Positions 1 through 64,000 of a stretch of 64,000 nucleotides of DNA are shown here, in pieces. The stretch is taken from assembly GCA_964019425.1 (NCBI GenBank), contig OZ025792.1:620001-684000 (forward strand). Reading direction: 5' to 3'. Every line of letters starts with the position of its first letter. The first letter of the stretch is position 1. The stretch is from Flectonema sp. DT1601. Its lineage: Eukaryota. The translations under genes were made by a program, and so were the position numbers. The notes under the pieces are model-generated. The model saw nothing but the letters and a program-made list of their open reading frames with translations, made no database searches and had not been told where the DNA came from.

Positions 1-623
1 GAACACAGCAGTGAAAATCTCAGAGGAGTACATGAACTCTCTTAGGCTCGAGTTCAGGGAGCTTGTGAAGAACGAATGGGTGCGGTGGAATAAGCGTAGC
101 TATGAAACAGAAATGACTTTCGTATCTGATGCAAGTACAAAAGCCTGGGCATTTGTAGTGGGAAACTCTTATCGGAGAGGACGCTTCCCGCGCGATATAG
201 TGAACATGGGGATTTTCGAAAAGGAATTTTTCGCAGTAGTCAAGGCCATTGAATATGTAGTGACAGAGTTAAAACTGCAGAGTTGCAGGGTGACGGGACA
301 TGTAGACAACAAGGGAGTTATCGGTTCGTTGCACCGTGGCTATTCTCTACAACAAAATGTACAACCCATGTTACGGACTATTCATCGACTGTTGGACAGG
401 TCTAGTTCAGTTCTGCACGTCGAGTACGTGGCGAGCGAGGACAATATTGCTGACAAGCACACTAGACTGGAAGATGAAGCATACTAAGAAATGATACACA
501 AGAAGAACGAACACCGCATCGCATCGGTTTATTATCTCATAAAAGACCGTTATTCTCCCAACTTTGATAGATACCATATCAAACTAGACACGACGGCCAC
601 GAACAATCCACTGGAAAGGGGTC
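1..623 (+). mobile_element. 3' end of a tyrosine-recombinase-type (DIRS/VIPER/TATE-like) retrotransposon
   Basis: The RNase H ORF ends at 487. About 135 bp later the sequence joins abruptly into the middle of a dispersed 165-bp repeat (...GGAAAGGGGTC|CGGTTTCGTGCAC). The element runs off the left edge of the window. Confidence 0.7.
11..487 (+). CDS. C-terminal RNase H domain of a DIRS-group reverse transcriptase (5' partial)
   Basis: Motifs FVSDAS..AW, IFEKEFFAV, HVDNKGV and EYVASEDNIADKHTR match the D-E-D-D layout of DIRS1-type RNase H. Confidence 0.85.
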   Translation: MKISEEYMNSLRLEFRELVKNEWVRWNKRSYETEMTFVSDASTKAWAFVVGNSYRRGRFPRDIVNMGIFEKEFFAVVKAIEYVVTELKLQSCRVTGHVDNKGVIGSLHRGYSLQQNVQPMLRTIHRLLDRSSSVLHVEYVASEDNIADKHTRLEDEAY

Positions 624-865
624 CGGTTTCGTGCACAAACAAAAAATCACAGTGTTATATCATTATTTTCTGTATAGTTGAAGTTAAAGCCAATTCTTTT
701 TTGCATTTAACAAGTATTGTAAGAACGAAAAAGAATGTTGGCAGCACACGTAAACCTCCTTTAGCTTTATCAGTTTAAGTCGGTTCACGGTTTCGTGCAC
801 AAACAAAAAATCACAGTGTTATATCATTATTTTCTGTATAGTTGAAGTTAAAGCCAATTCTTTTT
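624..865 (+). repeat. ~165-bp dispersed repeat, 1.5 tandem copies
   Basis: 624-702 is repeated at 788-865. The unit GCATTTAACAAGTATTGTAAGAACG... recurs at 57717-57822 and, diverged, at 53138-53308. Confidence 0.9.
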
Positions 866-1070
866 ATTTATTTATTTGTGTGTTCTTAGCCTCTTTATGG
901 AAATCCTTCCATTTTCCCTTCCCCCCAGTCTTAACGTAGGGGAGTCTACCAGGTGCCTACCCTGGACGCCCTTCGGGCGCGGGATTTGAACTAATTGCGT
1001 GTACGGGCGCGATGGGTTATTGCAGTGGCAGGGGGTCGAACCAGCGATCACCCAGCCCCTGGGATATCGC
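866..1070 (-). mobile_element. candidate tRNA-derived SINE
   Basis: GC-rich island. The minus strand has B-box-like GGTTCGACCCC and AGTTCAAATCC, several hairpins and an (AAAT)n tail. No A box or second copy is visible. Confidence 0.4.
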
Positions 1071-1119
1071 AACTTTTTATTATTATTACTTTTCTGCAAT
1101 TTTTATTTATAAATAAGTT

Positions 1120-1183
1120 TTCGAAAAGGTGGGAAGTAACGGACTGGGAGCTTTTGGCTCCTGCCCTATTCCCGATGTAAACT

Positions 1184-1217
<34 letters not shown>

Positions 1218-1395
1218 GGCCCAAAGGGCGACAATGAAAGATGCTGACCAAGGAATAATATTCAAATGAATTTTCGTTTCAAAGAAACAAACAGGATTAA
1301 GGGAGAGGCAGAAAAAAAAAAAAAAATAATATGAAGAGGAAATAATCAAACATGAAAAAAAAAAATAAAATAAAAATAAATAAATAAACGTTATA
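1120..1395 (+). repeat. ~400-bp module (truncated, diverged copy)
   Basis: GTGGGAAGTAACGGACTGGGAGCTTTTGGCTCC... is shared with copies at 9851, 12651, 14336 and 17228. Confidence 0.9.
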
Positions 1396-2286
1396 TATAA
1401 GCAATTTCTTTTTTTTTTCGCAATTTTTTATTTATTTATTACTTTTCTGTCCCAACGGGACGACAAATGAAAAATGTCCTCCCTTAGCTGAAAATGCACA
1501 CTGCACCCTGTTTTATCAAGTCCTTTGTCTTTGTTTTTCTGAAAGATATCTGTAGTTGTTGTTATATTAATATGCTAGCACGAAAACGACGGCTAGGTTT
1601 ATGATGATTGGATATGTGGCTTAGGTTATCTGTTTGTTACATTTGGAAGTATTTTACAACAGGTTTATCGAACCTGTATCTGCAATGTGTGCGACCCTGG
1701 GATGGGAATATAGGAATTTAGTTATATTAATAAGGTTATCGTTCATTATTTCCAATAAAATAGAAATGTGGGAAGAACTATGGGATGGCGGAACGCAGCC
1801 CCCCCCCCCAACCCCCCCCAAGGGGGGGGAGCCACTAATAAAGGCCAACCTCCTGAAAAAGAATCAAGAAAAAACAAAAATGCCCTCACCCAGGGTCGAA
1901 CTGGACGGTTTACAGCCATTTTGGGTTTTGTAAAGAATGGTTAGTTCTGAAACTATTTGTGTAGGAAAGACCCTTTACCCAAAAAGAAATGAAATCAAAG
2001 ATTGCTTTTTCACAGCTTGGCACCTAAAACCCAAAACTCATTAAGAAGGAAAAGATTATTTCAAAAAGAAAATTTTTGCTAACTAAATTGGCAGCCATAC
2101 ACCTAAATTTCAAAACCATACCACTTACTAACAAAATTTCTTTCTCATCACTTTTATATTTTAAGAAAACGGTTAACAGGAATTTATGAAGACTTTTGGA
2201 TAGATCAACTCTTTTTTAGACCTGCTCGGGCACAAAAATCCAGTATTTTTCCTTAGGCAAAAATAAATCTTACTTACTTCCTACTG

Positions 2287-3070
2287 GCAGCTTAAATTTG
2301 TTTGCAGGAAAAAAGTAAGCAGCTAAAATTTGCTTGCGGGAAGAAAATAAGCAGCTAAAATTTGCTTGCGGGAAGAAAATCAGCAGCTAAAATTTGCTTG
2401 CGGGAAGAAAATAAGCAGCTAAAATTTGCTTGCGGGAAGAAAATTAGCAGCTAAAATTTGCTTGCGGGAAGAAAATTAGCAGCTAAAATTTGCTTGCGGG
2501 AAGAAAATAAGCAGCTAAAATTTGCTTGCGGGAAGAAAATTAGCAGCTAAAATTTGCTTGCGGGAAGAAAATAAGCAGCTAAAATTTGCTTGCGGGAAGA
2601 AAATTAGCAGCTAAAATTTGCTTGCGGGAAGAAAATAAGCAGCTAAAATTTGCTTGCGGGAAGAAAATTAGCAGCTAAAATTTGCTTGCGGGAAGAAAAT
2701 AAGCAGCTAAAATTTGCTTGCGGGAAGAAAATTAGCAGCTAAAATTTGCTTGCGGGAAGAAAATCAGCAGCTAAAATTTGCTTGCGGGAAGAAAATTAGC
2801 AGCTAAAATTTGCTTGCGGGAAGAAAATAAGCAGCTAAAATTTGCTTGCGGGAAGGAAATTAGCAGCTAAAATTTGCTTGCGGGAAGAAAATCAGCAGCT
2901 AAAATTTGCTTGCGGGAAGAAAATAAGCAGCTAAAATTTGCTTGCGGGAAGAAAATAAGCAGCTAAAACCTGCTTGCGGGAAGAGAATCAGCAGCTAAAA
3001 TTTGCTTGCGGGAAGAAAATTAGCAGCTAAAATTTGCCTGCAAGAAGAAAATTAGCAGCCAAAATTTGCC
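2287..3070. repeat. 32-bp minisatellite, about 24 units
   Basis: Unit AGCAGCTAAAATTTGCTTGCGGGAAGAAAAT(A/T/C), head to tail with no spacers. Confidence 0.97.
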
Positions 3071-3221
3071 CAGGGGTGCTACATAAGCATTGGTTGCAGA
3101 AAGGTGGCAAAAATGAAAGGAATTATTTATTAAAACCCAAATTGTCTAAACCATAACAAAAAGACAGCTTGGCACCAAAACTCTAAAACCTATTCTCCTC
3201 AGGGATTTGTGAAGCCTTTTC

Positions 3222-4000
3222 GAGATCGATAGGCCAAGGGATAACCATAAAAAAGGTGTAACCATGATTTTCTTGGAGGTGAGTGGCACAAAAAGCAGTA
3301 AAAAAAAAAAAAAAAAAATCCCGTGACAAAGGCAAATAACTGCAAAAGCAGCAATTCTCTTTCCGCAAACGCCCCCCCCCGTGGGTCATCAGGTCATTTG
3401 GTAGTGCCAACCTGCAACAGGTTAACATGCAACACTCTACCTTTCTTCCCGTAATGCGTGACACCATTCAACACTTACGTAGCACTTCACTTAGCACCAG
3501 GCCTGCTTGCGGGAAGAAACAGAAGCCTCATTCCCAGTACGGAAGTAGCTAGGCCTGGCGCTTACATAGCACTTCTGGGCGACCTAATATTATTCCTGCA
3601 ATGCGTGACACTATTACGTAGCACTTAGCACCAGGCCTGCCAGCAGGAAGAAACAGAAGGCCCATACCCAGTAGCACTTAGCACCAGGCCTGCTATCAGG
3701 AAGAAACAGAAGCCTCATTCCCAGTACGGAACTGAAGACTTTTCGGGGCCGATAGATAGAGAGATAACCATAAAAAAAGATTTACTCATGTTTTTTTGGA
3801 AGTGAGTGGCGCAAAAAGTGGGAAAAAAAAAAAAAAATTCCGTGACAAAGGCAAATTTCCTTCTGCAAACGCCCGCCGTGGATCATTAGACTGTCATTTA
3901 GTAGCGCCGACTTGCCACAGGTCAATATGCAACGCTACTTTTCTTTCCGTAATGCGTGGCACCAGTCAACACTTATGTTGCACTTAGAACCAGACCTTCT
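3222..4000. repeat. diverged direct duplication (period about 520 bp) with internal sub-repeats
   Basis: GATAACCATAAAAAA...CCGTGACAAAGGCAAAT...GTAATGCGTG at 3240-3500 recurs at 3764-3990. AGCACCAGGCCTGC..GGAAGAAACAGAAG occurs three times in between. Confidence 0.8.
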
Positions 4001-5720
4001 TGCTGGAATGCAAAGAAGAATTAGTGTGTAATTAGGTGAGGCCTGGCTTGGGTACCTGGCCCAGGACTTGGTGGATTTCCTCAGAACCCAAAATATCCCC
4101 AATGCTGACAATTATATAGGAGATAGGAGATACCAAGTCACTTGAGATACCTCCTTGTAAATTAATTCCCGGTATTTCAAATTTGAATTGATAGTGTCAA
4201 CTCTGCTTACTGCTCTCGTTTATGTGTTGTCTCCTGAAGTGATCTTAACTCCTATAAAAAGAAAAAAAAAAAAAAGAAATCAAAAAAGAAGAATTTTCAA
4301 ACGAAGTTATAACAACCCCTACCACCCATTATGATCAATTCCGCTTGTTTTTTTTTTTTTTTTTTTTTAAAAACAAATAAAAAAAATAAAAAAATTATAA
4401 AAGATTAAACAATGTTATCATTGTTTTTTTATCGATCGACTATGTCGATTACTTTCTATTTTCCGTCCTGGTCAAGACGCTAAACTGATTGTTTTTTTTT
4501 TTTTTTCAAAATTAATAAAAAAGAATATAAAAAAAAAAAATAAAAAAAGAATAAACAATGTTATCATTGTTTTTTTATCGTTCGACTTTGTCGACCAATT
4601 TCTATTTTCCGTTTTTCTTAAAAAATAAATAAAAAGAATTTAAAAAAAAAAAAAAAAAAAGAATAAACAATGTTATCATTGTTTTTTTATCGATCGACTA
4701 TGTCGATTACTTTCTATTTTCCGTCCTGGTCAAGACGCTAAACTGATTGTTTTTTTTTTTTTTTCAAAATTAATAAAAAAGAATATAAAAAAAAAAAATA
4801 AAAAAAAGAATAAACAATGTTATCATTGTTTTTTTATCGTTCGACTTTGTCGACTAATTTTTATTTTCCGTTTTTTTCCCTTAAAAAATAAATAAAAAGA
4901 ATTTAAAAAAAAAAAATAAAAAAAAGAATAAACAATGTTATCATTGTTTTTTTATCGTTCGACTTTGTCGACTAATTTTTATTTTCCGTTTTTTTCCCTT
5001 AAAAAATAAATAAAAAGAATTTAAAAAAAAAAAAAAAAAAAAAGAATAAACAATGTTATCATTGTTTTTTTTATCGATCGACTTTGTCGACTAATTTCTA
5101 TTTTCCGTCCTGGTCAAGACGCTAAACTGATTGTTTTTTCTAAATAAATAAAAAGAATAAAAAAAAAAAAAAAAAAAAAAGATTAAACAATGTTATCATT
5201 GTTTTTTTTTATCGATCGACTATGTCGATTACTTTCTATTTTCCGTCCTGGTCAGGACGCTAAACTGATTGTTTTTTCTTTAAAAAATAAATAAAAAGAA
5301 TAAAAAAAAAAAAAAAAAAAAAAAAAGAATAAACAATGTTATCATTGTTTTGTTATCGATCGACTATGTCGATCACTTTCTATTTCCCGTCCTGGTCAGG
5401 ACGCTAAACTGATTGTTTTTTTTTTTTTTTTTCAAAATTAATAAAAAAGAATATAAAAAAAAAAAATAAAAAAAAGAATAAACAATGTTATCATTGTTTT
5501 TTTATCGTTCGACTTTGTCGACTAATTTTTATTTTCCGTTTTTTTCCCTTAAAAAATAAATAAAAAGAATTTAAAAAAAAAAAAAAAAAAAAAAAAAGAA
5601 TAAACAATGTTATCATTGTTTTTTTTATCGATCGACTTTGTCGACTAATTTCTATTTTCCGTCCTGGTCAAGACGCTAAACTGATTGTTTTTTCTTTAAA
5701 AAATAAATAAAAAGAATAAA

Positions 5721-5751
<31 letters not shown>

Positions 5752-6399
5752 AATGTTATCATTGTTTTTTTATCGATCGACTATGTCGATCACTTTCTAT
5801 TTCCCGTCCTGGTCAGGACGCTAAACTGATTGTTTTTTCTTTAAAAATAAATAAAAAGAATAAAAAAAAAAAAAAAAAAAAGGAATAAACAATGTTATCA
5901 TTGTTTTTATTTTATCGATCGACTATGTCGATTACTTTCTATTTTCCGTCCTGGTCAAGACGCTAAACTGATTGTTTTTTCTTTAAAAAATAATAAGAAG
6001 GATTTAAAAAAAAAAAACAAAAAAAAAAAAGAATAAACAATGTTATCATTGTTTTTTTATCGATCGACTATGTCGATCACTTTCTATTTTTCGTCCTGGT
6101 CAAGACGCTAAACTGATTGTTTTTTCTTTAAAAAATAATAAGAAGGATTTAAAAAAAAAAAACAAAAAAAAAAAAGAATAAACAATGTTATCATTGTTTT
6201 TTTATCGATCGACTATGTCGATCACTTTCTATTTTCCGTCCTGGTCAAGACGCAAAACTGATTGTTTTTTTTCAAAATTAATAAAAAAGAATACAAAAAA
6301 AAATAAAAAAAAAAGAATAAACAATGTTATCATTGTTTTTTTTTTATCGTTCGACTTTGTTGACTAATTTCTATTTTCCGTTTTTTTTTTTCTTTTTAA

Positions 6400-8136
6400 C
6401 CCATTAAGGACGGGGGGTCCACTACAGTGGTTATTTTGAAATTTTATTTTCGCTAAGGGGAAAACCCGGCTAACGCTACCCAGGGGGGGTGTAATCGAGG
6501 CCGTTTCGCGACGAATCTTGGGTGGGATGGCGTGGTTCGCTGTGTTTTCATTCATGAAATTCAAAACTAATAATCGAAATTTTACCACCTAACAAGAAGT
6601 TTCGTGTGCCTGTTGAAATTGATACAAGTTCGGCGTCCTATGAAAGTCTGATGATGATGGATTCTGTATCGGAGTCGTCATCTGACAGCAACACAGCAAA
6701 GGTATCAAAGTGGGGGGGCAAAACCAAGAGAATCTCCAGGGAAAAACGGAAAGGACCTACCCAGAGTGTGAGCGACTTTAATGAAATGAGCGAATTGAAG
6801 GCATCCAACTCATTTTCACTGATCATGTGCTTAAAATGATATTTCGACACACTCTTGCCTACCCGATTGACAAAGAGACGTCCATGAAGTCACTAGAAGT
6901 TGGTGAACTGAAATGCTTTCTCCGTAATTTCCACACTGCTAACAAACACATTCCTGCTTCTTATGTTCATAGTCTTGTTAAACCCCATAATAATAAAGGG
7001 CATTGGGTGACGTTTGACAATTTCAATTCGTCATACGCATTTCTTGTTTTGATGTTAGCGAAAGGGTTCCACTGTGTTGGAACAGCCTGATGGAACGGAA
7101 AGGGAGTTCTGTTGATGTTACAAAACCGAAGGCTACCCCTGGACCGGGACGACTAAGCAAATCGGAAGTGAAAGAAAGACCGAAGAATCTTTCTGCTTCT
7201 TACCTTCAGTCAAGCACGGCATCCACCATATAAAGTGGAGAGACTCAAAGGATGTGCATCTTTTCAGTACTCTTCCCTTACGTGAGCACTGTGTCGATGT
7301 ATATCGCTGGATTAGGAAGAGAAATAAAAAAGAAAAAGTGCCGATCAAACTACCGTGCAAGTAGATAGGTACACCAAAACGATGGGAGGTGTTAACCTGA
7401 TGGATAGCGTGAAGGGAAGGGCGAACAGAAACCTTCAAACTAAACGATGGCATCTAAAGGTTTTCGACTACTTGCTGAAAGTTTCAATGTTCAACACGTT
7501 TACCCTTCAAAAGAAATGCGGTAAGGATACTGGTACCTACATACGGTATGTAGAGGAGCTCGCTATGCAACTCGTCAGTGACGGGACGTCGAGAGACAAG
7601 ACAACCAATACTACATCTACTATTGACTCGGGTTCGCACTTTTCACACATGTTCAGCACCACTGAGCACTATCCATCAATATTTGGCGCTGCTAAACAAT
7701 GTAAGTATCACAATACTCGAGTGAGGACTACTTATGGATGCCAGGGGTGTAAGGTTTTTATGTGTCCTGCACCCTGTTTTGGCAAATACCACTTAAATCT
7801 TACAAAGGGGTGAACATTTGCGTCCCATACCACCACCTCTGTGTCGGGAGGTGCTATCCGGGAAGAATGTACGAAGGGGAAGACCCCTGCACTCACAACA
7901 ACATCAAAATTGAAGAGGCGCAGGGAGTCATAAGAACTGAGCTTATTTTTGTCTTTGGTGGTGTTTTCATTTGTTCTGTTCACCCTTTAGGTGGTGAATG
8001 TGTGTGTATTTTTAACGGGCAGGCAATGGCGGTTCACTTTGTCACATCACCTTTCCGAGCCCCCCTACCCCTTTTCCCCGTTAGCTCTTTTTTCAAAAAA
8101 GTCAAAAAACCGGGTTTTACCCCCGTCCGTAATGGG
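6400..8136 (+). mobile_element. piggyBac-family DNA transposon, non-autonomous/decayed
   Basis: TTAA TSD at 6396-6399 and 8137-8140. 17-bp TIRs CCCATTA(A/C)GGACGGGGG. Transposase remnants lie inside. Confidence 0.95.
6827..7813 (+). pseudogene. piggyBac transposase remnant
   Basis: GHWVTFDNFNSS...GFHCVGT, KWRDSKDVHLFST, YTKTMGGVNLMD, KRWHLKVF and the C-terminal Cys-rich CKYH...CQGC...CPAPCFGKYH. Disrupted by a stop at 7088-7090, frameshifts and a GGVD to GGVN change. Confidence 0.9.
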
Positions 8137-9381
8137 TTAAAAAATAAATAAAAAGAATTTAAAATAAAAAAAAAGAATAAACAATGTTATCATTGTCTTT
8201 TTTTTATCGATCGACTATGTCGATTACTTTCTATTTTCCGTCCTGGTCAAGACGCTAAACTGATTGTTTTTTCTTTAAAAAAAAAAAAAAAAAGGATTTA
8301 AAAAAAAAAAAAAAAAGAATAAACAATGTTATCATTGTTTTTTTTTATCGATCGACTATGTCGATCACTTTCTATTTTCCGTCCTGGTCAAGACGCTAAA
8401 TTGATTGTTTTTTTTTTTTCAAAATTAATAAAAAAGAATATAAAAAAAAAATAAAAAAAAAAGAATAAACAATGTTATCATTGTTTTTTTTTTTATCGTT
8501 CGACTTTGTTGACTAATTTCTATTTTCCGTTTTTTTTTCTTTTTAAAAATAAATAAAAAGAATTTAAAAAAAAAAAAAAAAAAAGAGTAAACAATGTTAT
8601 CATTGTTTTTTTTATCGATCGACTATGTCGATTACTTTCTATTTTCCGTCCTGGTCAAGACGCTAAACTGATTGTTTTTTTTTCAAAATTATTAAAAAAG
8701 AATATAAAAAAAAACAAAAAAAAAAAGAATAAACAATGTTATCATTGTTTTTTTTTATATCGTTCGACTTTGTCGACTAATTTTTATTTTCCGTTTTTTT
8801 TCTTTAAAAATAATTAAAAAGAATTTAAAAAAAAAAAAAAAAAAAGAATAAACAATGTTATCATTGTTTTTTTATCGATCGACTATGTCGATCACTTTCT
8901 ATTTTCCGTCCTGGTCAAGACGCTAAACTGATTGTTTTTTCTTTAAAAAATAATAAGAAGGATTTAAAAAAAAAAAAAAAAAAAAAAAGAATAAACAATG
9001 TTATCATTGTTTTTTATCGATCGACTATGTCGATCACTTTCTATTTTCCGTCCTGGTCAAGACGCTAAACTGATTGTTTTTTCTTTAAAACAATAAAAAG
9101 GATTAAAAAAAAAAAAAAAAAAAAAAAGAATAAACAATGTTATCATTGTTTTTTTATCGATCGACTATGTCGATCACTTTCTATTTTCCGTCCTGGTCAA
9201 GACGCTAAACTGATTGTTTTTTCTTTAAAATAATAAAAAGGATTAAAAAAAAAAAAAAAAAAAAAAAGAATAAACAATGTTATCATTGTTTTTTATCGAT
9301 CGACTATGTCGATCACTTTCTATTTTCCGTCCTGGTCAAGACGCTAAACTGATTGTTTTTTCTTTAAAAAATAATTAAAAG

Positions 9382-9420
<39 letters not shown>

Positions 9421-9813
9421 ATAAACAATGCTATCATTGTTTTTTTATCGATCGACTATGTCGATCACTTTCAATTTTCCGTCCTGGTCAGGACGCTAAA
9501 CTGATTGTTTTTTCTTTAAAAATAAATAAAAAGAATAAAAAAAAAAAAAAAAAAAAAGGAATAAACAATGTTATCATTGTTTTTTTTTTATCGATCGACT
9601 ATGTCGATTACTTTCTATTTTCCGTCCTGGTCAAGACGCTAAACTGATTGTTTTTTCTTTAAAATAATTAAAAGGATTTAAAAAAAAAAAAAAAAAAAAA
9701 AAAAGAATAAACAATGTTATCATTGTTTTTTTTCTATCGATCGACTATGTCGATTAATTTCTATTTTCCGTCCTGATCGAGACGCTAAACTGATTGTTTC
9801 CTTTTTTTAAATA

Positions 9814-9850
<37 letters not shown>

Positions 9851-9854
<4 letters not shown>

Positions 9855-10236
9855 ATCTCCCTGCTATCCTCATATCCCCACAATAATATTATACCTTTTC
9901 ATTTTCTCTTTCCTTTTCTGGTCTTTTTTTTTCTTTTTTTTCCTTTTTCATACAACGTTTTTATTTATATTTTATTTTATTTTTTTTTTTTCATGTTTGA
10001 TTATTTCCTCTTCATATTTTTTTCTATTCTTTCTTTTTTTTTTTTTTTTCTCTACCTCTCTCTTAATTCTGTTCGTTTCTTTGAAACGAAAATTCATTTG
10101 AATATTATTCCTTGGTCAGCAACCATCATTGTCGCCCTTTGGGCCTGTTAAAAAAAATAAAAATAAAAAGAAAGTTTACATCGGGAATAGGGCAGGAGCC
10201 AAAAGCTCCCAGTCCGTTACTTCCCACCTTATCGAA
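9851..10236 (-). repeat. ~400-bp module, inverted partner of 12651-13062
   Basis: Near-identical reverse complement, starting GAGCATCTCCCTGCTATCC. Confidence 0.95.
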
Positions 10237-10490
10237 ATCCTTTTGGGAGTGGGTAGATGGGGGAAAACGTGACTTATAGTCCTTAAATTCTTTACTAAAC
10301 TTACAGTTACGTCTAAAATGCGCAACTGGACCTTTGAGGTATGTCTCAAAACATAAAGGACATTTGGCTACTAAAGTTTTATCCCCATCCAGAGCCGATC
10401 TCGAAATAGCCTCTTGTAAAGCCTCGGGGGCTGGGTTGGCTGAGAGATGGTTGCCAGTATCTTTATGACACCGCCGGCCCGGTGTTTCTT
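10126..10490 (-). CDS. small zinc-finger (C-x2-C-x10-H-x4-C) coding segment that reads into the 400-bp module
   Basis: AKCPLCFETYLKGPVAHFRRNC followed in frame by FDKVGSNGLGAFGSCPIPD. The start and exon structure are uncertain. Confidence 0.45.
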
Positions 10491-10718
10491 TTTTTTTTTG
10501 TTGTGAAGTAGCAATAATAAAAAAAAAAAAAAAATAGAAAAGAGAATGGCTCAGAAACAATATCGATGAGTTAAGATCTTTTTTTTTAAACTAATTCTTT
10601 TTTTTTTAATTTCGGGCAGCTAACCCTAGAGTTTTTTTTTGGTAAATACTGTTTAAAGGAAAACGAGCTACGCTCTAAAACAGAAAAATCGGAGTAACTA
10701 CTTGTTTATAATATATAT

Positions 10719-12498
10719 GAGTGGATGTCAAAAGTCTGGTACCGTTTTGGTCAACGGTAAACTGCGGGCATGTACAACTCAATCGAGACCCAACCCTGTC
10801 TGAAACATGCCCCAAAAAATTCAATTCCGGGTGTGGGATCTCACTTTACTCGTAATACTTGTAAAAAAAAAAAAAATTCCTGCATTTTTTGCTTGTAGCC
10901 GGTAACAAAGCTGTTACAGAGAGCCCCAAGCATAACAAAAGCAAAATATGACCACAAAAGCGATAATTGAGCAACTGCAATTACTGATTGACAAGATGGG
11001 AGACCCTCCGAAGTGGAGTGACAGGAAAGAGTCCAATGGGAGTTCAAAAACCTTGGAAGGTAAACATGCAAAACTGCTAGAATGCCTTTCTGGGGGTGGT
11101 GATGTTACTGCTATGCCCCTGAGGGTTGTGGGAATAGCAGTGCTGTGGAATGGTGTCAATTGTCCTTTCAGTAGTAAATGAAACAATTGTGAGCATGGAA
11201 ACGGGTGACAGGCGAGAAGTGTCTAGAAGAATAGGATGGAAGTTAAGCTTTCTAGAGGAAGCTGGGCTAAAAATAGGCAGAAAGGCCTGGGATGCTAGAA
11301 TCCACGTGCCCATAAGTATAAGAACCAATGAAGATCTTCCTGAAGTTGTGCAGTCAAGTGAGAACGAGCTCAAGGCAGCCTCGCCCGACTTCAATGGTAT
11401 CAAAAAGTCAACGAGGTGACACTGTTACGTTGCAGGGTGTCCTTGGGGGACATTTAAATCTATCTATAAAGTCAGCAGTATTCGAAATCTGATATCAGAA
11501 TCTACATACCATCGTATGCGTGGGAATGAATACCATCACCTTGTGCTGTGAACTGATGTCTGCTCCTACTGCCGTGTGGACAGACAATTAGAAAGAAACT
11601 GTCAAAACTACTTAGCAAGTGTTGAGTGACAGAATGGTTACTCAGTAACTGTTCATTAACCGTTTGGAATGCTGCACATGCCAGTGCGCTGACAATAGTG
11701 TCCAGTAAGGGTGGCTTACCAGTCATAGCAGCTGGTGTACGACCAGCTGCTATCTCATTATAATGATACAACAGACTTGTTGAGGTTCATTATCATGTAG
11801 AAGAGTTTAAGAGACAGAATGCAGTCTATTCAGAAAACACTTCTGATACGGAGATGATTTAATTATAAAACTTGATTATAAGGAGTCTTCTCCTTCAGTA
11901 CCTTGCCACAGGTACCTAAGGAGAAGACTCCTTACCACAAGAGTCATCATCACATTATTAGCAGCAGGAGAAGTACAGTTTGGGTATAACTATGCATTTC
12001 AAGTTGCACAATGAGACTCGACAAATTGACTTTTTTTTGACGCAAACAAATCAACTCAAAACTGATGGTTACTCTTCCGAGGGTTCTACTCAGGGCTTTC
12101 GATCAGAATGTGACTACGTCCAAAGGAAGTGCAAAAAGTGTAGAACGTGGTGCTAAAAACTAATAATAATTTTCACGTTAAAAGTATTATTTTTACCGAT
12201 AATTCCATTTATTTTTATAATGAAATATTAGAATATAGATTTGGGGGATGATACTTTTGGCAAGGCTGCATATGTAATATTTGGGTTTCTCTGTAGCCAC
12301 AAGCCAGTTCTCTGTAAGCCACAAGCAAAAAATGCAGGATTTTTTTTTTTTTTTACAAGTATTACGAGTAAAGTGAGATCCCACACCCGGAATTGAATTT
12401 TTTGGGGCATGTTTCAGACGGGGTTGGGTCTCGATTGAGTTGTACATGCCCACAGTTTACCGTTGACCAAAACGGTACCAGACTTTTGACATGTCCTC
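10719..12498 (+). mobile_element. TIR DNA transposon with GAG...CTC ends and a 4-bp ATAT flank (Sola-like), decayed
   Basis: ~200-bp inverted repeats (10719-10930 versus 12270-12498, core ATGTCAAAAGTCTGGTACCGTTTTGGTCAACGG). ATAT at 10715-10718 and 12499-12502. Broken ORFs lie inside (10948-11419). Confidence 0.7.
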
Positions 12499-12650
12499 AT
12501 ATTTTGATAAATAATGTGGTTGGCAAATGAATGCCGAAGAGGCAACTTGAGAAAAGCAATTGGATGAGAAGAAACATTGGGTCTTATAAAGCAAAGGAGA
12601 TAGAGGGGCCTAAAAAGACCGCAGAGTGGATAGCTCCACAAAAGGCTGAA

Positions 12651-12834
12651 TTCGATAGAGTGGGAAGTAACGGACTGGGAGCTTTTGGCTCCTGCCCTAT
12701 TCCCGATGTAAACTTTCTTTTTATTTTTTTTTTTTAACAGGCCCAGAGGGCGACAATGACTGTTGCTGACCAAGGAATAATATTCAAATGAATTTTCGTT
12801 TCAAAGAAACGAACAGAATTAAGAGAGAGGCAGA

Positions 12835-12868
<34 letters not shown>

Positions 12869-13062
12869 GAAAAAAAAAAAAAAAAAATATGAAGAGGAAA
12901 TAATCAAACATGAAAAAAATAAAAAAAAAAATAAAATATAAATAAAAAACGTTGTATGAAAAAGGAAAAAAAAGAAGAAAAAAAAAAAAGACCAGAAAAG
13001 GAAAGAGAAAATGAAAAGGTATAATATTATTGTGGGGATATGAGGATAGCAGGGAGATGCTC
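12651..13062 (+). repeat. ~400-bp module
   Basis: TTCGATAGAGTGGGAAGTAAC...GGGAGATGCTC, followed by poly-T and satellite. Confidence 0.95.
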
Positions 13063-13195
13063 TTTTTTTTTTTTTTTTTTTATTTATTATTTAAAAAAAA
13101 GGAAACAATCAGTTTAGCGTCTCGATCGGGACGGAAAATAGAAATTAATCGACATAGTCGATCGATAGAAAAAAAACAATGATAACATTGTTTAT

Positions 13196-13232
<37 letters not shown>

Positions 13233-14592
13233 CTTTTAATTATTTTAAAGAAAAAACAATCAGTTTAGCGTCTTGACCAGGACGGAAAATAGAAAGTGAT
13301 CGACATAGTCGATCGATAAAAAAACAATGATAACATTGTTTATTCTTTTTTTTTTTTTTTAAATTCTTATTATTTATTTTTTAAAGAAAAAAAAAACGGA
13401 AAATAAAAATTAGTCGACAAAGTCGAACGATAAAAAAAAACAATGATAACATTGTTTATTCTTTTTTTTTTTTGTTTTTTTTTTATATTCTTTTTTATTA
13501 ATTTTGAAAAAAAAACAATCAGTTTAGCGTCTTGACCAGGACGGAAAATAGAAAGTAATCGACATAGTCGATCGATAAGAAAACAATGATAACATTGTTT
13601 ATTCTTTTTTTTTTATTTTAAATTCTTTTTATTTATTTTTTAAAGAAAAAAACTGAAAATAGAAATTAGTCGACAAAGTCGAACGATAAAAAAAACAATG
13701 ATAACATTGTTTATTCTTTTTTTATTTTTTTTTTATATTCTTTTTTATTAATTTTGAAAAAAAAAAACAATCAGTTTAGCGTCTTGACCAGGACGGAAAA
13801 TAGAAGGTAATCGACATAGTCGATCGATAAAAAAAACAATGATAACATTGTTTATTCTTTTTTTTTATTTTAAAATCTTTTTATTTATTTTTAAAGAAAA
13901 AAACTGAAAATAGAAATTAGTCGACAAAGTCGAACGATAAAAAAAACAATGATAACATTGTTTATTCTTTTTTTTATTTTAAATTCTTTTTATTTATTTT
14001 TTAAAGAAAAGAAACGGAAAATAGAAATTAGTCCGATAAAAAAAAAAACAATGATAACATTGTTTATTCTTTTTTTTTTTTTTTTTTTATATTCTTTTTT
14101 ATTAATTTTGAAAAAAAAAAACAATCAGTTTAGCGTCTTGACCAGGACGGAAAATAGAAATTAGTCGACAAAGTCGAACGATAAAAAAAAACAATGATAA
14201 CATTGTTTATTCTTTTTTTTTTAAATTCTTTTTATTTATTTTTTAAAGGAAAAAAAACGGAAAATAGAAATTAGTCGACAAAGTCGAACGATAAAAAAAC
14301 AATGATAACATTGTTTATTCTTTTTTTTTTTTTTTGAATTTCGATAAAGTGGGAAGTAACGGACTGGGAGCTTTTGGCTCCTGCCCTATTCCCGATGTAA
14401 ACTTTCTTTTTATTTTTATTTTTTTTTAACAGGCCCAAAGGGCGACAATGATGGTTGCTGACCAAGGAATAATATTCAAATGAATTTTCGTTTCAAAGAA
14501 ACGAACAGAATTAAGAGAGAGGCAGAGGAAAAAAAAAAAAAAAGAAAGAAAAGAAAAGAAAAAAAAAAATGAAGAGGAAATAATCAAACATG

Positions 14593-14623
<31 letters not shown>

Positions 14624-16360
14624 AATAAAAAACGTTGTATGAAAAAGGAAAAAAAAGAAAAAAAAAAAGACCAGAAAAGGAAAGAGAAAATGAAAAGGTA
14701 TAATATTATTGTGGGGATATGAGGGATAGCAGGGAGATGCTCTTTTTTTTTTTTTTTTTTTTTTTCTTATTTATTATTAAAAAAAGGAAACAATCAGTTT
14801 AGCGTCTCGATCAGGACGGAAAATAGAAATTAATCGACATAGTTGATCGATAGAAAAAAAAACAATGATAACATTGTTTATTCATTTTTTTTTTTTTTTT
14901 TTTTTTTTTAAATCTTTTTAATTATTTTAAAGAAAAAACATTCAGTTAAGCGTCTTGACCAGGACGGAAAATAGTAAGTAATCGACATAGTCGATCGATA
15001 AAAAAAAAACAATGATAACATTGTTTATTCCTTTTTTTTTTTTTTTATTCTTTTTATTTATTATTAAAGAAAAAACAATCAGTTTAGCGTCCTGACCAGG
15101 ACGGAAAATAGAAAGTAATCGACATAGTCGATCGATAAAAAAAACAATGATAACATTGTTTATTCTTTTTTTTTTTTTTTTATTTTAATTCTTTTTATTT
15201 ATTTTTTAAAGAGAAAAAAAATGGAAAATAGAAATTAGTCAACAAAGTCGAACGATAAAAAAAAACAATGATAACATTGTTTATTCTTTTTTTTTTTATT
15301 TTTTTTATATTCTTTTTTAATATAAAAAAAAAAAAAGTTTCTTTTTATTTATAAAAAAAAACAATCAGTTTAGCGTCTTGACCAGGACGGAAAATAGAAA
15401 GTAATCGACGTAGTCGATCGATAAGAAAACAATGATAACATTGTTTATTCTTTTTTTTTATTTTAAATTCTTTTTATTTATTTTTTAAAGAAAAAAAACT
15501 GAAAATAGAAATTAGTCGACAAAGTCGAACGATAAAAAAACAATGATAACATTGTTTATTCTTTTTTTTTTTTTTTTATTTCTTTTTATTTATAAAAAAA
15601 AACAATCAGTTTAGCGTCTTGACCAGGACGGAAAATAGAAAGTGATCGACATAGTCGATCGATAAAAAAACAATGATAACATTGTTTATTCTTTTTTTTT
15701 ATTTTAAATTCTTTTTATTTATTTTTTAAAGAAAAAAAAAAACGGAAAATAGAAATTAGTCGACAAAGTCGAACGATGAAAAAAAACAATGATAACATTG
15801 TTTATTCTTTTTTTTATTTTTTTTTTTTATTCTTTTTTATTAATTTTGAAAAAAAAAAACAATCAGTTTAGCGTCTTGACCAGGACGGAAAATAGAAAGT
15901 AATCGACGTAGTCGATCGATAAGAAAACAATGATAACATTGTTTATTCTTTTTTTTTATTTTAAATTCTTTTTATTTATTTTTTAAAGAAAAAAAAAAAC
16001 GGAAAATAGAAATTAGTCGACAAAGTCGAACGATGAAAAAAAACAATGATAACATTGTTTATTCTTTTTTTTATTTTTTTTTTTTATTCTTTTTTATTAA
16101 TTTTGAAAAAAAAAAACAATCAGTTTAGCGTCTTGACCAGGACGGAAAATAGAAAGTAATCGACATAGTCGATCGATAAGAAAACAATGATAACATTGTT
16201 TATTCTTTTTTTTTTATTTTAAATTCTTTTTATTTATTTTTTAAAGAAAAAAAACTGAAAATAGAAATTAGTCGACAAAGTCGAACGATAAAAAAAACAA
16301 TGATAACATTGTTTATTCTTTTTTTTTTTTTATTTTAAATTCTTTTTATTTATTTTTTAA
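13063..16360 (-). repeat. three-hairpin satellite array, right arm (inverted orientation)
   Basis: Reverse complement of the units in 4370-9850 (CAATCAGTTTAGCGTCTTGACCAGGACG...). Interrupted by the module at 14336-14742. Confidence 0.97.
14336..14742 (+). repeat. ~400-bp module between T tracts
   Basis: GAATTTCGATAAAGTGGG...GATGCTC, with the same two ends as the inverted copy at 17228-17632. Confidence 0.95.
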
Positions 16361-16499
16361 CAGGAGTTAAGATCACTTACATGAGTTAACACAACACAGA
16401 TACGAGAGTCGCAAACTGAGGTAACACTACCAATTCAACAAAAAAATAATCAGGATCGGACACAAGGAGGAGAGTTCATTCTACCTCTCATTGTCCTTG

Positions 16500-16600
16500 C
16501 TGGTATCTTAAGTGTCTTGGTATCTCTTGTGTGTCGGTATCTCGGAAGTGCTGGTATCTCGTATGTGCGTTGGTATCTCTTGCGTGTTGGTATCTCTTGC
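16500..16600. repeat. GGTATCTC sub-repeats (six, spaced about 17-18 bp)
   Basis: Directly visible. The inverted counterpart GAGATACCAAGTCACTTGAGATACC is at 4127-4151. Confidence 0.8.
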
Positions 16601-16799
16601 ACATAAAAAAAAATTGAGTTAACATGATCAGTTTTATTTAACATTAAAGACAGACCGGAACTATTTGAAAATAAAATGTAGATGGGAAACAGTGAAAATT
16701 AAAATGAATGATAAAATTAAATGAGATTTATGACATAACAGACCAGATAGAGAGTAATAAAGGGAAAAGGAAAACGGGAAGGGTTCATTCACTTAGTTA

Positions 16800-17409
16800 A
16801 AGTTAAGACCGATTAGTCAGTTTAAGGTCTTGACTAGGACCAGCAAAAAAAAAAAAAAAAATAACGATCAAGCTGAGCTGATCTTGTTTTTATTAAAATA
16901 AGGGGAGCGGGAGGGATGGGAGGAATAAAGGAAAAAAAAAGAAAAGGTCGATCAATTGGATCTGATCGTCGAGAAGAAGAAGACAATTATTTTAAAGGTC
17001 GATCGGCATAGCCGATCGTTGAGAAAAAATAACCAGATATAAATACAATCAGTTTAAATTTAAAAAAAAAAAAAAAAAGATTAACGATCAAGCTGAGCTG
17101 ATCTTGTTTTTATTAAAATAAGGGGAGCGGGAGGGATGGAAAGAATAAAGGAAAAAAAAAAAAAAAAAAAAAAAGGTCGATCAATTGGATCTGATCGTCG
17201 AGAAGAAGAAAACAATTATTTTAAAAAGAGCATCTCCCTGCTATCCCTCATATCCCCACAATAATATTATACCTTTTCATTTTCTCTTTCCTTTTCTGGT
17301 CTTTTTTTTTTTCTTTTTTTTCCTTTTTCATACAACGTTTTTTATTTATATATATTTTTTTTTTTTTTTTTTTTCATGTTTGATTATTTCCTCTTCATTT
17401 TTTTTTCTC

Positions 17410-17440
<31 letters not shown>

Positions 17441-17720
17441 CTCTGCCTCTCTCTTAATTCTGTTCGTTTCTTTGAAACGAAAATTCATTTGAATATTATT
17501 CCTTGGTCAGCAACCATCATTGTCGCCCTTTGGGCCTGTTAAAAAAAAATAAAAATAAAAAGAAAGTTTACATCGGGAATAGGGCAGGAGCCAAAAGCTC
17601 CCAGTCCGTTACTTCCCACTTTATCGAAATTCAAAAAAATTGATCGGTATAGCCGATCGTTGAGAAAAGAACAGATATAAATACAATCGGTTTTGGTGAT
17701 CGACGAGTGGAGCGATCACT
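16800..17720. repeat. diverged relative of the hairpin satellite (two ~220-bp units) with the 400-bp module inserted
   Basis: AACGATCAAGCTGAGCTGATCTTG...GTCGATCAATTGGATCTGATCGTCGAG is duplicated at ~16863 and ~17083. Confidence 0.8.
17228..17632 (-). mobile_element. ~400-bp module inserted as a discrete unit into an A tract
   Basis: It splits the second unit between TTATTTTAAAA and GATCGGTATAGCCGATCG, which are nearly contiguous in the first unit (~16987-17018). Confidence 0.75.
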
Positions 17721-18177
17721 TGACAAGAAGGAAAAAAGAAAGGACCGATTAATTGGGGCTTTGGTTGTATTCCCAAGGCATGTTTTTTTTTTTTTTTTTT
17801 TATTATTCATTTACATTATTTTTTTTTTTTTTTTTTAAATTAATAATCACATTTTGTTCAAAAATATTTCATATTAGAGTAAAAGAAAAAGAAAAAAAAG
17901 AGATAAGAGAAAAAAAAAAAAAAACCATTGCTGGCCCCCTCACCACTCATAGAGGATGAGGAGGCCAGTAAGGCGTCACTCAAATCTATGCCAAGCCTTG
18001 GGAACTTGGATTGGGGTTTAGACCATTTACAATTAACAATTAACAATTAATCTGATTAACGTTATGATCTGACGGACATAAACATATCGACAAAATATTA
18101 CAAACAAAACGAACAATAAATAATAAATAAGCTAATAAACTAAATAAACAAAGTGATGTGAAAGTAAGGAAAAAGAA

Positions 18178-19340
18178 TTACAAGGGGGTGGAGTCACCGT
18201 GAACGTCATCAGCAGAACATCTCCTTCGATTATAACGATATCTTGATGGAGGGGTCCGTTTTTTCAGAGTTGAACGCTCAGACTTTCTCGGCGGAGTTTC
18301 AATTTCCTCATGTTCTTCTGTGTCTGGCGGACTCAAACCTTCTGCCCATGAAGCTAATTGGAACTTCAGGGCCGCAATTTGAGACCGTGCCAAGGCGAGT
18401 TGAGCATTTAAATCGCTCGCCAGTCCCGTTAACATCATGGATTGCTCAAGCTGCTCTGCGTGAGTTGTACACCGTTGGTGATTCAGCTCCGAGAGGCGAA
18501 GTTGGGCATCCAAAAGTTGTTCTGAGAGCTCTGCCGCTTTCTCGTTTGTTTCGAGAGAGTCATCTACTGCCGACAGTAGTTCTCGAGTAAGTCAATCCTA
18601 CCCTCGGACCATTGTCTCGCAATAGGTGTATTCTCTTTAACGGAGATAACGTGGCTCTCTTGTCGTAAAATCTTGGTCGGCGTGCGGTCGAGAGCTTCAC
18701 TCTGCGGCATTGTCGGAGGAATTGAGGCTAGAGGACAAAGAGGGGTGATATAATTAAGGGTAGGGATAAGGGGTTTAATAAGAGGAGTAAAAAGACTACT
18801 CGTAGTTGTAAAGAGCGAGAGGTAGTTCTTTGCTATCTTCATCATAGCAACAGATTCATACAAAATAGGGGATCGGGGGGAAACTTGTTGACTAAAGTGG
18901 GTCATGTGGGGACGTGCGGCACGCAAACTCTCGACCTCCTGTTGAGTATAGAAAAGTCTTATTTTACTTTCTCTTTCCTCATTACATTTGGTCTCCAATT
19001 CGTTCGACAGAAGAACAAACCTTTGATGGTAATTGAAAAGCGCCATTTCCGATAGGTCTGCTTTCTGAGTCAGATTTGCGAGCTCACGTTTCCTGTAATC
19101 TTCCACTAAGTCATATTGACGAACTAGTGCGGAAAGAGAAGTCTTCGATTCATCGCGTTCTACTGTTAACCGTTGAATTACTCCTTCCAGAAGTTCATAT
19201 TCTTTTCTATCTTTTTCAATAATTAAAACAGGGGGCGCAGGAGGAAGTGAGGATGGATCCTGGTTGGTAGCTTTGATCTCAACAGGTAATCCGTTTAGTA
19301 ACTGCTTGTCTTTCTCGAGGGAGGCTGACATCGCATTAAA
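18178..19340 (-). pseudogene. coiled-coil protein coding region in two frames (intron-containing or decayed)
   Basis: ORFs 18564-19514 and 18178-18513 are both L/E/Q-rich and heptad-like but out of frame with each other. No family recognised. Confidence 0.4.
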
Positions 19341-19511
19341 GTAAAATAAAAATAGAACATAAAAAATTCGTTCTTTCATTTGTTCTAATTCGTTTTCTAA
19401 GATCTGGCATTTCAAGGAAAGTTTCAGCCTTAATCTTCCTTTTTTTTCTTTGTACAAGGGGGTTTGAGAACCAATGTCAGATTGACATCTTAACACCATA
19501 GTGAGCAAGTA

Positions 19512-19779
19512 CAACAGGTAGCATTGGTAGTCTGTTGATCCTGAGTGATCCCAGCTACAGTTTTGTTTTTCTTTCTTTTTTTTAGAAGAAGATCAGGACA
19601 TCCAAGCACTGCTGGATAGTTGCTGAATGCAGGTGCCTGTGGCATTATAATAACAGGCTAAGTCATTTGTAGTTCATAGTTTACCTTTGATTTTATAACT
19701 TCACACAGGGTACTATGAACGATGAGAGATCCAGTGGGATCACTCAGGGTCTAGTAGAGACCACCAATGTTGTGCGTTG
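19512..19779. mobile_element. possible old MITE (imperfect ~40-bp inverted repeats)
   Basis: CATTGGTAGTCT..CCTGAGTGATCCCA (19522-19553) versus TGGGATCACTCAGG..AGACCACCAATG (19735-19769). No clear TSD. Confidence 0.4.
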
Positions 19780-20111
19780 ATAGGCAAGGTGACCAACCTT
19801 GACATTCTTTCTTTTCTCTCCTGTTGTGACAAACACAAAATACACACACAGCTTACAGTGTGTTCTTTGTGTATGTTTTCTTCAGGTGTGAGTAGTTTTT
19901 TTGTTCTTGCTCTTCAGGGAGGGCCTTAGCCAAAAGCTAACAGTCCAAATCTCACCTGGTAAACTCAACTCCTTCTGTTTTCTTGTTCTTTTTTTAATTT
20001 ATTTCAAACAGGGCAACAGGGGGAAAGTTTGGTTTGTATCCCTTGTTTTTTTTGTTTTTTTTTTTTTTTTTTAAAAACATCGGTTAATCTTTTTTTCAAA
20101 AAGATTAACCG

Positions 20112-21069
20112 GCAGAAAGTTCAGGACAGCCAGGCCAGAAGATCAGGCCACTGTCACCTCGATTATTGGGAAAAGATTTTTGCATTGCTCGATACCGAGC
20201 TTCCAGGTAGATGGTTCTACATGCTGGAACCCTTGGGGGGAAAAGGCATTTTTCGTTGCTGCTATTGCGGTGACACAGTCTCCCCTCACCACGCCCGCCT
20301 GCTGGAAGTCAATAGGCAGGTCAACCACGCCCTCTCCCATGTGAACCACATTCAGGTCTCTAAGCTGAAGAGCGATGTCCCCGATGACCCCATGCTCACC
20401 AAGCCTGATGCCAGCATCATCCCGGTGGACGCACCATCCCTACCTAACCCCCCAACCAAGTCCCAGCGCGGGGCATTCATTTTCTCTGTTGTTGAATGCT
20501 TTGCGCTGGAGCTCCCCACAAAGCAAAAGTTGCGTGACCCCCTCTCCCTCCCGGTGCCCCAGCAGTCCGCCACACTGACCCAAGCGAAAGCAGCGAAAGC
20601 AGCAGAAAATGCTGCTGCCAGGAAAGTTGCACAAGAAAAAACTGCTCAGCGAAAAGAGGAGGCAATGAACGAGAATGAGCCCCTCAGTGATTAAACCCAC
20701 CGCACACGCGATGCGCCGGTCCAAAGTCCGGAACCTCACCACAAGCGATGGTCAGGAAGGGTGATGGGTCACTGGGCACAAGCGATGCCCATTTAGTTGT
20801 CAAAGTGACATGACGTATGGCAAACTGAACAGGTTTGACATCGCACAGCACACCAGCACCAACGGTACCATCTGGATATCACTCACTTTTTTCACTAGAA
20901 TTCACACATTTTCACACATTTTCACAGGATTTCACTACCAAAAAGCAGCAAAAAATTAAGTGAAAAATCGTGAAAAATCGTGAAAAATCGTGAAAAATCG
21001 TGAAAAATCGTGAATTTTCGTGTAGCAAAGTGAAAAATCGTGAACACCTCCACCCTGCCGATCGCCTCA
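20112..21069 (+). mobile_element. right-hand fragment A of the TG...CA element, with a zinc-finger-like ORF
   Basis: From ~20666 it is nearly identical to 24870-25250 and ends GATCGCCTCA. The ORF has FRCCYCGD...H...H and ends NENEPLSD. The left boundary is uncertain. Confidence 0.8.
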
Positions 21070-21876
21070 TTTAAAGAGAAGGTTACGAATGGGCGCTTCG
21101 GAACCTTAACATTTGCATGCTATGTGTTATCATGCCCGCTTCGAGGTATTCCATTCCTCAGGTGGGTTCTCACATTCTTGCAGCGCAACAAGCGCCTCAT
21201 CAAGTACTCTCATCGTCGCAGGCGGGCATACGCTTACCTGATGTCTCTCAGTAACGAGGAAATGGGCAACATCATGGAGTTCATGTGTGCACAATATAGT
21301 ATTGTGAATGGTGTGCTCAGACGTCTCATCTCATTCTCCCGGGAGCATCGCACTCCGCGACAACTTCTCCAGTTTTGGGCAGAGGTTGCACGTGACATGT
21401 CAGAGGCAGCCACAATTGACATCTCATATTTGCTGAATGATCATGGTCGGGTTGTTACAGAACAGAACAGTCTGAACGAGAATGAGCCCCCTCAGTGATT
21501 AAACCCACCGCACACGCGATGCGCCGGTCCAAAGTCCGGAACCTCACCACAAGCGATGGTCAGGAAGGGTGATGGGTCACTGGGCACAAGCGATGCCCAT
21601 TTAGTTGTCAAAGTGACATGTATGGCAAACTGAACAGGTTTGACATTGCACAGCACCAACGGTACCATCTGGATATCACTCACTTTTTTCACTAGAATTC
21701 ACACATTTTCACACATTTTCACACATTTTCACACATTTTCACGGGATTTCACTACCAGAAAGCAGCAAAAAATTAAGTGAAAAATCGTGAAAAATCGTGA
21801 AAAATCGTGAAAAATCGTGAATTTTCGTGTAGCAAAGTGAAAAATCGTGAACACCTCCACCCTGCCGATCGCCTCA
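21070..21876 (+). mobile_element. right-hand fragment B of the TG...CA element
   Basis: Near-identical to 24473-25250, with a 6-bp in-frame indel and a 1-bp frameshift near the stop. Joined directly to satellite at 21877. Confidence 0.92.
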
Positions 21877-22065
21877 AAATTAATCGACATAGTCGATCGA
21901 TAAAAAAAAACAATGATAACACTGTTTATTCCTTTTTTTTTATTTTTATTATTCTTTTTATTTATTTTTAAAGAAAAAACAATCAGTTTAGCGTCCTGAC
22001 CAGGACGGAAAATAGAAAGTGATCGACATAGTCGATCGATAAAAAAACAATGATAACGTTGTTTA

Positions 22066-22096
<31 letters not shown>

Positions 22097-22865
22097 TTCT
22101 TTTTATTTATTTTTAGAAAAAACAATCAGTTTAGCGTCTTGACCAGGACGGAAAATAGAAATTAATCGACATAGTCGATCGATAAAAAAAAACAATGATA
22201 ACATTGTTTATTCCTTTTTTTTTTATTTATATTCTTTTTTTTATTTTTAAAAAAAAATACAATCAGTTTAGCGTCTTGACCAGGACGGAAAGTAGACAGT
22301 AATCGACAAAGTCGATCGATAAAAAAACACAATGATAACATTGTTTATTTCTTTTTTTTTTTTTTTTTTTTTTTTTTATATCTTTTATTTATTTTTTAAA
22401 GAAAAAACAATCAGTTTAGCGTCTTGACCAGGACGGAAAATAGAAATTAGTCGACAAAGTCGATCGATAAAAAAAAACAATGATAACATTGTTTATTCTT
22501 TTTTTTTTTTTTTTTAATTCTTTTTATTTATTTTTAAAGAAAAAAAACGGAAAATAGAAATTAGTCGACAAGGTCGAACGATAAAAAAAACAATGATAAC
22601 ATTGTTTATTCTTTTTTTTTTATTTTTTTTTTATATTCTTTTTTATTAATTTTGAAAAAAAACAATCAGTTTAGCGTCTTGACCAGGACGGAAAATAGAA
22701 AGTAATCGACATAGTCGATCGATAAAAAAACAATGATAACATTGTTTATTCTTTTTTTTTTTTTTTAAATTCTTTTTATTTATTTTTTAAAGAAAAAAAA
22801 AAACGGAAAATAGAAATTAGTCGACAGAGTCGATCGATAAAAACAACAATGATAACATTGTTTAT
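21877..22865 (-). repeat. three-hairpin satellite array
   Basis: Same unit and orientation as 13063-16360. Confidence 0.95.
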
Positions 22866-23148
22866 AGAAAAATGCTAAGAGGAACCCCCTATTAACACCT
22901 AAGACATCTAAACTGCAGCCCAGCTTATGCCCAATGCACTAACAGGTCATTCCCTCACACTCAGATCAAAAAATCAAAGTTCAGAGTGCATCTTAGCATG
23001 AATGAGAGAAATTTCTCATCGCTTTTTTTGAACAAAAGGGATAGAAGAGGGGATAGAAAACGAACATAACAATAAAATTCTAAGTGAGAAACACTTACTG
23101 CAACTGGAAATATTACTGCGCTGAATAATTACTGCGGGGAAATATTAC

Positions 23149-25250
23149 TGAGGCGATCGGCAGGGGTGGAGGTTTCACGAATTTTCACGATCCTTCACGG
23201 TTTGTCACGAGTTGTCACTACCTATCACGAAAATTCACGAAAATTCACTGCCAAAAAGCATGGTGAAAAATCGTGAATTTTCGTGAATAATCGTGAATTT
23301 TCGTGAATTTTGATATTGAGATTTGTGGTTTGGCAAAAAAAACTACTCAGGGGGGGCCTGAACTGCACTGCTTCGTAGTTGTCATCGGTCCTATGGTTCT
23401 CTACAGTTTATTGTTAATACTACTTCTCTTTAATCCAGCTCTTGTTACAGTTTCATGTGGTTGCTGAACTATTCTAGCACAGGTGGGTCGATAGGCATGT
23501 GTGGTGATCGTTGAAGTGGTGGTGCTTGTTAATCCTATCGTTCTCTAAAGTTTATTGTGGTAATGCATTCACATGGCTCTCGTAAGAGTAACAGTGCAAC
23601 TTCGCGATTCCTTGCCAGCAGAGATCTTGCTGTATGTGACTAGCAGATCAAAGCTGTTAGATGTATTGGGTGGTATGGGACTAGAAGTTGAAGATGACTT
23701 GGAGGTTAGGGCTCGTGTTGCTGGCACGGATGGCATGCTGATCTGGTGCGATGAGAAGATTGGTGAGGTTGACGGTGTATCGCAATACACTGTTGCTGGG
23801 ACCCTGCATCTCCGCCCACAGCCACCAAGTACAGTTGTCCCGATCCTCTTGCAGCACATCGCCATGCGCCGCATTCCGCAGTTTACCCGCCAGCTTCATG
23901 GTCTTGACTCCGTCAGTTATTGGGCTGCACGAAGAGAGATGATCCGGTGGTTGTATGTGCAGGATTGTGTGTTTCTCATTCGCAACCGGGAGAGTACCTT
24001 CTGCCTAGTAAGTGACGCAACATCTGTGACAGAAAACTCGTCAGCGCTACACATCACTGCTGCTACAGCTACGACTGCATGCTATAGTCTTGCATGCAGA
24101 CTGACACAGAGCCACCAAGCTCAATCATTCTGTGACACACTACGACGTGCGCTGCACCACTTCCAGCAGCTCGGAATCTTAATCACTGATCCGGCACCAC
24201 CACCTCTGTCAACTTGCACGATCACCTCTGCGCTCAGTGATCGGGGTGGATCAGAATACAGGGGGTTTAAATTATTTGACCAAGATGGCAATATCTGCCT
24301 CATCCCGGAGCCTACACACCGAGTTCATTGCATCGCCTCCTGGATTGCGAAGTACTTTGGCCTCAGTGACTTCCTCCGTTCAATAGTAACGCTGTGCTTC
24401 TTCATACGTGGGAATCGGTCGTTTGCTTACTGGCTTCGCAAGAAGCACCGCATCTCTTTTAGGGCGTGCCCATTTAAAGAGAAGGTTACGAATGGGCGCT
24501 TCGGAAGCTTTGCATGCTATGTGTTATCATGCCCGCTTCGAGGTATTCCATTCCTCAGGTGGGTTCTCACATTCTTGCAGCGCAACAAGCGCCTCATCAA
24601 GTACTCTCATCGTCGCAGGCGGGCATACGCTTACCTGATGTCTCTCAGTAACGAGGAAATGGGCAACATCATGGAGTTCATGTGTGCACAATATAGTATT
24701 GTGAATAGTGTGCTCAGACGTCTCATCTCATTCTCCCGGGAGCATCGCACTCCGCGGCAACTTCTCCAGTTTTGGGCAGAGGTTGCACGTGACATGTCAG
24801 AGGCAGCCACAATTGACATCTCATATTTGCTGAATGATCACGGTCGGGTTGTTACAGAACAGAACAGTCTGAACGAGAATGAGCCCCTCAGTGATTAAAC
24901 CCACCGCACACGCGATGCGCCGGTCCAAAGTCCGGAACCTCACCACAAGCGATGGTCAGGAAGGGTGATGGGTCACTGGGCACAAGCGATGCCCATTTAG
25001 TTGTCAAAGTGACATGTATGGCAAACTGAACAGGTTTGACATTGCACAGCACACCAGCACCAACGGTACCATCTGGATATCACTCACTTTTTTCACTAGA
25101 ATTCACACATTTTCACACATTTTCACGGGATTTCACTACCAGAAAGCAGCAAAAAATTAAGTGAAAAATCGTGAAAAATCGTGAAAAATCGTGAATTTTC
25201 GTGTAGCAAAGTGAAAAATCGTGAACACCTCCACCCTGCCGATCGCCTCA
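23149..25250 (+). mobile_element. DNA transposon with TG...CA ends, ~25-bp TIR, 5-bp TSD and hAT-like transposase
   Basis: TIR TGAGGCGATCGGCAGGG(G)TGGAGGT. ATTAC at 23144-23148 and 25251-25255. Subterminal TCGTGAAAAA/TTCACGA repeats at both ends. Confidence 0.92.
23573..24898 (+). CDS. divergent DDE transposase (hAT/P-like fold), probably internally deleted
   Basis: FCLVSDAT (first D), ALSDRGG (second D), PEPTHRVH (C/DxxH position) and NGRFGS (TRW.S position). No recognisable third catalytic E region. Confidence 0.6.
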   Translation: MALVRVTVQLRDSLPAEILLYVTSRSKLLDVLGGMGLEVEDDLEVRARVAGTDGMLIWCDEKIGEVDGVSQYTVAGTLHLRPQPPSTVVPILLQHIAMRRIPQFTRQLHGLDSVSYWAARREMIRWLYVQDCVFLIRNRESTFCLVSDATSVTENSSALHITAATATTACYSLACRLTQSHQAQSFCDTLRRALHHFQQLGILITDPAPPPLSTCTITSALSDRGGSEYRGFKLFDQDGNICLIPEPTHRVHCIASWIAKYFGLSDFLRSIVTLCFFIRGNRSFAYWLRKKHRISFRACPFKEKVTNGRFGSFACYVLSCPLRGIPFLRWVLTFLQRNKRLIKYSHRRRRAYAYLMSLSNEEMGNIMEFMCAQYSIVNSVLRRLISFSREHRTPRQLLQFWAEVARDMSEAATIDISYLLNDHGRVVTEQNSLNENEPLSD

Positions 25251-26141
25251 ATTACTGCGCGGAAAAATTAGTGCGGTTTTTTCCACTTGGTGGTAGAAAA
25301 AAATTTGGTTGCTTTTTTGCTGTGTAAGGCACCAGCAGAAAAATGCAGCTGGAGAAAAAATCACTTCTGAGCAGAATTATTAGTGCGGTGGAAATATTAC
25401 TGTGTGGAAAAAATAGTGCGGTTTTTTGCAGATTTGGAAATTAGTGCGGTTTTTTCCGCGCAGTAATATTTCCAGTTGCAGTAGCAGAAACACTTAGCAA
25501 CTTTTAAGGAGCTGAAAAGCAAAAAAAAAATCTAAGTGAGAAACACTTAGTAGAAACAATTTGTAGCTAATTAAGCTGAAAATAAAAAAATAAAAAATTT
25601 CTAAGTGAGAAATACTTAGCAACTTTTAGAACAAATATTTCAGTAAATAACCTGTAATGATTAAACCATTACAGGTACCTACAAAAACCTTTTTTTTTGC
25701 AGTTGTCTTTTGGTTGTAGCTGAGTTGACTTTTATTTTATGCTTTTCTAATGTCCCAAAGTTGGTTTATTTTACTTTTTTTTTCTGCAAGGGAACAGTCC
25801 AAAGCATAAGTCCGAACAGCCCTGAGGCCAGAACTGATTGTTAGGTATTGTATTCCAGAGAAAGTTTGGTTTGTATCTCCCGGGTACCCCCCTTGCGATG
25901 CTAGCGCAAGAGTCGAGGTGTTATGTATTCCTCTCCGTTGCGCTACTTTATTTTTATTTACTGTAATTATAAATATCACGGTGTATAAAAAGTTTGGAGT
26001 ATAACAACTTTGGATATAAAAAAGATGGTGGATTCTCGGAAAAAAACTTGGTGGATTTTTATAAAAAAGTATGAAAGTACACATTTTGACTGTAAAATGG
26101 TGGTTTTTTGAGTATGAAATTTTTCTGTAGGCAATCACAAT

Positions 26142-27102
26142 ATGCACAAATTTTTGAAAAAGCGGGAGCCTTTTGAGCCCCTGAAGACGTCGGTGAGCAA
26201 GGTGGAGCTGGATTTGATAAGGCAAGAGCAGCAGGTGAAAGAGCAACCAACTTCTCGCTGTTATGAGAAGTGGTCAAGGGAGGAGTTGCTTAACATCGGT
26301 GAGATGGTGAACTCTGCCACCAATGTGTCAAAGGCGATTGCCTTCTTCAACAAGGACCATAAGAAGAGATTAACAGTTGGCACGGCAGGCAGGGCAATGA
26401 AGCTCTTTATTGAGGAACAGAAGAGGAAGACGAAGGGAGAACCACTAAAAGAGGGGCAGGTGAAATCTGGGAGACCCACCATCTTAACCACTGATGAGGA
26501 AGCAAGGGTGCTCGATTTAATTGAGAATATCCGTGCTTATGGTGGCTGTGTGTTTGCTTCTCTGGTTTCAAGCACAGCAAGGGGGATAGTGCTTGCAAGT
26601 GATACACCGGAACGCGTGGATTCTAGTTCCCTACAAGAAGTATGGGCCTACAAGTTCCTGGAACGGAAGGGTTGGACACACCGTCGTGGAACCACTGCGA
26701 AAGTAGCGCCTGAAGCAGAACTCGCATCAGCTCGGTCAAGGTTTCTAGAACGCATCTCCAGTGCTCGAATACATGGTGCAATTCCTGACAGCATGGTCAT
26801 TAACTTTGACCACACCCAGTGCCTGATGCTTCCATCAAGCAAGTGCACCTTCAATCCCAAAGGTGCCACTTCGGTGCCGATATCATTCACCGATGATAAG
26901 CGGGGCGTCAGCGTAGTACTGGGTTGCTCGATGACAGGGGACAAGCTCCCAATGCAGGCCATCTACAAGGGTAAGACGGCTAGATCAACCCCACACAGCC
27001 ACCCTTGTCTTGAACACCGAGATGATGTGCTGTTAACCAGCAATCTAAGAGGGTGGGCAAACGAAACAACAACTATTGAGTACCTTCAGAAGGCAATAGT
27101 CC
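26142..27102 (+). pseudogene. pogo/Tigger-like (CENP-B HTH + DDE_1) transposase, 3' truncated by satellite
   Basis: SGRPTILTTDEE, WAYKFLERKGWTHRRGT, IPDSMVINFDHT, GDKLPMQAIYKGKT and GWANETT. The reading frame runs into the satellite poly-T. Confidence 0.9.
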
Positions 27103-27348
27103 CTTTTTTTTTTTTATTATTCTTTTTATTTATTTTTTAAAGAAAAAAACAATCAGTTTAGCGTCTTGACCAGGACGGAAAATAGAAAGTAATCGACATA
27201 GTCGATCGATAAAAAAACAATGATAACATTGTTTATTCTTTTTTTTTATTTTTTTTTTTATATTCTTTTTTATTAATTTTGAAAAAAAAACAATCAGTTT
27301 AGCGTCTTGACCAGGACGGAAAATAGAAAGTAATCGACATAGTCGATG
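27103..27348 (-). repeat. three-hairpin satellite, last two units
   Basis: Same unit. It ends less than 100 bp before the first host gene. Confidence 0.93.
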
Positions 27349-27441
27349 GAATCCCTATTAAATGATCCACTCTTTCAATGGGAGGTTTTCGTTTTATTTT
27401 TGTTGCTGTGATAACAATCTTATTTTCGACGGTATTTCAGG

Positions 27442-28770
27442 ATGTCTGATCCACTAAAAAATGTATTCATCGCATTACAGAATGAAAAAGGTGAGGAATC
27501 AATTGACGTAAAGACAATTGAGGATGTGTGTCAGGGTTTTGGTTTAAATTTTGATTGTGGAGATGCGATGGGAATAGAGAAGGATGACGAAGGGCGGTGG
27601 AAGAGGAGGGCAGGGTATCACGACATCATAGAACTCTTTCGTGGAAAGAGTCCGAAGATTGAAAACGATTTGCGACCATTAGAAACGAGTGAGCAGCTGA
27701 TCAAGATCATCCAACCGGAGTCGGTAAATGAAATTGCAACACCAACACAAGATGTATCTCAGCAGCACCCTACCACTCGAAGGGCGAGAGCTGTAGTCGA
27801 TAGAAGGCGAAAGGTTGAACAAAATCAGGTTAAAATAAACTGGTGGGACACTCCAGCTGAAGCAGAAAATCGTGTTCTGAGGGAGGACAACTCAGAGACC
27901 CGCACAAATGGTGTTTTTTTGAGTAACTTGGTAATGGACAACGACGACGCTGACTCCGTTTCGGGAACGGCGAGTGTTCCAAATATTAGTTCTCCAGAAG
28001 CACCTAATTATGCAAGTACAGATTTATGTGTTGTGGTGTCACCAACCCTGACAAATCGGACTGATGAACTGTTCCCTTGCCTTGACCAGCTTAGTAATCT
28101 TACTGCTGACTACACTGATAACCAAAAAACTATGTGGGAAAGCATGAGTCCCAAGTCATTGATGCGAGAGCTCAATGCGTTGGTGTCAACTGTCACAGCT
28201 GGCGATGTAGTAAGCAGTAAGTTAGGCATTCAAAACTCAACTGCAAATAGACTTCGCGGCGCCGCACCATACATTGAACATAGTGTTGATGCGCAGTTTG
28301 ATAACACGACCCTTAAGATTTACAGCACTCCTGGTATTTCAGTGACGAAACAATCAGACCTACTTAGTACGGTACGCTCTAATGGTGGCGATCGGTCGGT
28401 CTTTAAGGTGTCCCATTTTGTGTATGCACCTGCAAAAAAAATTGTCAAAAAGCGACTACGTGATAAAAAAATGGTTGCTTCTAAAGAACAGTCTTTTAAA
28501 TTAACGCATCCTGATTGGAATAGCCTTAACAGCATGCCTCTGCATCGGAAACAATTGAGCCTTCCAATTTCGCCAGATTTACCAGCTATAACGTCCTTCA
28601 GGATAGGCCATGAACAGAGTGAAGTTGTAACCGTCGGAAATAGACCGGTCCCAAATCCTTCTACTGAGAGACGCCTGTTGACGGACGTACTCAAATCGTT
28701 GCGGGATTGCGAAAAAATGAGGTCGAGCTCTTCGCGGGAGAAGAGAATAAAAAAGAAAAAAAGACTGTAA
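27442..28770 (+). CDS. hypothetical protein, possible degenerate N-terminal EF-hand pair
   Basis: 442-aa ORF preceded by TTTCAG|G-ATG. NVFIAL...IDVKTIEDVCQGFGL resembles EF-hand helices. Basic C-terminus. Confidence 0.7.
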   Translation: MSDPLKNVFIALQNEKGEESIDVKTIEDVCQGFGLNFDCGDAMGIEKDDEGRWKRRAGYHDIIELFRGKSPKIENDLRPLETSEQLIKIIQPESVNEIATPTQDVSQQHPTTRRARAVVDRRRKVEQNQVKINWWDTPAEAENRVLREDNSETRTNGVFLSNLVMDNDDADSVSGTASVPNISSPEAPNYASTDLCVVVSPTLTNRTDELFPCLDQLSNLTADYTDNQKTMWESMSPKSLMRELNALVSTVTAGDVVSSKLGIQNSTANRLRGAAPYIEHSVDAQFDNTTLKIYSTPGISVTKQSDLLSTVRSNGGDRSVFKVSHFVYAPAKKIVKKRLRDKKMVASKEQSFKLTHPDWNSLNSMPLHRKQLSLPISPDLPAITSFRIGHEQSEVVTVGNRPVPNPSTERRLLTDVLKSLRDCEKMRSSSSREKRIKKKKRL

Positions 28771-29493
28771 GAATGGAGGGCTTCTGTAGTGTTCTTCCGA
28801 CAGTCAAGTTTTACAACTTTGACTGAATGAGAGCTTTTGTGTCCGCACGATATGATAATTTAGACGTGGTGTACTTGACTAAGCTAGTCCAAACCAAAAC
28901 AGTTAATGACAGACAACACCTGAACATGACATCAAAAACCGCAGAGCGCAACACTGAGATCGATCACTGTACAGATGCGAGATAGAAATGGTTGTCTGTG
29001 TTGCTGGGAAGGAGGACTGTTACACATCTGTATCTATTTATACCAACACCTCAAGATGCTATAAATTTGTAGCAGGTGGTTGCTTTACTTTTGGTGAGGG
29101 AATGTAGTGGTGCTCAGTGACAATAGACAGTTCACATTTTATTTTTTGCAGGTACCTTTATTTAAAAACATGTTATTGGTGCCGTTGCACATGCGCTTTT
29201 CAGGGGCACGAAGATACGATTGGATGGAAAAGTCTGGCCATCAAGTGCCACCCCTGTCCCACCAGTTTTCCACGGTCCCACCTTAGCCCCACCCTGTGTC
29301 ACCGATCTCACGCGACCCACGGACTCATTGGTAACTTTGATATCATAAGCAGTCGTTGTGTTGTTTTATTGCCAGGTATCCTACAGCTGGGTTAAGTGAA
29401 AGGATTCACTAAATAGTAAAAAGGGCGTAGGCTATTGCGAGGCGATTACTTATCACACTTATTACAGCATTATACACTTTCACAAAGAAAACT

Positions 29494-29889
29494 ATGCAGA
29501 CTATCTCAACTGAGTTGGCAGCCAAGGCAGTTGGTCCTTACTCACAGGCGATGGTCCATGGTGGTGTTGTATATGTAAGTGGATGTATTGGTCTTTGTCC
29601 TGAGAAGATGAGTTTAGTAGAGGGCGGAGTGATGGGACAGACAGCTCGGGCGTTTGCTAACATGGAAGCTGTACTAAAGGCATCGGGAAGTTCTTTGGGC
29701 AACGTGTTGAAGACTACTGTTTATCTTGCAAAAATGAGTGACTTTGCGGAGGTAAACGGACTGTATGCCGAGAAGTTTGGTGATCACAAACCAGCAAGGG
29801 CTTGCTTGGCAGCAGCAGAACTCCCAAAGGGAGCACTCTTCGAGATTGATTGCATTGCAGTTGTTGGCGCTAAACCAGAAACAAAGTAG
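29494..29889 (+). CDS. ridA: RidA/YjgF/YER057c/UK114 reactive intermediate deaminase
   Basis: AVGPYSQA, YVSGCIG, NVLKTTVYL..MSDFAEVN..Y, KPARAC and LPKGALFEIDCIA. Confidence 0.96.
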   Translation: MQTISTELAAKAVGPYSQAMVHGGVVYVSGCIGLCPEKMSLVEGGVMGQTARAFANMEAVLKASGSSLGNVLKTTVYLAKMSDFAEVNGLYAEKFGDHKPARACLAAAELPKGALFEIDCIAVVGAKPETK

Positions 29890-30339
29890 AATGTCCCTTT
29901 TATCTTTGTTATTCGATCGTTTTGACTCCCCTTCTTCCCCTTTACCTGATACACGAGCAAGTGAGACAGAGGCTGATTAAAAAGCAAAGTCTCACTGCAA
30001 ATCTCCTTCTGCTACGTAAGCATGAGTGAACGAAATTAAACTAAATGATGAACGCAGCACCCCTTTTACTAAGTGATTCAATGCGTGAACCCCGTAAACC
30101 GACCGTTCTGGGTAGCCCCTCATTTACGTTGGGAAATTGTACTATTTTGGGTGAGAAAGGTATCCAGACGAAATGAAAAAGTGCATTTCCCACTACTGGA
30201 GCTTCATGTTTCACGATATGCAGTTGATTTTATAAATAACATGTTCCGGTTGAAACGGCTGCGAAATCTGACCAGCCGACTGTTTACAGTATTGTACTGA
30301 ATACTCTTTTCTTAAGCAGCCAATGTTCTGATACATAAT

Positions 30340-30543
30340 ATGCCGAGCTCTTGGTTAGGTGGTGTAGACCCGAAGACTAAAAAATGTTATCAATCTAGCA
30401 ATGCTTGTAGCTCAAAGTGGGATGGCTGCATTGTTGGTACAACTTGTAAGGAGCGAGGTTACTGCAAAGCTATTTCCGGACCTGGATCACGGGCTTGGGA
30501 TAAGGGCGACTGTCCCCCTCCTGGAACGTGTTCTCTTATGTAG
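30340..30543 (+). CDS. small cysteine-rich protein (67 aa)
   Basis: Protein-like ORF with 7 Cys, preceded by a pyrimidine tract and AG, on the same strand as its neighbours. Confidence 0.5.
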   Translation: MPSSWLGGVDPKTKKCYQSSNACSSKWDGCIVGTTCKERGYCKAISGPGSRAWDKGDCPPPGTCSLM

Positions 30544-31036
30544 CTGTTTTGTGTAACGCGACTGGTAACCTAGAAGTATAAGTTGACGAGTAAATCAAAT
30601 GTCTTCTTTGTGTACAGGCAAGATACTCCCTGCGGTCGATCTGACACTAACCTGGGAGAGTTATTGTATTTCTTATTTGAGTTGAGTTGACTTGTCAAAA
30701 TTGCAACAACATCTCTCTATCATTGATTTAGTACTACGCTTATCGTTCTATTCCTCAATGATGTCTTCATCTCTGTGTTGACAACGTTTCTAATGTCAAC
30801 TTCTTTCATTAAACTAACTGTAGTTACACGAACATAAGCTTCTATTAAGATGTAAAAGGTCTTATAAGTATTCGCTATTACTTCCACAGAATTAAATAAA
30901 TATACGTGAGCGAGGGGAGGGCCACATGGAGGTATCACAAACGAAGGGAAGTTTCTTACAAGAGAATCCAATAGAAGTTACTTTGGAATTTTTTCGATTT
31001 TGATTAAAACTAATTTTTCTCCAGATACGTGGATGG

Positions 31037-31624
31037 ATGGGTTGCGTTGTTTCGAAGGAAGCTAAAGAGCAAAGTGCAAGTTGGAAGGATATCGCGCAGT
31101 TTTCAGCGAACCCGTTGACGAAGAGGGTGGGGGACAAAGACTACCCGGTACCTAAGAAAAAGAAAAAGAAACGGAAGAGGCGAAAATCAGTCACCGCTGC
31201 AGCTGCTGTCGTAACAAATGAAAGCATTGACAAAGCAACCGAAGAGAAAGTCGAAGATGATCTCGAGAATAATTATGAAAAGGGAAAAGATCTTTCGAAG
31301 AATGATAACAAAATGACCGAATCGACATCAAATTCTCGTAAGAGTGGAAAATCAAAAACTGATTTTTCAGAAGTTCAATTAACCGACAAAACTCTTCGAC
31401 TGATGGGTAGCAACTATTCTTCATCAAACGCCTCTTCTCAAAAACTCTCGCGGTCGGTTAGGAATTGGCTCTCAGGTGTTGAGAAAAGATCGAACTTCGA
31501 TGAGAGCCTCGAAAGAAGTCTTAAGTCAGACTCGAGAGTAAGTCAGAGAAGTCAAGTATCTCAATCAGGAACAGTAACTCCAACTGGTGAAAAGTCTCGG
31601 AACTTGGAAGCTTTAGGGAAGTAA
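31037..31624 (+). CDS. hypothetical protein with an N-terminal dual-acylation motif
   Basis: MGCVVS (G2/C3/S6), a polybasic tract and a Ser-rich tail. TTTTCTCCAG acceptor just upstream. Confidence 0.75.
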   Translation: MGCVVSKEAKEQSASWKDIAQFSANPLTKRVGDKDYPVPKKKKKKRKRRKSVTAAAAVVTNESIDKATEEKVEDDLENNYEKGKDLSKNDNKMTESTSNSRKSGKSKTDFSEVQLTDKTLRLMGSNYSSSNASSQKLSRSVRNWLSGVEKRSNFDESLERSLKSDSRVSQRSQVSQSGTVTPTGEKSRNLEALGK

Positions 31625-32517
31625 CTGAATTTTATAAGAAGGCAGCATTCTATTCAGCCGTCATTCTACTTTATAAACATCAGAAATTCGAGACATGTTT
31701 CATCCTCCATCTGTAGATCTAACGCTGCTTGAGGAACCGATTACGCAACCTGATAGAGATATTCCTAATCAATGCGTTCTGATATTACTGTTTTGGGATC
31801 TTAAGAGTGTTCTAACCTTGACTTTACAATTGTAACAGTGGAAAATATATTTTATTTATTTGTCCCCAGCTCTTTTTTCTGTTTTTTTTTCGGTTATTTT
31901 TCGATATTTACCCTGGGTGGTAGCTCTCCCTTAAAACATAAGAGTTCAATAGAATATGGATGCATAGGGGTGCTTTTAAAAGAACTGAAATTGACCAGGC
32001 GGACTGAAGAGCTCCTCGGTTTTCTATTTTTTGATAAACCATTATTACTAAATATTGTATCTTGGGGGTTGTCGTGGGATTTTATTTAGTCCTTATCGAG
32101 ACCTTAATCCAGCCGCTTATTATTATTATTATGGATGCACTCATGATTTACTGTATTCCTTCCTTTCTCTCTCCTTCTCGTTGCATTTTTTATCGGAAAT
32201 GAATGAAACTAGAGATGAGTACCGGAGATTCATAACTTTAATTGATATATAAGTGTTAGTAAAGTGAGACAAGGTTTGAGAAATTCTTTTACTTTAGAAT
32301 GATAGCATCTTACAAGGCGATTCTATCATCTCTTTGGGTTTGTTTTTCGTAATGTACTTCCTGTGAGTTTAGATGCTTAATTCATTCCACAGTAGTATTA
32401 ATTTAATTTGTTAGCTTGCGATCCATCCCAGTTTTCCCCTCCACCCAACCCTCAATCTTTATTACACATGTCTGAATTCTTCATTGTTATGTTGAGTTAG
32501 ATAATAACTTTATTAAG

Positions 32518-32580
32518 ACTAAGTGACCATATGAATCACTAAGTGACCATATGAATCACTAAGTGACCATATGAATCACT
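32518..32580. repeat. 20-bp perfect tandem repeat x3
   Basis: ACTAAGTGACCATATGAATC. Confidence 0.95.
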
Positions 32581-33926
32581 TATCATGTTATTAGGTCCGG
32601 CGCAGTTATGACCTTAAACTGACTGTTATCTTGCCTGATCCTTTTAGTTTTCATTTCTTGCTGAGTGATATGGCTATGTGCTGCCCAAATCTTTTGTGGT
32701 ACATTTCTAAAGCTTTTCGGTAAGCCCACAGTACACTTATAATGCTTTGGACAACTGGGGGTGAACGATCCTCGGTACTGTTCCGGGGGGTTTCTATTTT
32801 CTTTCGTGGAGTGTGGGCATATGGCACATGTGGTCGTATTATAAAGAAAGATGTATATGAAAGAAAGAAGATTTTTTATTTTTTTCACCTTCCCCCCACT
32901 CCCAGATCATTTCTCTTTTATTTCCTTTAGTTGTTTACAACCTGTTAGCCTCTGGGCAAGGTGGAGGCTGGAAGTCGATCACTTCCAGCCAATACTATGA
33001 AACTACAATCTTCGCGATTGGGTCCTTACTGATGCGGGCTACCCAGACCCCTCGTAGTCATCAGTTTGTATTTTGATAACTAAACTAAACTTTTATTTCA
33101 TACGTTTTAGTAACCAAACATAGCTCCCCGTTATTTATTATTTTTAGTACTTTCGATGTGTTTTGGGTTATCGGTTGCCTTTCTAGGTAGCATTTCACAA
33201 TAGAAGATGTGTTGTCAAAGTCTTTTGGTGTTTTTAGTATATTTTTGATTATTTTTATTTTTATATTTACTGAGTAGTCGTTTTTCATTTACTATGAATT
33301 TCGTGCACAACTTTTCTTTCGGATGAACCCAGAGCTCAAGAGGTGGTTTCCTTTTTCGTTTCTTGCTTCTCTTTTTCTTCTTTTTTTAATCTCCCTTCCT
33401 CTTGTCTGATTGATTAAAGTTACTTTTCGACATGAATAATTCCCGAGAGAAGTTCATCTCTCCAGGGTACCTGTTCAAGGTTAAGGAAATTGTTCCTTTG
33501 CATTTACACTTATGAAAAAAAAACCGAATTCGCCTTTTTTTTTTTTTTAGTAGTTTCTTTTATTTGTTGATAAGAGTTGATGATTATGTGAATAAATAAA
33601 TAAAAATGAATAAAAAATATTTCGCTGCGCAACCCTTGACTTGGGAATTTTATGTCTTTTCTGGGTTTTTTCGAAATGAGGAAATTTAAAAAAAAAAAAA
33701 AAAAAAAAAAAGAAATTTATTTTCATAAGTACTCTCTCTTTCCAATTAATGAAATTATTTTATTTTTTTGTTGCTGTGAAATTCTACTTCTCTAACTGAG
33801 GTGGATATTTATTGCTTTTTTTGATTATTTACTTACACTACGAGGTGTTAATTATTCGTCGTGACGGACATTGAGAACCAGTTTAAGCAATTCTACTTTC
33901 CAGGTTACCAGCTGTACACAGTCGGA

Positions 33927-36900
33927 ATGACTGTCTATTCAACTTCATATGTTCCAGCTGATGAGGTTAGAGGAAGCTGTGGAGTATGCGCAGGGTGGGG
34001 TCATTATTCTAGAGATTGTCCCAAAGCAAAAGGATCTCAAAGAAAGTTATCAGTTGCTATGTTCGCGAGACCTCACCTGATTTCAGGTTCAAGTGAGAGT
34101 GAAGGAATACCTCCAAGTGGTGACCCCGATGGTATTCAAATAATACATTCACCACCACCACCTAACAGTGATGTTAGTATTTGGTTACAAGAAACAGTCG
34201 TTCCTCCATTTAGACACACAAACGGATCGGTTCCTATTCAGCAAAGTGTGACTCCAGTAGCTCATGTTGTTAAAAGTGATCTCTCAATAATTAGAAATGG
34301 TATCAATCCACTCCAAGCTACTATACAACCAACTCACGCTGATATTGCGGCTTTAGTTAAAGAAGAACTCATATCAGAGTCACAGCGTCTTCAGCAAGCA
34401 GAAAAGGAACACATGTCTGAACGAGCTCGCTACACTGCAAAACTCTCAGAGCTTTGTGAGAAGGAAAAGATAATGCAAAACGAGCTTACGGCTGCGGTGG
34501 ATTCTGAGAAAGCGAAGTGTGAGAGACAAGTTGAAATGTTAATTGAAAAACAAAGCAGACTAGAATTAGAGATGCAAATAAAAATTGAGGAGGCGCATCG
34601 CACAGCAGAGCGAAACGCCGAAGCGCACCTCCTTCAACGTCAAGAAGAACTGAACTTATCTAATAGAAAGTTACAAAGCGATCTCGAAATCCTTCATGAA
34701 AAACAAGAGCAAGCAGCTTTGGAAAATCTCTTACGCAAAGAGAAGGAAAACACTGACACCGAAGTAGCACTTCAAACAAGAATTGCAGCTGCAGAGGAGG
34801 CCGAATCGATAAAAAATAACGAAATGGACGTCAAACAACTTGTCCTTCAACAAAAGGCTGATGAACTCCAACAAATTGAATCCAACCTCTCCACAGAACG
34901 ATCTGAAATGGAAGAAAAAATATTAAAAGTGACGAAGACTGAAACAGATCTTCACAAACAAAAAGAAGAAATAGCTCTCCAAGAAGAAACATTAAAACAG
35001 CTTAGCGGGAAGCTACAGGAAGAAGGTTTGTCAATGCAATCAACTGCTCGAGATCTTCAGTTACAAAGACAAGAAGTCTTACAAAAAGACACTGAGTTCA
35101 CTCAACGAGAAATCACTTTAAAGGAACTGAACACGAAGCTTCATGAAATGCAGATTTGCCTAGAAGATAGAAACAGTGCCTTAGATCTCAGAGAACGTGA
35201 ACTCGCCTCAAAGATTCAGCATCACCAGGAACAGGTAACCCAACAACAAGAATCTTTATCACAGCAGATGAGTAAAATAAAAGAAGCTTCTTTAGAAGCA
35301 GATCTCTACAGCAAAGAGCAAAGAGATGGTGTCGAAACTTATCGACAGATAACGGAACAAGAGTTATCATCCATTAGAGAATCTTTAACAAAACAAGAAG
35401 AGATTACAAAATCAGAACAGACTACGGCACAACAAAACCTACTGGCATCAGAGAAAGCACTCAATGAGAGAATGAAATTTGACGTTGAGCTGAAACGTAG
35501 GATTGCGGAAGCTGAGCTAAAAGAGAATTCGGCAGGCAACAAAACCTTGGAGCTACAAAAACAGATTGAGGAACTTGAACAGAAGACAGCCTCAATGAGA
35601 ACACTAAAAGACACAATTACATCACAACAACAATCTTTATCAACTGCCGCTGTAGAAGTCGACGATCAAAAGAAATCTGCGGAGCGACACTTACGAGAGG
35701 CAGAGCAGGTCTTGCAGTCAGCACACCAGCGTTCAGCAGAACTCGATCATGAACAGGCAGAGTTTCGCGGTCAGACGCAGGACTTAGCATCCGCGAAACA
35801 GAAAATTGCATCGTTGCGAAAGCAAATCCACATTGCGACTACTGATGTTGAAGAAAAAGAATTAGAGTGCCACGGTTACCGTCTCAAGTGTGCCGACATT
35901 GAGACACAACTATCAGAGGCAGTCGCAGCAAAACGAACTTCCGACAGCACAGCGTTAGCTGCACAGCAGGAAAACGCGTCTCTCAAAACGGAGGCGTCTC
36001 AAATTCATAAAAAGTTGAAAGAATTGAATCAGTCTTCTACTTCTCAGATTGAGGAGAAGGTCTTAGAAATAAACAACCACCTCAATAAGTTAACTAATCT
36101 TGAGAATATTAATAATAAATTAACAACTCAAATATCAGACTATCAATCGACCATAACTAAACACAACTTTGAAATGTCTGAAGTTAAAGAGACGTTAAAA
36201 CAATTTCAAGAAAGTGGAAAGCCATGGCCGCTCAATCCAATTCTGTTATCGAGTTCTGATATGAGTGCTCCAAGAACAATACCAGCAGTTGTGAGTGGGA
36301 TATCACCGCATTCTTCAGAGTGGTCAAAGTTAGATATTTCAACATCAGTATCTCCATGTGACTCACCGCTGATTGAAAAGGTTTGGTCAGTAAAATATGC
36401 TTTCACAATTGAGAACCTCTGTGAAGATGAGACTAAAATGAGGTCTGAAATAAGTTCTCAATGGGAAACAGAAATATGTTTTCAAATTCTGGTTTGGGAA
36501 ATCTTCTCAACCTTATCATCAGATCCTCCACACATGTCTGCCAGCGCTGTTACGTCTCCGACCTTTCGAATTGATAGAAGCCCACAGAGTCCTTCGATTC
36601 CATTTTCTCTAAGTCTTCCACCACTTCCAAGTTCTGTAATTGATAACAGTGATAATGTTAGTATTGGAAGTAAAATATCGTTTAGTTCAAAAGAGAATAG
36701 TGATCCGAAACTATTACTGTACGCAGTCACGACAGATATGCATGAAGTTCTTCATCTTCACAGTGGTAGTTCTCAATTAAAAAGAATTAGTGATATCTGT
36801 GTTACGACAACCAAAAGATTTGAGCGACTGTGTGAAGACTACGAACAGAGTAGAAGGAATGTCGCATTTCAATCAAGTAAAGCTCACCAATACAAAGCAG

Positions 36901-37519
36901 AGCAGTGGTACGTTGATTCTCATCTTCATACGGTTTTGGAAGATAATCAAAAAACGAATAAAATGCTTCAAGAAGATCAAGAGAACTATCAATGGTTGGA
37001 ATCTCAACTTCAACAAGCTACCAATCGACTTGTTGAATTAGAAACAGAACATGAAGGATGTGGTTCAGCATTCGCAGTCATCAGTCGTTCAGAACAACAT
37101 CTATCAATCTGTCTCAATCGTACAGTTGATTTCTGTTTACTAAGTCATTGCTTCAATGCTTTGACTCATTACTACTTAGATGGAATTCGTTATCGACTTG
37201 GTAAAGTAGAGAGAGACGCTCTGCGTAATCTCCAACAAGAAAACCGTCGTCACCATCTCAGCTTCCGGTACCATAAATGGATAAGTTACGTTGATGATAT
37301 TGGATAGTATGTGTTTATTAATAGTCTTAAGTTAATATAAAGGAACTCATCACGTCATAAACCAAACAAACCAAACAAACAAACAGTCTGCGACAACGCG
37401 CCGGTAGAATCAGTGACTTCTCAAACTTTCTTCGAAAGCAATTATCCGACAACAGGTTTGAGCCTCGTCGTTCGATGGTTGTGAATAAGGATTTTAGATC
37501 GCTGAAGGATTTTGGTTGA
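33927..37519 (+). CDS. large coiled-coil protein with an N-terminal CCHC zinc knuckle; predicted intron 37307-37386
   Basis: CGVCAGWGHYSRDC and long E/Q/K/L heptads. ATG at 33927 follows CTTTCCAG. The apparent TAG is TA|GTATGT, and splicing to AAACAG|T adds 44 codons in frame. Confidence 0.85.
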
Positions 37520-37553
37520 GTACAGCAAAACACTAAACTGAAGTGACCCACCC

Positions 37554-37555
37554 TA

Positions 37556-37594
<39 letters not shown>
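37554..37594. repeat. (TAT)n microsatellite
   Basis: Directly visible. Confidence 0.95.
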
Positions 37595-37596
<2 letters not shown>

Positions 37597-40500
37597 ACTG
37601 AGGTATCGTATTCCAACATCGCTCTCATTACTGAGAGGGATGTCAGAGATGCGAACACTTCACAAATAACTTACTCAGCAAATCAAATTCCTGCAAAGGT
37701 TTATTCTGATCATCGTTTATGACATGTGGAATGTTCATCAACAAGGTTTCGGTAGGTAAAGGAGTTTTTTTTTTTTCCCTTCTTCTTTTCGTTTTCAAAA
37801 ATTTTGAACAGAAAAAAAAAATAGTTATATTGTGTATTCTTCCCTTCCCTTCCCCGTTTAGGAGAATATTTCCCATTTTTACGATATTCGCTTCACCGTT
37901 TTTTAAGTTTCGTTGTTGCCAGCCTTGTGGCAATTAGATACAAATACAGCGTAGCAGGAGTTATTCATGTGATGGAAATCCTCGAGTTTTTATTAGAAAT
38001 TTCTACATTCGCGGGAACTTTTCCTGACATGAGTAATTCCTGCCCCAATGCAATTCACCCCTCCTCCATTTCCAATTTAGTTTTTTCTTTAACTTAGCGA
38101 CCAAAGTATTAGCTGAACCATAATTACTGTTCTTGCTTGTATTCAAGTTACCCGATGATATAATTTTGGTATCAAATTACTCCTCCAATTTGAGCTTCCT
38201 GACCCACGACAATCCCCCCAACTTGAAAGCCTTACGTCGGGTTCGTCCATTGTTAACCTTTGTTGTTTTTTCACTGTTGTGTAGCGTAAAGAGGTGCTCA
38301 ACTACGTTCACGTGGCCTCCACCAAAGAAACCAGGCAAATATTATGATCCCCTCTCGTTTCATGGTAGCCACAGTATTTTTATTGTTTTTATTTTTTGCA
38401 AAGACCTACCTGCAGTATTCTTCCCAGATGGATCCTTTCGTATCGTGTTATATCTCCCTCCCAATTTTTAGTCATTGTAGCAACTAACGTTTAGTTAACT
38501 CTGGTCCAATACAGATGATTATTTCTTCATAAATGTATACCAACATTTCAACCCCCCTACGAGAATTGTTCCTTAGAGTGATTTCTTTTTTATTTCTTTT
38601 TTTTTTTTTTTTAAATATATTTTGGTAACAAATTCAATGGAAGACCACACTGTGGAGAACAAGCAGAAATTTTTCTGATTTTTTTTTTTTTTTTTTCCCC
38701 ACATAGCATGTACAGTTTCATACAGGCAAAAAAAAAAAAAAAAAAAAAAGGTTCCTTCTTCCTTTTTGATTCAGTTACCATTTTATGTTTTTTTTTTTAA
38801 ATATTTTGGAAAAGTTGTTCAGTAATTTTATTCATTTTTTTTGTTTTCTTTTTTCTTTTTCAATTTCGTTCAATTAGTTTTTTTTCCCCCCTTTTTTTTT
38901 GATCGATCGGAATCCGTATTAGAGGCTACGTGTTTGCTCATCGGAGGGGAAAAAAAAAAAAAAAAAAATATAAAAAAAACAACCAACAAAAATAGAACTA
39001 AACCTTAGACACGTTGATACAATCCACACTGTTGAGGGCTGATCCTCAGAGTTTTTTTTTTTTTTTTTGCAATATTATCTTCACACAGTTTAGAATAATG
39101 GCACATATGTTTCATTACTATGTGTTCAGGGTAGTCGTTTCTTCACTGGAGATGTGTTTGTCTCAAGTCTTTCAGAGAATTAATCAAAGGTTTCTGCACC
39201 GCCTCATATACCAGCAGATTTTATAAGGGAATATTTCTTTTCTTTTTTTTTTTTTTTTTTTTTTTTTTTTGATCAAAATTATTTTTGTTTTGTTTCTTCA
39301 GTCTAATAATTAACCTGCTGGTCATCTCAGTTACAATAATAAAAAAAAAAAAAAAAAGAATCTCGGCAGAACTTTTGAGAAGCCACTTTTGATAGCACGA
39401 AGAACCTTCCAGTGAGTGAAACAGATTGGTGCACAAAACTCTTTTCTCCGCAAAGAATGATTTTGTTTTCATTGCGCCAAGGAATTATGGCATCCTTCTA
39501 TCTTCTCATTCGAAGCGCATTTTATGAACGACGTTTTTATAACGAATATTCCGACTGCAAAGCTCTCTTTTTCGTTATCTACTGTTATTGCATTTCTTTT
39601 TACTGAAAAACAAGAATGAAAAGCGTGAACCGACTTAAACTGATATGAATAAAGGAGGTTTACGTGTCGTTCTTACAATACTTGTTAAATGCAAAAAAAA
39701 AAAAAAAAAAAAAAAGAACTCGCCATTCTATCATTATGGTACTTTCTATGGTACTTTCTGTTTTTCTTCTTCCTTTTTACCGAACAAACCTTTCGCATCG
39801 CGCCCGCAGTCTATTCTGATTTTCGGAGTAATTTGGGATTCGTGTACGAACCAAAACTACATATCTTTCTCTTTCTCTCTCTTATATATATATTCGTTCT
39901 TTTGTTGTTAGGGGGTGCGTAAGTTTCGCGGTACCGTCTCATATTTTAATACGAAATAAATGAACTTAATGTGGTATTTGACCTTCTTCCCTATCAGCCC
40001 ATAGCAGCTCCGTGCTGTAAGGAGGAACGCTTTATCGCGCCTTCTCCCTTTAGTCTTTCTGGGCACCGTACTAAGTAGTGGTTTTAAGCTCCTTAATTTT
40101 TTTTCCCCCCCATGCTGGAAGAACAGCATGCCTGTCGTTTGTTTATTGTTAACACCCAACAAATAGGGAACAAGACTTCGTGAAAAGTCTTCCCAACCCT
40201 TCCAAGAGGTGTGTGTGTGTGTGTGAAGTTTTGTCTATTTCCTTTCAGTTTGTAATTACGTTTTTGGAGGTCGTTTTTTCGATTAGTTAGAAGCAGTTAA
40301 AAGAAACTATTCTTACTTTCTGTTTTTTAAAATTATTTTATTATCTCCAGGTTACACAACACAAACACATAGACAGACACACAATGAAATCTTTCATCTG
40401 TGGTTTCATCCACACGAAGGCTGTAATGATGAATTACTTTCGGCTGTGATGCTCTTCTTCCAGACAGGGCAGCAGTCTATCGTATTGCCCCATCACTGAA

Positions 40501-40628
40501 ATCTAATGGACGTTAGTTGTCTGTAGAGAAATGGAAACGGTGCGATTAGTTCTGTGCACAAGATAGCTGAAGTGATAGAATTTCATTTTTTTATTTTCAC
40601 GCAGGTAAGGTTTTTGCCAATCAAAGAG

Positions 40629-43364
40629 ATGCCGCCAGGACCTCAACGAAGATGGAGTTATCCAACAACAACACGTTCGGTGTCTGCGGGTTTGGAATTC
40701 GGAGATTACTTTGCTTTACATAATATCTGTAAGAAGACGAAGCGTTTAGAGAACAATAAAGACATACAAGAAGGTTTGTCAGTAGTATGCTCTCCTCCTT
40801 CAGAACTACGGTCAAGGGCAACTAGTCCTCGAGAAACTTCTAAACGAAGATCAGTAACTCCGTCCTCTCGACCACATCCGTCAGTCGGTAATGTATCACC
40901 GTTGGGGTTGGCGCTGTCGGGACGAAAATCGAATTTTATCGCAAAGCAGAGGTCGACAACACCCCCGCGTTCTGTTTCACCCGGAGCTAGGGTCAGATGT
41001 ATTACGGGTCCGCCACGCAGGAATGAGTTGAATAAAAATACTAAGTTTGCTCCGATCTCACGACGACAGAGATCAGTCACCCCACCGGCAGGTATGAAAA
41101 ATGGCCCTTCGACAGCCAAGCGATCTCCGGTAACTCGGAGGTCAGTCACACCGCCGCACCAATTTAGAAGTAATAAAAAAGTTCGAAATTTTTCGACAGG
41201 TCGGAAACAGAGATCTGGAACCCCTCCACCGAGTACACGACAGAGATCAGTCACTCCACCACCGAGCACACGACAGAGGTTGAAATCTCCAATCAGAAAA
41301 CATGCGAATGCTGCTCCTGTTAGGAAACAAACTCCTGTACCGATCTCATCGCCTCCCGGCGGTCCTATCAGACCAAAGCGAGTACCCGCTGTTAACCAGA
41401 ATGGTATTGGTATTGTCAGCCCTGTTGGATTTAGGCGACTATCATCTGCACCTGTGCGTAGTGTTGGTGTTGGTGTTGGTGTCAGAGGTGGTCCTGTACG
41501 AGAGGTAACAAATCCACGACAAGCTTCACCTGCTCGAATAGACAGACCTCGTACTGGTCTTCGTTGTTCTCCAAGTCCGAACCTGAGAAATACGAACCGC
41601 AGAACTGAGAGCAACAGTCTCGAGGATATTATTGTTGGCGTTTGTGATCCGATTGAAATACTGCAGCCTGACAGACTCCTTCAGTCAGCCAACAGACAGT
41701 CGCTTTTCGACACAATTCCTGCTGAAGCCCCTGAGAGATATATAACACCAGACGCTGTTAGAGAAGTTGCTGATAGGACTTTCAGGAATTCATCAGCCAA
41801 CACTATCCCACTCGAAATCAATGAGAGAAGTCTTACCGACACGGTCCCTCTTGAGGAATGTGAACAAGTGAGCGCGTCAAACATGTCGGGTGATGTCATT
41901 CGCACACAACTTTCGGAAACTCTGCCCCCCAGCAGATGTGGTCAGCCCAAAGATTATTTTATTTTGATCAGCAGTTGTACTGATAATCCAATCCCAGACT
42001 TCGACTGTTTAAATAAAACTGACAAGAGTGATGATGATGAGGGTTCACTCCAATCTGGTAACGAGTTACTTGAGACTTGTTCACCATCAGTTGGGTTGGA
42101 TAGAAGTGGTTTCAATCCATCCAACCATCTCAGTAGAAACTCTTCCCTCGACAACTGTTGTCATATTTCACAACAAGAACATAGTGATATTGATTGTATT
42201 TCACAAAATCTAACTTCTCTTAAAAATAAGATTCCTCAGCCACCTGAGAGAGACATATCTCCCAAACTTTTAAATTATCGACCGACAGCCGTAGTAAGAA
42301 TTCCCCAGCTGAGTATTATTAGTACCGAGAGTGTGATAAAGAATCCTCAACTTCCTCATCAAAGAGTAAACCTTGTCACTAAAGAAGGTCATCCAATGCA
42401 ATCCAAGTCACACTCACAGCAACTAGTGAGGCGTAACAATTCGGGTAATTATATTCAATTAAAGTCTTCTTCAAGATACCAAACATCAAATTATCAATTA
42501 TTACAGCAGGAGAGAAAAGCTCGATTTGCAGCCCTCTCAAAACGTATTGATGAGTTGTTACTAAAAGTACAGAAACTCCGTCTAAATGACAACGAGGGGT
42601 GTGTACCCACATCGATGAAAGTGCGCCCTACAGTAGTATCGAAACAATCTATACAGTCACTCGAAAGAGAAAGGATTCGTGAAGACACAATCAACAACGC
42701 AACAGACGTTGTGGTGGAACATCAACTTACTTTGTGTACTGACCGTACCATTGCAGTCTCAGAAAAGACTTCAGAGACCACAGCAGTTCTGACAACTGAC
42801 AGTTCTGAAATTATTATTCCAACTAAACAACTTACAATACCAACATCAACTACCCCAGTCATTAAGAAGAGTACTACGGATATTAATAATACTTCTCTTG
42901 TTGCTTCTTATTTGTTGGAATTCAACATCAAAACAAAGACGGATATCATCAGCGATAATGATCTAGACATGAGTACGAGTGAGAGTGACTACACAGTCCT
43001 CATTGAGAATAATAATAACTTGATTGATCTTTTTAGTACAAGTGATGCTGTTCTCGTCAGTGAGACTCAATGTGATGATCTAATGGTTTCTGGTTGTTGG
43101 GATTCGAAAGGCGGTCAAAGTTTCAGCAGCTCTCATATCGATCAAACTACTCATGATAGTAATTCAGAGACTGATGACATAGTGGTTGACATTGACTTAC
43201 CATCTCTGATTGGAAGTACCATCGACACTACCACCACTACTACTGCTGTTCTCAGCTCAGGTAGTGAAGAGCTGCCTACTCTACTGTTGGTGAGTTCTCA
43301 GTCTGTTTATAATGATCGTCACGTAAACTCGTCTAACGTTACTGACGGTGGTGAATTAGGGTGA
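40629..43364 (+). CDS. low-complexity protein with repeated R-x-R-S-x-T-P-P motifs
   Basis: ORF of >900 codons with a basic Arg/Ser/Pro N-half and an acidic Ser/Thr C-half. First ATG at 40629. Confidence 0.8.
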   Translation: MPPGPQRRWSYPTTTRSVSAGLEFGDYFALHNICKKTKRLENNKDIQEGLSVVCSPPSELRSRATSPRETSKRRSVTPSSRPHPSVGNVSPLGLALSGRKSNFIAKQRSTTPPRSVSPGARVRCITGPPRRNELNKNTKFAPISRRQRSVTPPAGMKNGPSTAKRSPVTRRSVTPPHQFRSNKKVRNFSTGRKQRSGTPPPSTRQRSVTPPPSTRQRLKSPIRKHANAAPVRKQTPVPISSPPGGPIRPKRVPAVNQNGIGIVSPVGFRRLSSAPVRSVGVGVGVRGGPVREVTNPRQASPARIDRPRTGLRCSPSPNLRNTNRRTESNSLEDIIVGVCDPIEILQPDRLLQSANRQSLFDTIPAEAPERYITPDAVREVADRTFRNSSANTIPLEINERSLTDTVPLEECEQVSASNMSGDVIRTQLSETLPPSRCGQPKDYFILISSCTDNPIPDFDCLNKTDKSDDDEGSLQSGNELLETCSPSVGLDRSGFNPSNHLSRNSSLDNCCHISQQEHSDIDCISQNLTSLKNKIPQPPERDISPKLLNYRPTAVVRIPQLSIISTESVIKNPQLPHQRVNLVTKEGHPMQSKSHSQQLVRRNNSGNYIQLKSSSRYQTSNYQLLQQERKARFAALSKRIDELLLKVQKLRLNDNEGCVPTSMKVRPTVVSKQSIQSLERERIREDTINNATDVVVEHQLTLCTDRTIAVSEKTSETTAVLTTDSSEIIIPTKQLTIPTSTTPVIKKSTTDINNTSLVASYLLEFNIKTKTDIISDNDLDMSTSESDYTVLIENNNNLIDLFSTSDAVLVSETQCDDLMVSGCWDSKGGQSFSSSHIDQTTHDSNSETDDIVVDIDLPSLIGSTIDTTTTTTAVLSSGSEELPTLLLVSSQSVYNDRHVNSSNVTDGGELG

Positions 43365-43787
43365 GTTGATGTAATGGCGGAATTTATTTATTTAATTTTC
43401 TGATTTATCGAATATATTATTTTTATAGTTACACATTCTTCACTTTATTAATTAAAAACAAAAAAACATTATCTTGCTACCCATCTTGTTTGCCGTAGTT
43501 GGCAGACAGTACAAACAGCAACACTCGCCGCTTACTGATGTGTGTCGGGCTTGCGAGTGGGATTATTTGTACGGATACTTATGTATTTCCTTCCCTACCT
43601 ATGACTGGTGTAGTTCATCAGAGCTGCGCTGGTTGACGTTGTGCGTTAGTTAGTAATGTTTTCGCAGGAGTAAAAGTTACATTGTCTTCTACAGTATATT
43701 CAGTATGGGTATAATGGGGCATTGATTGTTTATTTTTTAGATGGCGTTTTCGGTAATAATATTTTCCCCTTTCAGCTACTCATCAAA

Positions 43788-45335
43788 ATGAAGTCTTTGT
43801 TGTTTGCAACGCTGGTTTCCTCCGCCTTGGGAGTGAGAAACACATTCTTAGCGTGCACAGATCGTCATGATTGCTCATGTGCTACTACCCAGTCATCTAC
43901 TTACTTGACTGGTGTTCAGTCAACTACCACAACTTGTACTGCGGCAACCAACTTCTTAGGAGCTGGACAGACCTGGTTTAGAAGAACGTCTGCATGTAAC
44001 GCCAACGGTATTTTGGTAACTACTCTTTCATACTACAGAGACAATACCTGTACTGGTGTATCAACTCACGCAGCTAACATTATCGCTGATGGAAGATGTC
44101 ACTTGACCAGACTTCACTCCGACAATTCATACTTTTCGTACTACGCTGAGTTCCCAATCACTTGTACTCCTTCTCCTCTGAACACATACAGTGACAGTGA
44201 CTGTACTAATTTGATTGACAGTGCTGTCACAGGTGGTAATAATGCACACGCGTTTGTCGCACCTTCCAGCAGATGGGGTGACTGCGTCAAGACTGGTACC
44301 AGCAGTTGGAACCGTTACGACTCTGTTTGTAACAATGAAGGATTCTTAGTGACATCATTGAAGCAGTTCACGACTCTTGACACATGTCAGTACACTGCTG
44401 GAACTGCGGTATCAATTACTAACTTGAACGCTGCTGCAACTCTTCTTCAACACACTGCTAGATGTGTTAGAGGAGATTCTGGTACTCGTAATTACTACAC
44501 CATTCCTGAGACTCGTTGTCACCCTGTTCCTCTTGATGCTGATGCTAACATTGCTTTCTATGATACCAGAGACTGCACTGGAGCTCTCATCACTAACACT
44601 ATGAAGACTCTTGACTTCGTTCACACCAGAGAGTGCGTCAGAGACACCACCGCTTTGACCAGTTCCAGAATCTCTTCCCATTGCAACCTTGATGGCCTTC
44701 CTGTTACTGTGAGATCTGTCTGGACCAACACAATCTGTGCTGGTGCCGCTGAGTACATCGAAGAGTTCATCCACGACTCCGCCTGCCACACATACGTATC
44801 AAACGATGAAATTAAATCATACCTCGTGACTCCAACTGGTCAAGCTGTTACTACCTGTAATGATGACTACTGGAATGTTTACACATCAACTGACTGTACT
44901 GGTATCCCATTTCAGGGTGGATCTGTTCCTGTTAATGCTACTCAGCAATTCATCTGTAAGAGAGAACAAAATACATTTGTTAGATACAGCTACGGATGTA
45001 CTGCTGATGGTTTATTCATGACCAGTAGAAAGGTTACTCACGGAATCATTGGATGTACTGACACCGGAAGCTTTTCATTCCCACAATTCATCCACGATGG
45101 AAACTGTCACGTCTTTGACTACGAGGGACAGAGATTCTCATACCAGACTAAGCACACTGTCTGCCGTCCTGCTCAGACCTTCACTACTATTGTTGACGAC
45201 ATTGATGACGACAAGACTGGAATCATCGTCGGAATCGTATTCGGAGGTGTTCTATTCATCGCCGTCATTGCTGGTCTAATCCTTAAGGCATGCGCTAGTT
45301 CAAGCGAGCCTGCCGACGAGGATATTAAGCACTAG
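43788..45335 (+). CDS. Cys-rich repeat type I membrane/surface protein
   Basis: Signal peptide MKSLLFATLVSSALG, four ~110-aa repeats (Y...DCTG...C...CN.DG...HDG.CH) and C-terminal TM GIIVGIVFGGVLFIAVIAGLIL. Confidence 0.92.
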   Translation: MKSLLFATLVSSALGVRNTFLACTDRHDCSCATTQSSTYLTGVQSTTTTCTAATNFLGAGQTWFRRTSACNANGILVTTLSYYRDNTCTGVSTHAANIIADGRCHLTRLHSDNSYFSYYAEFPITCTPSPLNTYSDSDCTNLIDSAVTGGNNAHAFVAPSSRWGDCVKTGTSSWNRYDSVCNNEGFLVTSLKQFTTLDTCQYTAGTAVSITNLNAAATLLQHTARCVRGDSGTRNYYTIPETRCHPVPLDADANIAFYDTRDCTGALITNTMKTLDFVHTRECVRDTTALTSSRISSHCNLDGLPVTVRSVWTNTICAGAAEYIEEFIHDSACHTYVSNDEIKSYLVTPTGQAVTTCNDDYWNVYTSTDCTGIPFQGGSVPVNATQQFICKREQNTFVRYSYGCTADGLFMTSRKVTHGIIGCTDTGSFSFPQFIHDGNCHVFDYEGQRFSYQTKHTVCRPAQTFTTIVDDIDDDKTGIIVGIVFGGVLFIAVIAGLILKACASSSEPADEDIKH

Positions 45336-46190
45336 TCAGTTTTTTCGTTGTGTTCCCCGGTTTCCTAAAATACTGAAGGAGGGAAGGAAAAAAAAAAAAA
45401 AAAAAAAAAAAAGATACGATTGAGGGAAAAAAGAAAAAAGTATGATGAGAAAAAAAAAAACTCAAAAGGAAGAGAATTTGTGTTCCTCTCCCCGTCCCTT
45501 CTAATTTCTCAGATCTGCAGTGATTGACAAAAGCGTGATTGCTTCTTTCGTAGGCGGTCGGGAATGCTGTACCCCCCCCCCCCTTTCCCTTTTTTGCCCC
45601 TCATCATTTTTTTTTCCTGTTTGAAAAAAAAAAAAAAATAATAAAAAAATTTGCAGAGCAAAACTCCCTTATTGCTCCTGTTCGAGTTTGTCGAAAGTGC
45701 TTCTGATTTCTTGCTAACAAAAGTCTGATTGAGTGGCTATACGTTGCCATGGTTGCGATGATACTTTTATCAAGTTTAGGTAGCATGTGTTCGACGTGCC
45801 TCGAGCACACCTTATTGATTTGAAAAAAAAAAAAAAAAAAAAAAAAAAAACGGTTTTAGTATCTCCAATCAGCTGTGCTGGGGGATTTTGCTGAGGCCCT
45901 ATCCACCACCCCCATTTTGTCTTTTGTTTTGTCCATCACACTCCTTTCCCCCCGTCCACCCTGTGACCCTTTCCTATTACTGAGTCCACTTGAAAATTCG
46001 TTTGATTGATGTTAAATGTGTACTCAAGAATTATTTTATCATTACATTCCTAACAGGACAACAGATGTTATTGTAGTGTTGTTTTGTAATTAGTTTTTTT
46101 TTTTTTTTTCCTTTCTTTATTTAATTTCTTTTTTAATTAGGTTCTCCCATTTTTATCTGAAAAAAAACAACACCAACACCAACAACAACC

Positions 46191-46400
46191 ATGACTTGCG
46201 AAGGCATTCCCACTGACACTAAAAAGTGTTTGGCGATTCAAAAGCTCACTGAAGCCGGCAGAGATATTACTGTCAGAGAATTGGTCAAAGAAGTGAGTAC
46301 TTCTGGTCCTTTAATTCAGCTCTTCATGGATGCCGGACTTGGAATGACTCTTGCTGAGTACGTCAGCGTCATCTATGATTCTGAGTCTGAGTCTGAGTGA
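46191..46400 (+). CDS. small hypothetical protein (69 aa)
   Basis: Strong T tract plus AG, an A/C-rich leader and codon-like composition. Confidence 0.6.
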   Translation: MTCEGIPTDTKKCLAIQKLTEAGRDITVRELVKEVSTSGPLIQLFMDAGLGMTLAEYVSVIYDSESESE

Positions 46401-47158
46401 TGTTATAATTCAGACCTCCGCAATATAATTCATCGCTATATTCTTTTCTTTTGTGTGACGTCAATGGAATACTTTGGAGGTTCTTTTTTCTGTTCTCTGT
46501 TGTCTGTTTCCTCTTTACTTCGGGAAGTTGTACATTTCTTTATTATTTTTTTTAAATGTACATTTGCATGCACTTCTCATGCACATATTGTTAAGTAGAT
46601 CTTCACAACACTTCAATCGTGTAGTAGTGAATTCAGGCTTTTTTTTTTTTTTTTTTTTTTGATGGATTTTTCCTCACAAGACTGCCTTCCTTTCAAAAAA
46701 AAAAAAAAAGCATTCGAAGGCGCAATTGGAAATTTCCCTTTACAAATTAATACATACAACAATAAATTATAATCAAAAACAATTCTTTTTTTTTTTTTTT
46801 TGTTCTTTGTTGTTCTCCTACTAAAGTGCACAAATATTCTATTCATTGTGTACTTGTTGTAACTCAACTTGTTTTCTCACACATTTTCCTTTGTCAAGGT
46901 AAATTGTTTGTTACTGTCCATTAAAGAAGACAGACTCTCAGTCGTACCATCAACGTACGTATTCTTATACAACATTTGTGTGTGTGTTCTTGTAAGTCGA
47001 ACTAAGCAACACATGCGGCAAAAAAAAAAAAAAAAAAAAACCTTTTTTCTCTTAGAGGTAGGAAATTACTGATTAGTTAAGAAGTTGTAGAAACATCCCG
47101 AGGCTCGCTTTGGAGTTTATTAGTTGCGGTGAGGGTAAGAATAGTTTCATCACAGTAA

Positions 47159-47322
47159 TTGACTGACTGACTTCTACACCAGAACTGATGTGAGAAGAAT
47201 TGAAGTAAAGAGGTTCATGGATGACTTCCAAAACCTAAATAGTTACTTCAAAGGGATTAAGTTAAGCATCACCACGGTCACTGTATCGTTAAATTATTGT
47301 CATGTTAATATGATACAACACA
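47159..47322 (+). repeat. dispersed intergenic repeat, decayed copy of the 49060-49230 element
   Basis: TTGACTGACT.ACTTCTACACCA..ACTGATG...GAGGT..ATGGAT.ACT...AAACCTAA is shared between the two copies. Confidence 0.85.
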
Positions 47323-48120
47323 GTCCCCGCTGTATTGATATTATATAGGGAGAGTGATAGGAAGACTGCACTGAGTAGCAGTTTTTTTTTTTTTTTTTTT
47401 TCCCCATCCGAATTAAGTCCTCAGAACTTATTGAAGGACTAATGAAGTGTTGAGTGGAAAATAGCGGAATATTTTTTCTTCTTCTTCTTCTTCTTATAAA
47501 TTTAATTTTTATAGCAAAAAAAAAAAAAAAAAAAAAAAAAGCTCATCCGTTCCTGTCTGCTTGCGGTGGGGGCAGTAAGAGTTGATAGCGAGCTAAACTG
47601 TTACCCTGTTACTGACTCTTTTTTTTTTTTTTTTTTTTTGTCTTCCTAGGATTCGTAAGTAAAATAAATAAATAAAATAAACTGGAAGTGTATCACTATT
47701 AATCCTATCAGGTAGTTGAGTGCTACATGATCTTGTCTTTCTTTCATTCTTTTTCTTCTCAAATCTGCTAACTGCCTTAATTTGATTTTATGTGTTCATA
47801 TTAAAGGACATTATTGTTAGAATGAAAAAAAAAAAAAAAAAAAAAAGAATAAGAAGAAACGTAAAATCTTCGCAGTGCGGAATGGATAAACTGTCCAAGC
47901 GATTCATTTCAGCTTGCGCGTGATCGACTCCTGCGTACAAATAAATTTTTTATTTTTTTTTGGTTTTTCTCCCAAGTGATGATTGCTCATCGTCTTTTTT
48001 GCGAAATCCGCAAAAAAAAAAAAAAAATACGTTTTGTGATTGTGACAAAACAAAATTATCTTTTGTTCTGTTCTTTTGTTTTTTGTCAAATATTTATTAT
48101 AAAACCGTAGCGGCTGATGC

Positions 48121-48163
<43 letters not shown>

Positions 48164-49079
48164 TGATGTATTTCTTTCTCATGGGAAATAAGGAAGAATT
48201 TGGAGGGAAGGAAAACATCAGTCAGAGGTGTGGAATTCAGCTAAGAAAGTGCCCACCTGACCTGGTGGAAATCTTTTGTACACAAAAGCTGCATCAGCCG
48301 CCCACATAAATTTGAATTGAAAACTGATGGCGGTGGTGCGTCATCTCATCTTATTAACCTGCTGGATGTGATATTTTGTGTTGAGTCTGCTGCCAGCATT
48401 GCAAGTGACCGACTTATTTCTACATTAAAACATATCAACAGTTCACTTCATAGTCAACTGATTATCGTTTTAATGTTTTAGTAGAATGATATAATTAATA
48501 TTTTCACACCAAATTCTATAAACCTCCCCCTCTCAAACTGATAGTGCGCGGTCCCCCGAATTACCAGATTCGACAACGTCTTCTGGTCGATAAGACAAAA
48601 AAAATATAGTTTTCCCTTATTATGTTTTCTTTTTTCTAAACGTAATTTTCTTGATTAACAACTACAAATATTCTTCAGTCAAGTACTTGATATTAACTTT
48701 GTTTTTAATATCTAAAGTTGTTACTGTTCACCCCCCTCTCCCTAATTCGTAATTGGATAACTCGATTCCGTACTGCACTGAATGACAACACAGAAAAAGA
48801 GACATGTATGCAGCTAAGTTAGAAACATTGATTATAATGTAGAGCAAGTACGTCAATTGCGGAGCTGTATTAACATTTTAGTCACTGTGTCATGAGTTTT
48901 TTAATTTTATTATTGAGTTCTGATACAATACAAGAGATTTAAATTCGTATGAACCAAATCAAACAGTCTTCCCCCCTCTCCCCGTTTTTTTATTATGAAC
49001 ATGAAGCTTAAAGTAACTACATTTCAGTCCTGCAAACTGGAATGACTCAGTCTCAACATTTGACTGACTTACTTCTACA

Positions 49080-49134
49080 CCATACTGATGAGAGAGAATA
49101 GAGGTAAGAGGTATATGGATTACTCTCGAAACCT
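49080..49134 (+). ncRNA. candidate hammerhead ribozyme, non-circularly permuted
   Basis: CCATA-CTGATGA-GAGAG ... AGGT-A-TATGG ... CTCTC-GAA-ACCT: all core nucleotides plus stems of 5, 5 and 4 bp. Confidence 0.55.
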
Positions 49135-49784
49135 AATAGTTACTTTATTATGCTAAGTTGCTCATCACCATTAGTCACTGTATTTAAAACTAATGTTAAA
49201 TTATCTTTATGTTTTTATGATACAAAACAGTTGTAATTTTTACAAAATCGAACACACAAACCCCCACTCCCCACTCCCGGTGAGTAGTCAACCTTCAAAC
49301 GTATTGACCTTCCGCTTAACTATTCTTCTTCTTTGCTAGTTGGTGTAGACAAAAACACAAATAACAGCCATGCTATTGAAACACTACTTGCACTTTTTTT
49401 GTGCTTTTTTTATTTTATTTTATATATTTTTTGTTTCGTTTCTGTCCACACAATCCGAACGTGTGCTCAACGGAGTGTTTCCCGCTCTTAAATTGCCACG
49501 GTTTCCCTTTGTAGAGATTTGATTCTCCCATTTTATTTAGTTCACACTATCAGTCTGAATTAAGTTGATTGCAGCGTTCTGTTACTTCGTGTTGCAGCTT
49601 CAAGTTAAATTAGTTTTTTTTATTTTATAGAAATATTAAGTCATACAAGCAATTATTGAACAAATGTCATATTATTGTACAGGGTTGGGGGGATGATGTA
49701 TTCTAGGATGGAGGTTTTTGATTTGATTTATTTTTTATGTTTTCCCCCCTCCCAACAGTAGTATTCTGATCACAAAACACAATA

Positions 49785-50780
49785 ATGAGATCCTTACTGT
49801 TCTTGGGAACTTCATTAATGCTGATGGGCACGGCCCAGGCGGTAAACGCTGTTGACATGTGGACGTGTGTTCAGGACAGTGACTGTGCGGTTTTTGGAGA
49901 TGCCAGGTCGCAGTGTCTCAACACAGGAAGATGTCTTTGTTCTACTGGTTACTCTTCATTCAGAGGTGGTCAGGCAGCTGGAAGTGAGTTCTTTGGATGC
50001 ATATCTGATGTTGAGCCGACCACTGTTACCAACGCCAGGTGGATTGAAGTCGTTATTTCTCTTTCATTTGGACAATTTAGTACCTGCACTGACACAACTG
50101 TAACTTCTTGGTCAGATCTCTTCCTTCATCACATTGAATCGATACTAAGAAGACAAGCAAGTACTCGTACTACACCAGACCCAAGTCATGTTGGTATTCC
50201 ATTGTGGCAGAATGTTACTCAAGTAAATCACTTTTGTACTCCAGTCACTCCAGTTGTAACATCAACTGTTACAGGTATTGATTCCGTCATATTGGCAACT
50301 GTTACTATTGGTGATTTGTATTCTCTTTTTCCTACTTTCGAAACAACTCTTCAAGCAAGACTTAACGCTGATCCAGTTTTGTACCCAATCTTTGGTCGTC
50401 CTGCAGGTGACAACACAGTTGACGCTGTTGCGATTGCTTACTCATACGCTCACACTAGGTCTGGTTCACAAAGATTGTGTCCAGTCGATCAGGCTAATGG
50501 ACAGTATGTGAGTGCTTCATTCATTCCTGACTTAACAAGAACTGCAACCCCAGTTGCTACTTCTGTTAAATGCAGACTTTCAAAGTGCCACGCTGGATTC
50601 GACTATTCTCTCACAGGTTGTGCTGTCACTCCTACACCAGTTCCTCCTGTGAGTGATGATGACTTAAGCACTGGAGCTCTAGTTGGTATTATTGTTGGAG
50701 CTGTTTGTGGTCTTTGTATTATTATTCTTATTATCTACTGTTGTTGCTGTAGATCGAGTGATGATAAGGAGGAAATGTAA
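49785..50780 (+). CDS. type I membrane protein with an N-terminal EGF/EB-like module
   Basis: Signal peptide, CVQDSDC...C...GRCLCSTGY, TM GALVGIIVGAVCGLCIIILIIY and a Cys cluster. Confidence 0.92.
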   Translation: MRSLLFLGTSLMLMGTAQAVNAVDMWTCVQDSDCAVFGDARSQCLNTGRCLCSTGYSSFRGGQAAGSEFFGCISDVEPTTVTNARWIEVVISLSFGQFSTCTDTTVTSWSDLFLHHIESILRRQASTRTTPDPSHVGIPLWQNVTQVNHFCTPVTPVVTSTVTGIDSVILATVTIGDLYSLFPTFETTLQARLNADPVLYPIFGRPAGDNTVDAVAIAYSYAHTRSGSQRLCPVDQANGQYVSASFIPDLTRTATPVATSVKCRLSKCHAGFDYSLTGCAVTPTPVPPVSDDDLSTGALVGIIVGAVCGLCIIILIIYCCCCRSSDDKEEM

Positions 50781-52358
50781 AAGGCTTTAAATCCATATTT
50801 GTTATTATAGTTTAGTATTACAGCTTTCAGGCTCGTATGAGGCTGGTGGGTGTCCCTGTTGTGGGGTTCAAAAGGGTTGAGGGAAAAAAAAAAAAAAAGA
50901 TGAAGATTTTGTTTTTTTCTCTCATTCTCTTTACCCCTCGTCCCAATTAGTGTTTTTCCGCCCTCTTGGCTTAAAAGCATCAGCTGTAGTCACTGCCCTA
51001 AAAATATTGTTCTTATGTATTATTGTAATTCTACATGTGAACAAGTTAACTCTTCTGTTAGTCAGCACTCCCTTCTTCCTGTTTTCCCCTTAGTGTTCTG
51101 AATCCCTTTTCGCTTCCTCTCATTCCACCCCCCCCGTTCATTGGCCCCCCTGCCTCTTCGCAATTAGTTGTGAGATACGGCAGACCTGTTATATGCGTTT
51201 TTTTCTTCTTTTTTTTTCTTTTTCCAGAATTATTCTCTTTACAAGGCCTTTGTACAAGTTTAAAAGGAGGTTAGAGTTGGCGAGCACATATCCGATCTCA
51301 TGCCTTTTGGAAGGAAAATGAAAAAAGTAAAATAAAAGTTGCGCTCTGAGGCCACCCAACTTTTTACAGATGGAGAACAAGTTTAGCCAATTATTCTATT
51401 TTTTTTGTTTTGTTTTGAATGAAAAACGAGCTTCCCCCATGTTGCTAAACATATTCTTTACCCATGAGTGACTCGCTTTGACGGGGCTCACTTGAAAAAA
51501 AAAAAAAAAAAAAAACTTTTTTTTCAAAAAAAAAAAATCCAGCCGAGATGACCACCACATTTCCAGCTTATTCCTGGAGGTGGGTTTTTCGTTGTTGGTA
51601 TTGCATACAGATAGTAGCCATTTTTCTGACGCAGAAGGTAGTCCTTCGTTCTGTCTCAGCCTTACCGATTAGACAGCCAATGCCAATAGAAAAAGGTAAA
51701 TGAGCACTTGGAATCAGCTGCCTTTTGTTTTCTTTCTTTTGTTTTCTTTTAATGAGTCTCTGGCTTCGTTTAGGGTTGGCACTGCTGCATTGTTTTTGAA
51801 AATACGGAGCGATGGCTTTACTGCGACTCATGTCTGTTTCGAGAGGGCCCTTTCTTAGATCTGGATCGTAGTGGTGCAGTGGTCGATTTCTGCCCAACCC
51901 TCACTGTACGTAGTGTTTCGTGTGTGTTATCTTTGCAACTTGCTTGGCCAGGGTGGCGTTGTTCCCCTCGGCCCCCAAGAAAAAAAAAAAGCATTTGCAA
52001 GACAAGAAAGAAATAACAACAGTCAGTGGGAAAAAAAAAAAAAAAAAAAATAAATAAAAATGTAAAAACATCGAAGGAAAAAAAAAGAAAAGAATAACCT
52101 TAGAAGGAAGAAGCGAAAAACAAAAAGAAAGGAAGCCCCCCGACCCCTTTTTACAAAAAAAAAAAAAAAGCAATGAAAAGAAAATGTTGTATGAATTAAG
52201 AATTGAACTAAAATAGCAAAATTTTATATAAACTAATTTCTCTTTCCAGAACAGAACCAGGTCGATGAGAGTTTTGTGACTAACAATAATATCTTGTATG
52301 TTCACTCTGTTTCAATAATGTATTTCTAAGGTACAATAGAATAAAATAAAATAAGAAA

Positions 52359-52841
52359 ATGGTAACCACCCAACAACCAGGTGCATGCCATCCAAGGTTT
52401 TCACCGAATGCGAAACCTTATTGCTCTTCAAACCCATCTAATTATGAAGGGCTGAGTGACAGTGCATCAAGTGGATGTACTCCTAAGATGATTTTTGGAT
52501 CAAGTCCAGCATTGTCAACACCGGGTTGTAACCCGATGGCGAAACCTTTTATTCCATCATCTCAGCAGCTTGACTTGAATGAATCTGTGAGACAGTCTTT
52601 TAGTTTAGATAAATTGATTTCACTTAAAAATATTTCAACTGACGTTCATCTTAGTAGCGACGTACCTCCTGAAATTTTGTCATCTCAGCAACAAGATGCT
52701 CACAACTGGGTTGCTAAAGCTTGTCAGGTAGTTTCTTCATCGCAAGCTGTTGAGAAATTGCCTGCTGATTCTACTCCATCAGCTCCAATCACTCTCATGA
52801 GTTTCATAAAGTCAAAGGAAGTCTTGATCAACTCAGATTAA
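52359..52841 (+). CDS. small protein with two PAM2-like motifs
   Basis: FSPNAKPY and CNPMAKPFIPS resemble PAM2 (LNPNAKEFVP). Confidence 0.7.
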   Translation: MVTTQQPGACHPRFSPNAKPYCSSNPSNYEGLSDSASSGCTPKMIFGSSPALSTPGCNPMAKPFIPSSQQLDLNESVRQSFSLDKLISLKNISTDVHLSSDVPPEILSSQQQDAHNWVAKACQVVSSSQAVEKLPADSTPSAPITLMSFIKSKEVLINSD

Positions 52842-53102
52842 GCTTTCTGAGGATACATAAAATATGTTAATTAATATTAGAATTCTTATACTTGTTTTAT
52901 ATCTAGCCCGTCTTATAGCATTATTGAGAGAAAGGTTTACCTTTATAGTTGCCTTTGGTCGTCATAGCATCTCGTTTTAATTTAAGTTCAGATTTTTTTT
53001 TCCTGTTTAATACTAACTTCTTGTTCGTTTATCTTATTTTATTTATTTATGAGTGGTATGTTAGTTTTTTTTTTTTTGTAAGAATTATAGCATCGTTTTT
53101 CC

Positions 53103-53137
<35 letters not shown>

Positions 53138-53139
<2 letters not shown>

Positions 53140-53308
53140 ATTTAACGAGTATTGTAAGAACGAAAAAGAATTTTGGCAGAACACGTAAACCTCTTTTTAG
53201 CTTTATCAGTTTTAAGTAGGTTTCACTATTTTGTGTACAAACGGAACCATCAGCAGTACCGTATTACTGTTTTCTGTGTAGTTTCTTTTGAGTTAAAGCC
53301 AATTCTTT
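53138..53308 (+). repeat. diverged copy of the 165-bp dispersed repeat
   Basis: GCATTTAACGAGTATTGTAAGAACG...GTTAAAGCCAATTCTTT. Confidence 0.88.
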
Positions 53309-53329
53309 TGTTCTTTTTCTTTCTACCCG

Positions 53330-54145
53330 ATCGGCGGTTTCTCAATCTTCGAAGGATTATGTTCACTCTTATTGACAAACAATATCCAATACACGACCTA
53401 CCTCACAAGTCTTTGTGATGATGGTTTATAGCATTATTTATCAGAGTGATGACATAACATTGTTTCTCTATATTCCTTTTTGTTTTTATGGAGGAGTCGT
53501 GTTGTACTCTCCTGTAGTTTTTATTCTCTCCCGCCGCGATTTTCGAATCTTGGAAAGGTTTGACAGCATCCAATACACGACCTCACGAGTCCTTTTTTTA
53601 GTAGTTATAACACCTCTGGTTCTAAACGTTATTTTTCTTTGATTGAAAACTACAAAATATTCTTTTCAGTCAAATCCTTTGATATTAATTTTGTTTTTTA
53701 AGTACCTAAAGTTGGTACTGTTTTTACATTGTCAAAGTTTCACCCCCCGCGATTTCCGAATCTTGGAAAGGTTTGACAGCATCCAATACACGACCTCACG
53801 AGTCCTTTTTAGTAGTTTATAGCATCTCAGAGTTTTGAATGTTTTTTTCTTCTTTTTTTTTTCTCTTTTTCATTTCCCGAATCCACACACACACCAAGTG
53901 TTTTCATTTCTATTTTGTGATTTACCCCTCTTCGAACAGTAATGTTTGTCTTGTGGTGATTAGGATGTATTTTTCTTCTTTTTTTCCCCCCAGTAGGACA
54001 TATTAATAAAACATCGTTACATTTGGAATCCATTAATAAGAAAATTGTTTTCCTCCCCTTCAGCAAATATATTTTCCAGTCCAAGTACTTTGATATTAAT
54101 TTTGATTTTAATACCAAAAGTTGTTACTGTTTTAAAGTTTCACTC
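53330..54145 (+). repeat. ~215-bp-period diverged tandem repeat, with a related copy at ~48550-48735
   Basis: GAATCTTGGAAAGGTTTGACAGCATCCAATACACGACCTCACGAG occurs twice. TTGATATTAA.TTTG..TTTTAA...AAAGTTG.TACTGTT occurs at ~48690, ~53680 and ~54090. Confidence 0.8.
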
Positions 54146-54168
54146 CCTTCAGCAATCCAACTGCTGTG

Positions 54169-54387
54169 ATGGCTGTTTCGAATAAACCAAAACCGGTTCT
54201 TTCAGAATGTTTGGCTTCTTGTGATGAAAAAGACCTGAGAAATCCTCAGATTTGTTATGAAGGTTGTCTTAAGAGTTGCCATCCATCGACTTATCAACTT
54301 CCAACTCGGGGTAACATGAAAGCACATTCGGGAGTGACGAAATTTAAGGGATTTAGTCTCGTACCTAATTCTCTGATGGATTTATAG
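54169..54387 (+). CDS. possible small Cys-motif protein (72 aa)
   Basis: C-x3-C-x10-C-x3-C-x3-C pattern, with CTCCCTTCAG upstream of the ATG. Confidence 0.4.
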   Translation: MAVSNKPKPVLSECLASCDEKDLRNPQICYEGCLKSCHPSTYQLPTRGNMKAHSGVTKFKGFSLVPNSLMDL

Positions 54388-54666
54388 TGTTTTGAGAAGT
54401 AGAGCTGTCTTTAACATACCTACTTGATATCATAATCTGAACAAGCCACTCTTATTAGCAATTACACTTCTTTTTTTAAAAGTTTTTTTCTTAAGTTTCT
54501 TTTTAATATTTTGTGCCATCGGACGAATCAGCCCGAAAAGAACCAAAAAAAACCCTATTTGTTTATTGTGATTTTAATTATTTCTTACAGATGCATCAAT
54601 AACAAAAAAAGTGAAAAAAAAGTGAAAAAAAAAAAACTCAACAAAAAACGAGAAGAAAAAAAATAA

Positions 54667-57630
54667 ATGTCGGGGCATGAGGTTCTGAGAGCCATTCAGG
54701 AAGCATCAAGTCCGACAAGCAGCTACCGTCAGGAAGCTGATGATTGGTTGCAGGCATTTATAAAAAGTGATGATGGATGGATGCTAATGGGATGGATTGG
54801 TTCTGATGTCGAAGATACCGTTCAGTTCTTTGCTTGTCACGCGATAAAATTAAAAATAGCAACTTCCTACTACACGTTATCTGAAGAACATCGAGAACAG
54901 GTTTGGAGACAACTATTACTGAAGACTCAAATATTACACAAATTACCCAGAGCAGCGACACTTCAATTCTGTTGGGCGGTTGCTAAGGCCTGTCCATATC
55001 ACAGTCAGTCAGGAATGGTTCAACTACTTGAGAACGGATATATCGATTCTCGTTTTAGTCACACTCTTGAGATTGTTCATAATGTTGGAGATGATGCTTA
55101 TCGTGTGATGTGTGATGCTACAGAGTTTGATAAACACATCAAAGTTAGTTATGATCAAATCGATGAGGGAGATCTTCGCAACGTCGAGAATGAACCACTC
55201 CCAGTTGATACGAATCCATTAGTAATAGTTGCTCGTCTTTGTGCTTCTCAAGTTGTTTCCTGGCTCTCATCAGCAATAGAGGCTCATCCGAGTGAAGTAA
55301 ATCGAATAAACAGCTGCTTCGCAATGTGGGTTCCGTTCATTCCCGCGAATCAAATATCATCTTGTTTAATAACAAAACAATGTCTTGATAATATCCTTCA
55401 GTTATCTTATACGGAAAGCTCTGCCGATGTTTGGATTGCAATTTCTCGATTCTGCACACACGAAGTTGCAGCGGAAATGTACAGTATAATGCCACCAACT
55501 GTATTAAGCTGCGATAGACTAAAAGGAGCACCTGAAGAAGTTGTGATTAGTGTAAGTCGAGCAGTCTGTGCTATTGGTAAGGCTAATGCTAGAAACTTTG
55601 TACATCAACTACGACAAGAGTCAGTTAGGACTTCATTACATATATTCTCTAACTTAATAGGTTCTTCTGATGATGAGGTTTCTGCTTCCGCTGGTGCAGT
55701 CCTCACTGCAGTCGTATCTCAGATGGATAGCGTCGTGCGTGATGTTCCTGTTTTTCATGAAATCATTCCGACGATACTTAAAAATATATTATCAAAAATA
55801 GAACTAACTCCAACAAAGATCAAATCAGAGTCTCGAGAACAAGACGAAGAACGTTGTGAGATCTACAGAGACTGCATTCGATTGACATCAAGAGTAGCAT
55901 CTGACTCAGCAATGAGTAGTGGATTAGAGATGTTGAGATCTGTTATGAAGATCGCTGGCATGCAAAAGAAATGGGACTTCGTATCTTTAGAAGCTGTTTT
56001 GTCATTACTAATGTGGATTCAGTTTCCTTTACCTGTTTCAATAGCTGGTGTTGAATGTTTACACACACAGTTGATTACTTATGTTAAGAATATCGCTTAC
56101 TCATTTCCATTTGAACAATTAGCTCGTCAAGACACTACATCATCGCTGCTGGAGACTTTATCGAAATTATTAACTTCAGCTGATATTTCTGGATGGTTAA
56201 AACATCACGCGAGTACTGAACAAGTTCTTCTAGTTGTGGATATCATCGTTCGGTCCTTCAATGCAGAACCAACTCCTCAGACTGCGAGGTGTTTTAGAAA
56301 TCTGTGTTTGTTTTGTAACAGAAGATTCCTAAAACTTGGATCTGTGAGAAACTGTCCATCAACACCAACATGTGGAACTCCATTACGAGGGACTGGGAAT
56401 TCAATGTCTGTATTAACACCTTCTAGACAGATTAGGACTCGAGGAGGAGGAGGGTTTGATACCCCAGCACAAGCTACTCCTGGATCTGTTGCAGCTGTCG
56501 CACGTGATTTTGAATACACTCAAGAATATATGGATTTAGAAGAACAATTATGTTCTGTATTAGTGACTGCAGTACGCAATCCAAGACTTAACTCTGAAGT
56601 AATCCTACTTATTGGTCAGGGAGTAGCTGATGTAATCCAACAACCTATTCTTTGTGCAGCAACCAACAGTAGTAATCTTGATAAGTTAGTAACAACACTC
56701 GTGTCAGATTGTTTTGAAGGATCAATCAATGCTGGAACTGCTCTTGGTGCCCTTCTTAGAGTCGCTTCTAATTTATGTAATGTTACTAATCTTAATGTTA
56801 CTTTGTTACTTGAGACTTGGACTTCGTATTGTCCGAGAATTATGGATGTGATTTCTTTTATATTAACACCATCTGGTGAGACTTACACGAGTGACGAAGT
56901 CTTATCAGCATGTGGATTAATAATGAGAGGTCTCATGGGAGCTTTGAGGGGGAACATCGCTCATAACTTGGGAGGTATCTTTACTGCTGTCACCAGCAGT
57001 CTTCGGTTTCGTATATCAGCATCGATGTTTATTGTGTTGGGAGATGCTGTTCACTACTATAGAATAAATTCAAATGCAGCTCCTCTTCTAAAGCAAACAA
57101 TCCTCGACGCTGTTGGTATAGCCAGAGATAATAGTGATGTTGTGTTGAGGAATCCAGATGTCGCTGCTGCTTTTTTTAGTTTGCTTAGGTTTGCTGTTCT
57201 CACTCCTTATAAACACAATGAAGTGAATTATTTAATATCCTTGTTTGAAGAGGATAATATAACTGATTGGTTAACCATTACTAGCACTGTACTTCACAAT
57301 GATATTTTATCTGTGCCTAGTTTACGAGTTATGATTAGATTTGTGTCGACGTTGGCGAGTACGAAATTCATTAACACCAACATTGAATTGGTGTTGACGA
57401 TAGTATTGAGGTCGGCTATTTCAAAGCCGGTAGACTTAGTCAGATCTCTTGGATATGTTTATGATAAAATTAGAATTCATCTCTCAGATCACATCATCAT
57501 CGCTTCTCTACGGAATGTTCGTTGTCCAGAGTCGTTAATTTCAACTCTCCAAAATGAATTAAGTGACTCTGATTCAACTATAGCAATGACAAAGTTCCAT
57601 TATGCATCAAAACAGTTAAAACAGAGTTGA
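54667..57630 (+). CDS. karyopherin-beta family protein (importin-13/transportin-3-like HEAT repeats)
   Basis: The N-terminal RQEADDWLQAFIKSDDGW...VQFFACHAIKLKI...LSEEHREQV is typical of the importin-beta N-terminal domain. 987 aa, helical. Confidence 0.85.
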   Translation: MSGHEVLRAIQEASSPTSSYRQEADDWLQAFIKSDDGWMLMGWIGSDVEDTVQFFACHAIKLKIATSYYTLSEEHREQVWRQLLLKTQILHKLPRAATLQFCWAVAKACPYHSQSGMVQLLENGYIDSRFSHTLEIVHNVGDDAYRVMCDATEFDKHIKVSYDQIDEGDLRNVENEPLPVDTNPLVIVARLCASQVVSWLSSAIEAHPSEVNRINSCFAMWVPFIPANQISSCLITKQCLDNILQLSYTESSADVWIAISRFCTHEVAAEMYSIMPPTVLSCDRLKGAPEEVVISVSRAVCAIGKANARNFVHQLRQESVRTSLHIFSNLIGSSDDEVSASAGAVLTAVVSQMDSVVRDVPVFHEIIPTILKNILSKIELTPTKIKSESREQDEERCEIYRDCIRLTSRVASDSAMSSGLEMLRSVMKIAGMQKKWDFVSLEAVLSLLMWIQFPLPVSIAGVECLHTQLITYVKNIAYSFPFEQLARQDTTSSLLETLSKLLTSADISGWLKHHASTEQVLLVVDIIVRSFNAEPTPQTARCFRNLCLFCNRRFLKLGSVRNCPSTPTCGTPLRGTGNSMSVLTPSRQIRTRGGGGFDTPAQATPGSVAAVARDFEYTQEYMDLEEQLCSVLVTAVRNPRLNSEVILLIGQGVADVIQQPILCAATNSSNLDKLVTTLVSDCFEGSINAGTALGALLRVASNLCNVTNLNVTLLLETWTSYCPRIMDVISFILTPSGETYTSDEVLSACGLIMRGLMGALRGNIAHNLGGIFTAVTSSLRFRISASMFIVLGDAVHYYRINSNAAPLLKQTILDAVGIARDNSDVVLRNPDVAAAFFSLLRFAVLTPYKHNEVNYLISLFEEDNITDWLTITSTVLHNDILSVPSLRVMIRFVSTLASTKFINTNIELVLTIVLRSAISKPVDLVRSLGYVYDKIRIHLSDHIIIASLRNVRCPESLISTLQNELSDSDSTIAMTKFHYASKQLKQS

Positions 57631-57716
57631 TTTTATTTTATTATTTAGAGTATTTTTTTTTCTTTTTTTTTTTCTGTAGTACTGAAACAGTCAAACCGTA
57701 TATCGGTTTTTTTTTT

Positions 57717-57822
57717 GCATTTAACAAGTATTGTAAGAACGAAAAAGAATGTTGGGCAGCACACGTAAACCTCCTTTAGCTTTATCAGTTTAAGTCGGTT
57801 CACGGTTTCGTGCACAAACAAA
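57717..57822 (+). repeat. partial copy of the 165-bp dispersed repeat
   Basis: Nearly identical to 703-807. Confidence 0.93.
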
Positions 57823-58791
57823 TTTTTGTTTCTTTTATTAAGGACTTGTCCTTCAGTCGGTGAAAATAACCTTTTTTTTTTATTTTTTTTTTTTTAGATT
57901 TATTTTTTTTTGAATTTGTTACTGTTTTTTCTTATTATTGTTATTTTTTTATTTTAATCAAAAACGGGCAATCTTGGCTGTGAGAGATCCCCTCCCTCAA
58001 AAAAAACAAAACAAATCAAATTTCATCCCCTTATTTGCAACAAGTAGATTTATCGATACCAATTGTTGGTCTTTTTTACATGGCTGAACTCTATTGTATT
58101 GGTTTGTAGTCTCTAGTTGATTTGTATTTAGTTAAAGTAGCATGTATGAGATTGACGCAGTGCGTTCTACTTTATATATGAAATTCAAGTATTTTATTTC
58201 GGTTTCTTCCTCCATGAGTAATTCTCATGTAGGTCGTCATTGTTTTTTTCATTTTTGTTTGTCGCGTTCTTTCAGTTCGCGATAAAGCTGTTTCGTGTAA
58301 ACATTTGATTGCTTATAATTACTTCTTTGTGTTGTATCATTTTTATGTTGATTTTGTCTCTTTCTTGTTTTTACTATTCGCGCCTTCGAATGAATACATT
58401 GTAGCTCAGAATGAATCAGTAAATGGATTTGTCCTCAATGGTTCTACTGCACTAGCACAAGGCCAGCATGCGCGAAAAAAAAAAAAAAGAAAGAACAGAA
58501 TATTCTTCACCTTGTGTTTGTGTTGCAAACAGCTTGAGGATTGAAGCGTTAAAAAAAAAAAAAATAAGAAAGAAAGTTTTTTTTTTTTTTGTAAAGTGGC
58601 TGTTCAATAATACAGCAATAAAGTGAATGAAAAAAAAAAAAAAACGACAACAATAACGAACCAAAAAAACTTAGATCCCGACCAGCATATGTGTATTAGT
58701 ACAAGTATGCTATAATATTTGTGAACATTTATTATTTTTTTTTGAAAATATTTTCAAAAAAAAATTACTTTTCATCACAGTTATCTAATTA

Positions 58792-59103
58792 ATGAGTAAA
58801 GTAAAGAAAGGATACGCCAATCCAGGCCATCGGATTCGAGAAGGAAATCTCCAATTCGAGATTGACACATTGTCAGCAACACTAGAAATAAAAGAATCAA
58901 ACAAACAAAAGCAACCTCGTCGATATGCGGCGTCTACTGTTGTGAAATCACACTCGACAAGTAGTCTAAAAGGGAGTTATGCATCTCCATCACGTTCTAA
59001 TAAAGAAACAACTCTTGAGTATGACATTGCGAGATTAAATGGAGCCCTTCAATTATTGCAATCACCTAAAAAGATGTCTCCTCAATATGGAAAAGACTAC
59101 TGA
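58792..59103 (+). CDS. small hypothetical protein (103 aa)
   Basis: TTTTCATCACAG acceptor 11 nt before the ATG and a protein-like ORF. Confidence 0.65.
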   Translation: MSKVKKGYANPGHRIREGNLQFEIDTLSATLEIKESNKQKQPRRYAASTVVKSHSTSSLKGSYASPSRSNKETTLEYDIARLNGALQLLQSPKKMSPQYGKDY

Positions 59104-59265
59104 CGACTATGTGATGACGCACTTCATCTTTATTACCTTTCCTTTTCTTTGTATATTGTAACGTGGTTATGTTTATGTGTTGAATCTGTACCTCAGACAG
59201 TTTTGTTTTGGAATGTATGAATTACGAATTCTTATCTTTCTCTCAGGAACACGAACTTATCCAAT

Positions 59266-60439
59266 ATGGCTTCGGCAGTTCGAGCCACTACCGGTTCGGT
59301 TGTCCGACGTGGAACCCTGCCCACCCAACTTAAGATGCCAGAGGGTAGCTCACAAGACCCACTTAAGGTATATTTGTTTAAAAGCTTCAACAGAAGACTA
59401 TTTTTTATTTTTTTTTTATTTTATTTTTTTTTTTAAAACATCATTAGAAGTACAGTTATGTCCAACTAAAAGAAACAACTCAAAACAGGGACCTGGATAC
59501 CATTTTGCTAACAGACACGCGTTGACCGGTGTTACAGAAACTCCAGCAATGAATGAAAGACCGTTTATGACGTGGAAGGATACTTTCAGATCGAATATGG
59601 GATACCGAACTTGGGATTCTGATAATAGAGTAATGCTATCACCTAGACACGGTATTATTCCTCCTCTACGAACTCCTAATATGGCTTTGGGAAAGTTAAG
59701 AGCAAAACGATCATTGTACATCAGTGAACATGGAGCGATGCACTTTAACGCTCAAGTCCCAGGGATTCAACCGAGTAATACGGCAGCACAGAGAGGACCA
59801 AAAACACTTTCTCATAAGTGGGTTCCTTTGGAAATGGCTGATGACGGAATTATGTACATCCATCCAACTTCTCGTGAAATTCTCGAATGGGGTCATAAAC
59901 AACTTAAAAGTGACGCACAAGAAAATGGAGAAGATCCAGACGTAGAACTTCTTGAGAAGATTGATGACGTTTTACAACACGATCCTATACAACCTTATCA
60001 TGCAGCCGCTAATCAAAGAAAACTTATCGCTTCTGACCATCGTGATCATATTATTAGACAGGAAATGCGTCTTCATGAAAGAAGACGTCAAAAGGGACTC
60101 CCAACACCTCCGATTGTAATGCCTCAATACAGACAAGACTATCCTGACACACCTGACGGTGAACATAATGTTCCATTGCGTTCATTTACATTAATTGGTA
60201 CTAAGGTTATTAACGGTGTTCAAATGGGTCCAATTAGAGTCCATAGTGATAATAAAACAATCGCAAAACGTAGCAAGGCGTACATCAGTGAATTAGAACG
60301 ACAAGGAATTACAGTACCGAAAATGTACAGACCAGCTGATGGACGTGATCAATATCAGACTGCTGTTGAAAGAAATCTCAAACACAAGGGAAGTGCACCA
60401 CTTGAAGCAACTGTTGTGTCGGGTGATGATGATGCGTGA
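59266..60439 (+). CDS. hypothetical protein with a mitochondrial-targeting-like N-terminus; intron 59368-59488
   Basis: Exon 1 MASAVRATTGSVVRRG...DPLK ends AAG|GTATAT. The acceptor AAAACAG|GGA joins in phase 0 to the long ORF. Confidence 0.8.
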
Positions 60440-60526
60440 ATTTAAATTATATCAAAATCACTGATCACAATATCATATTTGTAATCAGATGAGGTGATCT
60501 TCTTCACTATTTTGGAGGTCCTTTAA

Positions 60527-60780
60527 CTGTCTTAATTATTATAAAGATCGTCTGAAGTACATATCAATCACTACTCAGGGATGACTGATGCTAGTCACTG
60601 TGAGTAGTATTGATTTCTTCTTAAGGTTAAGACATGTTATGCTTTAAAGGTCTTTTGCTGTCTTAATTATTATAAAAGATAACTATTCCATCATCTGAAG
60701 TACATATCAATCACTACTCAGGGATGACTGTGACAATAGTCACTGTTAGTGGTGTTGATTTCTTCTTAAGGTTAAGATAC
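60527..60780. repeat. two ~130-bp tandem units, each containing a long hairpin
   Basis: CTGTCTTAATTATTATAAAGAT...ATCAATCACTACTCAGGGATGACTG...AGTCACTG...TTGATTTCTTCTTAAGGTTAAGA occurs twice. Confidence 0.88.
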
Positions 60781-61247
60781 TGTTGAACATTGAAGAGAGG
60801 ACTTGTTGACAATTCAAAACAGAAGAAGTGTTGATCTTCTTAATTATTACAACGGATGGCGATAGATGAAAGTAAGCCAACCAATCCGTGCAATATACTG
60901 GTTAGTTATTAATAAATAAAGAAAGGATATCTGAATCTCAGATTAGTGTTACGTTCTATTTTACAACAACGGTTGTTAACTTATTTCGATATTTTTTATT
61001 ATTTATTCATCCCCCCTCGCATCACAAGCAAGTATGTACGTCAATCGCAGTGTGTATACCTTACATTATCGTTATGTTGTTTATGATACAATACAATTTG
61101 TATTTTACTTACAAACTCAAACAGTTAACCCCCCCTCGCATCACATCACAGAAAGCAATCCTTTTCATGGTGAGTGTCTTAATAACCTTTAAGTGTATAG
61201 TAAGATATAGTAATTATTAACAACAATCAGAGAATCTATTACATAAC

Positions 61248-62699
61248 ATGAGATTGCTTACCGCCGTCGTGTTGCTATTAATTGGCATCGGTACTGATGC
61301 TGGTCGTCCTCGTATTGGTATCGAAGGAGTTCCTGATTTTGACATGCCTCCTAACAAAGATATAAAAATACCAAATCACATAAAAGTTTACGACGATGAT
61401 GAGTTTTGGAAAGAATTAAAAAACAACGATGTAATTGTTATGTATCTACGAGAGCAGCATTGTCCTGATTGTGATTTCTATGCGGAACATTTTTATAATG
61501 CGACGAAGGAGTTAATAGGAGTCGAGGGAATATCTACTGGTCAGATTGACATTCACGACGAGGGTGATATTTTTATGGATTGGCATGCCGAAGATGAAGA
61601 CATCCCAGCCCTGTTGGTGTTCAAAACCTCAGATTCAATAAAATACAAAAAAAAACCAATTCAGTTTGTCGTCAACAGTAGAATTATCTACGACCTCGTT
61701 CCGTTTGTAAACCGAATGTTAGGACCCAACGCAAAACACGTCAAAACGAACGATCAACTTGATGAAATTATCTCCAACTCAAACACCATATCAGACGGTT
61801 TATTATTTACTTTATGGATTCCAGATGGTACATCCGACAAGAGTGTCAAGATCTCAACAACCTTATTCGATCGAGTCGCAGAACAAGAAAGATATAATTC
61901 ACTGTTTGTCACCATCGGCAGTGAGATAATGTCGTCGGCCGCTTCCACTTATCTGAATGAAAAAAGTGTTCCTTATCCTTGCATTATAAGCTTGGAGACC
62001 CAATATTCTCCTCCAAAAATAGGAATTTTTAAAATTCCAATGAAAGGAGACTTCAAGAACACCATTAAACAAGCGAAGCATTGGGTTTATTTAGAAAAAC
62101 CAAAACGAATTGGTCACAAATATGATAATAAAAATGGTTATTTTCAAGATGATCTATTCATTCCGAACAACCACACAGAAAAAGGAGTATTAAAAGTAGG
62201 AGATATCCACAAACAGTATGTCAAGGTGGGAGTTGAAGCTCGCAGCTCATACACAAAAGTTTTATTAATCAAAAGAGAAGTTGAATTTGTAACAAATGAA
62301 AACATGACGATGGTAGGTATTGAGAGAGGTATTGTTGGAATGTCTCAGGGAATGAGACGAATGCTAGTACTACCTCACGATCAATGGTCAGGGTGGTCAT
62401 ATTCTCATATGGAGGATATTCATAATTCCGTATGTGGTTGTTTATATATTTTTTTTTAATCTTCAAAAGAGTCGTTATGACATTCAAAAAACTAACAATC
62501 AAACCAACAGACTCGACTCTTATGTGAAGTGACTATTCTACAAGTAAACTCGTCTAACAACATGCCGGGTAGAATTGAGTGGGAAGATGATCCTGAAAAA
62601 TTAAAAGAATATCACGAAAAGGTCAAACAACAAGACAAAGAACGAGAGGAGATGATTGCAAGAGGCGAAGATCCAGATGATCAGTGTGATAGTGAATGA
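61248..62699 (+). CDS. secretory-pathway thioredoxin/PDI-like plus FKBP-like fusion protein; intron 62430-62510
   Basis: Signal peptide and HCPDC in a Trx fold. GIERGIVGMSQGMRRMLVLP and the spliced NS|TRLLCEVTIL match FKBP strands. Exon 2 is open for 62 codons. Confidence 0.85.
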
Positions 62700-63292
62700 T
62701 CAAAAAAAAATTGTATTTCATTTTTACAATTTAATCTACCAAAAAAAAAAAAAAAAAACTGACCGAAAGGCCCGTTCCCTTTTTTTTTATTGATTATATT
62801 ATATAGTTCTGACAGCTTTATAAATTAATCTTTTTTTTTTGATCCCCCCTTCCCTCAACCAACTTGAGTTAGTTTAGTATCATTATTTCTTTACACTGAC
62901 GGATGTAAAATGCTTCTCATTAAACTCAAATAATGACATTGATTTCAAAAATACCTCCGTTTTCGTCAACTAATTGCTGGCCAACATCGTAGCCTTTCCC
63001 ACCTCTTTAAGTTAATTTATAAACCGTTTTTTTGATGTGATTTTTTTTTTTAAAGAAAAAAAAAAAATCTTTTAAAATTTTGGTTCATTTCCTTTTAATC
63101 AGTCTTAAGAACTATGTTCACGTGGCCTCCAGTGGTAATATTTATTTATTTATTTATTTGCAGTCATTTACTAAGATTTGTCGGAGAAATTGTTGTTCCT
63201 GTTGAGCTTTAATAATACAGTATCTACTAACTAACATTGTCGTATTACTCTTCTTTTTTTCTTTTCTTTTCTTTCTATTAAAGGAAGACAAC

Positions 63293-64000
63293 ATGTCTGA
63301 GGGGATGTCGTTGTCTTCACCTCCGGCAGATGAAGAAGTAATGTCTGCTACGAAGAGAACTCACGATGAAATAGAAGAATCGGTAACTGATAAAGTTATA
63401 TCAGAATGGGGAATGGTTGTTCAGATGAATGGAGGTGAAGAAGATGGGAAGTCATTTATAATACCAAATGGAGGTCGAAAGATTCAAATAACCACTCGTA
63501 AGTATGCATTCTCTGAAAGTGAACACAATATGATCCTATCATGGGATTCATTCTTTGAAGACAACAACCGTAGTGAGATCTCATGGTTGACTGGTATCTC
63601 AGTCATTCACTCAAACTCTGATGACAGTTTATCACATCGAGAAGTTAGAATATGTGCTGCTCGTCGTCTTGCTAAAATCATGTCCGGTACGATGTATAAA
63701 CTTCCAACTAAATGTGTTGCTGAACTAATTAAAGCTTACAGCAGCCAACCAGATATATTAAACATCGCGAAACACATGCAAATACCCCCAAGAATTATAA
63801 TGAGATATGTCTTGGCTCACAAAGGTGTTGAGTGCACACGTGCAATGTGGGATCGACCAAGAGAACACTTAGAAGCTGTTGATGCAGAACAGATGGTGGT
63901 GGCCAGCAAAGCTGACTCTGCGACGTGCTCTGAATCGATGTGGGAAAAATATGAGAAATTAGAATTAACTGAAAAAGTATTAATAAAATGGGCGAAGTTA
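63293..64000 (+). CDS. CDIN1/C15orf41 (TPD domain)-like protein, 3' partial
   Basis: Open for 236 codons to the window end, after a pyrimidine tract and AG. ILNIAKHMQIPPRIIMRYVL...WDRP...ASKAD resembles the helical N-half of that family (recalled, not searched). Confidence 0.55.
   Translation, partial: MSEGMSLSSPPADEEVMSATKRTHDEIEESVTDKVISEWGMVVQMNGGEEDGKSFIIPNGGRKIQITTRKYAFSESEHNMILSWDSFFEDNNRSEISWLTGISVIHSNSDDSLSHREVRICAARRLAKIMSGTMYKLPTKCVAELIKAYSSQPDILNIAKHMQIPPRIIMRYVLAHKGVECTRAMWDRPREHLEAVDAEQMVVASKADSATCSESMWEKYEKLELTEKVLIKWAKL

Follow-up and report, generated by a model that had tools for sequence, protein, structure and literature searches.

The order core, site, GAAA of the three conserved hammerhead blocks was named type CSG by Eckert 2023 (PMC10085705), where it was reported from two soil-metagenome sequences, called CSG-1 and CSG-2, both of which cleave in vitro. 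According to the accessible text of that paper, no type-CSG RNA was found in the genome of any known organism. The literature searched here, which lay mostly outside subscription journals and took in the accessible parts of PMC13725137 and PMC11472068, held no paper placing type CSG in a eukaryotic genome, a retroelement or a diplonemid. Hammerhead catalysis uses G12 as the base and the 2'-OH of G8 as the acid, as described for the pseudoknot-containing hammerhead 8YDC (Zhan et al. 2024, PMC11300833).

Among retroelements, the Penelope-like elements Naiad and Chlamys are described as mostly lacking canonical hammerheads (Craig 2021, PMC8557442). In the accessible part of this source, eight Naiads are flagged 'HHR_half_core', the halves of the core lying 35-50 nt apart. 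For short non-coding hammerhead repeats in animals, the non-LTR retrozymes, it has been proposed that Penelope-like elements mobilise them (accessible text of bioRxiv 10.64898/2026.07.22.740005).

Here, we describe a hammerhead motif in a dispersed repeat of the window, i.e. the whole 64-kb stretch of DNA that was analysed. With a probability of about 0.6, the locus is read as a type-CSG hammerhead whose self-cleavage is predicted after A49113 and which lies in the 3' end of a Penelope-like retroelement, or of a non-coding derivative of such an element, in a host that is likely a diplonemid.

Block order and predicted fold of the motif

The motif lies in repeat unit Z and is referred to as copy Z. 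All core bases (CUGANGA, GAAA and UH) are present, and the blocks follow each other 5' to 3' as C (core), S (site) and G (GAAA). The coordinates and pairings given in a sequence-only reading of the window were all borne out by the sequence (Table 1), as was the description of the motif as a non-circularly permuted, pseudoknotted hammerhead: a descriptor built to accept the three blocks in all six orders, run on both strands of the window, found copy Z as its single match. The circular block order and three-way junction of hammerhead types I, II and III are absent from it. In 300 local dinucleotide shuffles, no Watson-Crick-only match in any block order was obtained; when G-U pairs were allowed, the same shuffles gave 11 matches of any order, one of them CSG. 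Rfam returned no hammerhead at the gathering score across the entire window and none at E up to 10 between 46400 and 49800, where 23 weak, unrelated matches were listed, in line with the expectation that a standard hammerhead search would miss the motif.

Table 1. Positions, in the window, of the ribozyme parts, the repeat units and their flanking repeats
Feature	Position	Strand	Remarks
Stem I, copy Z	49080-84 with 49114-18	+	5 pairs
Catalytic core CUGAUGA (block C), copy Z	49085-91	+	G5 = 49087
Stem II, copy Z	49092-96 with 49123-27	+	5 pairs; G10.1 = 49092
Stem III, copy Z	49109-12 with 49131-34	+	4 pairs
Block S, copy Z	49109-49113	+	Stem III 5' strand and GUA triplet; H17 = A49113
Block G, copy Z	49123-49134	+	Stem II 3' strand, GAAA 49128-31, stem III 3' strand
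Fourth helix, 5' strand	49068-77	+	Pairs with 49099-108; connects stems I and II
Fourth helix, 3' strand	49099-49108	+	Abuts stem III, 0-nt linker
Closing helix (predicted)	49010-19 with 49137-46	+	10 perfect pairs, probability 0.96-0.98; encloses ribozyme and two hairpins
Degenerate CSG-order hammerhead in unit Y	48761-48828	+	Core at 48778; predicted site 3' of 48808
Repeat unit Z	48985-49260	+	Intact ribozyme, 126 nt from unit 3' end
Repeat unit Y	48743-48970	+	Divergent relative; ribozyme 142 nt from unit 3' end
Repeat unit B	47149-47327	+	Decayed ribozyme; 75% identity, E 9e-18
Repeat unit D	61027-61129	+	3' tail only, without ribozyme
Unit X, second repeat family	48536-48730	+	Same C-rich site; no hammerhead detected
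Direct repeats of D	61011-61026 (left), 61130-61145 (right)	+	16/16 identical, C-run start
Direct repeats of Y, C-rich	48731-48742 and 48971-48982	+	12/12 identical
C-rich direct repeat separating Y from Z	48971-48983	+	Left repeat of Z
Degenerate C-rich repeat right of Z	49261-49281	+	13 nt, 2 mismatches to left repeat

The 12-nt segment that the sequence-only reading took for a linker spanning stems II to III is not single-stranded in our model. Ten of its 12 bases pair with the leader as a fourth helix, and the start of the ribozyme is therefore placed at 49068. This helix comprises 10 bp including one G-U (duplex -11.5 kcal/mol). Among 5118 tiled 25-mers of the window, only one binds the linker as strongly, and 42 can form a run of at least 10 pairs with it, G-U counted. 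Four folds contain this helix; three of them gave it a pair probability of 0.92-1.00, and that of 49030-49200 gave 0.45-0.49. With the 5' part of the unit included and the transcript reaching at least 49150, the fourth helix and stem III had probabilities of 0.98 and 0.95. The segment being mostly helix, a monomer fold is favoured, as in published CSG ribozymes, and copy Z would fold in this way; a dimer, which the sequence-only reading held plausible alongside a pseudoknotted monomer, need not be invoked.

The + strand of 49005-49150 folded at a z of -4.38 and the - strand at -2.86; for the complete unit Z, the z was -3.15. The 86-nt ribozyme region as a nested fold is unremarkable (z -0.51), as expected with two of its helices being pseudoknots; in nested folding, two loops hold the stem I and stem II strands, which stay free for pseudoknot pairing. 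On the proposed pathway, the fourth helix and stem III would form first, adjoining each other, and stems I and II would form afterwards as two pseudoknots, giving the usual hammerhead core. A helix sequestering the core (49086-92 with 49161-67) was considered as a switch; its probability reached 0.47 in some truncated transcripts, and it was not adopted because this fell to 0.00 once the 5' part of the unit was present.

Taken as a type-CSG fold, copy Z is with little doubt real, and it is quite likely to cleave itself. By analogy with the tested CSG ribozymes, the cut is predicted 3' of A49113.

Pattern scans of metagenome contigs, viral contigs and prokaryote genomes revealed no sequence relative outside the window. 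The family-specific pattern had three matches in metagenome contigs, none of which folds as CSG; a second pattern on viral contigs gave four loci and the prokaryote genomes six, all without CSG. One weak CSG match among the 120 viral loci listed was rejected, its fourth helix being only 4 bp. Several matches from phage and bacterial contigs resemble ordinary hammerheads whose stem II carries a long insert, and none of these is CSG.

The repeat family, its insertion sites and the host

Copy Z belongs to a family with four copies in the window, units Z, Y, B and D, which are related in their 3' parts and variable at their 5' ends; all lie on the + strand. This supports the earlier statement that the motif is part of a dispersed repeat on the sense strand. 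Only Z is intact. Outside the ribozyme, the tails are homologous, the score being reached by 8 of 2000 shuffles for Y-Z and by 0 of 2000 for both Y-D and Z-D.

Unit Y carries a second, degenerate motif 305 nt upstream of that of Z, head to tail. A relaxed descriptor found these two motifs in the window and six CSG-order matches in 1000 shuffles. Copy Y is judged from its sequence to be probably impaired: its core has a 1-nt insertion, positions 10.1/11.1 hold C-A and its fourth helix is weak. Pairs of Z and Y were counted from core landmarks, since MAFFT did not keep Y, Z and B in register. Sixteen of the 26 stem bases differ; among the 13 pairs of stems I-III, six are changed on both sides yet paired, five are unchanged, none shows a one-sided change and two, both in stem II, are broken. 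Compensation thus concerns 6 of 13 pairs in a comparison of two sequences only, and the nominal nulls (2/200000 and 11/500000) overstate it, because Y was noticed via its pairing. In unit B the ribozyme is decayed, with an altered core, loss of G12 and a broken stem I. Of the two properties to be checked in the family according to the sequence-only reading, stem covariation was seen between Z and Y, and the complete invariant core was found in Z alone, neither Y nor B retaining it.

Direct repeats starting with a C-run flank three of the four units (D, Y and Z); for unit B, a flanking direct repeat was searched for and not found. The 16-bp repeats of D are likely a target-site duplication. Direct repeats of variable length together with 5' truncation at insertion sites are the footprint of target-primed reverse transcription, and the repeat is most probably retrotransposed. 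Runs of at least six, counted between 23.5 and 64 kb, comprise 20 C-runs on the + strand and two G-runs, so that the + orientation of the copies may follow the supply of targets. X, Y and Z are stacked at a single C-rich site.

The second family, to which unit X belongs, has copies at 48536-48730, 53617-53722 and 54065-54131, all on the + strand at C-rich sites and with direct repeats of 9-12, 11 and 68 nt; the 5' part of the longest copy contains several short segments complementary to one another. At 61130-61248 and 49744-49785, shortly upstream of two start codons, C-rich tracts are followed by AG. These may be trans-splice acceptors, and unit D is inserted in one of the two tracts.

The host is likely a diplonemid, as judged from a single protein search. 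For one protein of the window, two matches other than itself were returned: at 71%, an unnamed protein from a transcriptome and, at 45% over 98% (E 7e-71), a protein of Diplonema papillatum. From 23.5 kb onward all long ORFs lie on one strand, and one-strand polycistronic clusters are the gene organisation described for diplonemids (accessible text of PMC10161547). A search of 168 translated window stretches (6 + 15 + 147, the 147 having been picked from 178 filtered short frames) detected neither a reverse transcriptase nor a GIY-YIG domain. Motif patterns for a Penelope-like reverse transcriptase, run on viral contigs, gave 0, 0 and 7 loci, none recognisable as reverse transcriptase by eye.

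Other contents of the window include AT-rich arrays with units of about 110-150 nt in both orientations (4279-9882, 13062-16353, 21917-22899 and 27087-27436), near which transposase fragments occur (DDE_Tnp_1_7 at 6785-7810, E 8.5e-9, and a weak DDE_1 at 26142-27140), and a tandem array of period 32 nt at 2127-3226. The ORF fragment at 2-487, which by its motifs we take to resemble a DIRS-type RNase H, gave only a weak carbonic anhydrase match in Pfam. The ORFs 20221-20694 and 23573-24898, the second with a weak integrase-core match (E 0.026), are identical in their last eight residues, suggesting that both run in frame into a shared repeat end. A gene of the RidA/L-PSP family is located at 29431-29886 (E 5e-36).

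The proposed element and its alternatives

The ribozyme is proposed to be part of the 3' terminal region of the element, where its cut would shorten long read-through or tandem transcripts to element RNA. Copies that keep the ribozyme whole would derive from uncut, re-ligated or tandem/circular RNA, because core and tail are parted by the cut. An autonomous partner, which is probably Penelope-like, would supply the reverse transcriptase for insertion at C-runs. For the host, cleavage of a polycistronic precursor between genes would probably be of little cost.

Several observations bear on the nature of the partner. As in Penelope-like elements, the hammerheads are found near the 3' ends of the units, and the units are truncated at the 5' end and, as in Chlamys, lie at C-runs, neither of the latter two features being unique to Penelope-like elements. 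Identical partial-tandem terminal repeats were not seen in the units of the window; Penelope-like elements can have partial tandem copies that form pseudo-LTRs, and Y and Z stand head to tail but are divergent and have a C-rich repeat between them. A four-helix CSG fold was recognised by eye in six 3' ends from the nematode part of the Naiad consensus file (supplement of PMC8557442), with a fourth helix of 9-16 bp, stem I of 5-6 bp, stem II of 4-5 bp and stem III of 5-11 bp; the stem letters vary between families. This reading was made without a script at the displayed places of seven 8-mers, by which motifs split by line breaks are missed. Three of the six folds stand immediately before the headers Naiad-3_Nbra, Naiad_Hcon and Naiad_Hpol, one of the six being that of Naiad_Hpol, and two stand slightly earlier in the file, where the neighbouring listed families are nematode. 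In two of the consensus ends, the distance from ribozyme to 3' end is about 90 and about 120 nt by eye, similar to the 126 and 142 nt here. In some other Naiads at the displayed places, the blocks are scrambled differently, the site and GAAA coming ahead of the core, and among the Chlamys entries at the displayed places no CSG fold was noticed. A report of Chlamys in diplonemids was not found in the literature searched, and Penelope-like elements are mentioned neither in the accessible text of the D. papillatum genome paper (PMC10161547) nor, by a five-term search, in its seven supplements.

The same ribozyme might instead belong to a SINE that depends for its movement on a LINE-type retrotransposon (SLACS, R2, jockey or ingi-like). 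The hammerhead would then release the SINE from a polycistronic transcript, a role that the HDV-like Pr77 ribozyme has for L1Tc/ingi in trypanosomatids. The variable-length direct repeats and 5' truncation fit such target-primed insertion, D. papillatum has many LINE-type reverse transcriptases (accessible text of PMC10161547), and the trypanosomatid ingi/L1Tc elements with a 5' ribozyme provide a Euglenozoan precedent (accessible text of PMC12278014). However, the predicted cut is internal, about 146 nt from the unit 3' end and not at the 5' edge, a poly(A) tail is missing and the same fold occurs, by eye, in the Naiad 3' ends, so that a SINE is an unlikely carrier. Y and Z could also be regarded as a tandem retrozyme, in which two cuts 305 nt apart free a monomer that circularises; the head-to-tail spacing of two CSG motifs and the stable fold of the Z unit speak for this arrangement. 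It is made quite improbable by the divergence of the neighbouring stems, by the core defects of Y and by the separate flanking repeats of each unit, as predicted for separate insertions. Tandem arrays of similar monomers, as in non-LTR retrozymes, are likewise not what is seen here. Reportedly, the hammerheads of non-LTR retrozymes are of type I.

With respect to its function, the earlier suggestion was a retrozyme-like element or a precursor-RNA processing site; the repeat resembles truncated retroelement 3' ends inserted at C-runs, and nothing here supports processing for the host. Adoption of the ribozyme by the host, for processing of the polycistronic precursor or for its decay, would agree with the sense orientation of every copy and with an intact Z among decayed relatives; the orientation may, however, follow the supply of C-runs, and we consider such adoption highly improbable. 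That copy Z is a chance match with no ribozyme history is extremely improbable. The ordinary stability of the nested 86-nt region and the weak CSG match on a viral contig would be compatible with chance; against it stand the strict descriptor, with matches in none of the 300 shuffles, the fourth helix, which is present though it was not sought, and a homologous copy with compensated stem pairs. A Penelope-like element or its non-coding derivative is the reading preferred here.

Comparison with type CSG and Penelope-like elements

The permutation described in the sequence-only reading is not new, having been published as type CSG (PMC10085705). Copy Z has every testable feature of this type, and its topology is therefore already known; the genomic retroelement setting is a variant that was not found in the literature searched. 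As judged from the accessible text of the CSG paper, copy Z shares with CSG-1 and CSG-2 the block order, all core bases, stems I-III and a similar size, as well as a helix between the 5' leader and the segment after stem II and a short link between stems I and II. In contrast, no stem letters are in common, the fourth helix has 10 bp versus 8 bp, and the cleavage triplet is GUA versus GUC; GUA is also found in listed Penelope hammerheads (accessible part of PMC8557442). Stem III has 4 bp, whereas the published CSG and the Naiad cases, as far as accessible, have 5-11 bp. The published CSG descriptor, as rebuilt from the accessible text, misses Z unless a linker of more than 10 nt and a stem III of three pairs are both allowed. 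CSG-1 and CSG-2 are host-less sequences from soil metagenome DNA, and copy Z lies in a eukaryotic nuclear repeat. In 8YDC a pseudoknot helix can act as helix II with a normal core; unlike copy Z, this ribozyme has a Pistol-like connectivity and one pseudoknot, and neither CSG nor SGC was found in a term search of the accessible text of that paper (PMC11300833).

Resembling the Naiad half-cores, the core halves of copy Z are 36 nt apart and near the 3' end. Unlike the units described here, the listed Naiads have animal hosts and are autonomous, and several prefer (TA)n. Chlamys is similar in its insertion at (C)n and its 5' truncation, has algae or protists as hosts and includes short non-autonomous derivatives such as MRC1 (all from the accessible part of PMC8557442). 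The non-LTR retrozymes have standard circular-order hammerheads in tandem arrays (accessible text of bioRxiv 10.64898/2026.07.22.740005), as opposed to the non-circular order and divergent neighbours of this locus.

We tentatively suggest, at slightly less than even odds, that a deep-branching Penelope-like lineage has scrambled hammerheads as its terminal ribozymes, with CSG common to nematode Naiads and an undescribed Penelope-like family of diplonemids targeting C-runs. If true, Penelope-like retroelements would extend to Euglenozoa, type CSG would gain its first hosts and a role, and the apparent absence of ribozymes in Naiads would be explained. A Penelope-like partner would be a new retroelement class for diplonemids. 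The Naiad CSG folds bear on the split hammerhead cores that, in the accessible part of PMC8557442, fit no descriptor. Compared with two similar, host-less sequences, the present locus adds an intact, unrelated genomic example of type CSG together with a compensated relative, and it points to retroelement 3' ends as a biological setting for this type.
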